Assembly: GCA_963699145.1 (NCBI GenBank) | Contig: OY969416.1 | Coordinates: forward strand, 986,226-1,050,225 | DNA from: an uncultured Verrucomicrobiae bacterium | GTDB lineage: Bacteria; Verrucomicrobiota; Verrucomicrobiia; Limisphaerales; DASXHY01 | Length of the DNA: 64,000 bases | Direction of reading: 5' to 3' | In this document: in pieces, positions 1 through 64,000 of the stretch | Position numbering within the stretch: position 1 is the stretch's first letter | Layout: each line of letters starts with the position of its first letter | Notes under the pieces: generated by a model | Databases searched by the model: none | What the model was told of the DNA's origin: nothing | Seen by the model: the letters and a program-made list of their open reading frames with translations, nothing else | Made by a program: the position numbers and the translations under genes

Positions 1-263
1 TGGCACACATCCGCAGCCTTCAGAGAATGAATGCCGAGGCATTGCGCGCCGCGAAAACGAGTGATTATGTTTTTATCAATGACGGGGTCCACAACGGCGG
101 CCTGGCGCAGTGTTACGTGAGAACGCAGTTCCAGGTGGGCACGCTGCGCGAATGCGGGTTCACGGATATCCGCGTGTTCTCCAGCGAAACGGGGAGCGAG
201 TATTTGGGACAGGACGCCTGGTTTTCCGCGCAGGACCCGTGGTTGTATTACCTATGCAAGTGA
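1..263 (+). CDS. 3' end of a gene truncated by the window edge; methyltransferase-like C-terminus (tentative)
   Basis: Frame 3 is open from the window edge to TGA 261-263, so the listed ORF 27..263 is only its Met-started tail. The tail ...YVRTQFQVGTLRECGFTDIRVFSSETG... resembles the last strands of a class I SAM methyltransferase. No catalytic motif is visible. Confidence 0.4.
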   Translation, partial: AHIRSLQRMNAEALRAAKTSDYVFINDGVHNGGLAQCYVRTQFQVGTLRECGFTDIRVFSSETGSEYLGQDAWFSAQDPWLYYLCK

Positions 264-1456
264 AGGAAAATTTGGAAGCTGGCCAGTCTGACAAAGCCGC
301 GACGGAGCATGCAAAGCTCGCAGGGTCGCCGGCGAAAGAACCGGCCACCGGCGACGCTCCGCGGGACAAGGCGTCTTCGGCGCCGCGCGCGGGGGCGCAA
401 CCGGAGCGAGGTTTCGTGGCCGTGTCGAGAAGCGAGATTGGCGCGGACCGGTGGAATGCATTCGCGGAAAAGAGCCCGTCCGCGTGGTTGTGGCATCGCT
501 ACGACCTTTCCGAAATCTGGGGTGAATGGAACAAGCGGGAAGACAAGAGCTTTGCGCTGATCAGCCGGTCCAATTCCGAGATTGTGGCGACGGTGCCGAC
601 GTTTCTGGACGGCGGCCGGATTGCGAAATGGTTTCCCTGGAATTCCCTGCATGTCCTGGGCGGACCGGCAATTGATCCGCAAGTACCGCGCAAAATGAGA
701 ACGGAGGTTTGCGAGACCATTGCGCAACACCTGGAGACGATGGCGCGCGCGAATCAGGTTCAGGAAGTGAAGTATTCACTGGCGCCCATGACGCCGAACA
801 TCCGCGGTGAAGCCTGCCCGAGGATTAATCCGTTGTGGGAGTTTGGCTGCGCCAACGCAGTGGGCCAGACGTGGGTCTGCGATCTGCGCAAGTCAAAGGA
901 CGACCTCTGGCGCGGGATTGGCAAAGGCGCCAAGAGTTCGATCAGCAAGGCGCAGAAGCTGGGGGTGCAGGTTCGCCAGGCGAATGGCAGCGCGGATTTG
1001 GATGCCTATTACCGGTTGCATTGTGAAACCTACAGTCGCACCGGCAAAGGGGCGGATCCGCGCGTGCATTTTGAAATGATTTGGAAAAATTTTGTCGACC
1101 GGAAGCTGGCCGTTGTTTTTCTGGCGGAACATGAGGGCGCGGTGGTGGGTGCGGCAAAATTGGCTGTTTATAAAAAGGGCGCCTGGTATTGGACCGGTGG
1201 CTCTAATGCGGCGGGTTTGAATGCGGGCGCGAATGCATTGATTCAATGGCATGCGATCCAGTGGATGGTGGATAACGGCGTGGAATGGTATGAAGTGGGC
1301 GAAGCGCATCTGGGCCTGAAGAATAACAAGCTGAAGCAAATCAGTGATTTCAAAAAGGATTTCGGGGGCGAGCTTTATCCGTTGTTCAAGGGAACCATCG
1401 ACACGAAAACCCGGCTGGGAAGAACGCTGGCGTTGTTAAAGGATTTTCGGGGCTAG
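254..1456 (+). CDS. FemAB-family (GNAT-fold) aminoacyl transferase, EPS/PEP-CTERM-locus type, paralog 1
   Basis: ORF 110..1456. ATG 254 is preferred because 110-253 lies inside the upstream gene. It is colinear with the next gene through the blocks RINPLWEFGC..WV.DLR.SK.DLW..GKGAKSS..KAQKLGV, SNAAGL..GA..L.QW.A.QWM..NGVEWYEVGEA and SDFK.DFGG.L.P. This matches my knowledge of the FemAB-related family found in PEP-CTERM EPS loci. Confidence 0.8.
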   Translation: MQVKENLEAGQSDKAATEHAKLAGSPAKEPATGDAPRDKASSAPRAGAQPERGFVAVSRSEIGADRWNAFAEKSPSAWLWHRYDLSEIWGEWNKREDKSFALISRSNSEIVATVPTFLDGGRIAKWFPWNSLHVLGGPAIDPQVPRKMRTEVCETIAQHLETMARANQVQEVKYSLAPMTPNIRGEACPRINPLWEFGCANAVGQTWVCDLRKSKDDLWRGIGKGAKSSISKAQKLGVQVRQANGSADLDAYYRLHCETYSRTGKGADPRVHFEMIWKNFVDRKLAVVFLAEHEGAVVGAAKLAVYKKGAWYWTGGSNAAGLNAGANALIQWHAIQWMVDNGVEWYEVGEAHLGLKNNKLKQISDFKKDFGGELYPLFKGTIDTKTRLGRTLALLKDFRG

Positions 1457-1507
1457 GTCTTTATTTTCACGCCCGCGCGGGATTTATTTCCTCTGCGGCT
1501 GATACTT

Positions 1508-2689
1508 TTGGATTTTGACATGGAGACAAACGTGCACGCCACAACCGCGAGGGCTGAGAGCCCAAAAAAGGAAGCGCCCGCGCGTCCTGTGGTTGCTCTG
1601 GCAGCGCGGGTGACGCCGGAAGCTGCGCCGCAATACCGAAGCGTTTTGCGCACGGCGGTGGACAAGGCGGAATGGGATGCCTTGGTCGAAAGCAGCGATA
1701 CGGCGTGGTTTTATCACCTTTACCATTATTGCGAGATTTGGGGCGCGTGGCCGAATCGGTCGGACTTGAGCTTCGCGCTGGTGGATCCCGGTTCGTCCAA
1801 GCTGGCGGCAATCGCGCCCGCTTTCAAATTGGACGATAAATTGCAGCGTGTGCTGACGTGGAATACGATCGATGTCTTTGGCGGAATCACCTGCTCGCCG
1901 ACGCTGAATGATAGAAGCCGCCGCGCGGTGCAGGATGCGGCGGGCGGGGAGTTGCGGCGGTTGGCGCGAGAACACCGCGCGCAGGAGATTCGATTTTCCG
2001 TATCGCCGATGACGCCTTTTGTGCGCGGAGATAATTGCCCGCGCATCAATCCGCTGATGGAACTGGGCTGCGTGAACACGATGGGTTGCGCGTGGGTGGC
2101 CGACCTCAGGAATTCGAAAGAGGATCTTTGGAAAAAATTCGGCAAGGGCGCGAAGAGCTCGGTCAACAAGGCGCAAAAATTGGGCGTGACGACGCGGATG
2201 GGCCAGAGCGAACAGGATTTGGAGCGGTATTACGCCATTCACTGCGAGACGTATCGCCGCACCGGTGTCGAGCCGCAGCCACGGCATTATTTTGAGGGCA
2301 TTTGGAAACATTTTTTAGGCACCGGACGCGCGGTGATGTTTTTTGCGGATTACCAGGGCGAAACGATCGCGGCGGCGAGTTTTGTCGTTTACAAAAAAGG
2401 CGCTTATTACTGGACGGGCTGTTCGAATGCGGCCGGGTTGTCCACGGGCTCGGGAGCGTTGCTGCAATGGACGGCGATGCAATGGATGCTCGCCAATGGC
2501 GTGGAATGGTATGAAGTCGGCGAAGCGTATCCGTGGGCCAAGGAGGGAAAGTTGAAACAATTGAGTGATTTCAAAAGAGATTTTGGCGGCGACTTGTTCC
2601 CGGATTTTCGGGGGACGCTGAATACCAAAAACAAGTTGCAGAGCGCCGCGGCGGCCTTGACGCTGCTGAAGAGCGCGATCACGGGCTAA
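1508..2689 (+). CDS. FemAB-family aminoacyl transferase, paralog 2 (tandem duplicate)
   Basis: 393-aa ORF sharing the same conserved blocks as 254..1456 along its whole length (e.g. RINPLMELGCVNTMGCAWVADLRNSKEDLWKKFGKGAKSSVNKAQKLGV). The N-terminal ~50 aa are low-complexity in both copies. Confidence 0.85.
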   Translation: MDFDMETNVHATTARAESPKKEAPARPVVALAARVTPEAAPQYRSVLRTAVDKAEWDALVESSDTAWFYHLYHYCEIWGAWPNRSDLSFALVDPGSSKLAAIAPAFKLDDKLQRVLTWNTIDVFGGITCSPTLNDRSRRAVQDAAGGELRRLAREHRAQEIRFSVSPMTPFVRGDNCPRINPLMELGCVNTMGCAWVADLRNSKEDLWKKFGKGAKSSVNKAQKLGVTTRMGQSEQDLERYYAIHCETYRRTGVEPQPRHYFEGIWKHFLGTGRAVMFFADYQGETIAAASFVVYKKGAYYWTGCSNAAGLSTGSGALLQWTAMQWMLANGVEWYEVGEAYPWAKEGKLKQLSDFKRDFGGDLFPDFRGTLNTKNKLQSAAAALTLLKSAITG

Positions 2690-2755
2690 AGTTTTTGACA
2701 GACAATGAAAAATCTCGTATGTCGATGCGGACGTGCGAACGTTGATTCAATTTCC

Positions 2756-2834
2756 GGGGCTGTAGCTCAACTGGCAGAGCGGCATGCTGGCAACAGCGTG
2801 ACGATGAAGGTTCAATTCCTGTCCAGCTCCACCA
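2756..2834 (+). tRNA. tRNA-Ala(GGC)-like gene with encoded CCA but non-canonical 79-nt structure (aberrant anticodon arm)
   Basis: Acceptor stem GGGGCTG/CAGCTCC with a G3:T70 wobble, then A-CCA. D arm is GCTC-AACTGGCA-GAGC (G18G19 present) and the T loop is TTCAATT. The loop region contains TGGCAA (U33-GGC-A37-A38 of tRNA-Ala GGC). The anticodon arm reads CATGC-TGGCAACA-GCGTG, an 8-nt loop that can close to a 7-bp stem with a GCAA tetraloop. The T stem needs a bulged G, and there are 2 nt between the D and anticodon stems. Confidence 0.6.
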
Positions 2835-2859
2835 TTTCAATCGGTCCTCTATTATCCCA

Positions 2860-4464
2860 GTGACCATGTCCAATCACGATAGCAAGCCCCTGTGGCAGGG
2901 GTTCGTTGACAGCGCCGCCAAATTTCCGGATCGGCCGGCGCTGGAAGTGGGCGGGAGCACGTTCACTTACGCGCAATTATATGCGCAGGCGGCTTCGCTC
3001 GCGGCGACGTTGAAAAAACATGACGCCGGCGTTGAGCCTCCGCTGACGGCGGTGTTCGCCTATCGCACCGCGACGGCGTTTGCCGGCGTGCTCGCGGCGC
3101 TGTTTCGCGGGCATGGTTATGTGCCGCTGAATCGTACGTTTCCGGTGGAGCGTTCGAAAGGGATGCTGACGCGTTCGCAATGCCGCGCGGTGATTGTCGA
3201 TGCCCAATCCGAGTCGCAGCTCGAATCGTTGCTGGCGGATGCGGCGGATTCGTATCTGATCGTTCTTCCCGAACGCGCGGCGGTGGGCGACCTCGCCGCC
3301 CGCTGGCCGAAACATCGGTGGCTGGGCAAGGCGGATCTCGAGCCGGCGCAATCATGGAACCGCGGTGATTTTGGCTCGTGCCAATTCGCGTATCTGTTGT
3401 TCACGTCCGGAAGCACCGGAATTCCGAAGGGCGTTTTGGTGTCGCAGGCGAATGTTCAAGCTTACTTGAAATGGACGATTACGCGATACGGCATCACGGA
3501 GCAGGACCGGCACTCGCAGACGTTTGATTTTACGTTTGATTTGTCCGCGCACGATATGTTTGTGACCTGGGAAACGGGCGCGTGCCTGTGTTGCCCAAGC
3601 CAAAAACAGTTGATCAAGCCCGGCGCGTTCATCCGGGATTCGAAGATCACGATTTGGTTCTCGGTGCCCTCGACCGGCGTTTTTATGCGGCGGCTGGGGA
3701 TGTTGAAACCGGATATGTATCCCAACCTGCGCCTGACGCTGTTTTGCGGCGAGGCGTTGCCGGTGGAGACGGCGCGCGATTGGGCCAAGGCGGCTCCGAA
3801 TTCGGTGATCGAAAATATTTACGGGCCCACGGAATTAACCATCGCCTGCACGGCGTATCGCTGGAACGAGTCCACGTCGCCGGCGGAGTCGGTGAATGAA
3901 ACGGTGCCGATCGGACAGCCGTTTGACGGGATGCGAGTGCTGGTCGCGAATGAAGAATTGAAAGAAGTGGAGCCCGGGCAGGATGGCGAGTTGTTGATGA
4001 CCGGGCCGCAGCTCAGTTGCGGTTACTGGCACGACGAAGCGAAAACGAAGGCGGCTTTCGTGACGCCCCCGGGAAAAAATGAAGTGTTCTATCGGACCGG
4101 CGACCGCGTGCGCCGGCCAAAAAATGGCGAGCCGCTGGTTTACCTGGGCCGAATTGATAACCAGATTAAAATCATGGGCCATCGCGTGGAACTTGGCGAA
4201 ATCGAAGCGATGATACGGCGGTTTTCCGGCATGGACGGAGTCGTGGCGCTGGGATGGCCGCTTAACGCGGGTGGCGCGGATGGCGTGGTGGCCTTCGTGG
4301 AGACCGAGACTTTGGACTCGGCGGCGCTGGCCGAAAATTTAAAAACCAAGCTCCCGCCCTACATGGTGCCGCGCGCGTTTCATGCGCTGCGTTCGCTTCC
4401 CTTGAACGCGAATGGCAAATATGATCGCAAGGCACTGACGGAAATTTTGAAGAGCAACGCATGA
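2860..4464 (+). CDS. Stand-alone amino-acid adenylating enzyme (DltA-like / free-standing NRPS A domain)
   Basis: Adenylate-forming core motifs occur in order: LLFTSGSTGIPKGV, FDFTFDLSAHDMF (Asp consistent with an alpha-amino substrate), NIYGPTE, YRTGD, GRIDNQIKIMGHRVELGEIE, LPPYMVPR and NANGKYDRKAL. Start is GTG 2860 or ATG 2866. Confidence 0.9.
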   Translation: MTMSNHDSKPLWQGFVDSAAKFPDRPALEVGGSTFTYAQLYAQAASLAATLKKHDAGVEPPLTAVFAYRTATAFAGVLAALFRGHGYVPLNRTFPVERSKGMLTRSQCRAVIVDAQSESQLESLLADAADSYLIVLPERAAVGDLAARWPKHRWLGKADLEPAQSWNRGDFGSCQFAYLLFTSGSTGIPKGVLVSQANVQAYLKWTITRYGITEQDRHSQTFDFTFDLSAHDMFVTWETGACLCCPSQKQLIKPGAFIRDSKITIWFSVPSTGVFMRRLGMLKPDMYPNLRLTLFCGEALPVETARDWAKAAPNSVIENIYGPTELTIACTAYRWNESTSPAESVNETVPIGQPFDGMRVLVANEELKEVEPGQDGELLMTGPQLSCGYWHDEAKTKAAFVTPPGKNEVFYRTGDRVRRPKNGEPLVYLGRIDNQIKIMGHRVELGEIEAMIRRFSGMDGVVALGWPLNAGGADGVVAFVETETLDSAALAENLKTKLPPYMVPRAFHALRSLPLNANGKYDRKALTEILKSNA

Positions 4465-5027
4465 GTATGATCACGGCCGAAAATATAAAAGAATTTCTCC
4501 TGAAGAAATTCGAACCGGTCCTGCGCGACCAGGGCATGGGGTTGGACAAGGTGACGGACGATTTTGATTTCTTCGCCGAGGGAATCGTGGATTCCGTGGG
4601 CGTTTTGAATTTGATCAGTGACGTCGAGAAGACATTCAACGTGAAGCTCGACATGGAGCAAATGGATGCCGAGCAGATGACCATTGTCGGGCCGTTTTGC
4701 CGCTACGCGGCCGAACACAGCCAGCCGGCGGGAGCGAATGGGAGCTCGGCGAACGGGCACGGTTTGAGTTTGGAAGCGGTCCAGTCCGATGTGCGCAATT
4801 TTATCCGGCAGAATTATTCCATTGCCGCCGATGACCGGGATTTCACCGATGATGTGCATCTTTATAATGCGGGATATATCGATACGATGGGCGCCGGCAC
4901 TTTGAAAACGTTCGTGGAATCGAAGTATGCGATTCAAGTGACGCCGACCGATCTGGCCGCGCAGCCGATGAACACGGTTCGCGAGTTGTCGGCGTTTGTG
5001 GTCAAGCGCCGCAAGGGTGAGCTTTAA
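4461..5027 (+). CDS. Tandem (di-domain) DltC/ACP-like carrier protein
   Basis: ATGA overlap with the upstream stop (4461-4464). The first half has GIVDSVGVLNLI, a Ser phosphopantetheine site in DltC-like context. The second half repeats the context as GYIDTMGAGTL, with Thr in place of Ser. Confidence 0.8.
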   Translation: MSMITAENIKEFLLKKFEPVLRDQGMGLDKVTDDFDFFAEGIVDSVGVLNLISDVEKTFNVKLDMEQMDAEQMTIVGPFCRYAAEHSQPAGANGSSANGHGLSLEAVQSDVRNFIRQNYSIAADDRDFTDDVHLYNAGYIDTMGAGTLKTFVESKYAIQVTPTDLAAQPMNTVRELSAFVVKRRKGEL

Positions 5028-5057
5028 CAGCTCACGAGGTCGCGCGGAATCCCGAAT

Positions 5058-5793
5058 ATGAACGGCTGGAATGGACTTCTGGCGTGTGCAGTTTGTCTGA
5101 CGGTTGGAGTTGTCTTCGGAATTGGATTTGCGCTGGCGCGGCCGGGGTTGCTGCGGCGGGTCGCGAAAAAGTTGGGATTGCCGGACGGAAACCAGCGATG
5201 GTTTTATGAGCAGACCGTCGCCTTTCATCGGAGAATGGATGACTGCGTTCCCGACCAGGCCGTTCTTTTCATTGGCGACAGTTTTATCCAGGGCCTCTGC
5301 GTGACGGAGGTGGCTGCGAAGTCCATCAATTACGGGATCGGCGGCGATACGACCGAGGGCTTGCTGGCGCGGTTGCCGCACTACCCATCGCTGAACCGGG
5401 CCCGCGCGGTCGTGGTGAGCGTGGGAGAAAACGATTTGCGCAAAGGCCGCACGCCGGCGGATATCAACCTGAGTTACGGGCGGATTTTGGCCCGATTACC
5501 CGAAAAAAGTTTCCGTGTTTTTCTGTTCCCTGACGCCTTGCACAAAAGCAACGGCCAGCCCGTTGAACGATGCGGCTCTGAGTTTGAATCCCATCGTTCG
5601 ACAACTCTGCGCGTCGCGTCCGAACTGTCATTTTGTGGATTTGAATGAAGCGTTGTGCGGGAGCGACGGTTTTCTGCCGGCTCAATATGCGGAATCCGAC
5701 GGGGCGCATCTGAACGCGCGCGGCAATCGTGTGTGCATTGAAAAATTGAGAAAGCATTTGGAGAAAACGATTCCGAATTTAGGAACCGGTTGA
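5058..5793 (+). pseudogene. Membrane-anchored SGNH/GDSL hydrolase (DltD-like position) interrupted by a +1 frameshift
   Basis: ORF 5058..5648 carries an N-terminal TM helix plus block I FIGDSFIQG, block II GIGGDTT and block III VGENDL. The block V DGAHLN lies in ORF 5515..5793, one frame over. The second frame is open only from 5473, and the sensible join is at the A6 run 5503-5508 (..LARLPEK|VSVFFCSLTP..). Confidence 0.7.
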
Positions 5794-6000
5794 CAATCGT
5801 GTTATAACAAGATCGCAAAAGGAGGAAGTTGGGAATGAACGAAACAGGGCGAAGAATGTCAGGACCGAAAGAGAGGAAGGGCATAAAACCCAATTATCCC
5901 AAAAATCCACTTATCCGATTTTGGCCCGTCGCCCGAATTGCAGCCGGAGCGGGACAAAGAGGGATCCCAGAGCGAAATTCAGCCTTGGAAAAATGTCAAA

Positions 6001-6060
6001 GAATCCAAGTCAATCCAAGTGAATCAAACTGAATCAAACTGAATCAAAGTGAATCAAACC
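6001..6060. repeat. Six tandem copies of a 10-bp unit (gaatcaaact consensus)
   Basis: Read directly as gaatccaagt caatccaagt gaatcaaact gaatcaaact gaatcaaagt gaatcaaacc. It is intergenic, about 90 bp upstream of the acetyltransferase start. Confidence 0.9.
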
Positions 6061-6151
6061 AGGGGGGTGCTGGGGCCGAGCGAAGGAGAATTCAAAAAAT
6101 TACCAAACGAACCCATTTACAAGGGCGCATCAACTCTTCAATTAATCTCCT

Positions 6152-6910
6152 GTGAAAGATCGGTTAAAAAATTGGCTGCATAAAACTCTTGGCGATTTTG
6201 TTCCGTATCAAATGGCCGTCGGCGGCTATCGGTATTTTCTCGCGGGGCGTGAAAATCCCCATCCGCCGGAATCCTTTCTGCATTTTGGGAAAAACGTCAG
6301 GATAGAGGGTAACTCGGCGATCACGGCTCCGGAACGGCTTTATCTCGGTGACAATACAAGCTTGTCCCAGAGCGTGCAAATCAATGCCGTGGGCGGCTGC
6401 CATATCGGCCGGGCCTGCCAGATCGCGACGGAGGCCATGATCCTCACGGTGGATCACCAATACAGCGAAGGGGAAGCGCTTCCGTATGATCGCGTGCGGT
6501 TGGTGAAGCCGGTGGTGATAGAGGATTACGTCTGGATTGGCGCTCGCGCGTTGATCGCGCCGGGCGTGCGCATCGGTGAGGGGGCCATTATCGGCATGGG
6601 CGCGGTCGTGCTTCAGGATATCCCGCCACTGGCGATCGCGGCCGGGAATCCGGCCCAGGTGTTGACGTACCGCTCGAAGGCTGAGTTTGATCGGGCGAAA
6701 AGCGCGGGTGAAGAGATCGATCCTTATAAAGAAGTGCCGTTGTTAAAAGTCCCGGCGATCACCAAACGGAAGTTCAAAGCGGAATTGGCGGCCTTTGGCT
6801 TCGATGTGTCCAATGGCCAGGAGTACTTTTGTTACGATAAGCGTCAGAAATTGAGCCAGCGTCTCGTTTCCGTTAAAGGTCCGGCCGCTCCGGGAAAAAC
6901 AGGCCCCTAG
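6152..6910 (+). CDS. Hexapeptide-repeat (LbH) sugar O-acetyltransferase
   Basis: The C-terminal half is classic left-handed beta-helix text: VWIGARALIAPGVRIGEGAIIGMGAVVLQDIPPLAIAAGNPAQV. GTG start at 6152. Confidence 0.85.
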   Translation: MKDRLKNWLHKTLGDFVPYQMAVGGYRYFLAGRENPHPPESFLHFGKNVRIEGNSAITAPERLYLGDNTSLSQSVQINAVGGCHIGRACQIATEAMILTVDHQYSEGEALPYDRVRLVKPVVIEDYVWIGARALIAPGVRIGEGAIIGMGAVVLQDIPPLAIAAGNPAQVLTYRSKAEFDRAKSAGEEIDPYKEVPLLKVPAITKRKFKAELAAFGFDVSNGQEYFCYDKRQKLSQRLVSVKGPAAPGKTGP

Positions 6911-7056
6911 CAATTACAATGACCGCTGTTATCGTGAAACTCTGGATTATTATGCAGTTTTTGGCAAAGAACGGCCCGAGGGGGCATGGTTGGGGACGGC
7001 CCGGGTTTGACGGGGTGCGGAGTGCCTTGGCATTTGACCTGCTAATTCGACCCGTT

Positions 7057-10000
7057 GTGAATGTGCATTGTCGTACCGTCGTAAAATATTCATTAACAAC
7101 TATTTTTGCCGCGTTCGTTTTCCTCATCGGTTTATCGGTGAATAGCCGCGCTGCCGATTTGGTGGTCAGCAATAATGCGATCATTAACATCTTCGGCGAT
7201 TCGCAATTTACTGATAGCACTGCTCCCAGCACTGGGTTTCGGTTTCCTGATTTTCTGGAATCCTATTTTCAATTGAATTATCCGACCTCCCACATTCACG
7301 TGTATAACATCAGCCGATCGGGGGGGACGATGGATGACCGACTGACGAATAGCGTGCAGAAAAACGGCTTGGGATTGTGGGGATATCAATTCAACAACTT
7401 TCAGCACATCGGAATTTCGGAGTCGACGGAGAATGGCTCGCTGACCAGTAATCAAATGTACCTGGCGCAGAGCAATCTTTTTATGGCTCCGGCGTTGATG
7501 AGTGATGGAGGTCCAAATTTAGTGGCCCATAGTGGATGGGCGGCAAATCATCCGGTTCAGTGGATTGGGCTGGGCCAGATTCCCGGAGGCGCGTTGGGTG
7601 ATTTGGGCGCACAGGCGGTCAATGACGGAGGCACCAACGCCGGGTGGACATTGGGAGTTCGCGGAGTAGATGATTGGCATTGTCTCTTGCAACCGGAAAT
7701 CAACGATTACGTCAACAATGGAGGTTTATCCGCCGGATGGTTTAAAGGAGGGCATCCCGGCGCGGGCATGGAACTGGCGATGGCGTTTGTCTTTTTGAGA
7801 CAAATCACCACGGACACGAATATCTCGACGGCCGCGGTGGATTGGAACAGCGCGACTGCGGTGAGCACCAATCATTGCGTCATTTCCTCGGTCAACCGGA
7901 ATGGAAATGTGCTGACGTTCAATCGCCTCGATGACCGGCTGCCGATGGCGTGGGATATCAATCCGTTGATGGGCATTACGAACGATTGCATGCAGGCGTT
8001 CGTGTTGGATCCAACCTTTGCGGACATGTTCAAGTTCACCATCCGGGTGGCCAATCTCCCGGCCGGACAATATGCGGTGCTTATCGATGGACAATTGGCC
8101 GGCGTGGTTGCGGATACGGTTCTTTCCAGCGCGAACGGGTGGAATATGTTTACGAACATCAGCGGCCCGTATTGGGCGCAGCGCACGGAAGTGTTGGGAC
8201 GCATCCGCGACAAGGAGCACGTGGATCGATATACGCGTGTTCCCGGCAGTGCGGGAGATCAGCAGGGAATGGTCAGCTATGGGTCCTATGCCAATGCGTA
8301 TTGGAGCACCAACGGCCGTGGCGATGCGTTGATCAATCTTCTCTCGAGCCGGGTGGCGAACGTGATGGCGCTGGACGCGCTCACGGCGCAGGCCGCGCAG
8401 CCGACGAATCACACGTTCACCATCATGCCGTTCGCGCCGACGGCGATCGTCAAAGCGTCAGCGTTGGTTAACGCGCTGAATGTGCCGGTCATTCTCGACG
8501 GCTCGGCCAGCGTCAAGGCGACGAATTATTATTGGGAACAAGTCAGTCCCACGCTGCCGCAACTGGATATGATTGGCCAGGGCACGGCCAAGCCGATGTT
8601 GATCTCGGTGACCAATGCCGGCACTTACACCTTCCGCCTGACGGTGGATGACGGGCAAACCTTGAGTTCGAACCAGGTGACCTTGACCTTTGTGCCGCCG
8701 GCCGGCCGAACGATTTTCGTGGACGGCCAGCTGGCGGCGAATTGCCTGAACAATAACTATTCGATCGCGAATCGCAACGCCAGTGGCTCGGATGGCAACG
8801 CTTACACGACCATTCAAGCGGCCGCCAACGCGACCAGGCCGGGCGATGTGGTCTATATTCGCGGCGGGCTTTATACGAACGCGCCGGCCACGGCGAATCA
8901 GAATCTGGTGATGTTGACGGTTTCCGGAACGGCCACGGCGCCGATTCGATACGAGAATTATAATGGCGAACACGTGACTCTGGCGGGGTGGGGCTTCTCC
9001 GATGTCGATACGAACGGCGACGGCTTTGCCGACGGGCCTACCTATCCGGCGTGGCGGCAGACTTTGTTCTTCGTTCCCTATGGAATCGATTATATCCAGG
9101 TCAAAGGCCTCGAACTGACGAACTCGCAACAGACGGGGTTAAACGTTGAAGGCCGCTTCTGCTTCGCGCAGGAATGCAGCTCCCATGACAATTGGACAGC
9201 CGGCGCAGCCATCACGCGCGCCCGGCTCGGGACGAACACGATTTGCGGCACGGTTTTCCGCTGGATGGAGGCTTATCGGAATCGTCATTTCGATGGACTT
9301 TGCTTTGAGTTGGAGGATCAACAAACCTTTGGTTTCATGTCGGATTGCGCGATTGTGGATTCGGTTTCTTATCGAAATGGTTACCAGCCGGACGGCCGCG
9401 AAGTCATGCCGATCGGTGGCGATCCGCAAGGTGGCGGCAATTCGGATGGATTGGGAGCGACGAAGTTTTTTGCCGACGACGCCAGCTTTTCTCCTCAATA
9501 TGGCGTGCGCAACTGGGGCACAAACCTTTTCATTATTCGCAATATCTTGTTCAATAACTGTGATGACGGCTGCGATATTTCTTGTGCGGCATCTCTGGTG
9601 GAAGATAACCGCTCTCTGTTTAACGGCCCTACCGGCACCATGGGCTACAAAATCTTTCGCCCGACACAGAACATGATTTATCGTGGCAATGTCGCCTACG
9701 GGAACATGGGGCGTGGATTTGAGATGCGAATCGACACGAACGCCTACATACAGGTCTACAACAACACGTCACTGAAAAACCAGGAGCATGGGTTTTACAT
9801 CGCGGGCACCGATGCCCGGGGGACAAATAATGTGGCCGCTTACAATGGCGGCCCGGACTGGCCGCTGACTCAATCTCCCAATTGGGCCGCTGATGGCGGC
9901 AACGCGACCGCCGGAATGTCGGGAAACCCGATGCTGCTGAACACAAATGTGTCTCTCTCGAGTGCTTTTGTGCCGACCTGGACGGTGCGCCAAAAGCACG

Positions 10001-10251
10001 ATTACCTGGAGGGACAGATTCGGCAGGCGCTCTCTCCCGCAGTGGGTAGTCCGTTGCTGGGCGCGGGCGTTTTCATTCAAAGCTACCATTGCCCGCGCGC
10101 AGACAATGATCCGAATTCCCCGATGCTGCTGAGCGCTCCGGGACGGCACTGGAAGCAGCCGGCGCCGAATTTGGGCGCGTTGGATCTGCAGACGACGACT
10201 GGCACTCCCAAACCCCCGACGCCGACCATTAATAGCCTGACGAATTTGTAA
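7057..10251 (+). CDS. Large secreted multidomain protein: SGNH-like N-domain, PKD/Ig-like domain and right-handed parallel beta-helix (pectate-lyase-fold) domain
   Basis: ORF 6919..10251. In-frame GTG 7057/7063 gives a plausible signal peptide (..KYSLTTIFAAFVFLIGLSVNSRA/ADL). NIFGDSQFTDS is GDS-like. ILDGSAS...TYTFRLTVDDGQTLSSNQVTLTFV is PKD-like. FVDG...GSDGNAYTTIQAAANATRPGDVVYIRGGLYT followed by repeated N-rich turns (YNNTSLKNQEHGFYI) is beta-helix-like. Confidence 0.75.
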   Translation: MNVHCRTVVKYSLTTIFAAFVFLIGLSVNSRAADLVVSNNAIINIFGDSQFTDSTAPSTGFRFPDFLESYFQLNYPTSHIHVYNISRSGGTMDDRLTNSVQKNGLGLWGYQFNNFQHIGISESTENGSLTSNQMYLAQSNLFMAPALMSDGGPNLVAHSGWAANHPVQWIGLGQIPGGALGDLGAQAVNDGGTNAGWTLGVRGVDDWHCLLQPEINDYVNNGGLSAGWFKGGHPGAGMELAMAFVFLRQITTDTNISTAAVDWNSATAVSTNHCVISSVNRNGNVLTFNRLDDRLPMAWDINPLMGITNDCMQAFVLDPTFADMFKFTIRVANLPAGQYAVLIDGQLAGVVADTVLSSANGWNMFTNISGPYWAQRTEVLGRIRDKEHVDRYTRVPGSAGDQQGMVSYGSYANAYWSTNGRGDALINLLSSRVANVMALDALTAQAAQPTNHTFTIMPFAPTAIVKASALVNALNVPVILDGSASVKATNYYWEQVSPTLPQLDMIGQGTAKPMLISVTNAGTYTFRLTVDDGQTLSSNQVTLTFVPPAGRTIFVDGQLAANCLNNNYSIANRNASGSDGNAYTTIQAAANATRPGDVVYIRGGLYTNAPATANQNLVMLTVSGTATAPIRYENYNGEHVTLAGWGFSDVDTNGDGFADGPTYPAWRQTLFFVPYGIDYIQVKGLELTNSQQTGLNVEGRFCFAQECSSHDNWTAGAAITRARLGTNTICGTVFRWMEAYRNRHFDGLCFELEDQQTFGFMSDCAIVDSVSYRNGYQPDGREVMPIGGDPQGGGNSDGLGATKFFADDASFSPQYGVRNWGTNLFIIRNILFNNCDDGCDISCAASLVEDNRSLFNGPTGTMGYKIFRPTQNMIYRGNVAYGNMGRGFEMRIDTNAYIQVYNNTSLKNQEHGFYIAGTDARGTNNVAAYNGGPDWPLTQSPNWAADGGNATAGMSGNPMLLNTNVSLSSAFVPTWTVRQKHDYLEGQIRQALSPAVGSPLLGAGVFIQSYHCPRADNDPNSPMLLSAPGRHWKQPAPNLGALDLQTTTGTPKPPTPTINSLTNL

Positions 10252-10299
10252 GGCGAACCGGCGGCGGTCGTTCCGGGATCATTCTTTCGGTTGAAAACT

Positions 10300-10320
10300 T
10301 GCGCGCTTAAATAGCGCGCA
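10300..10320 (+). terminator. Hairpin downstream of the large secreted-protein gene (weak terminator candidate)
   Basis: tgcgcgct-taaat-agcgcgca, an 8-bp perfect stem 49 nt after the stop. No U-run follows. Confidence 0.3.
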
Positions 10321-10398
10321 GGCCTCACCCCTTTCAGACAAAAAAGGACGGTTCGTAATCAGTTTGAGCGATGCTCGCTAACCCTAAATAACACCAAT

Positions 10399-11238
10399 AT
10401 GAGTAATAGTTTGAAAAAAATGGTTCCGCGGCCGGTGATTCTTAAGATCAAAAAAGCCCGGGATGATGTGCGCCTGCTTAAATCGGGGAGCTATTATCGG
10501 CGCGGGTTTCAATTCGCCCAGAGTTGGAATCAAGCTTCCGCGGCGGCGCCGCGCGCCGGCATTCAAGCGGCGCCGGTCGCCGGCAATCCTTTGTGGGAGT
10601 ATTTCTCCCAAAATCTAAAAGGGCCGGGCATCTGGAAATGGCATCACTATTTTTCGATTTATCACCAGCATCTCGCGAAGTTCATTGGCAAGCCGGTGAA
10701 AATGCTGGAGATCGGCATTTTCAGCGGTGGCAGTCTGGGGATGTGGAAATCCTATTTCGGCCCGCAATGCCATATTTACGGCGTGGACATTGAAAAAGAC
10801 TGCAAGATGTATGAATCCGAAAAGGTTTCGGTGTTCATTGGCGACCAGGAGGATCCCGCGTTTTGGGACAAGTTCATCAAGGAGGTTGGCGATGTCGACA
10901 TCGTGATTGATGACGGCGGCCATACGCATGGGCAGATGATTGTGACGATGGAGAAGATGCTCCCGCACCTCCGTCCGGGAGGGGTGTTTATTTGCGAGGA
11001 TGTCCAGGGACTCCACCACAAGTTTACGGAATTCGCGTGCGGCATGGTGAGTGAGTTGAATCGTTTGGGGGCAAAAAACCAGGAAACCTTCGCCGCATCC
11101 GGTTTTCAAGCGTTTTGCCACTCGATTCATTTTTATCCAATGGTGACAGTGGTCGAACGAACCGCCCAACCGCGCAATGAATTCTTCTCGATCAGGCGCG
11201 GCACTGAATGGCAGCCGTTTTACAAGAAATACGAATAA
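10399..11238 (+). CDS. Class I SAM-dependent methyltransferase (CmcI/cephalosporin-hydroxylase-like family)
   Basis: GIWKWHHYFSIYHQHL..KPVKMLEIGIFSGGSLGMW....IYGVDI....IVIDDGGH is the SAM-binding Rossmann pattern typical of sugar O-methyltransferases in polysaccharide loci. Confidence 0.7.
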   Translation: MSNSLKKMVPRPVILKIKKARDDVRLLKSGSYYRRGFQFAQSWNQASAAAPRAGIQAAPVAGNPLWEYFSQNLKGPGIWKWHHYFSIYHQHLAKFIGKPVKMLEIGIFSGGSLGMWKSYFGPQCHIYGVDIEKDCKMYESEKVSVFIGDQEDPAFWDKFIKEVGDVDIVIDDGGHTHGQMIVTMEKMLPHLRPGGVFICEDVQGLHHKFTEFACGMVSELNRLGAKNQETFAASGFQAFCHSIHFYPMVTVVERTAQPRNEFFSIRRGTEWQPFYKKYE

Positions 11239-11262
11239 TGGCCGGTGGTTGGAGAATGAGTC

Positions 11263-12450
11263 ATGCCTTCAGCGCAAATAACTGAACCGCGATCGCAGGT
11301 CGGGCAGAAGCCTGCTCCGGTGGTTTTATTGGGGAAGTACGACCCCAAGGCGCTGGACGGGGAAATCATGACGGTGGTGGGCCAGGCGGATGGCCTGCAT
11401 AATGCCGGCGTCCAGGTGGAGGTCTGGTCGTTCTCTCGATTCAACTCGGAGCCGAAACATTCCACGACGCGGACCGGGGCGGATATCTGGGAATTGCCGC
11501 TGTTCCGGCAAAAAGTCGTGTCGATCTGGACCATGCCGCGCAACACGCGCCGATGGATCGAAAGCCGGCTGGGTGAAATTCAGATGTTCCATTGCCATGG
11601 CGTCTTTTCGCCGATTCACAACCAGTTGGCGAAATTCGGGAAACCATACGTCGTGACGCCGAACGGGGGATGGTCAAAGGATGTGTTCAACGGAAGAAAC
11701 CGGCTGGCGAAACGTGTCTGGACGCAGGTGAGCGAGAAACAGTTCTGGGCGGGCGCGAAATTTGTGCAGGCAGTCAGCCACGGCGAGCAGCAGCAATTGA
11801 AGGACTTGCCCGGGATCGCGCGCATTGAACAAATTCCCAACGGCGTTGATTTGCCGGCGTTAAATTTCGTGGTGGAGAGGGATGTGTGGGTGTTCATGGG
11901 CCGATTGGCTATTGATCACAAAGGCCTGGATCGCATGGTGCGCTCGTACTCCCTTTGTCGGAAAAAAGGCGTGTCGCTCCCGAAGCTGGTGCTGGCCGGG
12001 CCGGATTTTCGCGGCGGCCGTCAGTTTCTGATCGATTTGATCGCCGCCCACGGTTTGGAAAAGGACATTGAATTGCCGGGGCCGGTGAAAGGGAAGGAAA
12101 AGGAGGCGCTGTTAAGCCGGGCGTCATTGTTTCTCCATACGTCGCGCTGGGAAGGTTTGCCGCTTTCGATGCTGGAGGCGATGGCTTACGGCGTGCCGTG
12201 TTTCGTGACGCAAGGCACGAATTTCACGGATATCATCAAGGAAACGGCGACTGGATATTGCGCGGGCGAAAGCGATGAGGAAATTGCGTCCGCGATGGCG
12301 GCGGTGGAGAGCCAGGCGAGTTCGCAAATGGGAATGCGCGCGCGGCAATTGGTCGAGAAGGAATATACGTGGCAACGGGTTTCGGAGCGATTGGTGCAAG
12401 CTTATGAACGCTCTTGTGGGGCGAAGTTTACGACGAAGCGGATCGGCTGA
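11263..12450 (+). CDS. Glycosyltransferase, GT-B fold (GT4-like)
   Basis: C-terminal EX7E-type signature: LHTSRWEGLPLSMLEAMAYGVPCFVT. Confidence 0.85.
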   Translation: MPSAQITEPRSQVGQKPAPVVLLGKYDPKALDGEIMTVVGQADGLHNAGVQVEVWSFSRFNSEPKHSTTRTGADIWELPLFRQKVVSIWTMPRNTRRWIESRLGEIQMFHCHGVFSPIHNQLAKFGKPYVVTPNGGWSKDVFNGRNRLAKRVWTQVSEKQFWAGAKFVQAVSHGEQQQLKDLPGIARIEQIPNGVDLPALNFVVERDVWVFMGRLAIDHKGLDRMVRSYSLCRKKGVSLPKLVLAGPDFRGGRQFLIDLIAAHGLEKDIELPGPVKGKEKEALLSRASLFLHTSRWEGLPLSMLEAMAYGVPCFVTQGTNFTDIIKETATGYCAGESDEEIASAMAAVESQASSQMGMRARQLVEKEYTWQRVSERLVQAYERSCGAKFTTKRIG

Positions 12451-12452
12451 CG

Positions 12453-13262
12453 ATGAATTCCAGAACCATCAGTCAACAGCGCGGAACCTTTTTTTCCGAA
12501 CGCCATCCATTTAGGGATGCGAGCCGGTCGCGGATCAAAGGGGCCATGGGAGACGTCACGGCCATTGTAACCGCCATGACGGATAGCGAGCGGCCGTATT
12601 TGCGGGCGTGCCTTGAGGCCGTTCTTAGCGAGCCGGAAATAGTCCGGGTGATGATTTGCGTCCTGGATGCGAACATGTGGATCGAGGAAGTGTTGGAAAC
12701 CGTCGGCGCGGATTCGCGGATTCAAATTCTCCGGATGTCCATCGACCCTCCGGGTGCCGTGCGTAACGAAGCCGTGAAGCATGTCGAAACCGAGTGGATT
12801 GCGTTTTGCGACGGCGATGATGTTTGGTGCAAAGGCAAGACGGCCATCCAGCGCGCCTATGCCGCGGAACACAATGCCGATTTTGTGGCCAGCGACCATT
12901 TTCTCACGGACGAGGCGGGGCGCATTCGGGCCGTGGCGCTCGCGAAGTATTTGCCGATGCTTTCCACGTGGATGATTCGCACGAGCGTGATGCAGCAGTA
13001 TCCGTTCAAGGATGTCCAATGGGAAGATCACGAATGGTGGTTTGATACGAAGGAAACGGTGAAGAAGGATCGGTGCCCGAAATTGCTGTTGCGGTATCGC
13101 GTCCGGCCGGTGAGTTACAGCACGGCAGAACCCTCCAAGGCGCGGAAAGCGCGCTTCGTCGCATGGGGCAGCAAGCCGGTGATTGGTTGGTGCGTGTTCA
13201 TTTTGACTGGTTGCCTGTGGCTTTTCAATCGCAGCCGGTCGTATCGCCCGCTGCTGAAGTAG
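12453..13262 (+). CDS. Glycosyltransferase family 2 (GT-A) with C-terminal TM segment
   Basis: VTAIVTAMTDSERPYLRACLEAVL ... AVRNEAVKHVETEWIAFCDGDDVW (DxD). ATG 12453 follows the previous stop by 2 nt, and the ORF-track start 12414 overlaps the upstream gene. Confidence 0.8.
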   Translation: MNSRTISQQRGTFFSERHPFRDASRSRIKGAMGDVTAIVTAMTDSERPYLRACLEAVLSEPEIVRVMICVLDANMWIEEVLETVGADSRIQILRMSIDPPGAVRNEAVKHVETEWIAFCDGDDVWCKGKTAIQRAYAAEHNADFVASDHFLTDEAGRIRAVALAKYLPMLSTWMIRTSVMQQYPFKDVQWEDHEWWFDTKETVKKDRCPKLLLRYRVRPVSYSTAEPSKARKARFVAWGSKPVIGWCVFILTGCLWLFNRSRSYRPLLK

Positions 13263-13309
13263 CGGCGCGTGTTATTTAGTGCGAGACGGTTTGGCCGGAA
13301 ATTTCTTCC

Positions 13310-14560
13310 ATGAATTCAGTAAGCATGCGACCCAAGGTCATGGTCACTTCCTTCACCTGCAAGGCGAACGGAAAGTCCGAGACCTATGTCGGCTATAAAT
13401 GGCTGGAGCAGATCGCGCGTTTTTGCGACACGACGCTGATCACGGCTGACGACGAAGCGATTTCCCCGAATTGGAAGAAAATTCAAACCTGGCGCCAGGT
13501 CCGGCACACCAACAAATTGATCCGCCGTTTGAATGGCGAGGTCCCGTTGGATTATTTCCGGTTCAATCACCAGAACGGGCGACAATTCAAGCATTCGATC
13601 GCGGAATACGACCTGGTGCATCACGTGGTCCCGGTGGCGCCGCGTTATCCGAACGCCCTCGGTTGCATGGCCAAAAAATTCATTCTCGGCCCCACGGGCG
13701 GCGGTCTCAAGGTGCCGGATAGTTTTCGCAAGGAAGTCGAAGGCCACGAGGAATGGTTTCTCAAGCTGCGGATGTTCGATCGCGCGCGGTTTGATTGGGA
13801 TCCGTTCCTGCGCCGCACTTACAACGCCGCCGACCTGATTCTGTTGGTGGGCTCCTACATGTATGATCTGCTCCCCGAGCGCTATCATCACAAATGCAAG
13901 GTCATGCTTGAAGTTGGCGTGGAGGTGAACGAATACAAGTCCACGCGGCCCTTGTCCGCTGATAACCGCCAGCCATTGAAGCTGCTTTATGCCGGACGCA
14001 TCGTTCCTTACAAAGGATTGATTTACGCGTTGCGCGCGCTGGAACGTTTGCCGGCGGAAGCAAAAAGCAAAATTGAATTTACGGTTATTGGGGATCGCGG
14101 GGAGACTGGCTACGAACAGGCCTGCAAGGATTTTGTGAAGAGCCACGGATTGGAAAAGATCGTCACGTTCCTGCCGTTCAAGCCCAAGCACGAAATTTTG
14201 GCGTATTACGACGCGAGCGATATGTTCGTGTTCCCCAGCCTGGCGGAAGCGGGCGGAACGGTGGTGTTGGAAACCATGGCGATGTCGCGCCCCATTTTGG
14301 CCGTGCGCCGCGGCGGTCCTGCGGAGACCGTTCCGCCGGAAGCCGGGTTTCTGATCGACCCGCGCAATCCGGAATATCTGGTGGAGCAAATGAAGGAAAC
14401 CTTTTTGCAAGTGCTGGCGGACCGCGAGTTGATCGTCGCGAAAGGCGCGGGCGCGCGGAAAGTGGTGGAGGAGCGTTTTGATTGGAAGAAAAAAGGCGAA
14501 GCGCTGATGGCAATTTACGAGCAGGTGCTGGGCAGGCGCGTTCTCCAGGAAGTTCAATAG
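13310..14560 (+). CDS. Glycosyltransferase, GT-B fold (GT4-like)
   Basis: LLYAGRIVPYKGL ... MFVFPSLAEAGGTVVLETMAMSRPILAVRRGGPAETV. Confidence 0.85.
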   Translation: MNSVSMRPKVMVTSFTCKANGKSETYVGYKWLEQIARFCDTTLITADDEAISPNWKKIQTWRQVRHTNKLIRRLNGEVPLDYFRFNHQNGRQFKHSIAEYDLVHHVVPVAPRYPNALGCMAKKFILGPTGGGLKVPDSFRKEVEGHEEWFLKLRMFDRARFDWDPFLRRTYNAADLILLVGSYMYDLLPERYHHKCKVMLEVGVEVNEYKSTRPLSADNRQPLKLLYAGRIVPYKGLIYALRALERLPAEAKSKIEFTVIGDRGETGYEQACKDFVKSHGLEKIVTFLPFKPKHEILAYYDASDMFVFPSLAEAGGTVVLETMAMSRPILAVRRGGPAETVPPEAGFLIDPRNPEYLVEQMKETFLQVLADRELIVAKGAGARKVVEERFDWKKKGEALMAIYEQVLGRRVLQEVQ

Positions 14561-14567
14561 ATTTAAC

Positions 14568-15764
14568 ATGAGTCGTTCCATTCCCACGGTGGTGATTGTG
14601 CGCGATCGCGCGAGCTCCGGCGGTGGCATTTATAATTATTACAAGTCGGTCACGCCGCACTTGAAGAGCCGCGTGGTGCTGTGTGATTCCGGCAAGCCCT
14701 ACGTTTTTTATGGCGACCACAAGGGGTTCGGCGCGCGGTTGTTGGATATCACTCCGCTCCGGCTGATGCTCGACTGGTCGCGATTGGCTCTGAAGATTCT
14801 CCGTTACTGGCCGGATGTGGTGCTGCTCAACCCCTGCCTGGATCCTCCGACTTACAGGTCACTGCGCCGCGACGCGGTGAATATAGAAATTGCGCGATTT
14901 TTTCGCCGGCGCGTGTTGAGTTTCTGGCGCGGTTGGGAAAATGCCTACTCGGGCCAGCCGGAATTTCCCGGCGGCAACCAGAGCAGCTTATGCCGCATTT
15001 ATCAGAAGGCGGACGAGCACCTCGTGCTCTCGGAGCGGTTCCGGCAGGATTTGCTGCGTTGGAATTTCAAAACGCCGGTCCAGGTGGAAACAACCGTGGT
15101 CGAAGACCAATGCCTCAACGGCGCGCCCAATCCGCCCGCGCCCGGCAAGGCTCGCACGAATCTGTTGTATCTCTCGCGCGTGGAAGTGGCGAAGGGCGTG
15201 TGGGAATTGCTCGACGCCTTCAAGATTCTCAAGAGCCGCAATCCGGCCTACACGCTGACGATCGGCGGCGACGGTCCGGATCTCGAAGCGCTCAAGGCCT
15301 ACGCGAAGGAATTGAATTTGTCGGATGTGACTTTCACCGGTTTTCTCAAAGGTCAGGCGAAAGTCGATTGTTACCGCGAGGGCAGCGTGTTTTGTTTCCT
15401 GAGCTACACCGAAGGCATGCCGAACGCCGTGCTGGAAGCGCTGGCGATGGGTTTGCCGATCGTGTCGAGCGACGCGGGCGGGTTGCGGGATATTCTCCGC
15501 GACCGCGAAAATGGGTTCATCGTGCTGCCCGATCACAACGCGCCCGCGAAGAAAAAATTCGATCCGCAGGCGGTGGCGGATGCGATTGAAAAACTGGTCG
15601 CGACGCCCGAATTGCACGAACGCATCAGCACGATCAACTGGCGTTACGCGCGGCAACGGTTTGCTGCGCCGGTGGTGGCCAAGCGGTTGGAAGGGCTCTG
15701 TTGCGGGCTCATGTCCCCAGAGTTTGCGCAAACCAAAACTACCAAACCTGTATGTGCGGAATAG
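14568..15764 (+). CDS. Glycosyltransferase, GT-B fold (GT4-like)
   Basis: LLYLSRVEVAKGV ... VFCFLSYTEGMPNAVLEALAMGLPIVSSDAGGLRDIL. Confidence 0.85.
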   Translation: MSRSIPTVVIVRDRASSGGGIYNYYKSVTPHLKSRVVLCDSGKPYVFYGDHKGFGARLLDITPLRLMLDWSRLALKILRYWPDVVLLNPCLDPPTYRSLRRDAVNIEIARFFRRRVLSFWRGWENAYSGQPEFPGGNQSSLCRIYQKADEHLVLSERFRQDLLRWNFKTPVQVETTVVEDQCLNGAPNPPAPGKARTNLLYLSRVEVAKGVWELLDAFKILKSRNPAYTLTIGGDGPDLEALKAYAKELNLSDVTFTGFLKGQAKVDCYREGSVFCFLSYTEGMPNAVLEALAMGLPIVSSDAGGLRDILRDRENGFIVLPDHNAPAKKKFDPQAVADAIEKLVATPELHERISTINWRYARQRFAAPVVAKRLEGLCCGLMSPEFAQTKTTKPVCAE

Positions 15765-17680
15765 CCGGTCTCTGGTTTGCGAAAGGTGAGGGTCGCGAGC
15801 GTTTGGAGTCGAGCGCGCGGGCCATGGGCGGAGCGATGAGCCATCGCGGCCCCGACGCAGAGGGGATTTGGGCTGATGTCCCGCGCGGACTGGCGCTGAC
15901 GCATCGGCGGTTGTCCATTCTCGATTTGACGGAAGCCGGCGCGCAACCCATGCATTCGCACTGCGGACGTTACGTGATTGTTTACAACGGCGAATGCTAC
16001 AATTTTTCGGAACTACGCAATCAACTCATCGCGGTCGGGTGCACCTTTCGCGGGGGCAGCGATACGGAAGTTATTGTCGAGAGTTGCGCGCGTTACGGAG
16101 TCAAGAAGACGCTCGAGCATCTGAACGGCATGTTTGCATTCGCGGTTTACGACAAAGAGACCGGCGAACTGACGCTCGCGCGGGATCGCATCGGCATCAA
16201 GCCGCTCTTTTACGGCTGGTTCGGCGGCACCTTCTGGTTCGGCTCGGAACTGAAAGCGTTGCGGGCGATCAAGGAATTCAAACCGGAATTGAACATCGAC
16301 AGCGTTGGGCAGTTTCTCAAATACGGTTACATTCCGGCGCCACATTCGGTGTTCAAGGGAATTTATAAATTGCCCGCGGCCAATCTTTTGACGATGAAAT
16401 CGGCCTCGGAAAAGGTGTCGCCGGAGTGTTACTGGTGCCTGGTGCGCGATTTCGGGCGGGACGGCGCGCACACGTTCAAGGGCTCTTACGAAGAGGCGCA
16501 GGAGCAACTGGACCAGATGCTGCGCAAATCGGTGCGCAACCAAATGGTGGCCGACGTGCCGCTCGGCGCGTTTCTATCCGGTGGAATCGACTCCTCGACC
16601 GTCGTGGCAATGATGCAGGCGCAGTCGAGCCGGCCGGTGAAGACGTTTACGATTGGATTCGAAGAGGCGGGTTTCAACGAGGCCGAATACGCACGTGAAG
16701 TGGCGCGTCATCTCAAAACGGATCATACGGACCTGGTGCTGACGGCGGGAGAGGCGCAGGCGGTTATTCCGATGCTGGGCCACATGTTTGACGAGCCGTT
16801 TGCGGATGCCTCGCAAATCCCGACGTTCGCGGTTTCGCGGCTGGCGCGCAAGCATGTGACCGTGAGCCTTTCGGGCGATGGCGGCGATGAAATGTTCGCC
16901 GGCTACAAACATTACACAGTGTCGGCGGACCGGTTGAATCGGATGAACAAGATTCCGTCGGTCGTCCGCAATCTGGCCGCTGGCAGCGCGCAGATGATTT
17001 CGGAGCTGGGTTGGGATCGTCTCTTCAGCGTCATTCCGAAAAGCGGCGGCGCGCTTTCCGGATTCAAGATTCACAAATATGCATCGTTGCTGGGCCAGGA
17101 GGATGCGATGTCGCAGTATGACGTGATCAATTCCCGCTGGTTCGCTCCCGAGACAGTGGTGCGCGGACTTTCAAATGAGATGGGTTACGGAATCGGCCAC
17201 GCCAGCGCTGCCGGGCTCGATCTGATTGAGTTCATGGCGGTGGCGGACCTGAATCAATATCTGCCCGAAGATATTCTCGTGAAATTGGACCGCACCAGCA
17301 TGGCGGTGAGCCTCGAATCGCGCGTGCCGTTGCTGGATCACGAGGTGGTGGCATTCGCGCTGAGTTTGCCGCTTTCGTATAAGCGTTCGAACGGCACGGG
17401 CAAAATTATTTTGCGCCGCGTGCTGGAGAAATATGTGCCGCGAGAAATGATTGACCGCCCGAAGAAGGGATTCTCCGTGCCAGTGGCTGCGTGGATTCGC
17501 GGTCCGCTGCGCGATTGGGCGGAGTCACTGCTGCAGCAGGGCCGGACGCAGCACGGCGGCATTTTCGACCAGGAAGTTATTGAGGCAAAATGGCAGGAAC
17601 ATCTGGCGGGCCGCCGGGACAACTCGGAACTCTTGTGGCCGGTGTTGATGTTCGGAGCATGGGCGGAAGAGTGGTTGTAA
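15752..17680 (+). CDS. asnB: Asparagine synthase (glutamine-hydrolysing) family amidotransferase, EPS-locus type
   Basis: Canonical MCGIAGLW N-terminal nucleophile start at ATG 15752 (ORF-track start 15701 is upstream in frame). PP-loop [11 protein letters not shown]. Overlaps the previous gene's stop. Confidence 0.9.
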
Positions 17681-17720
17681 GCCGACGGTTGAGCCTTCTC
17701 TGCAATTGATAAACAAACAT

Positions 17721-18533
17721 ATGGACCACCTCTCAAAACTCGAAAATCAAAGCGTCTACATTCTGCGCGAGGCGTATAGCAAATTTGAAAACCTCGGGAT
17801 GCTGTGGAGCATCGGCAAGGATTCTACGGTAATGCTCTGGCTGGCGCGCAAGGCGTTTTTCGGCCATGTCCCTTTTCCGCTCGTGCACGTGGACACGACT
17901 TACAAGATTCCTTCGATGATCGAATATCGCGACAAGCTGGTGCGGGATTGGAAGCTGCAACTGGTGGTCGGCAAAAACGAGGAAGTCTTGCGCAGCGGAA
18001 ATACGTTTCCGAATAACAAATTGACGCGCGTGGAATGCTGCGGCGCGCTCAAGAAGGACGCGCTCAAAACCGTGCTCGATAAACATCGTTTCACCGGCGT
18101 GATCGTCGGCGTGCGCCGCGATGAGGAACCGACGCGCGCGAAGGAGCGTTATTTCAGTCCGCGCGATAAAAACATGGAATGGAATGTCGAGGACCAGCCG
18201 CCGGAATTGTGGGACCAGTTTAAGACCGATTACGAGCCGGGCACGCACATCCGCATCCATCCGCTGTTGCATTGGACGGAGCTGAACATTTGGGAATACA
18301 TCGAGCAGGAAAATATCCCGGTGATTCCGCTTTATTTTTCGAATGACAAGGGTGAGCGGTATCGTTCCATCGGTTGCTATCCCTGCACGTTTCCCATCCA
18401 GTCGAAGGCCAGCACCGTGCCGGAGATTATTTCGGAATTGCGCGCGACCAGGACGCCGGAACGCGCCGGGCGCGCCCAGGACAAGGAAAGCGAGGACGCT
18501 TTCGAGAAACTGCGCCGCGACGGGTATATGTGA
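17721..18533 (+). CDS. cysD: Sulfate adenylyltransferase subunit 2
   Basis: [38 protein letters not shown]...HVDT PAPS-reductase-fold motifs; C-terminus ...[16 protein letters not shown]. Confidence 0.92.
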
Positions 18534-18551
18534 GTTGCGCCGGGTTCTCGC

Positions 18552-18624
18552 AGGAGACGAGGTGACGAGTCTCAAATTATTCGAGTCTTGAAATGGAAGT
18601 TTGAGACTTCTTACGTCGTCTCCT
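18552..18624 (+). other. Long imperfect hairpin filling the cysD-cysNC spacer
   Basis: aggagacga (18552-60) pairs with tcgtctcct (18616-24), and agtctcaaa (18568-76) pairs with tttgagact (18600-08). The segment between is mostly paired. Confidence 0.6.
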
Positions 18625-18645
18625 ACAGGCTAAAGAAATAAAAAT

Positions 18646-20595
18646 ATGATCTCCACCACTCCAGTTTTGGCGAATCGCGACAAAAACGGCGGCGCTGCCA
18701 CGTTGCCCACGGGTGACACGGCAGTCGTCGACGCTTCCGGTCGCCAGCTCAAGATCGTCATCGTGGGCCACGTGGATCACGGCAAGTCGACGTTCGTGGG
18801 ACGGTTGTTGCACGACACGGGCTCGCTGCCGGAAGGCAAGCTGGAGCAATTGCAGAAAATCGCCGAACGCCGCGGCATGCCGTTCGAGTGGGCGAACTTG
18901 ATGGACGCGTTGCAGGCTGAGCGCGACCAGAATATCACGATTGATACCGCGCAGATTTGGTTTCGCACGAAGAAACGGCAATACGTCATCATCGACGCGC
19001 CGGGCCACAAGGAATTTCTCAAGAACATGATCACCGGCGCGGCGAACGCGGAAGCGGCGCTGCTGTTGATCGACGCGCAGGAAGGCATCCAGGAAAATTC
19101 CCGCCGCCACGGTTACCTGCTGCATTTCCTCGGCATCACACAAATCGCGGTGTTGGTGAACAAAATGGATTTGGTTGGTTACTCGCAGGAACGGTTTGAG
19201 GCGATTGAACACGAATATCGCGCGTTCCTGAAATCGCTCGGTGTGGAGGCGCGCATTTTTGTCCCGATGGCCGCGCGCGACGGCGAGAACATCGCGGCGC
19301 CCAGTCAAAAGATGCCGTGGTGGACGGGGTCGACGGTGTTGAACGTGCTCGATCAGTTCCGCACGTCGGACCCGCCGTCGCATTTGCCGTTGCGTTTCTC
19401 GGTGCAGGACGTTTACCGGTTTGATGAGCGCCGCATCCTGGCGGGCCGCGTGGAATCGGGCATGATCAAGGTGGGCGACCGCCTGCAATTCTGCCCCACG
19501 AACAAAGTCAGCGTCGTGAAGAGCATCGAGCGTTGGAGCGCACCGGCGGCGGAGGGCGCTTCGGCTTCGGAATCGATTGGCATCACGCTCGCCGAACAAA
19601 TTTTCGTCGAACGTGGCGCGGTGGGCGCGCGCGAGGAGGCGCTGCCGTATACTCTGAATCGGCTGAAGAGCCGCGTGTTTTGGATGGGCCGCGCGCCGTT
19701 TAAGAAAGGCAAACTCTACAAGCTGAAACTGCTCGCGCAGGAAGTGGATTGCGAAATCGATTCGATTGAAAAAGTTTTGGACGCCTCCACGCTCGAAACG
19801 GTGCGCCGCGATGACAAGAACGCGCACGTGGGCCGTTACGAGATTGCTGAATTATATTTGCGCACCAAACGTCCGGTGGCGTTCGACGCGCATTCGGAAA
19901 TTATCACGACGGGTCGGTTCGTGATTTGCGACGATTTCGATGTGGTGGGCGGCGGCATTGTGGTGGAAGACGCGTATCCGCGGCTCTCGTCGGACGCGCA
20001 TCACAAGAGCCACAATATTTATTGGACCGAAGGCAAAATCGCCACCAAACAGCGGGCGCATCGCAACGGCCATCTCGGCCGCGTGGTGTGGCTGACGGGT
20101 TTGTCGGGCGCGGGGAAATCGACGGTGGCCACCGAACTCGAACGCGAGTTGTTCAACCTCGGCATGCAGGCGTATGTGCTGGACGGCGACAAGGTGCGTC
20201 ACGGATTGTGTTCCGATCTCGGCTTTTCGCCCGACGATCGCCGCGAAAATATTCGTCGCATCGGTGAGATGGCGAGGATCATGGCGGATGCGGGATTCAT
20301 TTGCATCACGGCGTTCATTTCGCCGTATCGAGCCGATCGTGACACCGTGCGCGAGCGCATGGAGCCGGGCCAATTCGTGGAAGTGTATGTGAACACGCCG
20401 CTGACGGTTTGCGAAACTCGCGATCCGAAAGGCTTGTATGCGAAGGCGCGCGCGAATGAGATCAAGGAATTCACCGGCATTTCCGCGCCCTACGAAGCGC
20501 CGCTGAAGCCGGAACTGGAAATACCGACGCACCAGTTGAGCCTCCAGGAATCGGTTGCGAAGATTGTGGAATATTTGCGGGAAGAGGCGGAGTGA
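18646..20595 (+). CDS. cysN: Bifunctional sulfate adenylyltransferase subunit 1 / adenylylsulfate kinase
   Basis: GTPase motifs [14 protein letters not shown] and NKMD in the N-terminal 430 aa. The C-terminal APS-kinase domain has [13 protein letters not shown] and ISPY..DR. Confidence 0.92.
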
Positions 20596-20599
20596 AGGC

Positions 20600-20744
20600 G
20601 GGGAGCACACGCCTCTGGCGTGTGGGTTGCGGCGTCTCGCCGCAACCTTCGTCACACAAACTTTTCTCGTTAAAATGCAAAAGATGGTTTAACAAAATCG
20701 ACGGCGGGACGCCGTCGATAGCACGCGAGACGCGTGCGCTCCCC
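20600..20744. repeat. Composite palindromic element: four GC-rich hairpins bracketed by a 7-bp terminal inverted repeat
   Basis: ggggagc (20600-06) pairs with gctcccc (20738-44). Internal hairpins are cacacgc/gcgtgtg, gttgcggc/gccgcaac, cgacggcg/cgccgtcg and gcacgcg/cgcgtgc, around an AT-rich centre. Confidence 0.8.
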
Positions 20745-20767
20745 AAAGACTTTGACGAATAATCGCA

Positions 20768-21925
20768 ATGACATCTGATCATCAGTGTTCCCACGCGCAT
20801 TGTGGCTGCGCTCCGCGCCATCTTGTGGTGAGCGTGGATTATGAAATCTTCGGCAACGGTGAGGGCGACGTGCGGCAACATGTCGTTGATCCGACCGAGC
20901 GCATGGCGAAGTTGTGCGAAAAATACGGCGCGGTGTTGACCGTGTTTTTCGAGGTGGAGGAGTATCTCGCGTTCGAAAAATTTCGCGACACGCTCGTGAA
21001 ACAACTCGGCTACGACCCGGCCGCGTTGATTCGGGCGCAGGTCATCGATCTCGCCAGGCGCGGCCACGATATCCAATTGCATTTGCATCCGGAATGGCAT
21101 CGCGCGGATTACAAAAATGGAAAATGGATTCTTCAGCGCGACAAGATGACGGTGGATTCGCTGTTTGAAACGCAGGAGGAGACCACCGATTTCATCGCCG
21201 CGCGCAAAGCGGTGATTGAGAAAATGCTCGCGGAAGCCGGCCGCCAGGAAAAAGTCACGGTTTATCGCGCGGGCGCGTTTTCGGCGCAGCCGGGAGCGAA
21301 GCTGTTGCCCGCACTCGCCAAAAATGGATTCGTCATTGATTCGTCGGTTGTGAAAGGGTTGGTGGCGCCGAAGGCTCACGGCGGCAGCGGGCTGGATTAT
21401 CGCAACGCGCCCTCCGCCAAGGAACCGTGGCGCGTGAGCCGCGATGTGATCGAGGTGGATCCGGCGGGCCTCATTTGGGAAGTGCCGATCTATTCAAAAA
21501 TGGGACGTCGGTATCAGCAGTTCACCATCCGGCGATTGCGCGCGAAGTTTTCGAAGAACATTCCCAAGGCGCAAAGGCAGGACATGGTGCAAAAGCTGGG
21601 CGTGAAGAAAGACCCGGTCAGCATTTTGAAATTCCTCGCGCAGCCGATTCCGATCAAACTGGATTTTCATAATCAACCACCGTCCACGCTGGTGCACTGG
21701 AGCAAATCCGCTCCGGCGTCACCGAAAGGCAGCCCGGACGTGGTGGTGCTGATCGGTCACACGAAGGAACACACGGACGACGCCGCGTTTGAAAAGTTTT
21801 TGGCGTTCGCGAAACATATCGGCGGGCTGAAGGTGTCGGGCTTTGGAGAGATTGCGGAATTATTGCGGCCCAAATTGAACGGGTCTGCGAGGACAACCGC
21901 GCCGGCGCTCTCGGCGGCGAACTAA
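20768..21925 (+). CDS. Hypothetical protein, possibly polysaccharide-deacetylase-like (CE4-type barrel)
   Basis: 385-aa ORF with good coding texture. VVSVDYEIFGNGEGDV ... VLTVFFEV ... GHDIQLHLHPEWH is reminiscent of divergent deacetylase/hydrolase barrels. Function is not secure. Confidence 0.55.
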   Translation: MTSDHQCSHAHCGCAPRHLVVSVDYEIFGNGEGDVRQHVVDPTERMAKLCEKYGAVLTVFFEVEEYLAFEKFRDTLVKQLGYDPAALIRAQVIDLARRGHDIQLHLHPEWHRADYKNGKWILQRDKMTVDSLFETQEETTDFIAARKAVIEKMLAEAGRQEKVTVYRAGAFSAQPGAKLLPALAKNGFVIDSSVVKGLVAPKAHGGSGLDYRNAPSAKEPWRVSRDVIEVDPAGLIWEVPIYSKMGRRYQQFTIRRLRAKFSKNIPKAQRQDMVQKLGVKKDPVSILKFLAQPIPIKLDFHNQPPSTLVHWSKSAPASPKGSPDVVVLIGHTKEHTDDAAFEKFLAFAKHIGGLKVSGFGEIAELLRPKLNGSARTTAPALSAAN

Positions 21926-21932
21926 TTTCAGG

Positions 21933-23126
21933 ATGGATTCCACGGCAACAGTTCCGATGCAAAACGAAACAGCGACCAATCGCGTGCGCGACGGGCGTGT
22001 CCCGGCGCGCGACGCGGAGGCGAGCCGTTTGGTGGCCGGGGGCATCGCGCGTTTCGAGTCGTGGCTGGATAAAAACGGTTTCGCGAGTTTCGATCCCTAC
22101 GATGTCTGGGGCACGAAGTATGGCGTGTTTGCGCGGCGGGTTTATTACGAGAAGGGCAAAATCGCGTTGCCGCTGATCGCGCCGATCCTCGCGCTGGAAT
22201 TTCTGTGCCCGTCCCTGCGCAGTTGGTTCGTGAAGAAGGACCGGTTTGCGACGGCGGACGGCCAGTTGACGACCGCGTTTTTGAATTTGTATCGCGTGAG
22301 CGGCGAGCGGAAATATTTGGAGACTGCGATTCGGCTCGGCGAAGACATGCTGCAATACAGCGTGCCGGGCTATAGCGGCAAATGCTGGGGTTACCCGTTC
22401 GACTGGCAAAACAATCGCGGGCTCTGGAAGAAGAACACGCCTTACATCACGTGCACGCCATACTGTTTCGCGGCGTATCTCGGACTTTACGACGCAACTG
22501 GCGAGCAGCGGTATCTTGACATCGCGCGCTCCATCGCGACGTTCGTTTTCACGGATTTGAAGGACACGCCGACGGGCGCGGATGCCGCCGCCGCGAGCTA
22601 TTCGCCGATGGACGCGACCAAGGTGGTGAATGCCAGCGCCTATCGCGCGTGGGTGTTGTTCGAGGCGGATGCGCGATTCAACCTGCCCGAATACAAAGCC
22701 AAGGCGCAGCGGAACTTGAATTTCATTTTGCAAAGCCAGCGCGCGGATGGAGCCTGGTTGTATGCCACGGAGGGCTCGGGCGAGGGATTCATCGATAATT
22801 TTCACACGGCGTTCGTGCTGAAAAATCTGTACAAAATAAATCAACGACTGAAGAATCCCGCGGTGGATGCCGCGATCAAAAAAGGCTGGGAGTTTTATCG
22901 CCGCGAATTGTTCGATGCGAAGGGCGAACCCAAATCGTTCGCTCTCGAGCCGCGCACGCAGATCGTGAAGCTGGAGATGTATAATTTCGCGGAAGGCATC
23001 ACGCTGGGGGCGTTGTTGAAGGATTTTGTCCCGGATGCTTTCGCCTTCGCGCAAAATCTGGCCGCGACCTTGTGCAGTCGTTATCAATTGCCCCAAGGCT
23101 ATTTCGTGACACGCGTTTTTAAGTAA
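21933..23126 (+). CDS. Hypothetical protein, possibly (alpha/alpha)6-toroid carbohydrate-active enzyme
   Basis: 397-aa ORF 8 nt after the previous stop. Repeated aromatic/Gly helix-hairpin text (CWGYPFDWQN, GAWLYATEGSGEGFIDNFHTAFVLK). No catalytic assignment is possible by eye. Confidence 0.55.
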   Translation: MDSTATVPMQNETATNRVRDGRVPARDAEASRLVAGGIARFESWLDKNGFASFDPYDVWGTKYGVFARRVYYEKGKIALPLIAPILALEFLCPSLRSWFVKKDRFATADGQLTTAFLNLYRVSGERKYLETAIRLGEDMLQYSVPGYSGKCWGYPFDWQNNRGLWKKNTPYITCTPYCFAAYLGLYDATGEQRYLDIARSIATFVFTDLKDTPTGADAAAASYSPMDATKVVNASAYRAWVLFEADARFNLPEYKAKAQRNLNFILQSQRADGAWLYATEGSGEGFIDNFHTAFVLKNLYKINQRLKNPAVDAAIKKGWEFYRRELFDAKGEPKSFALEPRTQIVKLEMYNFAEGITLGALLKDFVPDAFAFAQNLAATLCSRYQLPQGYFVTRVFK

Positions 23127-23225
23127 CGGATTCCAGCACACCTTTCCGTTCCTGCGCTGGCCGCAGGCGCAATTGTTCTATTCGCTGACCAATTTGTTGC
23201 AGGCGTCGCAGGAAGGCGCGCAGCC

Positions 23226-23993
23226 ATGATCAAAAAGCGAGGTCCGAACGCATCCCTGGCCACTCCGCCTCCGAAGGCCGAACCGAAAAAAGACGCGGCC
23301 AAAGCTGCGGAAAAACCGAAGCGACGTTTTTTTGGATTACTCCGGCGCAAAGAAAAATGGGTGCTGTCGTGGCGCGGGCGATTTGTGTTTTGGGGCGGGC
23401 TGGCGGTGCTGGGTGTGATTTGCATTTTGAGGATTCACCCTTTTCTTTGCGTGACGAATCGCGCGGACACGCAGTATCTGGTGGTTGAAGGCTGGGTGCC
23501 GAATTATGCGTTGCAGGAAAGCATTGCGGAGTTCAAAAGCAAACCATACACGAAACTGTTTACGGTGGGCGGGACTCCGTTGACCGGCAAATACATTGAA
23601 CCCGCCGACAGTGTCGCCCAGGAAGCGTGTAATCGCCTTAAATGGATGGGCATGAGCCCCGACGTGCTGCAAGCCTGCCCGGCGACGACGGAATATCGCA
23701 ATCGCACGTTTGAATCCGCGCGGGCGCTGAGAAAATGGATGGAAGACAACCACGTGCCGGCCACGAGTTTTAATTTGATGACCCTCGGGGCGCACGCGCG
23801 GCGCAGCCGGCTGTTGTTTGAGGAAGCATTTGACGGAAAAGCGAGCGTGGGCATCATCTCGATCACCAACCGCGAATATGACCCCAGGCATTGGTGGAAA
23901 TACAGCGAAGGCGTCAGGGAAGTCATCGGCGAAAGCATCGCCTACGTTTACGCGCGTTTCTTTTTCCATTACGAAGATAATGACACCAACTGA
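23226..23993 (+). CDS. DUF218 (SanA/ElyC/YdcF-like) membrane-anchored protein
   Basis: Lys-rich N-terminus and one TM helix, then YLVVEGWVPNY...FTVGGTP...TLGAHARRSRLLF, typical of the DUF218 envelope-biogenesis family. Confidence 0.65.
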   Translation: MIKKRGPNASLATPPPKAEPKKDAAKAAEKPKRRFFGLLRRKEKWVLSWRGRFVFWGGLAVLGVICILRIHPFLCVTNRADTQYLVVEGWVPNYALQESIAEFKSKPYTKLFTVGGTPLTGKYIEPADSVAQEACNRLKWMGMSPDVLQACPATTEYRNRTFESARALRKWMEDNHVPATSFNLMTLGAHARRSRLLFEEAFDGKASVGIISITNREYDPRHWWKYSEGVREVIGESIAYVYARFFFHYEDNDTN

Positions 23994-23999
23994 ATCATT

Positions 24000-25043
<1,044 letters not shown>

Positions 25044-25115
25044 AATTTGCGGTAGTTAAAACACGAAATCAGAAAAACTGCGTTTATTCATCTAAATACA
25101 GACAAACCACCTATT

Positions 25116-26402
25116 ATGAAGATAGCCATTGTTGGTCTCGGATACGTCGGTCTGCCGTTGTCGCTGCAATTCGCCCGTTCGGGAGTGAGCGTGCTCGGGC
25201 TCGATGTCGACCCGGCCAAAATTGAGTCACTCAACGCGGGCCGCAGCTACATCAAACACATTGAATCCTCCGCGATCGCGGAGCATGTGAAGGGCAAAAT
25301 GTTCGAGGCATCCGCGGATTTCAGCCGCATCAAGGAAGTCGAGGCCGTGATCATCTGCGTGCCGACGCCGCTGAATAAAAACCGCGAGCCCGATATTTCG
25401 TTCATCATCAACACGGGCAAGAGCATCGCGCCGCATTTGCACAAGGGCATCCTGATCGTGCTGGAATCGACGACCTATCCCGGAACGACGGACGAAGATT
25501 TGCGCTATGTGTTGGAAGCCGGTTCGAGCCTCAAGGCGGGCACGGATTTTCACCTCGCGTTTTCACCCGAACGCGAAGATCCGGGCAATCCGAACAGCAA
25601 AGTGGCGGTGATTCCGAAAGTCATCGGCGGTTACACTCCGGCCTGTCTCGAACATGCGAAGGACGTTTACGGGAAGGCAATCAAGACGTTGATTCCGGTT
25701 TCCTCGTGCCGCACGGCGGAAGCGACCAAGCTCACGGAAAATATTTTCCGCAGCGTGAACATCGCGCTCGTGAACGAGCTTAAGATCGTTTATTCCGCGA
25801 TGGGCATCGACGTGTGGGAAGTGATTGAAGCCGCGAAGACGAAGCCGTTCGGGTTCATGGCGTTTTATCCGGGGCCGGGTTTGGGCGGTCACTGCATCCC
25901 CATCGATCCGTTTTATCTGACGTGGAAAGCGCGTGAATATGTGCAGAACACGCGCTTCATCGAACTGGCCGGCGAAATCAACACAGCCATGCCGGAATAT
26001 GTGGTGAATCGCGCCGCGGAAGCGTTGAACGCGCAGAAGAAATCGATCAACGGCAGCAAGGTGCTCATCGTCGGCCTTGCTTACAAAGCGGACGTCGACG
26101 ACGACCGCGAATCACCGAGCTACGTGTTGTTGAATTTGTTCCAGCAGCGCGGCGCGGAAGTGGCCTACTACGATCCGTACGTGCCGGTGATCCGGCCGAC
26201 GCGCGAGCACCCGCAGTGGGCGGGCATGAAATCGGTGGCGTGGAACAAGGAAACATTGGGGGGATACGACGTGGTGCTGATTGCCACCAAGCACGCGAGT
26301 GTCAATTACCGCGAATTGGGCGAATGGTCGCGCTGCATTGTTGACACCCGCAATGCGATGAACGGAATCCCGTTGAAACAAGGCCAGCTTTGGAAGGCAT
26401 GA
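25116..26402 (+). CDS. UDP-N-acetyl-hexosamine 6-dehydrogenase (nucleotide-sugar dehydrogenase family)
   Basis: MKIAIVGLGYVGLPLSLQFA and GPGLGGHCIPIDP (catalytic Cys). Length and colinearity match WbpO/TviB/WecC-type enzymes. Confidence 0.9.
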   Translation: MKIAIVGLGYVGLPLSLQFARSGVSVLGLDVDPAKIESLNAGRSYIKHIESSAIAEHVKGKMFEASADFSRIKEVEAVIICVPTPLNKNREPDISFIINTGKSIAPHLHKGILIVLESTTYPGTTDEDLRYVLEAGSSLKAGTDFHLAFSPEREDPGNPNSKVAVIPKVIGGYTPACLEHAKDVYGKAIKTLIPVSSCRTAEATKLTENIFRSVNIALVNELKIVYSAMGIDVWEVIEAAKTKPFGFMAFYPGPGLGGHCIPIDPFYLTWKAREYVQNTRFIELAGEINTAMPEYVVNRAAEALNAQKKSINGSKVLIVGLAYKADVDDDRESPSYVLLNLFQQRGAEVAYYDPYVPVIRPTREHPQWAGMKSVAWNKETLGGYDVVLIATKHASVNYRELGEWSRCIVDTRNAMNGIPLKQGQLWKA

Positions 26403-26650
26403 GCAGGATTACGGGCTCCGCGCTCCGTATTTTGACGGAAAAGGTTACACTTGAACTTGTAACTCATTTGTTACGATACGAGCGTGAGTCAATTGTAAAT
26501 TATTGTTGTTAAGCAATTTGTAAATAATCTTTTATAAATTGCTTATGTGGGTATGGCTACTGCTAGGGGTGAGGGGCGGATGCTTGAAGTCTTTGAACCG
26601 GACTGAGAAGCATAGAATGGAAACCTGAACCCGAAGCTATTTGTATTGGC

Positions 26651-27655
26651 ATGCTGACTCTTCTTCTAGGGGCGACTGGTTATATCGGGCAGGCTTTCTC
26701 GCGCGAACTGCGCCGCCGCGGCGATTGTTTTATCCCGCTCACGCGGAGCGCCGTTGACTACACCTGTTTCGAGCATCTCTTCGACTACGTTCGCAAGATG
26801 AAGCCGGAATTCGTGATCAACGCCGCCGGTTACATGGGGAAGCCGAACGTGGACGCCTGCGAACTGGCGCGGGAGGAAACGTTGTGGGGCAACACGCTGT
26901 TGCCGCAGACGGTTGCCCGCGTTTGTTTGATGACGAACACGCCGTGGGCGCATATTTCAACCGGGGACATTTATACCGGGGCGAAAATCGTGGACAGCAG
27001 CGGCACGCGCGTGGTGCGGGATTTAAACACGCCCGAGATGCGCTGCCTGTTCGAGTTGAACCCGGGTTTGTTCCACGGCTTCACGGAACGCGACGAGCCG
27101 AATTTTTCGTTCCGCAGCGCGCCGTGCAATTTTTACAGCGGCACCAAGGCGCTGGCGGAGGAGGCGGTCGCGAAGATGGGGCAGAACTTCATCTGGCGCT
27201 TGTTGAATCCGTTCAACGAAATCGACCGGCTGCCGAATTTGTTTTCGAAGCTGGAGCGATATTCGAAGGTGTACGATCACGTGGGCTCGTTTTCGCAGCT
27301 TGACGATTCCGTGCGGGCCTGTCTTGATCTTTGGGAAAAGCACGCCCCGTATGGAACGTATAACGTGGCGAATCCCGGAGCCGTGACGACCCGCCAGATC
27401 GTGACGATGATGCAATGCATTCTCAGGTCCGACCGGAATTTTGAATTCTGGAAGGATGACGAGGAGTTTTACCGTGACGGCGCGAAGGCGCCGCGGGCGA
27501 ATTGCATCCTGGATGTGTCCAAGCTTCTGTCGCAGGGCATCCGCATGAGGCCCGTGCAGGATGCGATGGAGGATTCGCTGGAACGCTGGCAGGCGGCGGC
27601 GCGCCCATTGCAGCGGCGGACCGCGCATTCGGAGCCGTTGCCCATTGTAGGTTGA
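26651..27655 (+). CDS. SDR-family NAD(P)-dependent sugar epimerase/reductase
   Basis: MLTLLLGATGYIGQAFSREL glycine-rich N-terminus and YSGTKALAE (YxxxK). Confidence 0.75.
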   Translation: MLTLLLGATGYIGQAFSRELRRRGDCFIPLTRSAVDYTCFEHLFDYVRKMKPEFVINAAGYMGKPNVDACELAREETLWGNTLLPQTVARVCLMTNTPWAHISTGDIYTGAKIVDSSGTRVVRDLNTPEMRCLFELNPGLFHGFTERDEPNFSFRSAPCNFYSGTKALAEEAVAKMGQNFIWRLLNPFNEIDRLPNLFSKLERYSKVYDHVGSFSQLDDSVRACLDLWEKHAPYGTYNVANPGAVTTRQIVTMMQCILRSDRNFEFWKDDEEFYRDGAKAPRANCILDVSKLLSQGIRMRPVQDAMEDSLERWQAAARPLQRRTAHSEPLPIVG

Positions 27656-27669
27656 ACCAACACCACTCT

Positions 27670-29142
27670 ATGCATTTGGACGGCCGATCGCGCCTGCGCC
27701 TCGGAGCCGCCAGCAACCGGCTTTGCCGCTGGCTGGCAGTTCTTTTTCCCGCCACCCTGGTCGGAAGTGTTTTCGGCCAGAGTTATCTTGCGCCCCCGCC
27801 CGGTTTCGGGGGAGCACCCGCGGTCCCCGCGATGGGCAATGCGACGCCCGGCGCAGTCCAGGGAAACGGCCAGCTCAACAGCCAGACGCTGGACCAGATC
27901 AATGCCCAGGCGAATGGTCCGACCAGCTCTACCGGGCTGCCGGCCAATGGTCAGCCGGGTACTGGTGGCAGTGGGACGACGACTGAAGGAGGCAAGGAAG
28001 TAACGGCTGCGGCGCCCATGGCGGCACCGCTGGATGCGCTGGCCCGCTGGGGCGCGGTGCACATTCATCCGCACGTGAGTTACCAGTTTTTGTATGCCAC
28101 CGGCATTCACAACCAGCCGGGCAACGAGGCGGATACCTACACGCAGACGGTCTCTCCCGGAGTGACGATTGTCCTGGGGCCGCATGCGACACTGGATTAC
28201 ACCCCGAGCATTCGATTTTTTTCGGAGAAGGATTTTCACGACACGGTGGATCACTCTGTGAATTTTCACGCGGGCTACAACATCGGGGATTGGACGCTGG
28301 GCGTCTCGCAAGGCGTTTTGATCGCCGACGAGCCGCTGGTGGCGACCAGCAGCCAGGTGGAACAATCGAATTATCGGTCGGGATTGCTGGCGTCGTACAG
28401 TGTGAACGACAAGCTTACCCTGGCCACCACTGCGAGCCTGAGTTTCCTGGATTCCAGCGGCGGCGGCACGACCAATATATTTGTGGGTGGACCTCATGGC
28501 GCGGCGGCTCAATTGACCGATTCCCAGGATTACGCCGCCACCGAAACGCTGGATTATAAGTTCAACGACAAATTTTCCGGCGGCATGTCGGCGTCGTTCG
28601 GTTACACGGCCCAGACCGCCGGCTTTCGCTCGTTTGAACAAAACTACGGTCTCCACATCGGCTGGCACCCGGCGCAGAAATTTTCCGCCACGGTGAGCGG
28701 CGGGTTCGAGGAGCGAAATTTTTTGGACTCCGAAACGTCAACCGCCTGGAACCCGGTGTACTCGGTGACGCTCGGATACCAAATGTTTGAACAAACTTCG
28801 TTAACGCTCTCGGCGAATCGTTCCACCGACGCATCGATCTTTGACCACCAGTTGACGCAAGACACTTCGGTCGGGGTGGCGCTGCAGCAACGACTTTTGG
28901 GATTCATGCAACTGTCGCTGGGGGTTGGTTACAACAAAACCGACTATGAATCGACCCAGACCACCGACCTGAGCAAGTCGCGCAGTGATGACAGCACTAC
29001 TTTCACCGCGGGTCTCACGGTTCCATTCCTGAGGCGTTGCAGTTTGGCGATCTTTTATCAATACGCTGAGAATAGCTCGAGCCAGACGGGCTTCAGTTAC
29101 GATAGCAGCTCGATTGGCGCGGTATTGTCCTGGTCCTACTGA
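27670..29142 (+). CDS. Outer-membrane beta-barrel protein of the EPS/PEP-CTERM locus
   Basis: ORF 27502..29142, but 27502-27655 overlaps the upstream gene. ATG 27670 gives a signal-like N-terminus. Alternating amphipathic strands run throughout, and the terminal ...GAVLSWSY ends in an aromatic residue typical of OMPs. Confidence 0.65.
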   Translation: MHLDGRSRLRLGAASNRLCRWLAVLFPATLVGSVFGQSYLAPPPGFGGAPAVPAMGNATPGAVQGNGQLNSQTLDQINAQANGPTSSTGLPANGQPGTGGSGTTTEGGKEVTAAAPMAAPLDALARWGAVHIHPHVSYQFLYATGIHNQPGNEADTYTQTVSPGVTIVLGPHATLDYTPSIRFFSEKDFHDTVDHSVNFHAGYNIGDWTLGVSQGVLIADEPLVATSSQVEQSNYRSGLLASYSVNDKLTLATTASLSFLDSSGGGTTNIFVGGPHGAAAQLTDSQDYAATETLDYKFNDKFSGGMSASFGYTAQTAGFRSFEQNYGLHIGWHPAQKFSATVSGGFEERNFLDSETSTAWNPVYSVTLGYQMFEQTSLTLSANRSTDASIFDHQLTQDTSVGVALQQRLLGFMQLSLGVGYNKTDYESTQTTDLSKSRSDDSTTFTAGLTVPFLRRCSLAIFYQYAENSSSQTGFSYDSSSIGAVLSWSY

Positions 29143-29289
29143 GACTCTTTTTCGCTGTGATTTCAGGCTGCACGCTTTAGGCTTCCCCAGGCACGCGTGA
29201 AACGTGAAACGTGAATTTCCTGTCGCGCTGACGCAGCCTGAAAGGCGCCGGCCGCTTTTGCTTCACCCTGCCGGTCTAATCGAAAACAA

Positions 29290-30255
29290 ATGAATTCGCC
29301 AACGAGCCACTTGAATCCAGCCCCGTCCTCAGTTGACTCTCATTCGCCGGCGGCGGGGAATGGTTTCGTGCCGTCGTGGCGGCAGTTCAGGGGGTTGATT
29401 ATTTTTGCCGTGGTGCTGAGCGCGGTGTTTTGCCGGCCGTTGCTGGGGTTGCTGGAGTTCGCGCCGCACAAGGAGTTGTATTCGCACATTTTGTTGATTC
29501 CCTTCATCAGCGGCTATCTCATCTGGACGAAACGCCGGGAAGCGGTGCCGGTATCGCGGCCCAATCGCGCGCTGGCGGTGTTGCCTTTCCTGGCGGGCGT
29601 GGCGGTGCTGGGGCTGTATCGGTTCGGCCGGGGACGCGGTTGGGCCTTTGAAGACGCGGATTACCTGGCGGTGATGACGCTGGCGTATCTATGTTTCCTG
29701 TTGAGCGGCGCGTTTATTTTCGTGCAGCGCAACTATCTGAAATCGATCACTTTTCCGATTGCCTTCCTGATTTTCTGCGTGCCGTTCCCGACATTTTTGC
29801 AGGATGGACTGGAAACATTTTTCCAGCGTGGCTCCGCGCACGTGGCGTATGCGATGCTCTCGGTGTCAGGGATGCCCGTGTTGAAAACGGGAACGAACCT
29901 GCTTTTGCCTGCTTTTGTGATGGACGTGGCGCCGGAGTGCAGCGGGATACATTCGAGCCTGGTGCTGTTCATCACCAGCCTGGTGGCCGCGTATATGTTT
30001 CTCGAAACGCCTGTCCGGCGCTGGATTTTCGTGTTGAGCATCGTTCCGTTGGCGCTGTTGCGCAATGGATTCCGGGTGTACACGCTGGGAGAGCTGGGCG
30101 TTCATTTTTTCCCGAACATTCTCAAGTCCTGGTTTCATCACCATGGCGGGCCAATATTTTTCCTGTTGTCACTCGTGCCGCTATTTCTTTTATTGGTATA
30201 CCTGATGAAAGGTGAAGCGCGCAAACGGGCAGCACTGGCCAATCGAACCAAATGA
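29290..30255 (+). CDS. Exosortase (XrtA-like, EpsH family) integral membrane transpeptidase
   Basis: Multi-TM protein with the exosortase triad contexts VAPECSGIHSSLVLF (Cys), LLRNGFRVYTL (Arg) and WFHHHGGPIFF (His). Confidence 0.85.
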   Translation: MNSPTSHLNPAPSSVDSHSPAAGNGFVPSWRQFRGLIIFAVVLSAVFCRPLLGLLEFAPHKELYSHILLIPFISGYLIWTKRREAVPVSRPNRALAVLPFLAGVAVLGLYRFGRGRGWAFEDADYLAVMTLAYLCFLLSGAFIFVQRNYLKSITFPIAFLIFCVPFPTFLQDGLETFFQRGSAHVAYAMLSVSGMPVLKTGTNLLLPAFVMDVAPECSGIHSSLVLFITSLVAAYMFLETPVRRWIFVLSIVPLALLRNGFRVYTLGELGVHFFPNILKSWFHHHGGPIFFLLSLVPLFLLLVYLMKGEARKRAALANRTK

Positions 30256-33200
30256 ATATTATGCAAAAATCCACTCGTGTCCTCTTGACCGTTTTCAGCG
30301 TCTTGCTGGGCGCCGCGTTTCTGAGCGGTTGTTCTGTCAAAGCCAAGGTTGCCCGCCATCAGCAGCGGGCGGACAATTATTACGCTGCCGGCGATTTTTC
30401 GAAAGCGGAGGTGGAGTACCTCTTCACTCTCCGGCTGCAAAATGAAAACAAGCGCGCGGTGTCCCAGTTGGGCGACATTTATTTTCAGCAAGGCCGGTAT
30501 AGCCGCGCCTACGCGTATGTCCAGAAGGCCTGCCAATTGGCGACCAACGACGTCAACATGCAGGTAAAGCTGGCCACGATTCTCCTGATGATGAAAAAAA
30601 ACCCGGAAGCGCGGAACGCGGCCGAGTATGCGTTGGCTCTCTCGCCGACCAACAGCGAAGCGCCGGATATCATTGCCGAAAGCGCCGTGACCCGCCCGGA
30701 TATTATAACCGCCCGAAAAATTCTGGAGGCGTATGAGAAGAAAGTCGGCGAGACGGCGCCCATGGAACTGGCCTTTGGCATTCTGGATTATGGTTCCGGG
30801 GACGAAAAGGCGGCGGAAACCGCGCTGCAGCAAGCCATTAAAATGGATCCGAAATTCAGCGCCGCCCACTACACGCTGGGAAACCTGTATCTGAGGAAAG
30901 GCATGCTGAAGGAGGCGGATGCAGAATTAAAATTGGCGGCCGAGCTCGCGCCCAAACGTTCCCCGCGGCGTCTCAGTTACGCCAATTTCAAAATCCAAAC
31001 CGGCGATGTTGCCGAAGGCAAGCGGTTGATGGCGGAGATTTCCAAGGAATCTCCGGATTATATTCCCGCCTGGGTCCGGCAGGCGGAAATCGCATTGGCC
31101 GAAAAGCGGTACGACGATTGCGACTCGTTATTGGATAAAGCCCTGGCGCATGATGTGGATAATTACGACGCTTTGTTCCTGCGCGGGCGCATGTATCTCG
31201 TGACCGGGAAGGTCGACAAGAGCGTGGCGGAATTCTCACGGTTGTCGGCGCTGTACGACCAGTCGCCGGAAGTATTCTATCAATTGGGCATGGCGGAAGC
31301 CGGAGCGAAGGATTACACCAAGGCGATCACGGCATTGAACCGCGCGTTGTTCCTCCGTCCGAAATACAGCGAGGCAACGATGCTGTTGGCTCTTTTGAAC
31401 GTCAGCAAAGGGGATACCGGCGCGGCCATCAGCTCCCTGACGCGGTTGCTCAAAGATTACCCGCGGTACGGCCAGGCGTACCTCCTGCTGGGTAACGCCT
31501 ATATGGCCGAAAAAAATCTCGATGGAGCCTACCAGGCGCTCGGGAAGGCTGCCGATATCTACCCCAAAAATCCCGAAATACCGTTCATGCTCGGAACCAT
31601 CCTCACCGAGAAGAAGAACAACTCCGGGGCACGCAAGGAATTTGAGCAGGCGCTGGTGCTGGCCCCGGATTCGTCCCGCGCCTTGGAGGAATTGGTGAAC
31701 CTCGACCTGAGCGAAACCAATTTCGATGCGGCGCTCGCCCGCATGGACAAGTTCACGGACGCAACGCTTGGGCCGGCGCGCGAATTGATCCTGGCCAAGA
31801 TCTATTCGGCGCGCGCCCAATACGCCGCGAACAAGGCCAGCGGCGGCCCGAACGGGAAACTGGACTCACCCGCGGCGCAACCGGACGTCAACCTGGCGGA
31901 AGCCGCGATGTTGAAGGCGATCGACCAGAATCCCACCGCAGTGGGGCCGTATTTGCTGCTGGCAAAATTGTATGTTTCCGCCGGCAAGCAGCAAACGGCG
32001 CTGGATCGCCTGAACACATTGGTCAGCAAAACCAATAGTGCGTCCGGGTACCTGCAAATCGGCGTGATCTACGAAGCCATGAAGGATTACCCGAAAGCGC
32101 GGGATGCCTATGAGAAGTCGATCTCGATCAGCCCCAATTTTGTCGCGGCACTCAACAACCTTTCGTATCTTTACTCCGAGCGATTGAACGATCTCGACAA
32201 GGCCGCTGCGCTGGCGAAGAAGGCGACCGACCTCGCTCCGGGAGATCCCTCTTCCGAGGATACGCTGGGATGGATTATCTATAAAAAGGGTGATTACGCG
32301 CGGGCCCGCGCGTTGATCGAAGATGCCGCCGGAAAAATGCCCCACGAGGCCGAAGTGCAGTATCACCTGGGCATGGCCCGCTACATGATGGGCGATGAAG
32401 CACCCGCGCGGCAGGCGTTGCAACAGGCGGCGGCGTCCCCGGCGGATTTCTCGGGCAAACCGGAGGCCACCCGCCGTCTCGCCACGCTTGCCATCAGTGC
32501 GAAAACCGCCGACGCCAGGACGCAGGCGGATTTGGAACAGCGCTTGAAAGATGAACCGAATGACCCCATCGCCGCCGAGCGTCTGGGCGAAATTTATGAA
32601 CGCGCCGGCGCGCTCGACAAGGCGGCCAGGACGTACGAACAATCGCTGAAGCAGGATCCGCAAAATGGGCCGACGATGGGCCGTTTGGCGCAGGTTTATT
32701 TGCAACTCAATCAGAGCGACAAAGCTCTGGATATGGCCAAGGATGCCCACAAGTTGATCCCCGCCGACGCCGGGATTTCCGCGTTGCTCGGGCGGTTGGT
32801 TTTCCTCTCGGGCGACTACAACTGGTCGGCCAGCCTGCTGGAAGACGCGGCCGGCAAACTCCCCGATCAACCGGAAGTGCGCTACAATCTCGCGTGGGCT
32901 TATTATGCCCAGGGCCGCGTGGATGAAGCCCAGCGCACGATGCAAAGCGCCGCGTCGTCTTTGACCGGAGCGCAGCAGAACGAGGCGAAGCAATTCCTCA
33001 CGTTCGTGGCGGCGGCCAAGGATCCCGCGCAAGCCGCCGCGCTCCCGGCCACGCAAATTTTGAGCACGAACGCGGATTATGTGCCGGCGATGATGGTGGC
33101 GGGTGTGCAGGCCGAAAAGCAGGGCAAACCGGATGATGCGGTGCAGTTTTATTCCAAAGCGTTGGCGAAGTATCCGGCGTTCTCGCCGGCCGTGCGCAAC

Positions 33201-33545
33201 CTGGTCGTCATTTATTCCAAAAATCCGAACGCCCCCAGCGACCAGAAAACTTACGATCTGGCGATGAAGGCCCGCGCGAATTTCCCGGACGACACCGCGC
33301 TGACGCGCGCGCTCGGCGTGCTGGCGTATCGCCGGGGTGAATACCAACGCGCTGCGTCCTTGTTGAACGACAGTTCCCAGACGTTGACCACCGACGGCGA
33401 GCAGTTCTATTTCCTCGGCATGTCGAATTACCAATTGAAAAAAACGCTGCCAGCCCAGCAGGCGTTGAACAAGGCGCTGGCGCTCAATGTTCCCCCCAAA
33501 TACGCGGACGACGCCAAGAAGGTTCTTCAGGAATTGAAGAAGTAG
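30252..33545 (+). CDS. prsT: PEP-CTERM-system TPR-repeat lipoprotein
   Basis: 4-nt overlap with the exosortase gene. Lipobox LLGAAFLSGC, then about 1,000 aa of TPR-like repeats (..A...Y..AL.L.P....A...LG..Y). Confidence 0.85.
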   Translation: MNIMQKSTRVLLTVFSVLLGAAFLSGCSVKAKVARHQQRADNYYAAGDFSKAEVEYLFTLRLQNENKRAVSQLGDIYFQQGRYSRAYAYVQKACQLATNDVNMQVKLATILLMMKKNPEARNAAEYALALSPTNSEAPDIIAESAVTRPDIITARKILEAYEKKVGETAPMELAFGILDYGSGDEKAAETALQQAIKMDPKFSAAHYTLGNLYLRKGMLKEADAELKLAAELAPKRSPRRLSYANFKIQTGDVAEGKRLMAEISKESPDYIPAWVRQAEIALAEKRYDDCDSLLDKALAHDVDNYDALFLRGRMYLVTGKVDKSVAEFSRLSALYDQSPEVFYQLGMAEAGAKDYTKAITALNRALFLRPKYSEATMLLALLNVSKGDTGAAISSLTRLLKDYPRYGQAYLLLGNAYMAEKNLDGAYQALGKAADIYPKNPEIPFMLGTILTEKKNNSGARKEFEQALVLAPDSSRALEELVNLDLSETNFDAALARMDKFTDATLGPARELILAKIYSARAQYAANKASGGPNGKLDSPAAQPDVNLAEAAMLKAIDQNPTAVGPYLLLAKLYVSAGKQQTALDRLNTLVSKTNSASGYLQIGVIYEAMKDYPKARDAYEKSISISPNFVAALNNLSYLYSERLNDLDKAAALAKKATDLAPGDPSSEDTLGWIIYKKGDYARARALIEDAAGKMPHEAEVQYHLGMARYMMGDEAPARQALQQAAASPADFSGKPEATRRLATLAISAKTADARTQADLEQRLKDEPNDPIAAERLGEIYERAGALDKAARTYEQSLKQDPQNGPTMGRLAQVYLQLNQSDKALDMAKDAHKLIPADAGISALLGRLVFLSGDYNWSASLLEDAAGKLPDQPEVRYNLAWAYYAQGRVDEAQRTMQSAASSLTGAQQNEAKQFLTFVAAAKDPAQAAALPATQILSTNADYVPAMMVAGVQAEKQGKPDDAVQFYSKALAKYPAFSPAVRNLVVIYSKNPNAPSDQKTYDLAMKARANFPDDTALTRALGVLAYRRGEYQRAASLLNDSSQTLTTDGEQFYFLGMSNYQLKKTLPAQQALNKALALNVPPKYADDAKKVLQELKK

Positions 33546-33575
33546 TCTATTCTGCAGACGGCATTCCATTGAAAA

Positions 33576-33597
33576 GCGCCGGCCTCCGGGCCGGCGC
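33576..33597 (+). terminator. GC hairpin after prsT (weak terminator candidate)
   Basis: gcgccggcc-tccg-ggccggcgc, a 9-bp stem 30 nt after the stop. No U-run follows. Confidence 0.35.
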
Positions 33598-33665
33598 GCA
33601 CTGGAGCTTTGATGGATATGCTCCCAAGTCTTTGACGCAAATCATCAACTGAACACGATCTATTT

Positions 33666-34457
33666 ATGACCATACGTACCCTCCTCACGGCCGCGATGCT
33701 TATCAGCGGTGTTTCAAGCGTTGCCGCCGGCACGTTCACGTTTTCGAACACGAACACGATCGTGATCAACGACAGCACGTCACCACCCACGATCGCCACG
33801 CCGTATCCCGCGACCAATATCGTCACTGGGCTCAACGGATCGGTCATTTCCAAGGTGACCGTGCAAGTGCGCGGCTTTGGCCATGGATTTCCGAGCGATG
33901 TCTCGATCCTGCTGGTGGGGCCGCAGGGGCAGAACTCGATTCTGATGGCGCAGGTAGGGGGTTCCACCCGGACGCCGGTGACCAACCTGGATTTCACGTT
34001 TGACGACGACGCGGCTTCCAATATGCCGCTGGAAAGCCAGTTGGTTTCCGGCACGTTCAAACCGACCACGAACACGTTTTCGTTCCCTTACCCGGCCCCG
34101 GCGCCGTCCACGGACCAAATCATGGGCGCATTTTTGGGCAATTTCAAAAACACGGAACCCAACGGTGTCTGGAGTCTTTTTGTGGTCGATGACTACCCCA
34201 CGGATGCGGGCATCATCACGAACGGTTGGAGCCTGACGATCACCACGACGCCGCTGGCTCTGGCGATCGCGAAATCGCAAACCAACGCGGTCCTTTCGTG
34301 GACCAATGCGGTGAGTGGCTACACCTTGCAAGCTTCGCCCACACTGTCCCCGCCGGCCTGGACCGATGTCGGCATCGCGCCGGTGGTGGTTTCCGGAAAT
34401 TACGTCGTGACGAACGCGATGACGAACAAAACGTTGTTCTACCGACTGGCAAAGTAG
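33666..34457 (+). CDS. Secreted protein with stand-alone proprotein-convertase P-domain-like module
   Basis: Signal peptide MTIRTLLTAAMLISGVSSVAA. VTVQVRGFGHGFPSDVSILLVGPQG and NGVWSLFVVDDYPTDAGIITNGWSLTITT match the P-domain pattern. C-terminus ...TLFYRLAK. No peptidase domain. Confidence 0.6.
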   Translation: MTIRTLLTAAMLISGVSSVAAGTFTFSNTNTIVINDSTSPPTIATPYPATNIVTGLNGSVISKVTVQVRGFGHGFPSDVSILLVGPQGQNSILMAQVGGSTRTPVTNLDFTFDDDAASNMPLESQLVSGTFKPTTNTFSFPYPAPAPSTDQIMGAFLGNFKNTEPNGVWSLFVVDDYPTDAGIITNGWSLTITTTPLALAIAKSQTNAVLSWTNAVSGYTLQASPTLSPPAWTDVGIAPVVVSGNYVVTNAMTNKTLFYRLAK

Positions 34458-34587
34458 AAGCTCCCAATCTCAAGCACCAGGCACCAGAGAAATCTCAAAT
34501 TCCAAGCTCCAAATAACGCCGGACAGTGTGATCGCAATTGAAGTTTGGAGCTTCTCTGGAGCTTGGATGTTGGTGCTTGGAGCTTTT
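34458..34587. repeat. Imperfect long inverted repeat built from ccaagctcc/ggagcttgg-type units
   Basis: Left arm aagctcccaatctcaagcaccag...ccaagctccaaa; right arm tttggagcttctctggagcttggatgttggtgcttggagctt. Intergenic between the P-domain gene and prsK. Confidence 0.7.
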
Positions 34588-34649
34588 CCTCCGTCATGTT
34601 CTACTGCACCCATAGCATCCAGTCGTCCGCGAAGGTTTGAATTGAAACT

Positions 34650-36755
34650 GTGACAAGCGGCACATTTCTCGTTTTTGGCAGCGCGATCGTCAGCGGCATT
34701 TTGGCGCTTTCGGTGATTGTGCGGCGCGACCGGTCGCTGGCGCATTGGGCGTTCTCGGCCGGCATGCTGGTGTTTGCGGCGGCGAATAGCGTGTACGGTT
34801 TCGAGTTGGGCTCAACCGATTCGGAAAAAATCCTCAATTGGCAAAGCGCGCACTGGCTGGCGCTCGCGTTCATTCCCGGCCCGTGGCTGTTGTTCAGCCT
34901 CACTTATTCGCGCGGGAATTACCGGGAGTTTCTGAAACGATGGAGCTTCGCGCTCACCCTCGCGTTTTTGGCGCCACCAGCCCTCGCGGCGGTTTGTTGG
35001 GATTTCACGACGGCCAGCATCCATCAGGAAAACCATCATTGGTTGATGCGGTTGGGCGCGCCGGGCATTGTCCTGAATCTGCTGGTGTTGTTGTCCGCGC
35101 TCGTGGTGTTGATGAATCTCGAGCGCACCTACCGGGCCGCGGTGGGCACGATGCGCTGGCGCATCAAGTTCATGGTGCTGGGACTCGGTGTGATCTTCGC
35201 CGCGCAGGCTTACACATGCAGCCAGATCCTGCTGTTTCGGTTGGTCGATCTTTGGTGGCCCATCGTCAATTCCGGCGCGGTTTTCCTGGGCGGGTTGCTC
35301 ATCGTCCGTTCGCTGTTGCGCGAGGGAAATTTCGCGACCGACGTTTTCCCGTCGCACTCGGTGTTGCAGAATTCCATCACCGTGGTGGTCGCGGGAGTGT
35401 ACCTGTTGATCGTCGGCGCGCTCGCGCGGTTGATCGCGTTTTTTGGCGGCAACGCTTCCTTTACCATCAAGGCCGTCGTCATCCTGGTCGGCCTCGTGAT
35501 GCTCACGCTGGTGTTGTTGTCGGACCGCGTGCGATTGCGCACGCGGCGTTTCATCAGCCGGCATTTTCAACGGCCGTTTTACGATTATCGCGATGTCTGG
35601 CGCCAATTCACGCAGGCCACGGCGCGGCGCGTGGAGCGGCGGGAGTTGTGCGTGGAAATCGTCAAATTCATCTCCCAAATTTTCCAGGCATTGTCCGTGA
35701 CGGTTTGGCTCATTGAAGAAGGCCAGGGCCAGCTCAGCCTGGTGGCGTCCACGTCGCTGACCGAGGAGCGCGCGCGGGAGTTGGAACTGGACGCCGCGGA
35801 AACCGCCCAAATCATGGCCGTTCTGAGCGCGCAGGTGGATCCGGTCGACCTCGACGCCTCGGCGGAGAAATGGGCGGCGACACTGCGACGGTTGCAACCG
35901 GATGATTTTCACAAGGGCGGCAATCGCATCTGCGTGCCGCTCAATGCCGGCGGTGATTTGCTCGGTGTGATGATGCTCGGCGATCGCGTGAGCGGCGAAT
36001 TATTCTCTTTGCAGGATTTGGATTTGCTCAAATCGATCGGCGACCAGATCGCGGCGAATTTGTTAAACATCAAATTTTCGCAGCGCCTCTCGCAGGCGAA
36101 ACAACTGGAAGCCTTCCAGGCCATGTCGGCGTTCTTTGTTCACGATTTGAAGAACACCGCGTCGACGCTCTCATTGATGCTCCAGAACCTGCCGATTCAT
36201 TTCAACGACCCGCAATTTCGCGAGGACGCGTTGCGCGGCATCGGCAAAACTGTCACGCATATCAACGACCTCATCAAACGGCTGAGCATGTTGCGCGAGG
36301 AGTTATCCATCAAACCGGTGGAAGCGGATTTCAACGCCGCGGTAAGCGAAGCGCTCAAATGCCTCGACACGACGCCGACGGTGGAATTGCAAAAGGAATT
36401 GCGGCCGCTGCCGAAAGTGCGAATCGACCTCGCGCAATTTCAAAATGTGGTGGTCAATCTCGCCCTCAACGCGCGCGACGCGGTGAACGCGCGCGGAAAA
36501 ATTCGCGTGGAAACGGCGCAGCAAAACGGCTGGGTGGTGTTGACCGTGACCGACAGCGGCTGCGGCATGAATCCCGAGTTCATGCAGCGCTCGCTTTTCC
36601 GCCCGTTTCAAACCACGAAGAAACAAGGGATCGGAATCGGGATGTTTCAGTGCAAGATGATTGTCGAAGCGCACCACGGGAAGATTGAAGTGCAGAGCGA
36701 ATTGAACAAGGGCACCACCTTCCGCATCCTGTTACCCGCGCTGGGAAAAAATTAA
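34650..36755 (+). CDS. prsK: PEP-CTERM-system sensor histidine kinase
   Basis: About 300 aa of TM helices, a GAF-like middle, the H-box FFVHDLKNTAS, an N-box LNARDA and a G-box TDSGCGM. Adjacent to the sigma-54 activator. Confidence 0.85.
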   Translation: MTSGTFLVFGSAIVSGILALSVIVRRDRSLAHWAFSAGMLVFAAANSVYGFELGSTDSEKILNWQSAHWLALAFIPGPWLLFSLTYSRGNYREFLKRWSFALTLAFLAPPALAAVCWDFTTASIHQENHHWLMRLGAPGIVLNLLVLLSALVVLMNLERTYRAAVGTMRWRIKFMVLGLGVIFAAQAYTCSQILLFRLVDLWWPIVNSGAVFLGGLLIVRSLLREGNFATDVFPSHSVLQNSITVVVAGVYLLIVGALARLIAFFGGNASFTIKAVVILVGLVMLTLVLLSDRVRLRTRRFISRHFQRPFYDYRDVWRQFTQATARRVERRELCVEIVKFISQIFQALSVTVWLIEEGQGQLSLVASTSLTEERARELELDAAETAQIMAVLSAQVDPVDLDASAEKWAATLRRLQPDDFHKGGNRICVPLNAGGDLLGVMMLGDRVSGELFSLQDLDLLKSIGDQIAANLLNIKFSQRLSQAKQLEAFQAMSAFFVHDLKNTASTLSLMLQNLPIHFNDPQFREDALRGIGKTVTHINDLIKRLSMLREELSIKPVEADFNAAVSEALKCLDTTPTVELQKELRPLPKVRIDLAQFQNVVVNLALNARDAVNARGKIRVETAQQNGWVVLTVTDSGCGMNPEFMQRSLFRPFQTTKKQGIGIGMFQCKMIVEAHHGKIEVQSELNKGTTFRILLPALGKN

Positions 36756-38105
36756 ATGAAACCACGACTGCTGATTGTTGACGACGACGAGGAGATACGC
36801 ACCCAGATGAAGTGGGGGTTGACGCAGGATTACGAAATTTTCCTGGCGGAAGACCGGCCCACCGCGTTGGAGATGCTTTCCGACCACCGGCCGCAGGTGG
36901 TGTTGCTGGACCTGGGCCTGCCGCCCCGCCCCGCCGAACCGGTGGAAGGCCTGGCGGCGCTTTCGGAAATCATCAGCCGCGATCACCTTGTGAAAGTGAT
37001 CATCATCAGCGGCCAGGGCGAACGCGATAACGCGCTGCAGGCCATCGGCGCCGGCGCGTACGATTTTCTGCCGAAACCGGCGGATCTCGAAGTGCTGAAG
37101 CTGCTGCTTAAGCGCGCATTTCATGTGGCGTCGCTCGAGCGCGAATATCGCGAGATGCAGCAACTGCAGGGTGAGACGTTCGAAGGGATGCTGGGCACCA
37201 GCTCGCAAATGCAGCAGGTGTTCAACACGATTCGGAAGGTGGCCACGTCGGATGCGCCCGTGCTGGTGCTGGGAGAAAGCGGCACCGGCAAGGAAATGGT
37301 GGCGCAGGCGATTCATCGGCAAAGCTCGCGGAAAGACGGGCCGTTTATCGCGATCAATTGCAGTGCGATTCCGGAAACGCTGCTCGAAAGCGAATTGTTC
37401 GGGCACGAAAAAGGTTCCTTCACCGGCGCGCATGTGCAACGCAAAGGCCGCGTGGAGAGCGCCAGCGGCGGGACGCTGTTCCTGGATGAAATCGGCGAAT
37501 TGCCCGCGTTGCTGCAAGTGAAATTGTTGCGGTTTCTTCAGGAACAATGCATCGAGCGCGTCGGTGGCCGGCAGCCAATTGCGGTGGATACGCGGGTCGT
37601 GGCGGCGACGAACGTGGATTTGAAAAAAGCGATTCTTGAAAGCCGGTTTCGGGAAGATTTGTTCTATCGCCTGGCGGTCGTGGTGGTGAACCTGCCGTCA
37701 TTGCGCGAGCGCGAAACCGACGTCCGCCTGCTCGCCCAGGAGTTTCTGCGCCGCTCCGCCGCCAAGATCGGCAAGACCGGTTTGACCTTCGATCAGGAAG
37801 CGTTGCGCGCGTTGAAGGATTACGGCTGGCCCGGCAACGTGCGCGAGTTGGATAACCGCGTGCGCCGCGCCGTCATCATGGCCGACGGCAAACGGTTAAC
37901 GGCGGCGGACCTTGAATTGGGAGATATCTCCGAACGGCCTCATGCGGCGAATCTCAAGGAAGCGCGCGAAGCGGTGGAGCGTGAGATGATCCAAAAGGCG
38001 CTGCGCAAGCATGGCAATAAAATCGCCCCCGCCGCCGCCGACCTCGGTATCAGCCGGCCCACACTCTACGAATTGATGGATAAACTCGGGTTGAAGCGCG
38101 ACTGA
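36756..38105 (+). CDS. prsR: Sigma-54-dependent response regulator (NtrC family), PEP-CTERM-box regulator
   Basis: Receiver (LLIVDDDEEIR...VLLDLGLPP), AAA+ sigma-54 interaction domain (GESGTGKE, ESELFGHEKGSFTGA = GAFTGA variant) and a C-terminal Fis-type HTH (AAADLGISRPTLYELM). Confidence 0.9.
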   Translation: MKPRLLIVDDDEEIRTQMKWGLTQDYEIFLAEDRPTALEMLSDHRPQVVLLDLGLPPRPAEPVEGLAALSEIISRDHLVKVIIISGQGERDNALQAIGAGAYDFLPKPADLEVLKLLLKRAFHVASLEREYREMQQLQGETFEGMLGTSSQMQQVFNTIRKVATSDAPVLVLGESGTGKEMVAQAIHRQSSRKDGPFIAINCSAIPETLLESELFGHEKGSFTGAHVQRKGRVESASGGTLFLDEIGELPALLQVKLLRFLQEQCIERVGGRQPIAVDTRVVAATNVDLKKAILESRFREDLFYRLAVVVVNLPSLRERETDVRLLAQEFLRRSAAKIGKTGLTFDQEALRALKDYGWPGNVRELDNRVRRAVIMADGKRLTAADLELGDISERPHAANLKEAREAVEREMIQKALRKHGNKIAPAAADLGISRPTLYELMDKLGLKRD

Positions 38106-38296
38106 GAAGGGGATTTAAGGAATGGTTTCGGAATTGCCCGATTTCCCAATCTGTAAGAAACAGATAAAAGCGTCGGAATGGTTTACACTTACATGGAATT
38201 GGAGGCTGCGTAGAATTACGAAAACCAGTCTCGCAACCACCTACATTTCAGCTACTTGGCCATTGAGTATTTTTACGGGGTTAATGAATCATCAAT

Positions 38297-38312
38297 TGGC
38301 CCGCTTAATGCG
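38297..38312 (+). promoter_or_regulatory. Sigma-54 (-24/-12) promoter candidate
   Basis: TGGCCC-gctta-ATGCG matches GG-N10-GC spacing and most of TGGCAC-N5-TTGCW. It lies 45 nt upstream of ATG 38357. Confidence 0.5.
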
Positions 38313-38356
38313 TAGTGTGTGAGTAACCGAACTAGCGCCAGAGAATAAAAGTTGTT

Positions 38357-39067
38357 ATGAAAGTTAATTTAAAATCGATAGTGGGAATCGCGGCAGTGTC
38401 CGCCGCGGGGGTGTTTAACTCTGCGGCTTCTACGGTCACTTATGAATTCGGCGACGTGTCGGCTGGACCTAGTCCGGCGGGAACGCCGCCGTGGGTCCAG
38501 GCATCCTTTAGCGACGTCGGCATGCCGTCGGATACGGTGCAATTGACGTTGACGGCCGAGAATCTCGCTGCGGGTGCTTATGTGAGTTCCTGGTATTTCA
38601 ACGTGGATTCCCTGTTGGTTCCGACTTCCCTCCAGTTCGCGCAGACCGCGTCTGCCGGCTCATTCGGGGGACCAACGATCTCAACAGGCGCCAACGCTTT
38701 TAAAGCCGGCCCCGATGGCAAGTTTGATATTCTCTTCGCCTTCAACTCGACCGGCGATGATTCGAGTCGTTTCACCAGTGGTGACTCCGTCACGTTTACC
38801 ATCAGCGGCATCAGTGGCTTGACCGTTCAGGAATTCAATGAACTGAGCACCACCGCAGGGGGCTTGAGCGCCTATACGTCGGCGGCGCATATCGAGTCCG
38901 CCCCGAGCGATTGCCCCTCCTGGGTCAATCCGTCGGCCATGACGCAGATTCAGGGAAATGCGGACACCCGGGTTCCGGATGCCTCCGCCACGATTTCGCT
39001 TCTGGGCGTGTCCCTGGCGGGAATCGAAGCCTTGCGCCGGAAGTTGAAGTCCCGCTTGGCGAAGTAA
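38357..39067 (+). CDS. Secreted protein with VPDxG-type PEP-CTERM sorting tail
   Basis: Signal peptide. C-terminus RVPDASATISLLGVSLAGIEALRRKLKSRL gives a VPD motif, a hydrophobic helix and a basic cluster. Confidence 0.75.
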   Translation: MKVNLKSIVGIAAVSAAGVFNSAASTVTYEFGDVSAGPSPAGTPPWVQASFSDVGMPSDTVQLTLTAENLAAGAYVSSWYFNVDSLLVPTSLQFAQTASAGSFGGPTISTGANAFKAGPDGKFDILFAFNSTGDDSSRFTSGDSVTFTISGISGLTVQEFNELSTTAGGLSAYTSAAHIESAPSDCPSWVNPSAMTQIQGNADTRVPDASATISLLGVSLAGIEALRRKLKSRLAK

Positions 39068-39097
39068 CCAGTGCCAATACATTGTTTCCAACCGACG

Positions 39098-39132
39098 AGG
39101 CCCTCTGGATTTCAGAGGGCCTTTTCGTTTTT
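39098..39132 (+). terminator. Rho-independent terminator
   Basis: aggccctctg-gattt-cagagggcct followed by tttcgttttt, 31 nt after the stop. Confidence 0.75.
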
Positions 39133-39541
39133 CGGACTGTTTCTCAGCCTCCTGTGGACTGCTCGGAAGAAGCCATTTTTCCGGAATTCGATTAAACCCA
39201 AGAAAAGTGCGAGTGACTTTAGCGATAACGTGCATTTCTCCAAGAAATTCCTGGTAAGCCTGCTTGCGGAGCCGAGCATGGCGATCGCGCGTGATTCCGG
39301 GCCTTTTAACACCCCTTTTACTCGTCGGATTCACTTACGAACATCGCTTTTCAGTCAAAACCGGCTGTTGATCAGTTGCTTGCCCGTTGAAAAGTGTGGC
39401 GGGCTTAACACTTTGTCGGAACTTCTTACGGAATGGGGCTGGGTTCTATTAGGGGCGACTCAAAAATTCTCAAATCATAAGCTGTTAACAACAAGCTATA
39501 TGCGATATGAAAACCCTGGCTTGGCATACGCTTTTTCGGGT

Positions 39542-39557
39542 TGGCACACACCTTGCA
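39542..39557 (+). promoter_or_regulatory. Sigma-54 (-24/-12) promoter
   Basis: TGGCAC-acacc-TTGCA is a perfect core consensus, 42 nt upstream of ATG 39599. Confidence 0.7.
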
Positions 39558-39598
39558 TATAGCTGGCAGGACCAAGTTCTAAAACAGAAAGACAAAAC

Positions 39599-40331
39599 AT
39601 GAAAAACAAAATCTTAATCGGGGCGTGCAGCGCAGTCGCAGTGCTGGCAATGGCCTCTTCGGCTCATGCGACGAGCAGTATCGGTGTCGAGGTTTCATTT
39701 AGTGACGTTAGCGGCGGCGCTTTTTCGGCACCGGTGATTGTGAATGACGGTGGTCCTGGTGACATTCTTTCGGGAACGCCGGGAGCTGTTGCAATGTTCT
39801 TTAGCTTTAACGGTCTTACCGTTGCGGCGATTTTGGGTAACGGGACTTCCAGCGGTAGTACCTGCTCCCCAGTTGACCGTTCAGATCACTGATAGTGCCC
39901 TCCAGGTCGGCGAAACCGTGAAGGTTCGTTTTTCGGCCGCAGGTTTCTCACTTCCCCTGAATGGTCACGCCGAGCTTTCCGATACCGAGAATGCTCTTGG
40001 AAGTACTGGAAGCTACTCGTTTGCTGGGTCGGCGTCGACAAGCCAGACAGGCGGCGCACTGTTCGACATGAGCAATCCGATGATTACGGATGCCACGCTC
40101 AACACGTTGAGCACCACCGAGAACACTGGAGTGCTTCCGCTTCTCACGAGCAATCCGTATTCGATCACGATCGAAGCGGACTTGCATAATACGGGCACCG
40201 GCATTGCTACTGTGAGTGCGACCGCGGATCTCGCCACAGTTCCGGACGGCGGCAACACTCTGATGTTGCTGGGTTCGGCTCTGTCGATCCTCGGCTTGGG
40301 CACGTTCCGTCGGAAGGCTGTCAAGGCCTAA
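39599..40331 (+). pseudogene. VPDGG-CTERM secreted protein split by a +1 frameshift
   Basis: ORF 39599..39892 carries the signal peptide MKNKILIGACSAVAVLAMASSAHA. ORF 39744..40331, the next frame, carries the body and the tail TVPDGGNTLMLLGSALSILGLGTFRRKAVKA. A sensible join is at or near the C4 run 39867-39870. Confidence 0.7.
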
Positions 40332-40356
40332 TCGAAAACGTTTAGAACTTTGGTAT

Positions 40357-40391
40357 TCCCGGCGAGTAGCAATACTCGCCGGGATTTTTTT
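40357..40391 (+). terminator. Rho-independent terminator
   Basis: tcccggcgagta-gcaa-tactcgccggga followed by T7. Confidence 0.8.
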
Positions 40392-40616
40392 CATATTACA
40401 GGAATTGCCAAAAGGGATTTTCGAAATGTCGTCCCGTTGAATGGGCAAACGATCCAATTCATTTCCCAAGGCGTGGATTCGTCTGCCGGTGAGAGGGTGC
40501 TTCAAAGTGTTCCTTCACCGGAAGCTCGCCAAAAACCAAAAGTCATCGCTGCCGAGCGCTACATCCGTTCTGTCAACGCTACAGGCGCAGAGCAACAGGG
40601 CGAACGCATTTAAAAA

Positions 40617-40748
40617 TAGCGCAGATTTGTAATCTGCTGTATCGCGGAATTGTATTCTGCCGGGCATGGAAATTGTTCGGTGACTTATCGCTCTAACTCG
40701 GCCTGCCGATTGCAAATCGGCGATACAGCAGAATACAATTCTGCGCTA
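40617..40748. repeat. MITE-like nested palindromic element (~132 bp) with ~40-bp imperfect terminal inverted repeats
   Basis: Left end tagcgcagatttgtaatctgctgtatcgcggaattg...; right end ...ccgatttgcaaatcggcgatacagcagaatacaattctgcgcta, whose reverse complement matches the left end with a few mismatches. Confidence 0.75.
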
Positions 40749-40848
40749 CGGATTTGGCAGTTTTCCAATAAATTCAGATGTGTTTGCCGTGCGCACAGCA
40801 ATGCCCCGCGCTTTTTTCTTTAGAGAACCTGGTCCAAATAGACTGCTT

Positions 40849-40920
40849 GCCAAAAGTGATTTCCGAAATGGTGGGGCAAACCTGCGGGTTTGCCCCACCA
40901 TTTCGGAAATTACTTTTGGC
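40849..40920. repeat. 72-bp near-perfect palindrome, short member of the ggcaaacc-tgcg-ggtttgcc element family
   Basis: gccaaaagtgatttccgaaatggtggggcaaacc tgcg ggtttgccccaccatttcggaaattacttttggc, with 34-nt arms and one mismatch. Confidence 0.9.
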
Positions 40921-41208
40921 AATCACTATAGATGGCTTGCAATACTTGGGCACGGCCTGTCTGCATTCATATTTCCGATCGACCGTTCATAGGATTTTTA
41001 CGGACGGAGCCGAGGCTGTACGGAATGAGGGATGCGTGGATGTTTGGCAGGCTGGGTTTTCCGAGAGTCTGGGTCTGTCAGAATTATCTTAAATTCGTCG
41101 GAAACACTGACAGATTTCTGCCGGCAAACTCCCCACGAAAAAATATTTTTCTCTGACATATCTGACTTTTAAGGGGTTAACAACATTTCCTGTCGCGGGG
41201 TTCGAAGC

Positions 41209-41224
41209 GGGAACAGTGTTTGCT
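41209..41224 (+). promoter_or_regulatory. Sigma-54 (-24/-12) promoter candidate
   Basis: GGGAAC-agtgt-TTGCT with GG-N10-GC spacing kept, about 130 nt upstream of ATG 41355. Confidence 0.45.
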
Positions 41225-41354
41225 AAATAGAAACTCAATTAAAGCGAACGAAGTCAACCGATACCGATTTTGTACGGATGGTACCCGTACCGGGATTTAA
41301 ATAGGTAGAATCCGTTCGTGCTCTAAACCGGCTTTGCGGTTTAAAACAAATGAT

Positions 41355-43100
41355 ATGAAAATGCTGAACAAAATACTACTCGCGTGTGGTCTTGCGGTCG
41401 CCTGCCTCTTCCAGGCGAGCGCCGCGCCGACCATGCGTCTGTCCGCCGACGGCGGCTTAACCTGGACGAACGTCGTGGATAACGGACCCTTGGATATGGA
41501 TACGGACCCGGGCGTCGTCACTTACGCGGGGCCAGTGGGAAATTGGCTCGTGGTCATCAGCCAGGGCCTCGGCCTGCCGGCGAGCGGCACCTCGATAACT
41601 CCCATTATGGACATGAGCACGACGGACCTTTCGGCAGGCCCGGCGACGCTGATTGTCCAGATGTCGGATACCAGCTTCGTTCCTTTTCCGAATGAAACCT
41701 TCCTCGCCAGCGTGAGCACGACGACTGCAGGCACGCTTACTTACAATGTTTATCGCGATTCCGGCAATGTGCTATTCGGATCCACCGCGAACTACGGCAA
41801 CCCGGGCGTGAGCCCGAGCCCCACGGCAATTCAATTGTTCAGCGAAGGCCCGCTTTCCGGCAGTGCGACTGGAAGCAATGGCGTGGCGGTGGCCAATGGA
41901 GGCAGCGGCCCTTACTCATTGACAATGGAAACCTTGCTCACGCATACCGCTTCGGGAACCACCGTCTCGGATAGTCTCCTGACGGCTCTTCCCCCGCCGC
42001 CGTGCAATTGCACGCTGACCTTCAGCGGGCCATCGACGGTCACGATCTGCCAGGGTGACACCATCCCGGCCATCACCGCCAGTGAAGACTGCGGCACGGG
42101 CACCCTGACCCCTCTCACGCCGAAGCTGGTGAGCGCGACGACGAACGGCACCTGCCCCTCGATTATTACTCTCACCTACTCCGCGACGACTGATTGCGGC
42201 GATACCAAGACCTTCACTCAGACCGTCACCGTCAATTGCCGCGGCAATATCTGCGGCCATGTGTTTGCGGATTGCGACGGCAGCGGTGATTTGACCGCGG
42301 GCGACGTCGGGCTTTCCAACGTCGTTGTGTCCTTGCTGGATTCCATGAATCATTTGATCGGCAAGGCGACCACCGATGTGAACGGCGGATATTGCTTCAA
42401 CATGCTGGCCGGCGGCAACTACACCGTGTCAGTCACTCCGCCCTCGGGCTATAGCCAGACTGCGGCTTCGACGAGCTATCACTGGAAAGACAACTACGGC
42501 CGCATCTGCTGGCAGGAAAATGACGGCTACGTTCATTGCCTGAACAGCGGCACGGAATGCTGGTGGGACAAATCCAATACCTGCCACTGGAAAGACAGCT
42601 ACAATCGCGATTGCTGGAAGGACAACTGGGGCACGACTCATTGCCAGCCGCTCTGCTACAGGAGCTGCAATGCCCAGACCTACAACAACACCATCTCGGT
42701 CTCGCTCACGAATTGCACGAGCCAGAATGATGTGGACTTCGCCTACACCGGCACCAAGCCCTGCCTGTCAGTTAGCTGCAGCGGCCCGAGCTACGTGAAA
42801 TGCGGCTCGACCTGCTCCTACACCTGCACGGTGGTCAACACCGGCAACGCGTGTTTCACGGGTGGCAACGTCTGCACCACGGTCGGCAACTGCAATTACT
42901 GGGGTGGCTGGAACAACTGCAACAACTACACCAGCAGCTGCCCTCCGCTTAGCCCGGGACAGAGCTGCAAGATCACTGTGAAGTGCTCGTTCAATTCCTG
43001 GAATTGCGGCACCGTGACCTGCCAGTCGCAGGCGAGCTGCAATCACAGCTTCGGCACCTGCACGGGCCAATCCTCCTGCAACTCGCAGTGCGGTTGGTAA
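41355..43100 (+). CDS. Secreted Cys/Trp-rich multidomain protein (HYR-like, SdrD-B/CNA-B-like, Cys-knot-like tail); no sorting tail
   Basis: ORF 41334..43100. ATG 41355 gives the signal peptide MKMLNKILLACGLAVACLFQASA. GHVFADCDGSGDLTAGDVGLSNVVVSLLD...NGGYCF..LAGGNYTVSVTPPSGY is SD-repeat-B-like. The tandem HWKD.Y.R.CW...G..HC motif occurs twice, and the last ~160 aa are extremely Cys-rich. Confidence 0.75.
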   Translation: MKMLNKILLACGLAVACLFQASAAPTMRLSADGGLTWTNVVDNGPLDMDTDPGVVTYAGPVGNWLVVISQGLGLPASGTSITPIMDMSTTDLSAGPATLIVQMSDTSFVPFPNETFLASVSTTTAGTLTYNVYRDSGNVLFGSTANYGNPGVSPSPTAIQLFSEGPLSGSATGSNGVAVANGGSGPYSLTMETLLTHTASGTTVSDSLLTALPPPPCNCTLTFSGPSTVTICQGDTIPAITASEDCGTGTLTPLTPKLVSATTNGTCPSIITLTYSATTDCGDTKTFTQTVTVNCRGNICGHVFADCDGSGDLTAGDVGLSNVVVSLLDSMNHLIGKATTDVNGGYCFNMLAGGNYTVSVTPPSGYSQTAASTSYHWKDNYGRICWQENDGYVHCLNSGTECWWDKSNTCHWKDSYNRDCWKDNWGTTHCQPLCYRSCNAQTYNNTISVSLTNCTSQNDVDFAYTGTKPCLSVSCSGPSYVKCGSTCSYTCTVVNTGNACFTGGNVCTTVGNCNYWGGWNNCNNYTSSCPPLSPGQSCKITVKCSFNSWNCGTVTCQSQASCNHSFGTCTGQSSCNSQCGW

Positions 43101-43120
43101 GCTGATTGTTTGATTACGCT

Positions 43121-43156
43121 ACGGGCGCGGAGTGCAAGCTCCGCGCCCGTATTTTT
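43121..43156 (+). terminator. Rho-independent terminator
   Basis: acgggcgcggag-tgcaag-ctccgcgcccgt followed by attttt, 20 nt after the stop. Confidence 0.8.
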
Positions 43157-43260
43157 ACGAAGGGACTTCGTGGTTTCTTCAGCGAAAATGCGCCGAAAAA
43201 GGCTTTTCAGGGGGCGGCTTTTCGGTCAACATTTGTCAGGAAATCTCGAAAAAGGAACCT

Positions 43261-43929
43261 ATGAAAATGAAGTCACTCATCCATCGCATTGCTTTTTGGC
43301 CGCTCGCTCTTTCGATGCTGGCATCGGTTGTCCTGGTGGTCCTCAGCGGCTGTGGAACGACGTCCACGGAAAGGCCGCCGGATTTTAATGCCAAAGATAT
43401 CGCGTTGCCGCCGCAAAACACCAATGATGTAGTCATGAAGGAGGGTGACGTGGTTAAGGTCGTATTTCCCAACGATGGCGAAAGATTAAATACCGTCGCG
43501 ACCATCCGGCCTGATGGAAAGATCACCTTGCTGGACGTCGGCGACGTGATGGTTTCCGGCAAAACTCCCGAACAATTCCGCAAGGAACTGGCCGACAAGT
43601 ATTCCAAAGTGATTGTTTCTTCGCAGGATATTTCCGTCATCGTGGTGTCGTCTTCATTTCAAGTCTATGTGATGGGCGCCGTCCTGAAACCCGGGAAGGT
43701 GCTGTCCGATCACATGCTGACGGTCCTCGATGCGATCATGGAAGCCGGCGGCTTTGACCCGGACAGAGCCCAGTTGAAAGCCATAAAAGTCGTCCGTACC
43801 GAGCATGGCAGGACACAAACCTTCAAGGTGAATATCAAGGGTGTGCAATCCCCTGGCGCCCCCGTCGAGATCTTCAATTTGCATCCTTCTGATATCGTCA
43901 TAGTGCCTCAGAAGCTGGTGATATTTTAA
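43261..43929 (+). CDS. Polysaccharide export lipoprotein (Wza/EpsE-like; Poly_export + SLBB)
   Basis: ORF 43132..43929 begins inside the terminator. ATG 43261 gives a lipoprotein signal ...VVLSGC. MKEGDVVKVVFPND...IRPDGKITLLDVGDVMVSGKTPEQFRKELADKY is classic Poly_export text. Confidence 0.8.
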   Translation: MKMKSLIHRIAFWPLALSMLASVVLVVLSGCGTTSTERPPDFNAKDIALPPQNTNDVVMKEGDVVKVVFPNDGERLNTVATIRPDGKITLLDVGDVMVSGKTPEQFRKELADKYSKVIVSSQDISVIVVSSSFQVYVMGAVLKPGKVLSDHMLTVLDAIMEAGGFDPDRAQLKAIKVVRTEHGRTQTFKVNIKGVQSPGAPVEIFNLHPSDIVIVPQKLVIF

Positions 43930-44412
43930 GTGGCTCCGGCCCAATAGGCGCGTTTATCCCGGAACCGGCGCGTGACGCCGAAGGTATTGTTTTTCCCGCT
44001 GATTTTTTTATCCGTGCTTTGGTTTGTCTCGGCGCGCGTTTTCTCAATTGCGAACCGGCGTTCCAAGTCAAAGCAGCTCCGACGCGTCCCCTCTGTACCA
44101 AGGGAGGGCAGGGCTCAAACTGCACCCAAAATCTTGTAAATAACTTTCCGCATAGCGTAATTTACTTCTAAAAAGCGTCGGCTATTTTTACACTTTTACG
44201 CACCCTTTAGGTGTCTTTTTTTATCGATAATAATTTTTACAAAATCCTATTAACGAACCGTTTGCATGTCCAAATCAAGACGACGCTTTTACGTTTGGCA
44301 CGAATTCGGCTCGGTGCGGGGTAGAAAACCGGGTGGCATGAACCATTTGGTGGGAATACGTATCGGGGCGCAATGCAGCATTGTCATACGAGATCTTTAT
44401 TTTGTCCGCTCC

Positions 44413-45216
44413 ATGAAATCGAAAATGAGCCCAGAGCCCGATACGGCTCAGCAGAATTCTTTTTCAGCCAGCTCCCAAATTGATGGTGAGTATCCGGCTG
44501 CATCACCTGCGAATTACATCCGTATTTTGTTGGTGGATGACCATCCCGTCGTTCGCAAAGGCCTGAGCGCGTGTCTTTCGGATCGCGCCAACCTCGTGAT
44601 CATCGGTGAAGCGGCCGATGGCATGGAAGCGCTCCGGAAAGTGGCGGAACTCTCACCCGACCTGGTTTTGATGGATGTGGAGATGCCGGTGATGAACGGC
44701 CTAACCGCCACGGAATCCATTTGCAAGCGTTATCCCAAAACCAAGGTGTTGGTGATTTCCATGCACAACAATCCCGATTACGTGGTCCAGGCCATCCAGA
44801 TGGGCGCGCGCGGATTTGCGCTCAAAACTGCACCGTCGGAGGAGTTGTTGAAGGCCATCGATATTGTGCAGCGCGGTGAGCCGTTTTTCCCCAGCCAATC
44901 GATCTCCAGCCGGCGGCAGGCATCCAAAAACACGGCCGCCGGACCCGACGGACTTTTCGAACGCGAAAAGGAAGTGCTCGTTTACCTGGCCATGGGTTAC
45001 AGCAACCGGGATATTGGCGAATTGCTGGCCATCTCCGTGCGCACGGTGGAATCGCATCGCGCGCGGCTGATGCGGAAGCTCAATATTCACACCATCGCCG
45101 GCCTGACGCGCTACGCGCTTGCCAAGGGCTACATTTCGCTGAATCCCGCGGCCACGTTTTCGCCGCTGGCCGATGAAGCTGTGCGTCTCCCGGATTCTCA
45201 CGGGCTAAGAGTTTGA
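44413..45216 (+). CDS. NarL/FixJ-type response regulator (REC + LuxR HTH)
   Basis: IRILLVDDHPVVRKGL...DLVLMDVEMPVMNG receiver, then EREKEVLVYLAMGYSNRDIGELLAISVRTVESHRARLMRKL. The ORF-track start 44266 adds a non-coding-looking extension. Confidence 0.85.
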   Translation: MKSKMSPEPDTAQQNSFSASSQIDGEYPAASPANYIRILLVDDHPVVRKGLSACLSDRANLVIIGEAADGMEALRKVAELSPDLVLMDVEMPVMNGLTATESICKRYPKTKVLVISMHNNPDYVVQAIQMGARGFALKTAPSEELLKAIDIVQRGEPFFPSQSISSRRQASKNTAAGPDGLFEREKEVLVYLAMGYSNRDIGELLAISVRTVESHRARLMRKLNIHTIAGLTRYALAKGYISLNPAATFSPLADEAVRLPDSHGLRV

Positions 45217-45252
45217 GCGGTCGAGCCCGTGAGCGGCTTTCGATGTAGGAGC

Positions 45253-45268
45253 GCGGCATTTATGCCGC
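45253..45268. terminator. Short hairpin between convergent genes
   Basis: gcggcat-tt-atgccgc, lying between the stops at 45216 (+) and 45284 (-). Confidence 0.35.
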
Positions 45269-45283
45269 TTCACCTTTCATATT

Positions 45284-47593
45284 TCAGATCCGCTCGGCGA
45301 TATTCACCTCGCCTTTTTCATTCAGATCCACCAGCAAGCGGGCGCCCGGCGAATTCAAATTCGCAATCTTCCAACGTGCCAGCGGCGTGACCACCAGTCG
45401 TTCGATCGCTCGTTGCAACGGTCGCGCGCCAAAACGTGGATCGTATCCTTCATGCATCAGCAGTGCGATGATCTTGTCCGTGTATTCAATTTCGACGCCG
45501 GTCAATCCCTCGCGTTGCGTCATGTCCGCAAGTTCCTTGCGAGTGATGCGTTCAATTTCATCGCGCGCCAACGGCTTGAACGCAATGACTGCATCCAGCC
45601 GATTGAAAAACTCCGGCCGGAAAAATTTCGCGACTTCCGATTCGTAGCTCGGCCCGGCTTCAGTGGAGAATCCCGCGCTGGCCGATGCCGTCGCGCCGAG
45701 ATTTGAAGTCATAATGATGATGGCGCTGCGAAACCACGTCACGCGGCCATAGCGATCCGTCAGCCGCCCTTCATCCATCAATCCGAGCAGCACATCGAAA
45801 ACATCCGGCGCGGCCTTTTCAATTTCATCGAACAGCACCACGCAGAACGGCTGGCGGCGCACGCGTTGAATCCACGCGGCGGGCTGGCCATGCGGGCCTT
45901 GCAGCAGCCGTTGGGTCGCGCCCCATCCACTGTATTCGCTCATGTCCAACCGCACGAGCCGGTCCTTCTGTCCGCCCGCTTCAAAACAATATTCCACCAG
46001 CGCCTTGGCCAACGCGGTTTTGCCGACGCCAGTTGGGCCGCAGAATAAATGCACGCCCATGGGCCGCGTTGGATCCGTTAATCCCGATTTAATGGTCGTC
46101 ACCAGCCGCGCCGCCGCGAGCGTGGCATCCGCTTGTCCGATGATTTTCGACGCAAAATGCGCGCGCACTTTCTCGCGCGCCAGCAGCAGATCGTCGCGCA
46201 GAAAAAGTTCCGGCAAACCGGTTTGCTCGATGAATAATTGAATGACCTCGCGCGCGGAGACGGTTTTGCCGGTTTGTTTTTCGTTTTTCGCGCGGCGTTC
46301 GCAGAAAGTCCGGATAAAATCAGCGGCGGGTCCCGGAAAAGCGGAGTAAGGCTTCCAACGCTTGTGCAATCGATGAACCAGCGCAATCACGCCGGGTTCA
46401 ATTTGCAGCCGAAGTCCGGACATTTGCGCCAATCCCACCCGGTGAAGAACGCTAACCGCCGTCGCGTCGTCCATGCTCGGCACTTCGATGATCTGGAAAA
46501 AATCCAGCAGACCGGGCAGCAATCGCCGGCACGCTTCGACCTCCGCGGGCGTGGCCTCGGCAACCATGCGGAATTCGCCGCGTTGCAAGTAAGGCAGCAG
46601 AAACGCCGCGACGCTGTCGCCCGGACCTTGTCCGCCGACCTGCGCCAGTTCGAGCAGATTTTCCGCGCAGAAAACGCCCTCGATGGCTGCTAATTGAGCA
46701 ATGAACGCCTCGCAGCGCTCCTCCCATTCGCCGAGATAACGCATCCCGGCAATCATCCGACCGCCACTGCCGCGCCAATAACGGTACGTGCGCAACTCCT
46801 TGGCGGGACTTTTGTCGTCGTCGTTTTTGTCTTTCGCGGTGGGGGCGGATTGCCGCGCGAGTTGTTTGGCGGCGTCGAGCAGGATGGTGGATTTGCCCGA
46901 GCCCGATTCGCCGACGAGCAGCACGTTGGCTCGCTCGCGCCCCGATTTTTGCGCCACCTGTTGGACGAGATGTTCGCGGCCATACGCCGCCGAAGTGGTT
47001 CGCTTGCGACTGGTATCGTGCAGCAGCGGATCGGCGACCGTGAAAAGGATCTTCAGCTCCCGCCCCTCCGCGACCGGTGGGCGCGAGAGGCGATGCGAGG
47101 AATCCCGCAAAACCAATTCCTTCAGCGTGCAACCGCGCGGCGGCAAACAGCCCGCCAGTTGCGCCGGCGAAAGCTGCTGCAGCGATTCCTTGACGTAATG
47201 GCCGACGAGACTCTTCAGTTCCGCCGGATCGCGATAGCTGAATTGAAGGGAAAAATGCGGCACGATGCACAACCACAAACCGTTCGCCTGAAGGCCCGTC
47301 ACGCAAGGCACGAGCAGCCAGATGGTTTCCGGGCAGGGGATGATGCGTTTGCGGGTTCGGTATTGAGGACGAATTTCCACTTTCACCTCGAACAGCGAAG
47401 GCTGCTCCAAATCCGGGTCGACATTCCAAGGCTCGTTTTCGAATCGCCACTCAATCAGTTCCCGCAACTGGCGCAGCACGTCATCTTCCGTTCCCGCGCT
47501 CGCGGCGACCGTCTCGAAATCGCCGACCAACGCGCCGGAAATCGCTCCGGCGCCATCGCGCCACAACACCACCGGATAATGATAAGCAGCCAT
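45284..47593 (-). CDS. ClpB-like double-AAA+ ATPase, paralog A (novel N-domain, no C-terminal extension)
   Basis: D1 has LLVGESGSGKST and the pore-loop-like AGMRYLGEWEER. D2 is strongly ClpA/B-like: LFCGPTGVGKTALAKAL, VVLFDEIEKAAPDVFDVLLGLMDEGRLTD, IIMTSNLGA, FRPEFFNRLD and GARPLQRAIE. The first ~220 aa are unassignable. Confidence 0.85.
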   Translation of the reverse strand: MAAYHYPVVLWRDGAGAISGALVGDFETVAASAGTEDDVLRQLRELIEWRFENEPWNVDPDLEQPSLFEVKVEIRPQYRTRKRIIPCPETIWLLVPCVTGLQANGLWLCIVPHFSLQFSYRDPAELKSLVGHYVKESLQQLSPAQLAGCLPPRGCTLKELVLRDSSHRLSRPPVAEGRELKILFTVADPLLHDTSRKRTTSAAYGREHLVQQVAQKSGRERANVLLVGESGSGKSTILLDAAKQLARQSAPTAKDKNDDDKSPAKELRTYRYWRGSGGRMIAGMRYLGEWEERCEAFIAQLAAIEGVFCAENLLELAQVGGQGPGDSVAAFLLPYLQRGEFRMVAEATPAEVEACRRLLPGLLDFFQIIEVPSMDDATAVSVLHRVGLAQMSGLRLQIEPGVIALVHRLHKRWKPYSAFPGPAADFIRTFCERRAKNEKQTGKTVSAREVIQLFIEQTGLPELFLRDDLLLAREKVRAHFASKIIGQADATLAAARLVTTIKSGLTDPTRPMGVHLFCGPTGVGKTALAKALVEYCFEAGGQKDRLVRLDMSEYSGWGATQRLLQGPHGQPAAWIQRVRRQPFCVVLFDEIEKAAPDVFDVLLGLMDEGRLTDRYGRVTWFRSAIIIMTSNLGATASASAGFSTEAGPSYESEVAKFFRPEFFNRLDAVIAFKPLARDEIERITRKELADMTQREGLTGVEIEYTDKIIALLMHEGYDPRFGARPLQRAIERLVVTPLARWKIANLNSPGARLLVDLNEKGEVNIAERI

Positions 47594-47606
47594 AACGTGC
47601 TAATTA

Positions 47607-47707
47607 TTTTTCAAAAGAATTTTCCGAAAAGGTGAGGCAAACCTGCGGGTTTGCCACGACATCCCGGCAGGGATGTCGCCACCCTTTCGAAAATTTCTTT
47701 TGAAAAA
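47607..47707. repeat. 101-bp compound palindromic element (two internal hairpins inside a long outer inverted repeat)
   Basis: The outer arm tttttcaaaagaattttccgaaaaggtg pairs with caccctttcgaaaatttcttttgaaaaa. Internal hairpins are ggcaaacc-tgcg-ggtttgcc and cgacatccc-ggc-agggatgtcg. It fills the gap between AAA+ genes B and A. Confidence 0.9.
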
Positions 47708-47710
47708 CAT

Positions 47711-50700
47711 TCAGGATTCCAAAGCCCGCTCCACTTCTGCCGGCAACGGCAGCGCCGAAAGCAGCAGCGCCCGAAATTCCTCAAGCGACGGACGCGCGGG
47801 CACGACCAGACCCGTGCGAAAATCCGTCAGAGTTTTGTTCTCAGTAATGATTTGAAACACCGGGCCGTAATCTTCGGGTTCCGGCGCATCTTTCACTTCG
47901 GAAAGTTTTTTCGCTCGTTCGCGCGCTTCGGCTTCCGAGGCGATCGGCTCGACGGACACGAGCACAATGCCCACGCTGTTATCGCGGCGGACCAGCACGC
48001 AATGCGGTTCGGACGGGATCAATCGCTGAAGGTTCAAGCCCTTCACATAAAAAGCGTGGAGACGCATGTCGATTCCCTGCCGCAACTGCCTGAGAAAGGC
48101 TTCGTTCACGCTGGTTTCTCCGAAAACTCGCGTGACGGTCATTCCCCAAATCTGATTCAGGGCTTCGCTGTAACTGTGCGCGAGACCATGCGCAGTATGG
48201 ATGTCGTTCGCCACACTGGCGCGAACCGTCAGCATGGCCGAGCCGCCGCCCGGCGGTTTCGCGGCCATCGCTTCCAGCAACGCGGTCTCGCGCAAGCAAG
48301 CCATCAAGGGAGAATCCGGCACGTCGAGTGTCTCCTGCTCCAGTTCCGCGATGTTCTGGCGCAAGGTAATCGCCTCGATCTCACGGTCGAACCTCGGCGT
48401 GCCCGAAGCGAATTGGCGAATCAACAATTTCGTTGGCTTCGCCTTCGGCATTTTCGCCGCCGAAACCGGCCGCCTGGGCGTGGCGAGCGAGCGTTCCACC
48501 GCGCGAACCAGATGGTCCACCTTCTTAAGTTGTTCGCGGCAGAAGAAATAGCGCGCATGCTCCGGAGGGAGATTGGTCAGTTCGATTTTTCCCGCCGGCG
48601 CAGTGGATTCAATGTCGGCCTCGATTCGATCCAGCGCCGCAATAACCCCATCCAGCGCGCGCGAAGTCCATTTCGCCTGCTCGCCTGCCGAGCGTTTGGC
48701 AGCGGCCTTCCCGGTCCAGAGAACGGAGCGTTCCACCGGTCGCAACTCGCGGAGATTGACCGCAAAGGAATCGCCCTCCCGCGTAAAGCTGGCGAGCATC
48801 GGCACACCCGGCGGCAACGCGGCCAGCTTCTCGCCCAGCGGATGCGCCAACTCGCGCTCGACCACGCGCTTGAGGGCGCGCGCGCCCAGTTGCGGGTGAT
48901 GCCCCAACTGCACCAACCGCTCCATCGCGTCCTTCGAAATGTTCAACAGGCCATCGCGACGTTGCAACCCATCGCGCGTAAACATATCGCGCACGAGTTG
49001 CCACGCAATGCCTTCCAGGTGTTTGCGATCGAGCGTACGGAAAGGAATGATGCGATCGAGGCGATTGAAAAATTCCGGGCGAAAGAATTTCTCCGCCGCG
49101 CTCACGTAAATGGCATCCTCCGATTCCGCATTTGCGGAATCCACGCTGAAGCCGAGTCGGGAACTCGCTTCGCGGACGCCCAGGTTCGAGGTGAGCAAAA
49201 TGACCGATTGCGTGAAATCCGCCACGCGTCCGAGCGAGTCGGTCAGCCGCCCTTCATCGAGCACGGCCAGAAGCAGGTCAAAAACTTCCGGTGCGGCCTT
49301 TTCGATTTCGTCGAACAAAATCACGCTGAACGGCTGGCGGCGAATCGCGGCGGTGAGCAGGCCGTCCGGTTCGTCCGGGGTGCCCGTCAGGCGCGAGACG
49401 CGTTGGCCATCCACGTATTCGTTCATGTCGAACCGCAGCAAGCGCTCGCTGCTGCCGAAAAGATAGCGCGACAAGATTTTCGCCGCCTGTGTCTTGCCGA
49501 CGCCCGTCGGGCCGAGCATGAGAAAGGAAGCCAGTGGCCGCCGCGGATCGTTGAGTCGCGCCTTGAGCGTGAGCACGATGTCCGCGAACGCCTCGATCAC
49601 GTGCCCTTGCCCGACCAGTCCATGCCCCAAACTCTCGACGATCGATTTGCGCTCGAGCGATCTCCGCGGGTCGATCAACGCGATTTGCATCCCGCTTTCG
49701 GATTGAAATTCGGCGAGCGCAAACCCCCGTGTGATTTCGGCGTTGCGCAAGGGCGCGAGGCGAACCGCCAGCCGCCGCAAAAATCCGGCAGCTTTCCCGG
49801 GAAACGCGGCGTCATTGGAATAGCGGCGATAAAGCTCGTAAGCAGCCGGCACGACTTCCAAATGAAAACGGCCGCCGTGCTCGTCCTCCAATTGGCGGCT
49901 GACATCGACGAGGATGCGCAACGTTTCGGATTCGGACGGTTCGTGGACGGGAATCACGTGGAACAAATCGGCAAACGCGCGATCGCGCTCGCGCAGGACA
50001 CGCCAGGCTTCGGGCGTGATTTCCGCGATCACACGCACCGCGCGTTTTTCCAGCACCGGTTTCAGCACCTGCGCCACGTTCAAATCCGAAGCGCTGCTCC
50101 GGCCCGCGAGGAACAAGCCGAGCAGGTCGTCGAAATACAGCACGCGATCTTTCTTTTTGGCATGCTCGAGAATCGCCAGCACGCGGTTCTCCCACTGGCC
50201 CAGGTAACTCATGCCGCTGATCAGGCGCATGGGCGAGACCAGCCAGACCTCGCGGTTGCCTCCAAAGCGTTCCTTTTTCCACTCGCACATTCGCCAGACC
50301 AACTCGTGGAGAATCGCGGTTTTGCCAACCTTGCGCGGGCCCACCAACAGAATCGGCCGCCGATCAGAACTGGCCAGCAGGCGCGCAAGTTCCTCCACTT
50401 CATGTTCGCGGCCCAGCGCGCGTGCGAGATCGTCCGGATACATCGAATGCAGCGGCCGGCTGGTTTTGCGCAACTCCTGCTCGCCGTCCATTTTTTCCTC
50501 GCCGCCAAACAGCAGGGCGCGCATCGATTTTTTCCGCCGCTTCGCGTTGACGGCGGGATTCAGCGTGATGTCCAGCACGGTCAGCCGGGCTTTTCCCTGC
50601 AGGGCGTAATCGTCGAAATTGATTTCGCCCGCTTCACGCTCCAGCTCCCGGAAATGCCGTGTCAGCACCTCGGTGGCGCGGTCCGCCAACGATTGGCCGG

Positions 50701-51064
50701 CGCGCACTTCAAAACGAAGCTCCGGCAGCGTGGGCGTGAAGAATAATTTGCGCTCCAACGCCGAATAGCCGACGAAGAAAAACGTGCGCCGCTGCGAACC
50801 GGACGTGAGCTCCAGCCGCAGTTCCAAAGTCGTTTCTTCAAACCATGGATTGAGCGTCCATTCCGCCAGCGCGTCATGGCGCGGTTCCTCGCCGAGCGCG
50901 CGCAGCACTTCGAGCAGGTCATTGGAAAGTTTCGTCAACGCGCGGCTGAGCTTTTCCGCGCGTTGCACCGGTTCGGCGTGGAACAATGGCCGCGCAATAA
51001 AAGTCGGCGGCCGCGCCGGGCCCGACGAGCGCTCTTCCACAAAAATGGGAATCGAAAAAATCAT
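47711..51064 (-). CDS. ClpB-like double-AAA+ ATPase, paralog B (novel N-domain plus ~330-aa C-terminal extension)
   Basis: D1 has LLVGPRKVGKT, SGMSYLGQWENR and VLYFDDLLG. D2 has LMLGPTGVGKTQAAKIL, VILFDEIEKAAPEVFDLLLAVLDEGRLTD, LLTSNLG and GARALKRVVE, followed by an extra domain to residue 1117. Confidence 0.85.
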   Translation of the reverse strand: MIFSIPIFVEERSSGPARPPTFIARPLFHAEPVQRAEKLSRALTKLSNDLLEVLRALGEEPRHDALAEWTLNPWFEETTLELRLELTSGSQRRTFFFVGYSALERKLFFTPTLPELRFEVRAGQSLADRATEVLTRHFRELEREAGEINFDDYALQGKARLTVLDITLNPAVNAKRRKKSMRALLFGGEEKMDGEQELRKTSRPLHSMYPDDLARALGREHEVEELARLLASSDRRPILLVGPRKVGKTAILHELVWRMCEWKKERFGGNREVWLVSPMRLISGMSYLGQWENRVLAILEHAKKKDRVLYFDDLLGLFLAGRSSASDLNVAQVLKPVLEKRAVRVIAEITPEAWRVLRERDRAFADLFHVIPVHEPSESETLRILVDVSRQLEDEHGGRFHLEVVPAAYELYRRYSNDAAFPGKAAGFLRRLAVRLAPLRNAEITRGFALAEFQSESGMQIALIDPRRSLERKSIVESLGHGLVGQGHVIEAFADIVLTLKARLNDPRRPLASFLMLGPTGVGKTQAAKILSRYLFGSSERLLRFDMNEYVDGQRVSRLTGTPDEPDGLLTAAIRRQPFSVILFDEIEKAAPEVFDLLLAVLDEGRLTDSLGRVADFTQSVILLTSNLGVREASSRLGFSVDSANAESEDAIYVSAAEKFFRPEFFNRLDRIIPFRTLDRKHLEGIAWQLVRDMFTRDGLQRRDGLLNISKDAMERLVQLGHHPQLGARALKRVVERELAHPLGEKLAALPPGVPMLASFTREGDSFAVNLRELRPVERSVLWTGKAAAKRSAGEQAKWTSRALDGVIAALDRIEADIESTAPAGKIELTNLPPEHARYFFCREQLKKVDHLVRAVERSLATPRRPVSAAKMPKAKPTKLLIRQFASGTPRFDREIEAITLRQNIAELEQETLDVPDSPLMACLRETALLEAMAAKPPGGGSAMLTVRASVANDIHTAHGLAHSYSEALNQIWGMTVTRVFGETSVNEAFLRQLRQGIDMRLHAFYVKGLNLQRLIPSEPHCVLVRRDNSVGIVLVSVEPIASEAEARERAKKLSEVKDAPEPEDYGPVFQIITENKTLTDFRTGLVVPARPSLEEFRALLLSALPLPAEVERALES

Positions 51065-54000
51065 GCGATCATTGCGTCCATGATTTTTCTCAACCGCTCC
51101 TCGGTGACGGTGGCCACACAGCGGCTGAAGCCGAAACTGTTCCAGGGCTGTTCTCCGAGAACATTGTCGCGCAGCGTGTTCTTCTCGCAGTTGAACGTGC
51201 GGACAATCGGCGCGCCTCTCTCCTTGATGGCGCCCTGCCGTTCAATGCCCTTCGGCGGATCGTATTTCGCGAGCGGGGGTGTGGCGGTTTCGATCAGGCA
51301 TTGCCGCTCCTCCTGTTTTTCCTTCCTCACGTGCATTCCCGCCTCGCTCTGAAATCGCGGGAGAAACAAGTCGCCGCGCAAATGCATGACGATGCCGACG
51401 ACTTTTTCCGGCGGCGTCAGAAAAAACTGCTCCAGCTTTTTGGGTGTTTCACGCAGCGGCTTGCTATGAGCTGAGCGTGCGCCGGGCGGCGGCGTAAAAT
51501 ATTCGAGCGCCACCGCTTCACCCGCATCTTCGGCCAATTTCCAGTAAGCGAACGCAAATTCGAACAACGTCTCGCGATGCTCGCTGTAAAACGCGAGCAC
51601 GACGCCATCCGGATGCTCGAATTGAGCGCGGAAAATCTCGCGCATCAAGCCGCGCCGCTTTTGTGCCAACGCATCCAGTTTCGGCAGAAAAATATTTTCA
51701 TCAAGCTGCTCGCGCGAATAAAGAATTCCCAGCGCTTCCGTTTCCAAACCGCGCGCCTGCTCGGCAGCCGTCGTCAGTGCTTTCACGCACTCACGCAGTT
51801 TCGGCAGACGGGACAAGCGCTCCAGCATCGCCGGATTTTTCCATTTCGTTGCAATCAGGCGGCGCTCCAGTGATTCCAGCAAGGCGACTTCGTCCTCGAT
51901 TTTGCTGGTGGCCGCGCAACGCTGCAGGCGGCCAACCGTTCGGCGCTCGTTGACAATGGAATCGGCCAGTTCGTTCGTTTGCTGGGCCGCCGCAGTGCGA
52001 GCGCTCGTCTTGCGGTGCTCATCGCGCGCGTGGACATTTACTTTGATGCGGCCTTCCGCCATTCCGATGTCGACCGCTAGCAACGTCTCCGCCTGGTAGG
52101 CGCTCAACGCGTCGGCGAGTGGGACGAGCAATTCGCGCTCGAGCGCGCGCTTGAGCGGGCGCGCCCCGTAGCGCTCGTCGTAGCCGCGCCTGGCCAGATG
52201 CTTGGCCACTTCCGGGCGGATGACGCATTCGATGGGCCGCAGCCGGAGACCATCGCGCCGTTGAATCAGTTCAAGATGACGCTGCGCAATCGCGAGAATC
52301 ACGTCCTGGGTGAGGCCGTTGAACGGAACAATGGCGTCGAGGCGATTGAAAATTTCCGGTCGCAAAAATTTCCTTACTGCGGAGGTGAAATGCTCGCGAA
52401 TTTCCGACGCTTGCCGGCTCTCGCGGAACCCCGCCGGCCCGCGTTGAAAATCCTTCGCGCCCAGGTTGGAGGTCATCACGATCACGCAATTGCAAAAATC
52501 CGCCACGCGCCCGGCGGCATCGGTCAACCGGCCATCGCCCAGTACTTGCAGGAGCAAATCAAAAAAGGCGGGATCGGCTTTTTCAAATTCGTCGAGCAGC
52601 AATACGCTAAACGGTTGTTCGCGAACGCGCGCGGTCAGCAGACCTTCCGTGGTTCCGACCGCCGGGCCGCCGATGAGCCGTTGAATCGAAACCGGATCGC
52701 TGAACTCATTGAGATCGAAACGCGCCAGACGCGCGGCATCGCCAAACAAAAACTCCGCGAGCGCCTTCGCCAATTCCGTTTTTCCCGTGCCCGTCGGCCC
52801 GATGAAAAGGAACGACGCCAGCGGTTTGCCGGGCCGCGCGAGGCGGGCTTTGATCATCGCCAACAAATCGAGAACGCGATCCAGCGCTTCGGGCTGGCCA
52901 ATGACTCTTCCCGCAAACCATTTTCGTGTTTCCTCCAAATTCAAAGGAACCCGGTCGTCGAGCAGCATCAGCGGCAAACCGGTTTCGCGGGAAAAACCGG
53001 CGGTGACGCCGGCTTCCGTGATGATTTTTTCCGGAAATTGATCCGCGAGCAAATTCTTCAGGAAGCGCAACGGCCGGCCCGGGTTGGCGGAATAGGTCGC
53101 GTAACGCAGGTGAAGGCGATGCAGGAGATCCAGCGCGGCGGCGGCGGAATCCGCGTCCGTGGAAGCCTTCCCGGCGCTGCTATCAAAAACCTGGCCGAGA
53201 ATCACGCGCGTTTGCTCCGGCGTGCGTTGCGGCAGGGAGATCTGCTGGAACGCAGACAGCAAATGCGGTTCGTCGCGTTCGATGGCGCCGAGTTGCTCCG
53301 GCGTGCATTCGGCGATGGCAATCACCTCGCGCCGCGCCAGCCACGGACGCAGAAAACTGCCCACGCTCTGCTGGCCGCGCGACGCTTTGCCGACGTTCAG
53401 CAACTCATCGAGATTACCCAGGTGCAGCACGGCGTTCAGCTTCGCGATTTCGCGGCAAACCTGCTGGCAACGCTCCTGCCACATTCCGAATCCAATCGGC
53501 CCGCTCATCAGGCGCGCGCCGGTCGTCGACCAAAACGGCGTCTGGCCGAGAGCGAAATCTTTGCGACGGCGCGCCAATTCGCGCACGAGCGAAGTCTTGC
53601 CGCAACCCGGCGGCCCCACCAGCAGCACGCTTTGCCGATGCGGCCCGTTCAGCGCCTGCGCCAGGATTTCCAACTCGGAATCCATGCCAAACGCCGCTTG
53701 CGGGATGGACCGCGATTCAATTTTCGGACTGGCTTGATTTTCACCGGCGACTGAAGGGCGGCTGATGGTTGGCGACAGTTCCTCCGCCATCTTGTCGAGA
53801 ATCGATTGCTTTTCCGGCTCTTGTCCTCCCGAGGTGGCAACCTGCTTCGGCGTTTTGCGATTGGCGTTGACTTCGATGCGATCGAGCGCGAGCCCCTGGA
53901 CGCGGGATAATTGCGCCAGCTGCACCAGGTTCAACTGCTTTTGCCGCCCGGCGAGCACGATGCGGACATGCTCCGCGACGCGCTCGGGAATTAGATTGGC

Positions 54001-54372
54001 GCGCGTGGCGAAAACATGAATGCGCAGCGCCGGCACAAACGCGTGGTGCAAATTCTCCTCGATCCAGCGCGCGAAATGCACGCGCACCGTGACCGGCTCC
54101 TGCCAATCCGGCGTGCGTTTCGGCGGTTCGAAAACAATGTCGGTGGAATCGAGTTCCACTTCCGCCACCAGTCGCCGGCGATGCAGCGAAATCGCGGGAC
54201 TCAGGTCAGAATCTTCCAGGATGGCCTTGGCCTTGGCGCCGAGAGCCAACCGTCGCTTGCGTTCCGTCTCGGCCAGCGCGGAGATTTCCGGAAAGCCGAG
54301 CGCCTCCGCCAACTCAACATTTTCTGCGAGCGAACGGGTGAGCGTGAAAAGCTGAAACACCTCGTTGGACAT
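51061..54372 (-). CDS. ClpB-like double-AAA+ ATPase, paralog C (novel N-domain plus ~340-aa C-terminal extension)
   Basis: D1 has LLVGPPGCGKTS and VLHLGNLDELL. D2 has LFIGPTGTGKTELAKALA, VLLLDEFEKADPAFFDLLLQVLGDGRLTD, VMTSNLG and GARPLKRALE. Its stop overlaps the start of paralog B (ATGA at 51061-51064). Confidence 0.85.
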   Translation of the reverse strand: MSNEVFQLFTLTRSLAENVELAEALGFPEISALAETERKRRLALGAKAKAILEDSDLSPAISLHRRRLVAEVELDSTDIVFEPPKRTPDWQEPVTVRVHFARWIEENLHHAFVPALRIHVFATRANLIPERVAEHVRIVLAGRQKQLNLVQLAQLSRVQGLALDRIEVNANRKTPKQVATSGGQEPEKQSILDKMAEELSPTISRPSVAGENQASPKIESRSIPQAAFGMDSELEILAQALNGPHRQSVLLVGPPGCGKTSLVRELARRRKDFALGQTPFWSTTGARLMSGPIGFGMWQERCQQVCREIAKLNAVLHLGNLDELLNVGKASRGQQSVGSFLRPWLARREVIAIAECTPEQLGAIERDEPHLLSAFQQISLPQRTPEQTRVILGQVFDSSAGKASTDADSAAAALDLLHRLHLRYATYSANPGRPLRFLKNLLADQFPEKIITEAGVTAGFSRETGLPLMLLDDRVPLNLEETRKWFAGRVIGQPEALDRVLDLLAMIKARLARPGKPLASFLFIGPTGTGKTELAKALAEFLFGDAARLARFDLNEFSDPVSIQRLIGGPAVGTTEGLLTARVREQPFSVLLLDEFEKADPAFFDLLLQVLGDGRLTDAAGRVADFCNCVIVMTSNLGAKDFQRGPAGFRESRQASEIREHFTSAVRKFLRPEIFNRLDAIVPFNGLTQDVILAIAQRHLELIQRRDGLRLRPIECVIRPEVAKHLARRGYDERYGARPLKRALERELLVPLADALSAYQAETLLAVDIGMAEGRIKVNVHARDEHRKTSARTAAAQQTNELADSIVNERRTVGRLQRCAATSKIEDEVALLESLERRLIATKWKNPAMLERLSRLPKLRECVKALTTAAEQARGLETEALGILYSREQLDENIFLPKLDALAQKRRGLMREIFRAQFEHPDGVVLAFYSEHRETLFEFAFAYWKLAEDAGEAVALEYFTPPPGARSAHSKPLRETPKKLEQFFLTPPEKVVGIVMHLRGDLFLPRFQSEAGMHVRKEKQEERQCLIETATPPLAKYDPPKGIERQGAIKERGAPIVRTFNCEKNTLRDNVLGEQPWNSFGFSRCVATVTEERLRKIMDAMIA

Positions 54373-54451
54373 GTCTCTTGATTCGCCAAAGTCTAACCAT
54401 CGGTATTACACTTGAGTCAAACCCTGATTTAAACTCAACTCGAAGCCAGCC

Positions 54452-55999
54452 ATGCGATACATCCTGTCTCTCGATGCGGGAACCACCAGCGTGCGCGCCA
54501 TTATTTTCGACCGCGAAGGCCGCGTCCGGTCCGTGGCGCAAAAAGAAATTCGCCAGATTTATCCGCAACCGGGCTGGGTCGAGCAGGACCCGCAGGAAAT
54601 CTGGTCCTCGCAAATCAGCGTTGCGGTGGAAGCGCTCGGCCGCGCTCGCGTCAAACCGGGCGACGTTTCCGCGCTCGGCATCACCAACCAGCGCGAAACC
54701 ACCGTCATCTGGGATCGCAAGACGGGAGAACCGGTCTACAACGCCATCGTCTGGCAGGACCGGCGCACCGCGGGAGCGTGCGACCACCTCCGCGCCGCCG
54801 GTCACGAAAAAGAGATTCGAAAACGCACCGGTCTGCTGCTCGACGCCTATTTCTCCGCCACGAAAATCGCCTGGATCCTGGACCACGTGTCCGGCGTTCG
54901 CAAACGCGCCGAAGCCGGCGAATTGCTCTTCGGCACCATCGACACCTGGCTTGTTTGGAAAATGACCAGCCGCAATCCGGTGCACGTGACGGACCCGAGC
55001 AACGCCTCGCGCACGCTGCTCTACAACATTCACTCGGGCAAATGGGATGAAAAGATGCTGAAGCTGTTCCGCATCCCCGCGAGCCTGTTGCCCGAAGTCC
55101 GCAGTTCCAGCGAAGTCTACGGAGAAGTCAGCACGTCACTTGGTTTGCAAAAGCTCGTCATCGCCGGCATTGCGGGCGACCAGCAAGCGGCGCTCGTGGG
55201 CCAGATGTGCGTGCATCCCGGCCAGGCGAAGAACACCTACGGCACCGGCAGCTTCCTGCTGCAAAATCTCGGCACGAAAGCGATCACTTCGCGAAACCGT
55301 CTTTTGACGAGTGCGGCGGCTCAGTTGGGCGCTCATCGGCAGTTCGTGCTGGAAGGCAGCGTGTTCATTGCCGGCGCCGTCGTGCAATGGCTGCGCGATG
55401 GATTGAAGATCATCCGCTCCGCCGATGAAGTGAATCAGCTCGCGAATTCCGTCCCCAACAACGGCGGTGTGTATCTGGTCCCCGCGTTTGCCGGGTTGGG
55501 CGCGCCGCAATGGGATCCTTACGCGCGCGGAACCATCATTGGCATCACGCGGGATACTTCGGCGGCGCACATCGCGCGGGCCGCGCTGGAAGGAGTGGCG
55601 TATCAAGTCGCCGATTTGCTGGATGCCATGCATGCGGACACCGGCAAGCGTTTGAAAGAATTGCGCGTGGATGGCGGCGCGAGCCAAAGCGCGTTTCTCA
55701 TGCAATTCCAAGCGGACATTTTGCAAATACCGGTCGTGCGCCCCGCCGTGACCGAAACCACCGCCTTGGGCGCGGCCTATCTCGCGGGCCTGGCGGTTGG
55801 CTATTGGAAAAACATCGAGAACATCGCGAAGCAATGGCGGGTCGAGAAAGTTTTCGAACCGAAACTGCCGCGAGCGCAAGTAGACGAGTTGCGTTCGCGT
55901 TGGAACGCAGCGTTGTCGCGCGCGCGAGATTGGGAGCCGCATTCGTCCGTGGGGCTAACCCATTTAAAACGCGGTAAAAAGAAGCGGATTAGTCGCTGA
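54452..55999 (+). CDS. glpK: Glycerol kinase
   Basis: [23 protein letters not shown]...[13 protein letters not shown]...[11 protein letters not shown]...GDQQAAL.GQ...RVDGGAS is full-length GlpK colinearity. Confidence 0.93.
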
Positions 56000-56017
56000 A
56001 AAGCGAGCAGAGGGACT

Positions 56018-56120
56018 GTTTCTCAAAAGAAATTTTCGAAAAGGTGGCGACATCCCTGCCGGGATGTCGTGGCAAACCCGCAGGTTTGCCCCACCTTTGC
56101 GAAGATTTCTTTTGAGAAAC
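56018..56120. repeat. 103-bp compound palindromic element, same family as 47607..47707 but in inverted orientation
   Basis: The outer arm gtttctcaaaagaaattttcgaaaaggtgg pairs with ccacctttgcgaagatttcttttgagaaac. The internal hairpins cgacatccc-tgcc-gggatgtcg and ggcaaaccc-gca-ggtttgcc are in swapped order relative to the 47.6-kb copy. Confidence 0.9.
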
Positions 56121-56132
56121 AAATAAAATCGA

Positions 56133-57698
56133 ATGAAACGCGAGCAAATGCTCCAGCAGGCGCGCGAGCGGTCTCAACCGTGGGACCTGATCATTGTCGG
56201 CGGTGGCGCGACCGGCGCGGGCATCGCGGTCGATGCCGCCACGCGCGGTTACGCCGTTCTCCTGCTCGAACAGCATGATTTCGGCAAAGGCACTTCCAGC
56301 CGCAGCACCAAATTGGTTCACGGCGGCGTGCGTTATCTCGAGCAGGGAAATATTTCGCTCGTGATGGAAGCGCTGAAGGAGCGCGGACGCCTGCGCCAAA
56401 ACGCGCCGCATCTCGTGCATGAACTCGCGTGCATCGTGCCGCGCTACGCGTGGTGGGAGGGGCCGTTTTATGGCATCGGCCTCAAAGTGTACGAACTGCT
56501 CGCCGGCAAATACGGCTTCGGCAAATCGCACTCCATCTCCAAGGAAGAAACCCTCGCGCAACTGCCCAACGTCAACCCCGACGGCCTCACCGGCGGCATC
56601 GTCTACTACGATGGCCAGTTCGACGACACCCGGTTGCTGATCAACCTCATCGCCACCGCCGCGGATCACGGCGCGACATTGTTGAACTACGCCAAAGTCA
56701 CCGCGCTGACGAAAGGCGGCGATAATATTGTCAACGGTGTGCAATGGCAGGATCTCGAGTCCGGTGAAATATTTCGAACACGCGCGAAAGTCGTGGTGAA
56801 CGCCGCCGGTGCCTTCACCGATTCCGTGCGGCAACTTGCCGAACCGAACGTCGAGCAAATGATCGCGCCCAGCCAGGGTGCGCACCTGGTGCTGGATCGT
56901 TCGTTCCTGCCGGGCAAAAACGCCATCCTCGTCCCGCACACCAAAGATGGGCGCGTCATGTTCGCCATTCCGTGGCACGGGCATACGCTGGTTGGCACCA
57001 CCGATACGCCGATTCAGGAGCCTTCGTTGGAACCCGTCGCTCTCGACAGCGAAATCGATTTCATGTTGGAGACCGCGAAACTTTATCTCGAAAAGAAACC
57101 GTCGCGCGCGGATATCAAAAGCGTCTTTGCGGGAATTCGTCCGCTCGTAAAATCCGGCGGCCGTGGCAAAACGGCGGCGCTCTCACGCGATCATGTGATT
57201 CATATCGATGAAAGCGGTCTCTTGAGCATTACCGGCGGCAAATGGACCACCTATCGTCAGATGGCGCAGGACTGCGTGGATCAAGCCGCCACGCTGGCGA
57301 ATTTGCCCGACAGCCCGTGCCGCACGCAAAGCTTGAGAATTCACGGTTCGAATGCCGATGCCGCCGCGCCCAGCGCCCTTTCATTTTACGGTGCGGATGC
57401 TCCCGCCATTCGCAAACTCATTGCGGAAAATTCAACGCTCGGTCAGCCATTGGATTCTCAATGGCCCTACGTCGCCGCCGAGGTGGTTTGGGCTGCACGA
57501 ATGGAAATGGCGCGCACTGTGGAAGACGTCCTGGCCCGTCGCACGCGCGCTTTGTTTCTCAACGCCCAGGCAGCCATTCGCATGGCGCCCAAGGTCGCCG
57601 AAATTCTCGCGCAAGAACTCGGCAAAGACGAGCGCTGGCAAGCCGAACAACTCACTCGTTTCAACCAAACCGCCAATGGATATGTGGTCAAAGCTTAG
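56133..57698 (+). CDS. glpD: FAD-dependent glycerol-3-phosphate dehydrogenase/oxidase
   Basis: WDLIIVGGGATGAGIAVDAATRGY.V.LLEQ.DF..GTSSRSTKLVHGGVRYLEQG dinucleotide-binding start, with GlpD colinearity throughout. Confidence 0.9.
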   Translation: MKREQMLQQARERSQPWDLIIVGGGATGAGIAVDAATRGYAVLLLEQHDFGKGTSSRSTKLVHGGVRYLEQGNISLVMEALKERGRLRQNAPHLVHELACIVPRYAWWEGPFYGIGLKVYELLAGKYGFGKSHSISKEETLAQLPNVNPDGLTGGIVYYDGQFDDTRLLINLIATAADHGATLLNYAKVTALTKGGDNIVNGVQWQDLESGEIFRTRAKVVVNAAGAFTDSVRQLAEPNVEQMIAPSQGAHLVLDRSFLPGKNAILVPHTKDGRVMFAIPWHGHTLVGTTDTPIQEPSLEPVALDSEIDFMLETAKLYLEKKPSRADIKSVFAGIRPLVKSGGRGKTAALSRDHVIHIDESGLLSITGGKWTTYRQMAQDCVDQAATLANLPDSPCRTQSLRIHGSNADAAAPSALSFYGADAPAIRKLIAENSTLGQPLDSQWPYVAAEVVWAARMEMARTVEDVLARRTRALFLNAQAAIRMAPKVAEILAQELGKDERWQAEQLTRFNQTANGYVVKA

Positions 57699-57824
57699 AG
57701 TATCAGAAGTCACGCGAAAATTAACTTCGATGTCCGGCGTTCAGCGTTCAGCGTTCGATGTTTCCGGTTCACTATATCTCACTTCCGTCTTTCCGCTCCC
57801 GCGATTGTCTGGTAGCGTCCGCCC

Positions 57825-58778
57825 GTGAATTTTCTCGTAACTGGCGGCGCCGGCTTCATCGGATCGCACGTGTGCGAACGGCTGCTCAACAGTGGCCACA
57901 GCGTCTGGGCCTTCGACGACCTCAACACGTTCTACGATCCGCAACTCAAACGCCGCAATCTCCGCGACATCCAATCCCTCGCCAAGCCGTTCGAGTTCGT
58001 TCAGGGCGACCTCACCGACCGCGCGGCATTGGATGAACTTTTCGGCAGCGTGAAGTTCGAGCAGGTCATTCACCTCGCCGCGCGCGCGGGCGTGCGTCCG
58101 AGCCTCGCCGAGCCCGCCTTATATCAACGCGTCAATGTTGAAGGCACCGTCAACATTCTCGAAGCCGCGCGCTTGACCGGCGTGAAGAAAATCACCATCG
58201 CGTCCTCGTCATCCGTGTATGGCGTGAATTCCAAAGTGCCCTTCGCCGAAAGCGATCCCATCTTTGCCGCCATTTCGCCCTACGCCGCCAGCAAGCTCGC
58301 GTGCGAAGCCCTGGGCCATGTGTATCATCACGTCTACGGCATGGATGTCGCCATGCTGCGTTTCTTCACCGTGTACGGCCCGCGCCAGCGCCCCGATTTG
58401 GCGATTCACAAATTCGCCAAACTCATCAGCGCCGGCAAACCCATCCCGGTCTTCGGCGATGGCTCGACGGCGCGCGATTATACCTACGTCACGGACACCG
58501 TGGACGGCGTCATCGCCTGCACGCAGAAGGAACTCGGCTTCGAAATTTTCAACCTCGGCGAATCGCAAACCGTTACGCTGAGTTACCTGATTGAATTGAT
58601 CGAAAAGGAACTGGGAAAAAAGGCCATCATCGATCGCCAGTCGCCGCAACCCGGCGATGTGCCAATCACGTTCGCTGACGTCTCCAAAGCCCGCGCCAAG
58701 CTCGGTTACAATCCGCACATCAAAATCGAGCAAGGCATCAAACTGTTCATCGAGTGGTTCCGCAAGAACCAGTCGTGA
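57825..58778 (+). CDS. NAD-dependent nucleotide-sugar epimerase (UDP-glucuronate 4-epimerase-like)
   Basis: GTG start; NFLVTGGAGFIGSHVCERLL, SPYAASKLACE (YxxxK) and RFFTVYGPRQRPD. Confidence 0.85.
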   Translation: MNFLVTGGAGFIGSHVCERLLNSGHSVWAFDDLNTFYDPQLKRRNLRDIQSLAKPFEFVQGDLTDRAALDELFGSVKFEQVIHLAARAGVRPSLAEPALYQRVNVEGTVNILEAARLTGVKKITIASSSSVYGVNSKVPFAESDPIFAAISPYAASKLACEALGHVYHHVYGMDVAMLRFFTVYGPRQRPDLAIHKFAKLISAGKPIPVFGDGSTARDYTYVTDTVDGVIACTQKELGFEIFNLGESQTVTLSYLIELIEKELGKKAIIDRQSPQPGDVPITFADVSKARAKLGYNPHIKIEQGIKLFIEWFRKNQS

Positions 58779-58826
58779 GCGTTTGAAATTTAGAAACGGT
58801 TTGTTCAGTCCCGTAAACCCCGGATC

Positions 58827-58953
58827 AACGCAGAGGCGCAAAGAACGCAGAGTTTCGCAGAGAAGGACAATGCCGACGATCCCGAGGCACGCGCCGAACT
58901 CAGCAAAGGAATTCTCTCTCTGCGCTCCTCCGCGTTCTTTGCGCCTTTGCGTT
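58827..58953. repeat. 127-bp element with ~36-bp imperfect terminal inverted repeats (aacgcagaggcgcaaagaacgc... type)
   Basis: Left arm 58827-58862 is aacgcagaggcgcaaagaacgcagagtttcgcagag. The reverse complement of the right arm 58918-58953 is aacgcaaaggcgcaaagaacgcggaggagcgcagag. Confidence 0.75.
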
Positions 58954-58970
58954 ATGCTTTTCCGCTCCGA

Positions 58971-58999
58971 AATAAAAAGGACGGCCCGTAGGCCGTCCT
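58971..58999 (-). terminator. Rho-independent terminator of the MFS transporter gene
   Basis: aggacggcc-cgta-ggccgtcct. Read on the minus strand it is followed by ttttatt, about 20 nt after the minus-strand stop at 59020. Confidence 0.65.
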
Positions 59000-59019
59000 G
59001 GGGGGGTGCGCAAACTAAA

Positions 59020-60597
59020 TTAATGACCGCCGGAAGTTTTCATTCCCACTAAGCCTTCTGATTGGCTGAGCTTGGGCCAGAAGAAACCGTAGGCGGCAAT
59101 AAAAAGAAAGCACGCCAGCGGCATCAGGAAGCTGATCGACATATTGTAGTTGTCTCCCAGCTTGCCCATGATTTTCGGCATGAGCGCGCCGCCCGTGATC
59201 GCCATGACGATAAAGGCCGATGCCTTTTTCTTGGAATCCGGTCCCAAACCAAAGATGCCAAGCGCGAAGATGGTCGGAAACATCAGCGACATAAAAAAGA
59301 ACGTGCCGAATACGGCGAACACCGATAACCAGCCCGCTTTCATCATGACCAAACCGCAAAGAGCGAGATTGATGAGCGCATAAGTCCCCAGCGCGCGATG
59401 AGCCCGGGCCTTTCGGAGAAGCGCCGAACTGATGACTCGGCCGATGAAGAAGAAAAAGTAGGCGACGGTTTGCATCCGGCTCGCGCCGGCGTCAGTCAGG
59501 TGCCAGCCGCCATCGGTTTGAGTCGTGCCGTCGGTCTTGAGGAAAAAGTGCACGAGGCTGTTGTCGTGGATGGCGTTGGAAATCGCCGGCAATTCGGCAA
59601 TCATGTAGTTAATGAAAAAGCTGAAAATACCTGCCTGCGCCGCGACGTAGAAAAACTGCGCCAGGGCGGCGGCTGAGAAATGCGGATGCGCCCAGATATT
59701 GTGCGACGAAAGCTGTCGCGAATAAATCCAGAGGCCAGCGGCGGCGACCGCCACCGGAATGAAGAAAATCCAACCGGGCACGTTCATTTCCATCACGAAA
59801 TGCATGATGGCATACACCGAAAAAACGATGACGCTCGCGCCGATGAGCATCAGCAGAAAGGCGAGGCCTTTATTGGTGGGCTTTTCTGTCGGAGCGTCCG
59901 GGCCCTTTTGGTCCGTGTGGTACTCGTCCTGGGTTTTGATCTCCGGCAATTTTGATTTCCAGAACACAGCGGCGAGGACGAGCACAAAGACCGCGATGAT
60001 GAGATACGGAATATAGAGCGTTTTGTTCGCCGCCTCGGCGCCGCCCGTGGTTGCATAAAAGAAAAACGAAGCGATGTATGGTCCGGAAATCCAGCCCAGC
60101 CCGTTGAAAGACTGCGCGAGATTAATGCGGAACGTGCCGTATTCTTTCGGGCCGAGCACGGTGGTATAGGGATTGGCCACGGTTTCCAGCACGGTGAGGC
60201 CCATGGCCACCACGCAGACACCGAGCAGAAACGCCCAGAATTGTGAAATGTGCGTTGCCGGCACGAACCAGAATCCGCCGACGGAAACGAGCATCAGGCC
60301 GAAAATGATACCGCCTTTGTAGCCGATTTTCCGGGTGAGAAAACCCGCCGGAAGAGCCATCAGCGTGTAGCCAAAATAATGGGCCGTTTGCACCCAGGCA
60401 GAATTGGCCTTCGTGAGGTGCAGCAGATCCTGGAAATGCTTGTCCATCGTATCGATCAAGCTGTTCAGGATTGCCCATAGCAGGAACAATATCGCGACCA
60501 GGAAGAATGCAAACGTTGCCAAACTGCCATCCGGCAAAGTGAAAAAACCTCTCTTATCGGTGCTTGTAGGGGGATTGGACTCAGCAATTGTGGCCAT
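59020..60597 (-). CDS. MFS sugar transporter, FucP (L-fucose:H+ symporter)-like
   Basis: A 12-TM-type protein. The N-terminal text FAFFLVAILFLLWAILNSLIDTMDKHFQDLLHLTKANSAWVQTAHYFGYTLMALPAG matches the FucP/glucose-galactose transporter family pattern. Confidence 0.8.
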   Translation of the reverse strand: MATIAESNPPTSTDKRGFFTLPDGSLATFAFFLVAILFLLWAILNSLIDTMDKHFQDLLHLTKANSAWVQTAHYFGYTLMALPAGFLTRKIGYKGGIIFGLMLVSVGGFWFVPATHISQFWAFLLGVCVVAMGLTVLETVANPYTTVLGPKEYGTFRINLAQSFNGLGWISGPYIASFFFYATTGGAEAANKTLYIPYLIIAVFVLVLAAVFWKSKLPEIKTQDEYHTDQKGPDAPTEKPTNKGLAFLLMLIGASVIVFSVYAIMHFVMEMNVPGWIFFIPVAVAAAGLWIYSRQLSSHNIWAHPHFSAAALAQFFYVAAQAGIFSFFINYMIAELPAISNAIHDNSLVHFFLKTDGTTQTDGGWHLTDAGASRMQTVAYFFFFIGRVISSALLRKARAHRALGTYALINLALCGLVMMKAGWLSVFAVFGTFFFMSLMFPTIFALGIFGLGPDSKKKASAFIVMAITGGALMPKIMGKLGDNYNMSISFLMPLACFLFIAAYGFFWPKLSQSEGLVGMKTSGGH

Positions 60598-60778
60598 AAG
60601 GGTGGCTGGACCATTACAAAACCACCATCCATCGTCAAGCGGAACGTAACAATTTACCTCTTATTTACGTATAGAACATTAGTATGACGATTGTAGTACA
60701 TGCGTCGGCAATGGTGCCCGTCGCCCGGGCAGGAATGAACCAATTTCTTGATCGCAGCGAAACCAAAAATTTGGAATA

Positions 60779-61417
60779 ATGACCGCTGTTGTTGTTCAAC
60801 CTTTGGCTTGCTTTGGGGAACACCGCGCCGACAAGCTGAAGCGTGGATTTCAATACGAACGCCCAGTGAGCGACGATGCTGAATTGCTGCAGCGAATTCG
60901 AAGCGGCGCGCGCGAAGAATTTGCCGAATTGGTTCGCCGTCACCAGTCCCATGTCTTTGCCATACTCTATCGTTACGAGAAGGATCATCACCGGCTCGAG
61001 GACCTTGCGCAGGATACGTTCCTCAAGGCCTGGCGTTCGCTCGAACAATTTGACGGCCGCGCCCCCTTTCAGCATTGGCTCAGCAAAATTGCCGTGCACG
61101 CCGCGCTCGATCATTTGCGGAAACAAAAACGCAGCCAGAAGGAAATCGGTTTCCCGGAACTCGGCGAGGACGCGCTGGACTGGCTGCACAACGACAACAA
61201 GCAAAGCGATCTCGACGCCAGCCAGGCTCGCGAGATCCTGGGCAACGCCATGCGCAAGCTTTCGCCGGAAGATCAGCTCGTGTTAACGTTGCTGGAAATT
61301 GAAGACCGCAGCGTGAAGGAAATCAGCGCCCTGACCGGGTGGACCGCCGTGACCGTGCGCGTCCGTGCATTGCGCGCCCGGGCCCGGCTGAAGAAGGCTT
61401 TGGAAGGATCAAAATGA
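60779..61417 (+). CDS. ECF-type RNA polymerase sigma-70 family factor
   Basis: Region 2 is FAELVRRHQSHVFAILYRY..DHHRLEDLAQDTFLKAWRSL. Region 4 is SVKEISALTGWTAVTVRVRALRARARLKKAL. Confidence 0.85.
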   Translation: MTAVVVQPLACFGEHRADKLKRGFQYERPVSDDAELLQRIRSGAREEFAELVRRHQSHVFAILYRYEKDHHRLEDLAQDTFLKAWRSLEQFDGRAPFQHWLSKIAVHAALDHLRKQKRSQKEIGFPELGEDALDWLHNDNKQSDLDASQAREILGNAMRKLSPEDQLVLTLLEIEDRSVKEISALTGWTAVTVRVRALRARARLKKALEGSK

Positions 61418-61701
61418 ACGACCGAAAATTGAATCAATTATTCAACGCCGCGAAGAACGAGACGCCCGCCGCGCCGAATGAAGGCTTCGCGTTCCTGGTG
61501 ATGCAACAAATCCAGCGCCATCCCACGCGGCCGGAACTCACGGTGTCCGACGTCATCGGCATGTGGTTTCCGCGCCTCGCCGTCGTCGCCGCGGCGGTCA
61601 TCGCCATTTGCGTCGTCGGTGAAATGGTGTTTGCTTCGAATGCACCCAGCCTGAGCGAAAGCGCGGCGCAGCTTGCCGAACCTCTCGTCGCGGAAAACTG
61701 A
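61414..61701 (+). CDS. Putative single-pass anti-sigma factor
   Basis: ATGA overlap with the sigma-factor stop. 95 aa with one TM helix (LAVVAAAVIAICVVGEMVF). Confidence 0.5.
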   Translation: MNDRKLNQLFNAAKNETPAAPNEGFAFLVMQQIQRHPTRPELTVSDVIGMWFPRLAVVAAAVIAICVVGEMVFASNAPSLSESAAQLAEPLVAEN

Positions 61702-61705
61702 GGGC

Positions 61706-62140
61706 ATGAAGACCGTCAAAGTCATCGGGGTGCTCGTGCTGATTTTTGTCGCGGGATTTTCCGGTGGCATCGTCGCCACGCGCATGATGGTGCGGAACAT
61801 GGTGCTGGAATTGAGGCGCGACCCGGACAAGGCGGTGATTACCGTGCGCACCAATGTTGAGCGCAATTTTTTCCGGACGCTTCGCCTCAGCCCGGACCAG
61901 CAAAAACAGGTGCACGAAATTCTGAAGGATTCCCGCGACCGCATGCGCCCCATCCGCGAGCAATTCCAGCCGCAACTCGACGCGATTGTCATCGAGACGC
62001 GCAGCAATATTTTGGCGACGTTGAAACCGCAACAACAGGAGCTCTTCAAAGAATTCCTCTCCGAAAACCGCCAATTCCTCCCTCTCCGCGAACAGCAGCC
62101 GAGGAAGGATCAGTCTTCAAACACCAATTCCCCGCGGTAG
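61706..62140 (+). CDS. Periplasmic Spy/CpxP-like (LTxxQ-type) protein
   Basis: ATG 61706 gives a signal-anchor MKTVKVIGVLVLIFVAGFSGG, then helical LSPDQQKQVHEILKD...LKPQQQELFKEFL repeats. Confidence 0.55.
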   Translation: MKTVKVIGVLVLIFVAGFSGGIVATRMMVRNMVLELRRDPDKAVITVRTNVERNFFRTLRLSPDQQKQVHEILKDSRDRMRPIREQFQPQLDAIVIETRSNILATLKPQQQELFKEFLSENRQFLPLREQQPRKDQSSNTNSPR

Positions 62141-62302
62141 CAGCCTGGGACCGCCGGCGTCCCGCCGGCCCGGACTACCGCTTGCGGCAGCACCGCAATT
62201 AAACCCTAAGCTGGTGTGGAGAGCGTCCTCGCGAGCCCGAACGTGACAATTCACCGGCTTGTCAAAACTCAGCCGGTCTCCCAAAACCAACCAGGGATAC
62301 TT

Positions 62303-62656
62303 TTACTTCCCTCGTTTCTTCCCGCTGGTCGAGGACGCCGTCTTTGTTTTCGCCGCCGGCTTTTTCTTCGGCGCGGATTTCGCTTGGCTGCTGGCGGAAG
62401 CTGTGGATTTCGCGTTGTCCGGCTGGCCCTTCGGCGCCGTATATTCGTGAACTGTCTGCCGGGCCTTATCCAATCCCTGATCCACGGCAACCTTTGCGCG
62501 ATCCAAAGCGCGCTGGCTCATATTCACCGTGTCCGTCAGAATATCGCACCCCCGGCGGATGCCATTCGCATAGGAGCCTTCCTGGACATCGATGCCCTTG
62601 GACTTCAGGAAACTTTTTAAATTGCCGAACATTTCTTCTTTTTTGATATTGCTCAT
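62303..62656 (-). CDS. Small protein with helical N-half and Lys/Ala/Ser-rich basic tail (function unknown)
   Basis: 117-aa ORF preceded by a GAGG RBS-like sequence on the minus strand. The tail is ...SSQAKSAPKKKPAAKTKTASSTSGKKRGK. Confidence 0.55.
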   Translation of the reverse strand: MSNIKKEEMFGNLKSFLKSKGIDVQEGSYANGIRRGCDILTDTVNMSQRALDRAKVAVDQGLDKARQTVHEYTAPKGQPDNAKSTASASSQAKSAPKKKPAAKTKTASSTSGKKRGK

Positions 62657-62757
62657 AGTTAACCTCGTTACGAATTAGAATCGCAAATCCTGGGAAAAAG
62701 ACAATTACACGGAGGAGGTTATTTTGTAGCGGGGCGTTGCCCCCCAGGCGTCAAAAA

Positions 62758-64000
62758 TCAATCCATCCTCAACCGCTGCTTCAATAACCCAAATGTCTGC
62801 AACATCTGCGACCGATCCGCAGTTGCATAACGCTCGGGCAAATAACGTTTATCCGAGCACGCCAGCACCGCCGCCAATTCCTGCAGCGCCAGCAAATCCG
62901 GATCGAGCGCGTCGATAAACGAATTCACCGCGTCTTCCAAATCCTCGCGCCGCACGTCAGTATCACGCTGCGCGAGCACGGCACGTTCCTGCGCGCGCAC
63001 CAGCACGGCCTCCACATCGCTGCCGGTGAGCGGGCGCTGGCCGAGATTTTCGCGGATGTATTTCGTAATCTCATCGCTGAGCGTCATCTTCCGCGAACGC
63101 GCGACGGTATTGAACAAATCCGCCACGTCATCCGGCCCTTGCGCCGGAAACAGCGGCACGCAAAGGCCGAAGCGCCCTTGGCGTTTCATGTCGATGGCCA
63201 GCAAATCGGGCCGCGAGGTCATGGCCACCCACAATTCGCGCCCGCGCAAACTGGAATCGCCGATGTGCGCCGCGAACGCCGCGAACACGCGCCCGGAAAT
63301 CCCGCTGTCGCCGCCATCCCCGCCGCGATTGCCGAACACCGCATCCGCCTCGTCCACCACCACGATCACCGGCCCGAGCGCGCGGATCGTCATCAGCACC
63401 CGCGCCTGCTGGCGTTCGGTGTCGCCGACCCATTTCGACCGAAATTCGCCAATCTCCATCACGGGCAAACCGCATTCGCTGGCGAAGCAATCGATTAGAA
63501 ACGATTTGCCCACACCCACGCGCCCCGGCACGAGCACGCCGCGCTCGAGCACCTCGGTCTTGGCATTGCGAATCAGCCAAGCGAGATCGCGCAATTTCTT
63601 TTTCGCCGCCACGTGCGTCGCCACGCAATCGAGCGTCACACCCGGCTTCGGATCCTTGAACCGCACCAGCCCCTGGCAATATTCCTCGATCAGCCGTTTT
63701 TTGCTGTCGGTCAAAAGCTGTTGCGTCACGCGCGCGCCATTGCGAATGGCCTCCGCGAGAAAATGTTGCACGCGCAATAAATTCAAACCCGCCGTCCGCG
63801 CCGCGAGATCCTCCGCCGACAAATCGCTCCACTCAGAAATCGCCTTGCCGCCCGCAAGCGCTTCGGCCCAGCCGGATTGCAGAAAACGCAATCGCTCGTC
63901 GGCCTCCGGCAAATCAATCCGCACCTGCGCGACATGCGGATTGCGCAACAGATCGGCCGAGAGGGTGCTGGCCGACTCCGTGATCAACAACACGCCGACG
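62758..64000 (-). CDS. Classical-clade AAA ATPase (CDC48/FtsH-like module), 5' end beyond window
   Basis: GVLVPGRVGVGKSFLIDCFA (Walker A), VIVVVDEADAVFGNR (Walker B) and WVAMTSRPDLLAIDMKRQGRF (sensor/Arg finger). The frame is still open at 64000, so Met 63993 is internal. Confidence 0.8.
   Translation of the reverse strand, partial: VGVLLITESASTLSADLLRNPHVAQVRIDLPEADERLRFLQSGWAEALAGGKAISEWSDLSAEDLAARTAGLNLLRVQHFLAEAIRNGARVTQQLLTDSKKRLIEEYCQGLVRFKDPKPGVTLDCVATHVAAKKKLRDLAWLIRNAKTEVLERGVLVPGRVGVGKSFLIDCFASECGLPVMEIGEFRSKWVGDTERQQARVLMTIRALGPVIVVVDEADAVFGNRGGDGGDSGISGRVFAAFAAHIGDSSLRGRELWVAMTSRPDLLAIDMKRQGRFGLCVPLFPAQGPDDVADLFNTVARSRKMTLSDEITKYIRENLGQRPLTGSDVEAVLVRAQERAVLAQRDTDVRREDLEDAVNSFIDALDPDLLALQELAAVLACSDKRYLPERYATADRSQMLQTFGLLKQRLRMD

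Follow-up and report, generated by a model that had tools for sequence, protein, structure and literature searches.

A composite cassette of two candidate aminoacyl-transfer modules and a tRNA-Ala-derived RNA in an exopolysaccharide locus of an uncultured Verrucomicrobiae bacterium

Our analysis showed that a gene cassette of an uncultured Verrucomicrobiae bacterium is composite, consisting of two modules that are each found separately elsewhere. The DNA analyzed, referred to here as the window, is a stretch of 64,000 nt (GCA_963699145.1, contig OY969416.1, 986,226-1,050,225, forward strand). The cassette is part of a Wzx-dependent exopolysaccharide (EPS) locus that also encodes an exosortase; this enzyme is XrtC-like (VPDSG-CTERM), not the exosortase A (XrtA) of the loci to which a preliminary description of the sequence had pointed. 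Module 1 (2860-6910) comprises an amino-acid adenylase, a two-domain carrier, a left-handed beta-helix (LbH) acyltransferase and an accessory SGNH protein, while module 2 (27-2834) comprises a methyltransferase, two FemAB-type transferases and a tRNA-like RNA. A plausible reading, though short of probable, is that the two modules act in series in a cytoplasmic pathway that aminoacylates a polysaccharide. We found no published description of such a cassette. The seven consecutive elements of the preliminary description (254-6910) were all present on the plus strand at the coordinates first given, and are listed here with their two neighbors:

27..263, + strand: last part of a UbiE-type SAM methyltransferase gene, the first gene of the methyltransferase-FemAB unit; its 5' part lies outside the window
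254..1456, + strand: FemAB-type transferase 1 (FemAB1), 400 aa, subclade A, double-GNAT, predicted aminoacyl-tRNA-dependent aminoacyl transferase
1508(1520)..2689, + strand: FemAB-type transferase 2 (FemAB2), 389-393 aa, subclade B
2756..2834, + strand: tRNA-Ala(GGC)-derived tRNA-like RNA, 79 nt
2860(2866)..4464, + strand: stand-alone amino-acid adenylase, AlmE/DltA/IdnL7-like
4461..5027, + strand: two-domain carrier protein, 188 aa
5058..5793, + strand: membrane-tethered SGNH/GDSL hydrolase or transferase, frameshifted
6152..6910, + strand: LbH (hexapeptide) acyltransferase, WcaF-like
6919..10251, + strand: large secreted or anchored PKD/beta-helix protein, a neighbor of uncertain pathway membership

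Database proteins match three of these products: FemAB1 is identical to P0006, FemAB2 corresponds to P0001 (389 aa, which fits a start at ATG 1520) and the adenylase to P0024 (532 aa, which fits a start at 2866). A further locus, L033, encodes a FemAB1 identical to that of the window and supplies the 2.3 kb upstream of it, with the complete methyltransferase (265 aa; Pfam Methyltransf_25/11/31) and a Wzx-like flippase. Downstream, the 6919..10251 protein has a K319L-like PKD domain, with a Pel9A-like beta-helix in its orthologs, and its gene is syntenic after module 1 in L005, L036 and L035.

Two separable modules and how they may act together

Module 1 (adenylase, two-domain carrier and LbH protein, usually with the SGNH protein) is very widespread without FemAB genes, and the FemAB and methyltransferase pair occurs alone, without a carrier, in many polysaccharide loci. 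Loci L035 and L037 have module 1 without module 2, while L003, L004, L007, L008 and L010 have the module 2 proteins without module 1; the adjacency of methyltransferase and FemAB genes is seen in these five loci as well as in L001 and L006. As the modules occur apart, they can work independently. The methyltransferase-FemAB block is variably present among related loci, and comparison with L033, L035 and L037 suggests that it was inserted between the flippase gene and the adenylase gene. The preliminary description had proposed two independent aminoacyl-transfer routes. Both kinds of machinery are indeed encoded, one an adenylase with its carrier and the other the FemAB-type transferases, and they are separable in evolution, but they need not be independent in function, and we favor serial action.

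From homology, motifs, identity elements, synteny and conservation, we infer the substrates, the order of steps, the respective roles of the LbH and SGNH proteins, the topology and the charging of the RNA as follows. The adenylase would activate a small amino acid, glycine more likely than alanine, which would be loaded as a thioester onto the Ser of the carrier's DltC-like N-terminal domain. Transfer of the residue to the sugar chain would follow on the cytoplasmic side, with the LbH protein as the likeliest enzyme; in that case, a DltB-type membrane channel would not be needed. Module 2 would use alanine carried on a private tRNA-Ala derivative, and its Fem enzymes would act on the alpha-amino group of the residue placed by module 1, building up a short side chain, Ala-(Ala)-Gly/Ala, which is perhaps methylated as well. 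Fem-type enzymes require a free amine, and because the only evident one here is that of the module 1 residue, the modules would act in series.

It is also possible, if rather unlikely, that there are two parallel and independent decorations, with module 1 esterifying the glycan with carrier-borne Gly/Ala and the FemAB proteins adding tRNA-borne Ala to another amine of the repeat unit. The separate occurrence of the modules and the apparent insertion of the methyltransferase-FemAB block agree with this. Other FemAB loci without a carrier have polysaccharide deacetylase or aminotransferase genes as a possible source of such an amine, but Pfam scans of the ORFs found neither in the window. The tRNA-like RNA, moreover, has been seen only beside a carrier system, even where the activating enzyme has a different fold; together with the lack of another evident amine acceptor, this favors serial action without settling the matter.

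The Fem-type transferases and their tRNA-like RNA

That the first two genes are FemAB paralogs, as initially described, is well founded. The Pfam FemAB model scored 35 bits on FemAB1 and 45 bits on FemAB2 (cutoff 24), the NCBIfam FemX model aligned across positions 171-311 of FemAB1 (80% identical to its L005 ortholog), and an FK..FGG motif of FemAB2 is invariant in 15 homologs. A profile of the family searched against the PDB matched solely aminoacyl-tRNA-dependent transferases (FemX, E 6e-10), and the 11 best PDB matches found by Foldseek for an AlphaFold model of FemAB2 (pLDDT 78) were FemX, FmhB, FemA and Sbb17/Sba18. From sequence and model, both proteins are predicted to be aminoacyl-tRNA-dependent transferases.

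The RNA downstream of FemAB2 matches the Rfam tRNA model (39.4 bits, gathering score 29, E 1.5e-5), in line with the preliminary description, while ARAGORN called no tRNA at 2756-2834. Its acceptor stem has G2-C71, G3.U70, G4-C69 and A73, and the CCA end is encoded. The D arm and T loop are those of a normal tRNA, and a single nucleotide bulges from the T stem. A 3-nt insertion (CAG) pairs with C32-U33-G34, which lengthens the stem to 7 bp and leaves a GCAA tetraloop at its tip. Its nearest ordinary genes are those for tRNA-Ala, with an identical acceptor stem and a near-identical D arm. PMC9976931 lists five bacterial Ala determinants, of which the RNA keeps four (A73, G2-C71, G3.U70 and G4-C69); it also keeps the main FemX determinant, G2-C71 (PMC2655667), so that all acceptor-stem features that AlaRS and FemX would read are in place. 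Position 20, where G is a minor AlaRS determinant, is C. The Ala identity set fits the early guess that the product is alanylated. With its anticodon paired shut and its T stem bulged, the RNA should stay out of translation, and to judge by its sequence it could carry alanine for sugar decoration while being barred from protein synthesis.

The RNA is the rare part of the cassette: we found it in only three loci (the window, L005 and L001), or roughly two independent lineages. In each of them a FemAB gene immediately precedes it and a carrier system is its neighbor, and the copies in L005 and L001 match at 78/79 and 73/79 nt. Its identity of 99% and 92%, compared with 68-83% for the adjacent genes, is the highest in the cassette, and the RNA is far better kept than the flanking intergenic DNA. 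All 23 of its pairs are intact in the three copies and the G3.U70 wobble is invariant; the anticodon-closing stem is 100% paired, with one double and one single compensatory change under an invariant GCAA loop, although covariation statistics are without power here (166/500 shuffles were equally good). Both insertions are kept even though the FemAB proteins of these loci share only 54-59% identity. In the close relatives L006 and L036, FemAB abuts the adenylase and the RNA is absent from the junction, which indicates that FemAB subclade B, at least, does not depend on the RNA.

We think it unlikely that the FemAB-like proteins are acyl-CoA-dependent tandem GNATs, a type known from polysaccharide loci, and that the RNA is an RNase P/RNase Z cleavage site or stability element splitting the transcript. 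The PF13480 family also includes enzymes thought to use acyl-CoA, Acetyltransf_6 is the stronger Pfam match (56 bits for FemAB1 and 58 bits for FemAB2), and tandem acyl-CoA GNATs appear in the fold search from rank 12 down. The RNA lies inside the operon with no promoter or terminator of its own detected, and the two relatives just mentioned manage without it. Against this stand the aminoacyl-tRNA dependence of the 11 top structural matches and of all PDB sequence matches, and the fact that a mere processing signal needs neither G3.U70 nor A73, of which the wobble pair is held invariant while the anticodon-arm stem varies by compensation.

The adenylase-carrier module

The adenylase exceeds the cutoff of the amino-acid adenylation model TIGR01733 (327 bits, cutoff 317) and has both the A4 Asp (in FDLSAHD) and the A10 Lys. 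The preliminary description had called it DltA-like; the amino-acid adenylase and its A4 Asp stand, while its scores with the DltA models (265-277 bits) do not reach the cutoffs. PDB matches came in the order 8k4r, 4oxi (AlmE), 6akd (IdnL7) and then DltA, and over the whole sequence the protein is nearer to AlmE and IdnL7 than to DltA. The specificity code read from alignments is DLHFLCIIAK, compared with DLHLFCLIAK in AlmE (7/10 positions shared, including D, L, H and C) and DLMTLCTVAK in Bacillus cereus DltA (6/10). It includes the Leu and Cys through which AlmE and DltA touch C-alpha, and position 278 is bulky (Phe), which agrees with AlmE (Leu) and not with DltA (Thr) (PMC11253843). The sequence thus supports an amino-acid adenylase with a small-residue pocket, and because that pocket is closest to the Gly-specific AlmE, glycine is the more likely substrate compared with alanine. 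Instead of the adenylase, L001 has an aaRS-like amino acid:carrier-protein ligase (PDB 3mey, E 1.9e-20; NF005479, 118 bits). The gene for this ligase adjoins one for an ACP that is the ortholog of the C-terminal carrier domain, an independent indication of an aminoacylated carrier.

The carrier matches PP-binding and DltC/ACP models, with DltC below its cutoff, and is not the simple DltC first envisaged. Its N-terminal domain is DltC-like, with the phosphopantetheine Ser in GIVDSVG, and it is fused to an ACP-like domain in which Thr replaces that Ser (GYIDTMG). Across five orthologs and the L001 ACP, the second position is T or P in every fused carrier and Ser only in the stand-alone protein. 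The LbH protein, matched by Hexapep and WcaF-family models as expected for the acetyltransferase originally named, is conserved beside the carrier in every related locus (63-84% identity in L005, L036, L035, L037 and L001) and is the sole downstream partner kept in all variants. It most resembles acetyl-CoA-dependent acetyltransferases, and may only cap an amine.

The SGNH protein had been placed as DltD. It does have a single N-terminal hydrophobic anchor segment and the same gene order, but no DltD match in Pfam even at E<=10, and its flanking charges suggest that the SGNH domain is cytoplasmic rather than external. Lipase_GDSL_2 matches it in two frames, and tblastn with the intact L005 ortholog likewise returned two HSPs in different frames: the gene is broken by a +1 frameshift where six A residues follow one another (A6, 5503-5508), while its orthologs are intact at 244-247 aa; the window's copy of the pathway may therefore be impaired. 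The protein is absent from L001 and an unrelated protein takes its place in L037.

True Dlt-type D-alanylation, with a DltB/MBOAT or AT3 partner encoded elsewhere in the genome, is improbable. The pocket with its Leu and Cys, the DltC-like carrier domain, the anchored SGNH-fold protein and the gene order are shared with DltABCD, the SGNH protein weakly matches an AT3-fused SGNH domain family, and in L037 the second gene upstream of the adenylase encodes an AT3 acyltransferase. However, the adenylase and carrier fall below the Dlt cutoffs, and DltA has a less bulky pocket. The SGNH protein lacks a DltD match, probably faces the cytoplasm and can be dispensed with, as L001 and L037 show, so that this is not the full Dlt trio first proposed. 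The lack of DltB, already remarked on in the preliminary description, was confirmed: Pfam scans of all long ORFs found no MBOAT in the window, where the only multi-pass membrane proteins are the exosortase, a PrsK-like kinase and a distant MFS transporter, nor was any other candidate multi-pass protein found there or in the 2.3 kb upstream. The search of the window, L033, L035 and L036 revealed no AT3 or MBOAT gene, and there was no DltB/MBOAT gene within 10 kb either side of the adenylase in L035 and L037, which have the same downstream module.

A known Gram-negative adenylase/carrier aminoacylation system without DltB is AlmEFG (PMC4278540), which modifies a surface glycolipid, the lipid A of Vibrio cholerae, with glycine and diglycine (PMC4278540, PMC11253843). 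It shares the stand-alone adenylase and small carrier with module 1. In contrast, AlmG is an LpxL-type membrane acyltransferase, where LbH and SGNH are the candidates here; the present carrier has a second, Ser-less domain, the target is presumably an EPS repeat unit, and AlmEFG has neither Fem enzymes nor a tRNA.

Origin of the RNA and comparison with other systems

A decaying tRNA-Ala pseudogene, perhaps an integration-site remnant of the methyltransferase-FemAB insertion, would fit the common use of tRNA genes as integration sites, the variable presence of the block and the rejection by ARAGORN, but we regard this as very improbable given a conservation well above that of flanking genes and intergenic DNA, the 23/23 intact pairs with compensatory change, and the retention of both insertions.

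Dedicated non-proteogenic tRNA-Gly species serve Fem enzymes in staphylococci (PMC7826273). There, as here, paralogous transferases (FemX/FmhB/FemA/FemB) possibly add successive residues, and tRNA species are apparently set aside from translation, here with a bulged T stem. The Staphylococcus aureus tRNAs have a normal anticodon loop, unlike the paired, GNRA-capped one described here, and in this diderm EPS locus the predicted residue is Ala and the acceptor is not peptidoglycan. The Fem fold is also used outside cell-wall synthesis by PacB and by Orf11/Sbb17/Sba18, of which Sbb17 and Sba18 are top fold matches of FemAB2. The peptidyl intermediate of PacB is carrier-bound. In pacidamycin synthesis, PacB extends the growing NRPS peptidyl chain with Ala taken from Ala-tRNA, and Orf11 of the streptothricin family acts on an amino sugar (PMC12945691), as does Sbb17. 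These enzymes differ in belonging to Streptomyces antibiotic pathways with ordinary tRNAs, and the review PMC12945691 makes no mention of a dedicated tRNA-like gene for them.

FemAB-like and AMP-binding genes are also known from PEP-CTERM/exosortase EPS loci as the exosortase-A-associated families TIGR03019 and TIGR03098, but scores here are far under the cutoffs (42-45 bits vs 260 for the FemAB proteins; 192 vs 592 bits for the adenylase against the acyl-CoA ligase model) and the exosortase is of another type. Characterized members of the Bll0957 family, the aaRS-like amino acid:[carrier protein] ligases, charge carrier proteins with Gly or Ala. The window itself has no such enzyme; the ligase of this kind in L001 lies next to the orthologous ACP, in place of the adenylase.

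The cassette within its exopolysaccharide locus

The window is an exopolysaccharide (EPS) locus that encodes GT4 and GT2 glycosyltransferases, an AsnB-type amidotransferase, CysD/CysNC, sugar-nucleotide dehydrogenases and epimerases, and an outer-membrane barrel protein, together with an exosortase, a TPR protein, a 7TM histidine kinase and a sigma-54 regulator. The seven consecutive same-strand elements reported in a preliminary description were all found at its left edge:

254-1456, + strand, FemAB-like protein 1 (FemAB1)
1508-2689, + strand, FemAB-like protein 2 (FemAB2)
2756-2834, + strand, tRNA-like RNA
2860-4464, + strand, amino-acid adenylase
4461-5027, + strand, carrier protein
5058-5793, + strand, SGNH protein
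6152-6910, + strand, hexapeptide-repeat (LbH) acyltransferase

The exosortase (29290-30255) best fits XrtC, the VPDSG-CTERM type, with a score of 281 bits that is just under the cutoff of 300, and fits XrtA poorly (117 bits). Two small proteins with VPDSG-CTERM sorting signals are encoded downstream of it (38357-39067 and 39744-40331). Membership in XrtA-associated families was rejected for both the adenylase (ligase family TIGR03098, 192 bits against a cutoff of 592) and the FemAB-like proteins (TIGR03019, 42-45 bits against 260). Among named homologues, the closest are from MAGs labelled Candidatus Angelobacter (placed in Acidobacteriota by the NCBI taxonomy) and from Verrucomicrobiae.

The adenylase, carrier and SGNH protein had been described as a DltA-, DltC- and DltD-like set that lacks DltB, and three points of this reading need correction: the adenylase is AlmE-like and not DltA-like, the carrier has two domains, and the SGNH gene is frameshifted. 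The first protein passes the model for amino-acid adenylation domains, but it falls well below the cutoffs of the DltA equivalog models (265 vs 560 bits for TIGR01734, 277 vs 476 bits for NF003417). Its best relatives of solved structure are 8k4r, AlmE (4oxi) and IdnL7 (6akd), with E values of 1e-85 to 1e-93, and DltA comes next (E 1e-57). Ten pocket positions, numbered as in GrsA, were read from printed alignments anchored on the A4, A5 and A10 motifs, giving the codes DLHFLCIIAK for the window adenylase, DLHLFCLIAK for AlmE and DLMTLCTVAK for Bacillus cereus DltA. The pocket is thus AlmE-like, with D, L and C near C-alpha and seven of ten positions the same as in 4oxi. In AlmE and DltA the residues beside C-alpha are Leu and Cys, and DltA makes room for the methyl group of D-Ala partly through a Leu-to-Thr change (PMC11253843). 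As the window adenylase has Phe at this position in an AlmE-like code, we predict glycine as its first substrate, with alanine possible.

The carrier is a protein of 188 aa with two domains, of which the N-terminal one is DltC-like and has the expected Ser (GIVDSVG), while the C-terminal one is ACP-like with Thr at the Ser position. The two-domain form (window 4461-5027) recurs in four related loci (L005 3431-3997, L035 11626-12198, L036 2493-3059, L037 11596-12168), and there too the C-terminal domain has Thr or Pro, never Ser, at this position. Both this architecture and its scores against the DltC models (40 vs 68 and 31 vs 52 bits) exclude the protein as a DltC equivalog. A stand-alone ACP of 85 aa in another related locus, L001, is an orthologue of the C-terminal domain (54% identity) that keeps the phosphopantetheine Ser. 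A possible role for the domain without Ser is that of a docking module.

The SGNH protein has a membrane anchor as described, but its intact orthologues gave no match to the DltD family (PF04914) at E<=10. The stretch before the anchor is uncharged, or has a single Lys or Glu in orthologues, and five or six Arg/Lys follow the anchor, so that the positive-inside rule would place the catalytic domain in the cytoplasm, the opposite of DltD. The gene is intact in L005, L035 and L036 (244-247 aa). In the window it shifts frame within a CCCGAAAAAAG run (A6, 5503-5508), where one A fewer restores the frame; either the homopolymer was misread in sequencing, or the gene is a true or phase-variable pseudogene.

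The reported lack of an MBOAT protein in the window was borne out, and DltB was also not found in the 2.3 kb upstream, covered by L033, a locus with an identical FemAB1, or in L035, L036 and L037. Multi-pass membrane proteins of the window are limited to the exosortase, the kinase and an MFS transporter encoded far away, and the upstream 2.3 kb encode a UbiE-type methyltransferase and a Wzx-like flippase. In L037 the second gene upstream of the adenylase (7185-8330) encodes a membrane acyltransferase of the AT3 (Acyl_transf_3) family, which could be a membrane partner for an SGNH domain, although L037 itself has no SGNH gene. The cassette differs from the Dlt system in that none of its proteins qualifies as DltA, DltC or DltD, and DltB was absent from the loci searched. 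AlmEFG is a Gram-negative adenylase/carrier system in which DltB is unneeded when transfer takes place at the inner membrane face (PMC4278540). The cassette shares the AlmE-like pocket with it, but AlmG (LpxL family) was not found: neither the cassette nor the rest of the window has a match to the lipid A acyltransferase family.

A tRNA-Ala derivative with a closed anticodon

The most unusual component is the 79-nt RNA, an anticodon-sequestered derivative of tRNA-Ala; full-text literature searches turned up no account of such a tRNA-like gene in any Fem or polysaccharide locus. It scores 39.4 bits against the Rfam tRNA model RF00005 (gathering score 29) and folds as a cloverleaf with an ordinary acceptor stem, D arm and T loop; G18G19 and the T loop U54-U55-C56-A57-A58 can be read straight from the sequence. 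ARAGORN did not call it as a tRNA because the anticodon arm folds as a 7-bp stem closed by GCAA. In place of a seven-nt loop with an accessible anticodon there is one of 10 nt, which forms 3 bp and the tetraloop.

The origin of this arm can be traced by comparison with ordinary tRNAs. In a blastn search of a plasmid collection, the best full-length matches were genuine tRNA-Ala(GGC) and tRNA-Ala(UGC) genes, with an identical acceptor stem and discriminator and a nearly identical D arm. Positions 32-38 (CUGGCAA) are those of a normal Ala(GGC) anticodon loop, and three nucleotides added after position 38 (CAG in the window, CAA in L001) pair with C/U32-U33-G34, leaving G35-C36-A37-A38 as the tetraloop. 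One more added nucleotide is bulged from the 3' strand of the T stem. The bacterial tRNA-Ala identity set comprises A73, G2-C71, G3.U70, G4-C69 and G20 (PMC9976931); the RNA keeps the first four and has C at position 20. The three known copies do not differ in any of the four acceptor-stem determinants, and G2-C71 is the main determinant for FemX as well (PMC2655667).

The other two copies also lie directly 3' of a FemAB gene in environmental loci, and are identical to the window copy at 78/79 (L005) and 73/79 (L001, which is on the same contig as L002 and L012) positions. The RNA is conserved at 92-99% nucleotide identity and the neighbouring genes at 68-83%, and the intergenic DNA that flanks it cannot be aligned between the window and L001. 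All 23 base pairs are intact across the copies. Of the pairs in the stem that closes the anticodon, one differs by a double change (C-G to U-A) and another by a single change (U.G to U-A), but with three sequences a covariation test is underpowered and these pair changes alone carry no statistical weight. No promoter or terminator was found in a scan around the RNA. A 13-nt block, ATGAAAAATCTCG, is conserved between the window (2705-2717) and L005 (1676-1688), as is a block ATTCAATTTCC just 5' of the RNA; both are absent from L001, and possible roles for them are those of leader, processing signal or promoter.

No further copy turned up in the collections searched. An exact-pattern scan had no match in 185,579 species genomes and, among metagenome contigs, recovered only the contig already known and a chance match inside rpmJ (L011). 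A covariance model of the RNA gave no further copy over 35 loci and the window (~455 kb); a 50-nt match (L020, E 0.38) falls within a coding ORF that occupies the place of the methyltransferase, and was taken as chance. Rfam scans of six other FemAB loci detected no tRNA, and E. coli genomes had no blastn match. In what is a very small sample, the RNA is present only in loci with both modules described below, and only where a FemAB gene of subclade A (that of FemAB1) or C is present.

FemAB-type transferases and their methyltransferase partner

Both FemAB-like proteins exceed the Pfam FemAB (PF02388) cutoff of 24 bits (35.4 for FemAB1, 45.3 for FemAB2), but the match spans only ~80 residues and Acetyltransf_6 outscores FemAB in both. 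A profile of nine homologues matched only aminoacyl-tRNA-dependent transferases in the PDB, namely FemX of Weissella (E 6e-10), FmhB, FemA and streptothricin-family peptide synthases. The AlphaFold model of FemAB2 (pLDDT 78) has a predicted double-GNAT fold nearest to FemX/FemA: its best 11 Foldseek matches in the PDB are FemX, FmhB, FemA and Sbb17/Sba18 (TM-scores 0.6-0.8), and acyl-CoA tandem GNATs and MprF rank after these. All 15 homologues compared have an FK..FGG motif (K356 in FemAB2, K367 in FemAB1), which falls in the stretch aligned to positions 171-311 of the FemX model. The catalytic Lys305 of FemX lies within the aligned part of the model (PMC12945691), and the Lys of the motif is a candidate equivalent.

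This subfamily is small, with 19 proteins retrieved by word-indexed protein search. A UbiE-type methyltransferase adjoins it almost always (window 27-263 with L033 1492-2289; L001, L003, L004, L006, L007, L008 and L010) and is fused to the FemAB domain in two database proteins of 665-668 aa (P0010 and P0018). Such adjacency and fusion suggest a coupled aminoacylation-methylation step. An archaeal homologue, ~40% identical to the FemAB-like proteins, is encoded on the chromosome of a Methanoregula MAG (L017 6001-6990).

Two separable modules and a proposed pathway

Comparison of related loci shows how the parts of the cassette are combined.

Gene content of the window and related loci (adenylase identity to the window; content)
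Window; reference; two FemAB genes and the RNA ahead of the adenylase, methyltransferase upstream
L005; 90%; two FemAB genes and the RNA ahead of the adenylase, sequence begins inside the upstream FemAB gene
L006, L036; 92%; single subclade B (FemAB2-type) gene abuts the adenylase with no RNA between; in L006, methyltransferase just upstream of FemAB
L035; 87%; flippase, adenylase, two-domain carrier, SGNH, LbH, large beta-helix protein; no FemAB, methyltransferase or tRNA-like RNA
L037; 73%; gene order of L035 with an unrelated 244-aa protein in place of SGNH; no FemAB, methyltransferase or tRNA-like RNA
L001; no adenylase; flippase-like gene, methyltransferase, FemAB, RNA, ACP, FkbM methyltransferase, aaRS-like ligase, LbH

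The preliminary description had proposed two independent routes, and this is supported in part. Two aminoacyl-transfer systems are indeed combined here and are separable in evolution, but the first of them is not a Dlt system lacking one part. This first module has a core of activating enzyme, carrier and LbH protein, with the SGNH protein optional. In L001 an atypical SerRS-like ligase (8711-9907) stands in for the adenylase in an otherwise homologous cassette; it matches Bll0957, an 'amino acid--[acyl-carrier-protein] ligase' (E 1.9e-20), and NF005479 (118 bits). That an ANL adenylase can be swapped for an aaRS-like ligase while the ACP and LbH protein are retained speaks for a carrier that is loaded with an amino acid and for the LbH protein as its constant partner. 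Occurring in one and the same gene context, the swap is also a hint of a biological role that orphan ligases of this kind may have. LpxA and LpxD use acyl-ACP, and the LbH protein could likewise be a transferase that draws on the aminoacyl-carrier; a role as N-acetyltransferase, capping the residue, is just as conceivable. The adenylase family counts 7,083 proteins at E<=1e-60, at least 120 of them at least 60% identical, and the cassette points to a widespread, uncharacterised adenylase/carrier/LbH module, with neighbouring carrier and LbH genes checked for five adenylase relatives (73-92% identity).

In many genomes the second module, the methyltransferase and Fem enzyme, occurs independently. 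FemAB genes that are more distant (<=46% identity) lie next to a UbiE-type methyltransferase gene in polysaccharide loci of the Wzx- or ABC-dependent kind, with no carrier, adenylase or tRNA-like RNA nearby, and a protein-alignment search for loci returned only relatives of <=43% identity, none of them with any of these three. Several of the distant loci hold polysaccharide deacetylase or DegT aminotransferase genes, and the module probably acts there on a sugar amine. We found no gene in the window that would create such an amine, which makes the alpha-amine of the residue installed by the first module the obvious acceptor. The Fem enzymes would then acylate this alpha-amine, much as PacB extends a peptidyl chain in an NRPS pathway, and could extend the product stepwise as FmhB, FemA and FemB do in the glycine bridge.

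Read from homology, motifs and gene context, as are all functional statements made here, the RNA is tentatively proposed to be a natural anticodon-sequestered tRNA-Ala that is charged by the housekeeping AlaRS and unusable by EF-Tu and the ribosome. It would act as a private carrier for Fem-type transferases, which would work serially with a carrier-protein pathway of the AlmE kind to furnish the EPS with short peptide side chains; we consider this whole reading possible, though somewhat less than an even bet. Among natural tRNAs that a closed anticodon withdraws from translation while their synthetase identity is kept, it may be the clearest example. If true, this bears on the long-standing question of how aminoacyl-tRNA is shared between the ribosome and non-ribosomal transferases. 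Aminoacyl and peptide side chains on the EPS of diderms are poorly understood and their biosynthetic genes largely unknown, and the cassette provides a concrete set of genes with which such a decoration can be tested.

Two further features of these loci were observed. Genes for PAPS synthesis (CysD, CysN/C) are present in the window (17706-20595) and sulfotransferase genes in L001 (1059-2042), L035 (7373-8359) and L037 (5198-6163), suggesting that the EPS is sulfated, in which case aminoacyl groups would render the polymer zwitterionic. The window also contains three tandem genes for large ClpB-like double-AAA+ proteins of 769, 1117 and 1103 aa (45284-54372, - strand), with STAND-like N-terminal NTPase matches, which appear unrelated to the EPS cassette.

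Follow-up and report, generated by a model that had tools for sequence, protein, structure and literature searches.

The 64,000-nucleotide stretch of verrucomicrobial DNA analysed here (the window) encodes, directly behind the gene for a FemAB-like transferase, a 79-nt RNA. On balance we favour reading it as a tRNA-Ala derivative that no longer decodes and is dedicated to carrying alanine for the FemX-like transferase or transferases encoded immediately upstream. This reading is built on the structure and conservation of the element, on the way it is linked to the FemAB-like gene, and on the enzyme, which has a Fem-like fold and catalytic motif. It would entail that the RNA is processed, charged, excluded from EF-Tu and used as a donor towards an acceptor of the same pathway. 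We found no published description of such an RNA in the literature.

Results

A tRNA-Ala-like element follows a FemAB-like gene

The Rfam covariance model RF00005, run with Infernal, calls positions 2756-2831 of the window a tRNA at a depressed score of 39.4 bits (E=8.2e-5; gathering score 29), and this is the sole Rfam match within the 64 kb. ARAGORN called zero tRNAs over the same 64 kb, and neither ARAGORN nor Rfam found a second tRNA there. A canonical phage tRNA-Ala(GGC) with the identical first 25 bases scores 59.5 bits with RF00005, about 20 bits above the element; the canonical comparators are ordinary phage tRNA-Ala genes, picked from viral contigs by a 5'-half pattern. The element, its parts and the spacer before it are as follows.

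2690..2755, + strand: 66-nt spacer from the FemAB-2 stop to the RNA, without consensus promoter or terminator
2756..2834, + strand: tRNA-Ala-like RNA, 79 nt with encoded CCA (RF00005 match; six-locus identity)
2756..2762, + strand: acceptor stem, 5' strand, pairing with 2824-2830; G3 (2758):U70 (2828)
2765..2780, + strand: D arm, GCUC-AACUGGCA-GAGC, with G18G19 at 2773-2774
2781..2782, + strand: two bases (GG) between the D and anticodon stems, in place of the canonical single base 26
2783..2800, + strand: anticodon-arm equivalent, CAUGC-UGGCAACA-GCGUG, a 5-bp stem with an 8-nt loop; predicted GCAA tetraloop at 2790-2793
2801..2805, + strand: variable loop ACGAU, with U48 at 2805
2806..2823, + strand: T arm, GAAGG-UUCAAUU-CCU(G)UC; the purine at 2821 is bulged (between positions 63 and 64)
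2831..2834, + strand: discriminator A73 (invariant) and encoded CCA

A preliminary description of this DNA had placed an acceptor stem with G3:U70, an encoded A-CCA, a normal D arm and a normal T loop at exactly 2756-2834 on the + strand, and all of these hold. It had also proposed that the 8-nt loop zips into a 7-bp stem capped by a GCAA tetraloop. RNAfold agrees: the window element folds as a cloverleaf with its anticodon arm zipped to 7 bp under the tetraloop, and the extra U:A and G:C pairs inside the UGGCAACA loop have P about 1.00 in all six variants of the element that we compared (the window, L001 with its duplicate L008, L002, L003, L009 and L010). The 8-nt loop is invariant in the six copies, the canonical 7-nt loop (Y32-U33-NNN-R37-N38) is absent, and the arm is predicted to be a closed helix with no usable anticodon loop. 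By z-score (-1.45) the fold of the single sequence does not stand out, so that the case for the element rests on the covariance-model match and on conservation, not on folding energy.

Two further oddities listed in that description, a bulged G in the T stem and two nucleotides between the D and anticodon stems, recur in six of six copies, the latter as GG or AG. The T-stem bulge, which Infernal scores as an insertion in every copy, is a G in the window element and an A in each of the rest; it lies between 63 and 64, in a stem that includes G49-C65, A50-U64 and A51-U63. In most variants some other structure is thermodynamically favoured over this bulged stem; among the competitors is a pairing with the variable loop, which has the minimum free energy in several. 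We judged this alternative pairing of T arm and variable loop less likely, because in L010 the change of U48 to C accompanies a change of A15 to G and not a change of the bulged base.

AlaRS recognises G3:U70 and A73 and does not read the anticodon. All seven pairs of the acceptor stem (GGGGCUG/CAGCUCC) are invariant in the six sequences, with G:U retained at pair 3; the invariant positions thus include G1:C72, G2:C71, G3:U70 and A73, along with G18G19 and the UUCAA of the T loop, bases expected to make tertiary contacts of the L-shape. To judge by sequence, A73 with G3:U70 constitutes the AlaRS signature, and charging by this enzyme is predicted. The 3' end reads CCA in four of the six copies (window, L003, L002 and L010), CCG in L001 and AAA in L009.

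With respect to position, the preliminary description had put the element 66 nt after the second FemAB paralog and 25 nt before a DltA-like ligase gene. The first distance stands, the FemAB-2 stop lying at 2689. The second is correct for a GTG at 2860, but comparison with L004 makes ATG 2866, 31 nt beyond the end of the RNA, the likelier start of the ligase. A consensus scan of 2400-3100 revealed no sigma-70-like or terminator-like site, and the window spacer has ATGAAAAATCTCG and TTCAATTTCC in common with the spacer of L003.

The upstream enzymes resemble aminoacyl-tRNA-dependent transferases

The genes of the neighbourhood that bear on the analysis are listed here.

254..1456, + strand: FemAB-like transferase paralog 1, 400 aa from ATG 254 (Pfam matches)
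1520..2689, + strand: FemAB-like transferase paralog 2, 389 aa; the RNA follows it directly (Pfam, profile and model)
2866..4464, + strand: stand-alone NRPS-type amino-acid adenylation enzyme, DltA-like (TIGR01733, 327 bits, cutoff 317.4)
4461..5027, + strand: two-domain carrier protein; N-terminal domain DltC-like with VDS, C-terminal domain ACP-like with IDT (no Ser)
5058..5793, + strand: SGNH/GDSL hydrolase-like gene with a +1 frameshift in the A6 run 5503-5508 (tblastn against the intact L003 ortholog)
6152..6910, + strand: hexapeptide-repeat (LbH) acyltransferase (WcaF/LpxA-type matches)
29290-30255, strand not given: XrtC-like exosortase (PEP-CTERM/exosortase context)
34650-36755, strand not given: PrsK (same context)
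36756-38105, strand not given: PrsR (same context)

The exosortase, PrsK and PrsR bear out the PEP-CTERM setting that had been assigned to the locus. Paralog 1 is identical to P0009 and 47% identical to paralog 2, and its Pfam matches to Acetyltransf_6 (56.8 bits) and FemAB (35.9 bits; cutoff 24) each lie above cutoff; paralog 2 matches FemAB at 45.4 bits (cutoff 24) and Acetyltransf_6 at 58.3 bits. Against NCBIfam TIGR03019 (FemAB family XrtA/PEP-CTERM system-associated) the paralogs score 45.4 and 42.3 bits, below the cutoff of 260, and by these scores they belong to a FemAB-like subfamily other than TIGR03019.

The family profile matches FemX structures at E=2.4e-8, with the motif D-F-K-K-D-F aligned to V-F-K-H-V-F of FemX, in which F-K is Phe304-Lys305; Lys305 of FemX has a catalytic role (PMC12945691). 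The corresponding F351 and K352 are nearly invariant among 11 homologs. When the AlphaFold model of paralog 2 (pLDDT 81) was compared by Foldseek, ranks 1-8 were FemX or FemA (E down to 6.7e-16; target-normalised TM 0.56-0.71), and structural ranks 1-20 were all aminoacyl-tRNA-dependent transferases, namely FemX, FemA, Sbb17/Sba18 and MprF. The model predicts a double-GNAT enzyme with a FemX/FemA-like fold, and the sequence retains the catalytic Phe-Lys motif. From the fold and the adjoining tRNA-like gene we infer that this member of the PF13480/FemAB subfamily uses aminoacyl-tRNA, although the locus also encodes a carrier protein that could, when loaded with an amino acid, be the donor instead.

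The adenylation enzyme has LgrA (2e-100) and DltA (1e-57) as its best solved relatives, and its FDLS motif retains the Asp that binds the alpha-amino group. The LbH acyltransferase has a counterpart in L001 and L003. A conserved large protein was considered as a further part of the locus and dropped, since the 1110-aa protein of the window and the 920-aa protein of L001 are without BLAST similarity.

The element is conserved with the FemAB-like gene

In all six loci the element shares the strand of the FemAB-like gene and begins 15-278 nt beyond its stop, and it was present in every retrievable locus with a FemAB homolog 51-59% identical (five independent metagenomic loci besides the window, in polysaccharide gene clusters of uncultured bacteria), so that the RNA first described from the window alone is syntenic in relatives. 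The upstream partner is constant. The DltA-like ligase, which the preliminary description had placed on the other side, is not: the gene after the RNA encodes an adenylation-domain enzyme in the window, L003, L009 and L010, an ACP in L001 and a flippase in L002. In L001 the ACP gene is followed by a methyltransferase and then by a homolog of the class II SerRS-like amino acid:carrier-protein ligases (PDB 3mey, E=1.9e-20); in L002 no activating enzyme is found within 2.3 kb downstream.

Between loci the element is 85.5-98.7% identical, compared with 60-75% for the FemAB coding sequence and 37-63% for the 40-nt flanks. This higher identity argues that the element is kept by purifying selection. 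RF00005 scores 38.1-42 bits in four of the other loci; in L010 the match listed for the clan is tmRNA (RF00023) at 26 bits, against a threshold of 47, and not RF00005.

Covariation is limited. The anticodon-stem pair that closes the loop is C:G, but U:A in L001 and L010, the third anticodon-stem pair varies among copies (U:G, U:A or C:G), and the Levitt pair A15:U48 (A15 at 2770) becomes G15:C48 in L010 only. The proportion of paired cells is 99.3%, compared with 37-50% for slid controls. One compensatory anticodon-stem pair and the 15:48 Levitt switch support a folded L-shape, on comparative grounds that are thin in that there are six distinct sequences, most pairs are invariant, and the extra anticodon-arm pairs and the T stem lie outside their reach.

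The spacer between the FemAB stop and the element is only 15 nt in L001 and 22 nt in L010, which points to co-transcription with FemAB in these loci. The spacer of L002 is 278 nt and holds terminator-like hairpins and a TTGACA box.

No element was found on the short contigs of the closest relatives, L004 and L012 (FemAB-2 81% and 80% identical), in which the next gene, that of the ligase, begins within 1-2 nt of the FemAB stop. Its absence there suggests that the RNA is dispensable, relocated or replaceable by ordinary Ala-tRNA. Of the larger clade of ~350-aa FemAB homologs (about 42% identity), three loci were sampled and none showed the RNA. A pattern of loop plus T arm gave one match in genome contigs, inside an ORF and without tRNA signal, where about one is expected by chance; the pattern of the loops only retrieved just L008 from metagenome contigs and nothing from viral contigs. 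The contig collections that were scanned evidently lack the window's genome and the other loci, and the counts therefore carry no inference about rarity. Separately, the gene map of P0066 (FemAB, a 184-nt gap, ACP, methyltransferase) suggests another copy.

Discussion

According to the model that we favour, the element would be transcribed together with the FemAB-like gene; RNase P and 3'-end processing would release it, and CCA would be added to copies that do not encode it. Housekeeping AlaRS would then load alanine by way of G3:U70 and A73. Two features may exclude the product from translation, namely the closed 7-bp anticodon arm with its GNRA tetraloop, and the purine bulge of the T stem, which falls within the pairs 49-65, 50-64 and 51-63 that set the affinity for EF-Tu. 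The FemAB-like enzyme or enzymes would move the alanine onto an amine acceptor of the exopolysaccharide pathway, the likely candidates being an amino sugar or, as in the action of PacB on PacH, an aminoacyl group on the neighbouring carrier protein.

Staphylococci have non-proteogenic tRNA-Gly species (NP1-3) for FmhB, FemA and FemB, with T-stem pairs that are weak for EF-Tu (PMC7826273; PMC4052509), and such tRNAs have so far been detected solely in S. aureus and S. epidermidis (PMC7826273). As is thought of these tRNAs, the element is proposed to be an extra species reserved for Fem-family transferases; it too would be charged by a housekeeping synthetase and is changed in the T-stem pairs that govern EF-Tu affinity. 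Its A51-U63 is the staphylococcal weak pair (PMC7826273), and the bulge may affect EF-Tu binding. However, the staphylococcal tRNAs have a normal 7-nt loop and can decode, whereas the 8-nt loop of the element is predicted to be closed; their EF-Tu binding is lowered through the identity of the pairs A49-U65 and A51-U63, and they have G18G19 replaced and the T loop altered, whereas the element has a bulged purine and keeps G18G19 and UUC; and they carry Gly in Firmicutes for peptidoglycan, whereas the element would carry Ala in Verrucomicrobiota, probably for an exopolysaccharide. A further difference is location: to our knowledge the staphylococcal species are found in tRNA clusters and not beside fem genes, whereas the element directly follows the transferase gene, as part of a polysaccharide operon. 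If the element belongs to the staphylococcal class at all, it would act by different structural means.

FemX of Weissella viridescens is Ala-specific, and the acceptor arm alone suffices for it, with G2-C71 and G1-C72 as determinants (PMC2655667). Both pairs are invariant in the element, and the window enzyme shares the fold and Phe-Lys motif of this FemX. On the other hand, the Weissella enzyme uses ordinary cellular tRNA-Ala and acts on UDP-MurNAc-pentapeptide, and the window enzyme is only about 15-17% identical to it.

The tRNA-like domain of tmRNA has a G3:U70 acceptor stem, is alanylated by AlaRS and lacks an anticodon; the molecule as a whole runs to about 350 nt, contains pseudoknots and an mRNA-like reading frame, and acts together with SmpB and EF-Tu at the ribosome. 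The element likewise combines a G3:U70 acceptor stem with the lack of a usable anticodon, and the L010 copy has the tmRNA model as its best clan match. Unlike tmRNA it has 79 nt and full equivalents of the D and anticodon arms, and it scores far under the 47-bit threshold.

FemX-like enzymes are known beyond peptidoglycan: PacB transfers Ala from Ala-tRNA onto a peptide anchored on the carrier protein PacH (PMC4052509), and Orf11 uses Gly-tRNA to aminoacylate an amino sugar (PMC12945691). The window enzyme would fall beside these; the structures of the Orf11-type enzymes Sbb17 and Sba18 are among its top fold matches, and like those clusters the window locus combines a Fem-like enzyme, an adenylation enzyme and a carrier protein. 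The PacB and Orf11 clusters differ in that they belong to actinomycete antibiotic pathways and are not reported to have a tRNA of their own; the terms 'tRNA gene', 'tRNA-like' and 'dedicated' do not occur in a 2026 review.

An explanation that needs no carrier is that the element acts in cis, as a tRNA-like 'punctuation' at which RNase P and 3' processing make the FemAB message independent, in stability or translation, of the genes that follow, while the RNA set free has no function itself. Its place within an operon would suit such a role, as would the very short upstream spacers of L001 (15 nt) and L010 (22 nt), the lack of a promoter or terminator around the window element, and its absence from close relatives whose flanking genes are intact, as expected of a modulatory element. 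However, a mimic of acceptor and T arm suffices for RNase P, which leaves the invariant G3:U70, A73, D loop and UGGCAACA and the Levitt covariation unexplained. Moreover, the element trails FemAB whatever comes downstream, be it an adenylation enzyme, an ACP or a flippase, and the long L002 gap, with its terminator-like hairpins and TTGACA box, means that it need not be a processing site in that locus. We therefore consider it improbable that cis processing is its function.

We regard as similarly improbable that the element is a regulatory or structural RNA that donates no amino acid, whether bound to the FemAB-like enzyme as its cofactor or scaffold, or serving as a charging-state sensor or decoy for alanine or AlaRS status. 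GNRA tetraloops and bulged purines are typical motifs of contact with protein or RNA, and here they are invariant or nearly so. There is also a precedent in tRNAOther of Bacillus cereus, a tRNA-like pseudo-tRNA with a non-translational role that alters cell-envelope properties (PMC3399842), although tRNAOther flanks a genomic island, seems to act on gene expression, and has neither Ala identity nor a link to a Fem-type enzyme. Against a regulatory role, the flanks showed no motif for a partner (a tetraloop receptor or a T-box-like leader, for example) and are poorly conserved (37-63%), and since the neighbouring enzyme ranks structurally among consumers of aminoacyl-tRNA, donation would be the more economical role.

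It is also conceivable, and in our view quite unlikely, that the RNA is charged by an enzyme of the locus, the DltA-like enzyme or, in L001, the SerRS-derived ligase, possibly with an amino acid other than alanine, such that RNA and carrier protein are alternative acceptors. An activating enzyme is encoded just downstream in five of the six loci, directly after the RNA in four, and these enzymes come from two unrelated families (A-domain and class II SerRS-like). However, loading of phosphopantetheinyl carrier proteins is known of both families, and each of the enzymes has a carrier encoded at its side; the invariant G3:U70 and A73 are precisely the signature of AlaRS; and L002 has no activating enzyme within the 2.3 kb downstream.

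An 8-nt anticodon loop typifies the classic frameshift suppressors, and the SGNH gene of the window requires a +1 shift for readthrough, which could suggest a working decoder, a +1 frameshift or quadruplet-reading tRNA-Ala for translating a gene of the locus. We reject this as very improbable: the shift occurs at an A6 homopolymer (GAA AAA A|GU, 5503-5508) unrelated to a GCC-type codon, the SGNH ortholog of L003 is intact despite the same RNA, and no other split genes were seen adjoining the element. The loop itself has no base 5' of U33, and folding predicts that it zips completely; moreover, a T-stem bulge and an extra base at position 26 are foreign to suppressors. Finally, a decaying tRNA-Ala pseudogene or assembly artefact, which might account for the rejection by ARAGORN, for an Rfam score ~20 bits under that of a canonical tRNA-Ala(GGC) that shares its 5' half, and for the homopolymer frameshift nearby in the same assembly, is hardly credible and effectively refuted by the comparative data, in which the same three deviations (8-nt loop, T-stem bulge and 2-nt 26 region) recur in five independent assemblies, excluding the indel error considered in the preliminary description, and the element is 85-99% identical where the flanks are 37-63%, its internal changes being compensatory.

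Returning to the dedicated alanyl carrier, we advance tentatively, as the less probable part of our proposal, that the locus encodes a self-contained, ribosome-independent peptide module with two kinds of carrier. An A-domain enzyme or, interchangeably, a SerRS-derived ligase would load the carrier protein with an amino acid, one or two FemX-like enzymes would add Ala from their private RNA, and the hexapeptide-repeat acyltransferase would graft the peptide onto the exopolysaccharide. Such an RNA would be the first aminoacyl carrier RNA to have departed wholly from the genetic code and to serve a biosynthetic gene cluster exclusively.

If the element is the carrier that we propose, the principle of the dedicated tRNA would reach a Gram-negative, verrucomicrobial lineage and the decoration of polysaccharides. 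It would provide the case of a tRNA descendant that is seemingly barred from the ribosome by its structure and has retained its synthetase identity. As an RNA charged in nature by AlaRS and possibly unseen by EF-Tu, it could aid the engineering of orthogonal aminoacyl donors. The amino acid:carrier-protein ligases would gain a concrete pathway context. For the family of the neighbouring enzyme, it would be the first direct genomic hint that the FemAB-like or 'CelD-BcsL' (PF13480) enzymes of exopolysaccharide loci use aminoacyl-tRNA.

Results

A tRNA-Ala-like RNA within an operon

The element at 2756-2834 (+) reads GGGGCUG-UA-GCUC-AACUGGCA-GAGC-GG-CAUGC-UGGCAACA-GCGUG-ACGAU-GAAGG-UUCAAUU-CCU(G)UC-CAGCUCC-A-CCA. 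The Rfam tRNA model (RF00005) aligns end to end with 2756-2831 at 39.4 bits (E=8.2e-5), above its gathering score of 29, and the element is the sole Rfam family detected in the 64-kb window; ARAGORN called no tRNA anywhere in the window. All of the intact parts ascribed to the RNA in the preliminary description are present in the sequence, as are the three deviations that it listed:

within 2756-2834 (+): acceptor stem of 7 bp with G3:U70
within 2756-2834 (+): normal D arm with G18G19
within 2756-2834 (+): normal T loop
3' end of 2756-2834 (+): A73 and encoded CCA
within 2756-2834 (+): deviation, two bases in place of the single base 26
within 2756-2834 (+): deviation, 8-nt loop UGGCAACA in the anticodon arm
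2821 (+): deviation, bulged G in the 3' strand of the T stem

RNAfold zips the loop, as had been proposed, into two more pairs (U:A and G:C) capped by a GCAA tetraloop, and the predicted probability of this 7-bp/GCAA form is ~1.00 in all six variants. The fold z-score against shuffles is only -1.45, and energy alone would therefore not single out the sequence.

Encoded on the coding strand, the RNA begins 66 nt downstream of the stop codon of the second of two FemAB-like genes and ends 31 nt upstream of the start codon (ATG, 2866) of a free-standing NRPS-type adenylation enzyme.

254-1456 (+): FemAB-1, FemAB-like gene upstream of the element
1520-2689 (+): FemAB-2, FemAB-like gene directly upstream of the element

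The adenylation enzyme is followed by a two-domain carrier protein, an SGNH hydrolase gene, a hexapeptide-repeat acyltransferase and glycosyltransferases, and then by an AsnB-like amidotransferase, PAPS synthesis genes and UDP-sugar dehydrogenase and epimerase genes. Farther downstream an XrtC-like exosortase, PrsK and PrsR are encoded, so that the earlier assignment of an exosortase/PEP-CTERM polysaccharide locus is correct. Both FemAB paralogs fall outside the curated PEP-CTERM FemAB equivalog (~45 bits, cutoff 260). Among named proteins, those most similar to the window's CysNC protein come from Verrucomicrobiota/Pedosphaera (73-75% identity); the XrtC type is consistent with this phylum too, to which the window probably belongs.

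The 3' end of a further gene (1-264, ...PWLYYLCK*) overlaps the ATG of FemAB-1. The SGNH/GDSL hydrolase gene (5058-5793) carries a +1 frameshift inside GAAAAAAG, in an A6 run at 5503-5508. Sequencing error in the homopolymer, phase variation or slippage at this site, and recent pseudogene formation are all conceivable causes; the ortholog in the metagenomic locus L003 (4030-4773) is intact. Downstream of the polysaccharide locus, 45284-54372 (-) holds a row of three large genes for ClpB/AAA_2-type ATPases (769, 1117 and 1103 aa) bearing STAND-like N-terminal NTPase signatures.

Conservation and covariation of the RNA

Searches with FemAB-2 returned 16 homologs at E<=1e-10 (single sequence) and 71 at E<=1e-20 (profile), and the retrieved contigs encoding such homologs were compared. 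In every retrievable locus with a FemAB 51-59% identical, the RNA recurs in the same orientation immediately 3' of the FemAB stop; this is the syntenic element that the preliminary description had said should be sought.

Element copies in the comparison loci: position, spacer after the FemAB stop, next gene
L001 (duplicate L008): 7429-7507; 15 nt; small ACP, then methyltransferase, then 398-aa homolog of SerRS-derived amino acid:carrier-protein ligases
L002: 3424-3502; 278 nt; flippase
L003: 1727-1805; 68 nt; A-domain enzyme, as in the window
L009: 2321-2399; 74 nt; A-domain enzyme
L010: 3985-4063; 22 nt; A-domain enzyme

RF00005 scores 38-42 bits in four of the five loci, the L010 copy being listed under the related tmRNA model; ARAGORN made no call of the element in the four loci scanned (L001-L004). 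The copies are 85.5-98.7% identical in pairwise comparison, against 60-75% for the 3'-terminal 900 nt of FemAB, and with 40-nt flanks only 37-63% identical, conservation drops sharply at G1 and A73. The loop UGGCAACA is invariant, a purine is bulged from the T stem in every copy (G in the window, A elsewhere), and the D and anticodon stems are two bases apart throughout. The encoded CCA had served as an argument for the RNA; it holds for the window and not in general, since only four of the six copies have it, a pattern compatible with a CCA-adding enzyme, and that argument falls.

Across the six distinct sequences, 99.3% of cells of the proposed cloverleaf are standard pairs, compared with 37-50% in controls in which the 3' partners were slid. 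The sequences vary little. In two pairs of the anticodon stem both bases are replaced, and one of these changes, C:G to U:A at the loop-closing pair in L001 and L010, fixes the end of the 5-bp anticodon stem. Outside the helices, L010 changes A15 to G together with U48 to C, the classical Levitt tertiary pair; this argues against the competing T-arm fold, favoured by RNAfold in some variants, in which base 48 would pair with the bulged purine. No variation is seen in the acceptor, D and T stems or in the two extra pairs of the anticodon arm, so that covariation neither supports nor contradicts these.

The 278-nt spacer of L002 contains, on the opposite strand, an Acido-Lenti-1 RNA (RF01687; 3210-3255 (-), 51.7 bits vs 37), with repeats of the hairpin-like GAGCCGCGGAGCGGCGA and a TTGACA box on its flanks. 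ATGAAAAATCTCG and TTCAATTTCC are common to the upstream spacers of the window (2703-2715, 2746-2755) and L003 (1676-1688, 1717-1726) only, and may serve in processing or regulation or simply reflect closer relatedness. In six phage contigs the tRNA-Ala 5' half GGGGCTGTAGCTCANNTGGCAGAGC occurs without mismatch, and ARAGORN calls no tRNA in the sequence that follows it (L014 3341-3365, L018 1900-1924, L019 1879-1903, L021 84-108, L022 6407-6431, L023 6156-6180); introns, splitting or truncation of tRNA-Ala genes may be the reason.

Loci without the RNA

The closest relatives of the window locus, on two short contigs (L004, 3.3 kb; L012, 1.8 kb) with FemAB-2 81% and 80% identical, cleanly lack the ~170-nt spacer-RNA-spacer block. 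Their adenylation gene starts 1-2 nt after the FemAB stop (L004 1939-1946, TAA-AT-ATG; L012 1435-1441, TAA-T-ATG), and BLAST found no trace of the element on either contig. The RNA has therefore been lost or moved recently with both flanking genes intact and is not indispensable in cis. It is also absent from the three loci sampled of a clade of ~350-aa homologs (~42% identity). In related loci, this RNA-less clade included, the gene before FemAB is always a class I SAM methyltransferase, and methyltransferase-FemAB is therefore the older conserved pair.

The FemAB-like enzyme

The FemAB-like proteins score above the Pfam cutoffs for FemAB and Acetyltransf_6, and a profile of 11 family members matches FemX structures at E=2.4e-8. 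The profile has a nearly invariant D-F-K-K-D-F, opposite which FemX(Wv) has V-F-K-H-V-F with Phe304-Lys305; Lys305 is the sole reactive residue of the FemX active site (PMC12945691). Structure matches of an AlphaFold model (pLDDT 81, pTM 0.78) are led by FemX and FemA (ranks 1-8), followed by the aminoacyl-tRNA-dependent Sbb17/Sba18 (ranks 9-11), solved with streptothrisamine, an amino-sugar intermediate that PMC12945691 names, and MprF-type aminoacyl-phosphatidylglycerol synthases (ranks 12-20). Acetyl-CoA-dependent tandem GNATs come below rank 20, and this order points to aminoacyl-tRNA as the probable donor of the modelled enzyme.

Discussion

AlaRS recognises G3:U70 with A73 and ignores the anticodon. 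FemX(Wv) requires the acceptor arm only, with G2-C71 and G1-C72 as determinants (PMC2655667). All four features are invariant across the six sequences; the requirements for alanylation and Fem-type use are thus kept, and those for decoding are lost. The purine bulge separates positions 63 and 64 and falls among the three T-stem pairs by which affinity for EF-Tu is tuned, the pairs that are altered in the staphylococcal non-proteogenic tRNA-Gly species (PMC7826273, PMC4052509). For these reasons we favour, with moderate confidence, the proposal of the preliminary description that the adjacent transferase(s) have in this RNA an alanyl carrier of their own that does not decode. Its processing, charging, exclusion from EF-Tu and use as a donor are steps that we infer: AlaRS would alanylate it via G3:U70 and A73, the bulge at 63/64 would keep the charged RNA off EF-Tu, and the adjacent Fem-type transferase(s) would draw alanine from it.

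An RNase P "punctuation" element would account for the position within the operon and leaves unexplained the invariance of the AlaRS identity set and of the whole anticodon-arm loop, as well as the tertiary pair; we consider it a minor possibility, and would give a regulatory or scaffold RNA about the same small chance. Charging of the RNA by a locus-encoded enzyme is unlikely, because a carrier protein is encoded next to each of the two enzyme types, adenylation enzyme and SerRS-like ligase. Quadruplet decoding is very improbable: the sole nearby frameshifted gene shifts in its A6 run, not at a GCC codon, and has an intact ortholog in L003. A pseudogene or artefact, for which we see almost no chance, is refuted by the comparative data, as the conservation of the deviant features themselves excludes decay and assembly error, including the indel errors that the preliminary description had considered.

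No account of a tRNA-like gene associated with FemAB-like genes in polysaccharide loci came up in full-text literature searches. According to a 2020 study, S. aureus and S. epidermidis were the only species in which non-proteogenic tRNAs for Fem enzymes had been detected (PMC7826273), and a term search of a 2026 review of aminoacyl-tRNA-dependent biosynthetic enzymes showed no occurrence of 'tRNA gene', 'tRNA-like' or 'dedicated'. The private alanyl carrier would follow the same logic as the staphylococcal tRNA-Gly species, but differs in structure (no anticodon loop, bulged T stem), in amino acid, phylum and pathway, and in that its gene is embedded in the operon it serves.

The constant partner of the RNA is the upstream FemAB-like gene, whereas the downstream gene differs among loci. 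In the window, L003, L009 and L010 the slot is filled by the DltA-like adenylation enzyme and its carrier protein (window 2866-5027), and in L001 by the ACP and the SerRS-like ligase homolog (7599-9907; PDB 3mey, E=1.9e-20; NF005479, E=3.7e-34, below its cutoff), a non-orthologous displacement; thus two unrelated routes of carrier-protein loading share one neighbourhood. The 188-aa carrier protein is a two-domain fusion (window 4461-5027; L003 3431-3997), to whose C-terminal half the L001 ACP (7599-7856) aligns with 56% identity in the window. This half has lost the phosphopantetheine serine (IDT in the window and IDP in L003, against IDS in L001), and the DltC-like N-terminal half keeps a VDS attachment site. 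PacB transfers alanine from Ala-tRNA onto a carrier-protein-anchored peptide (PMC4052509). By analogy, we speculate that the FemAB-like enzymes may extend an aminoacyl-S-carrier protein, and that the hexapeptide-repeat acyltransferase may, from the gene content, then move the product to the polysaccharide. The displacement in L001 gives the amino acid:carrier-protein ligases a pathway context.
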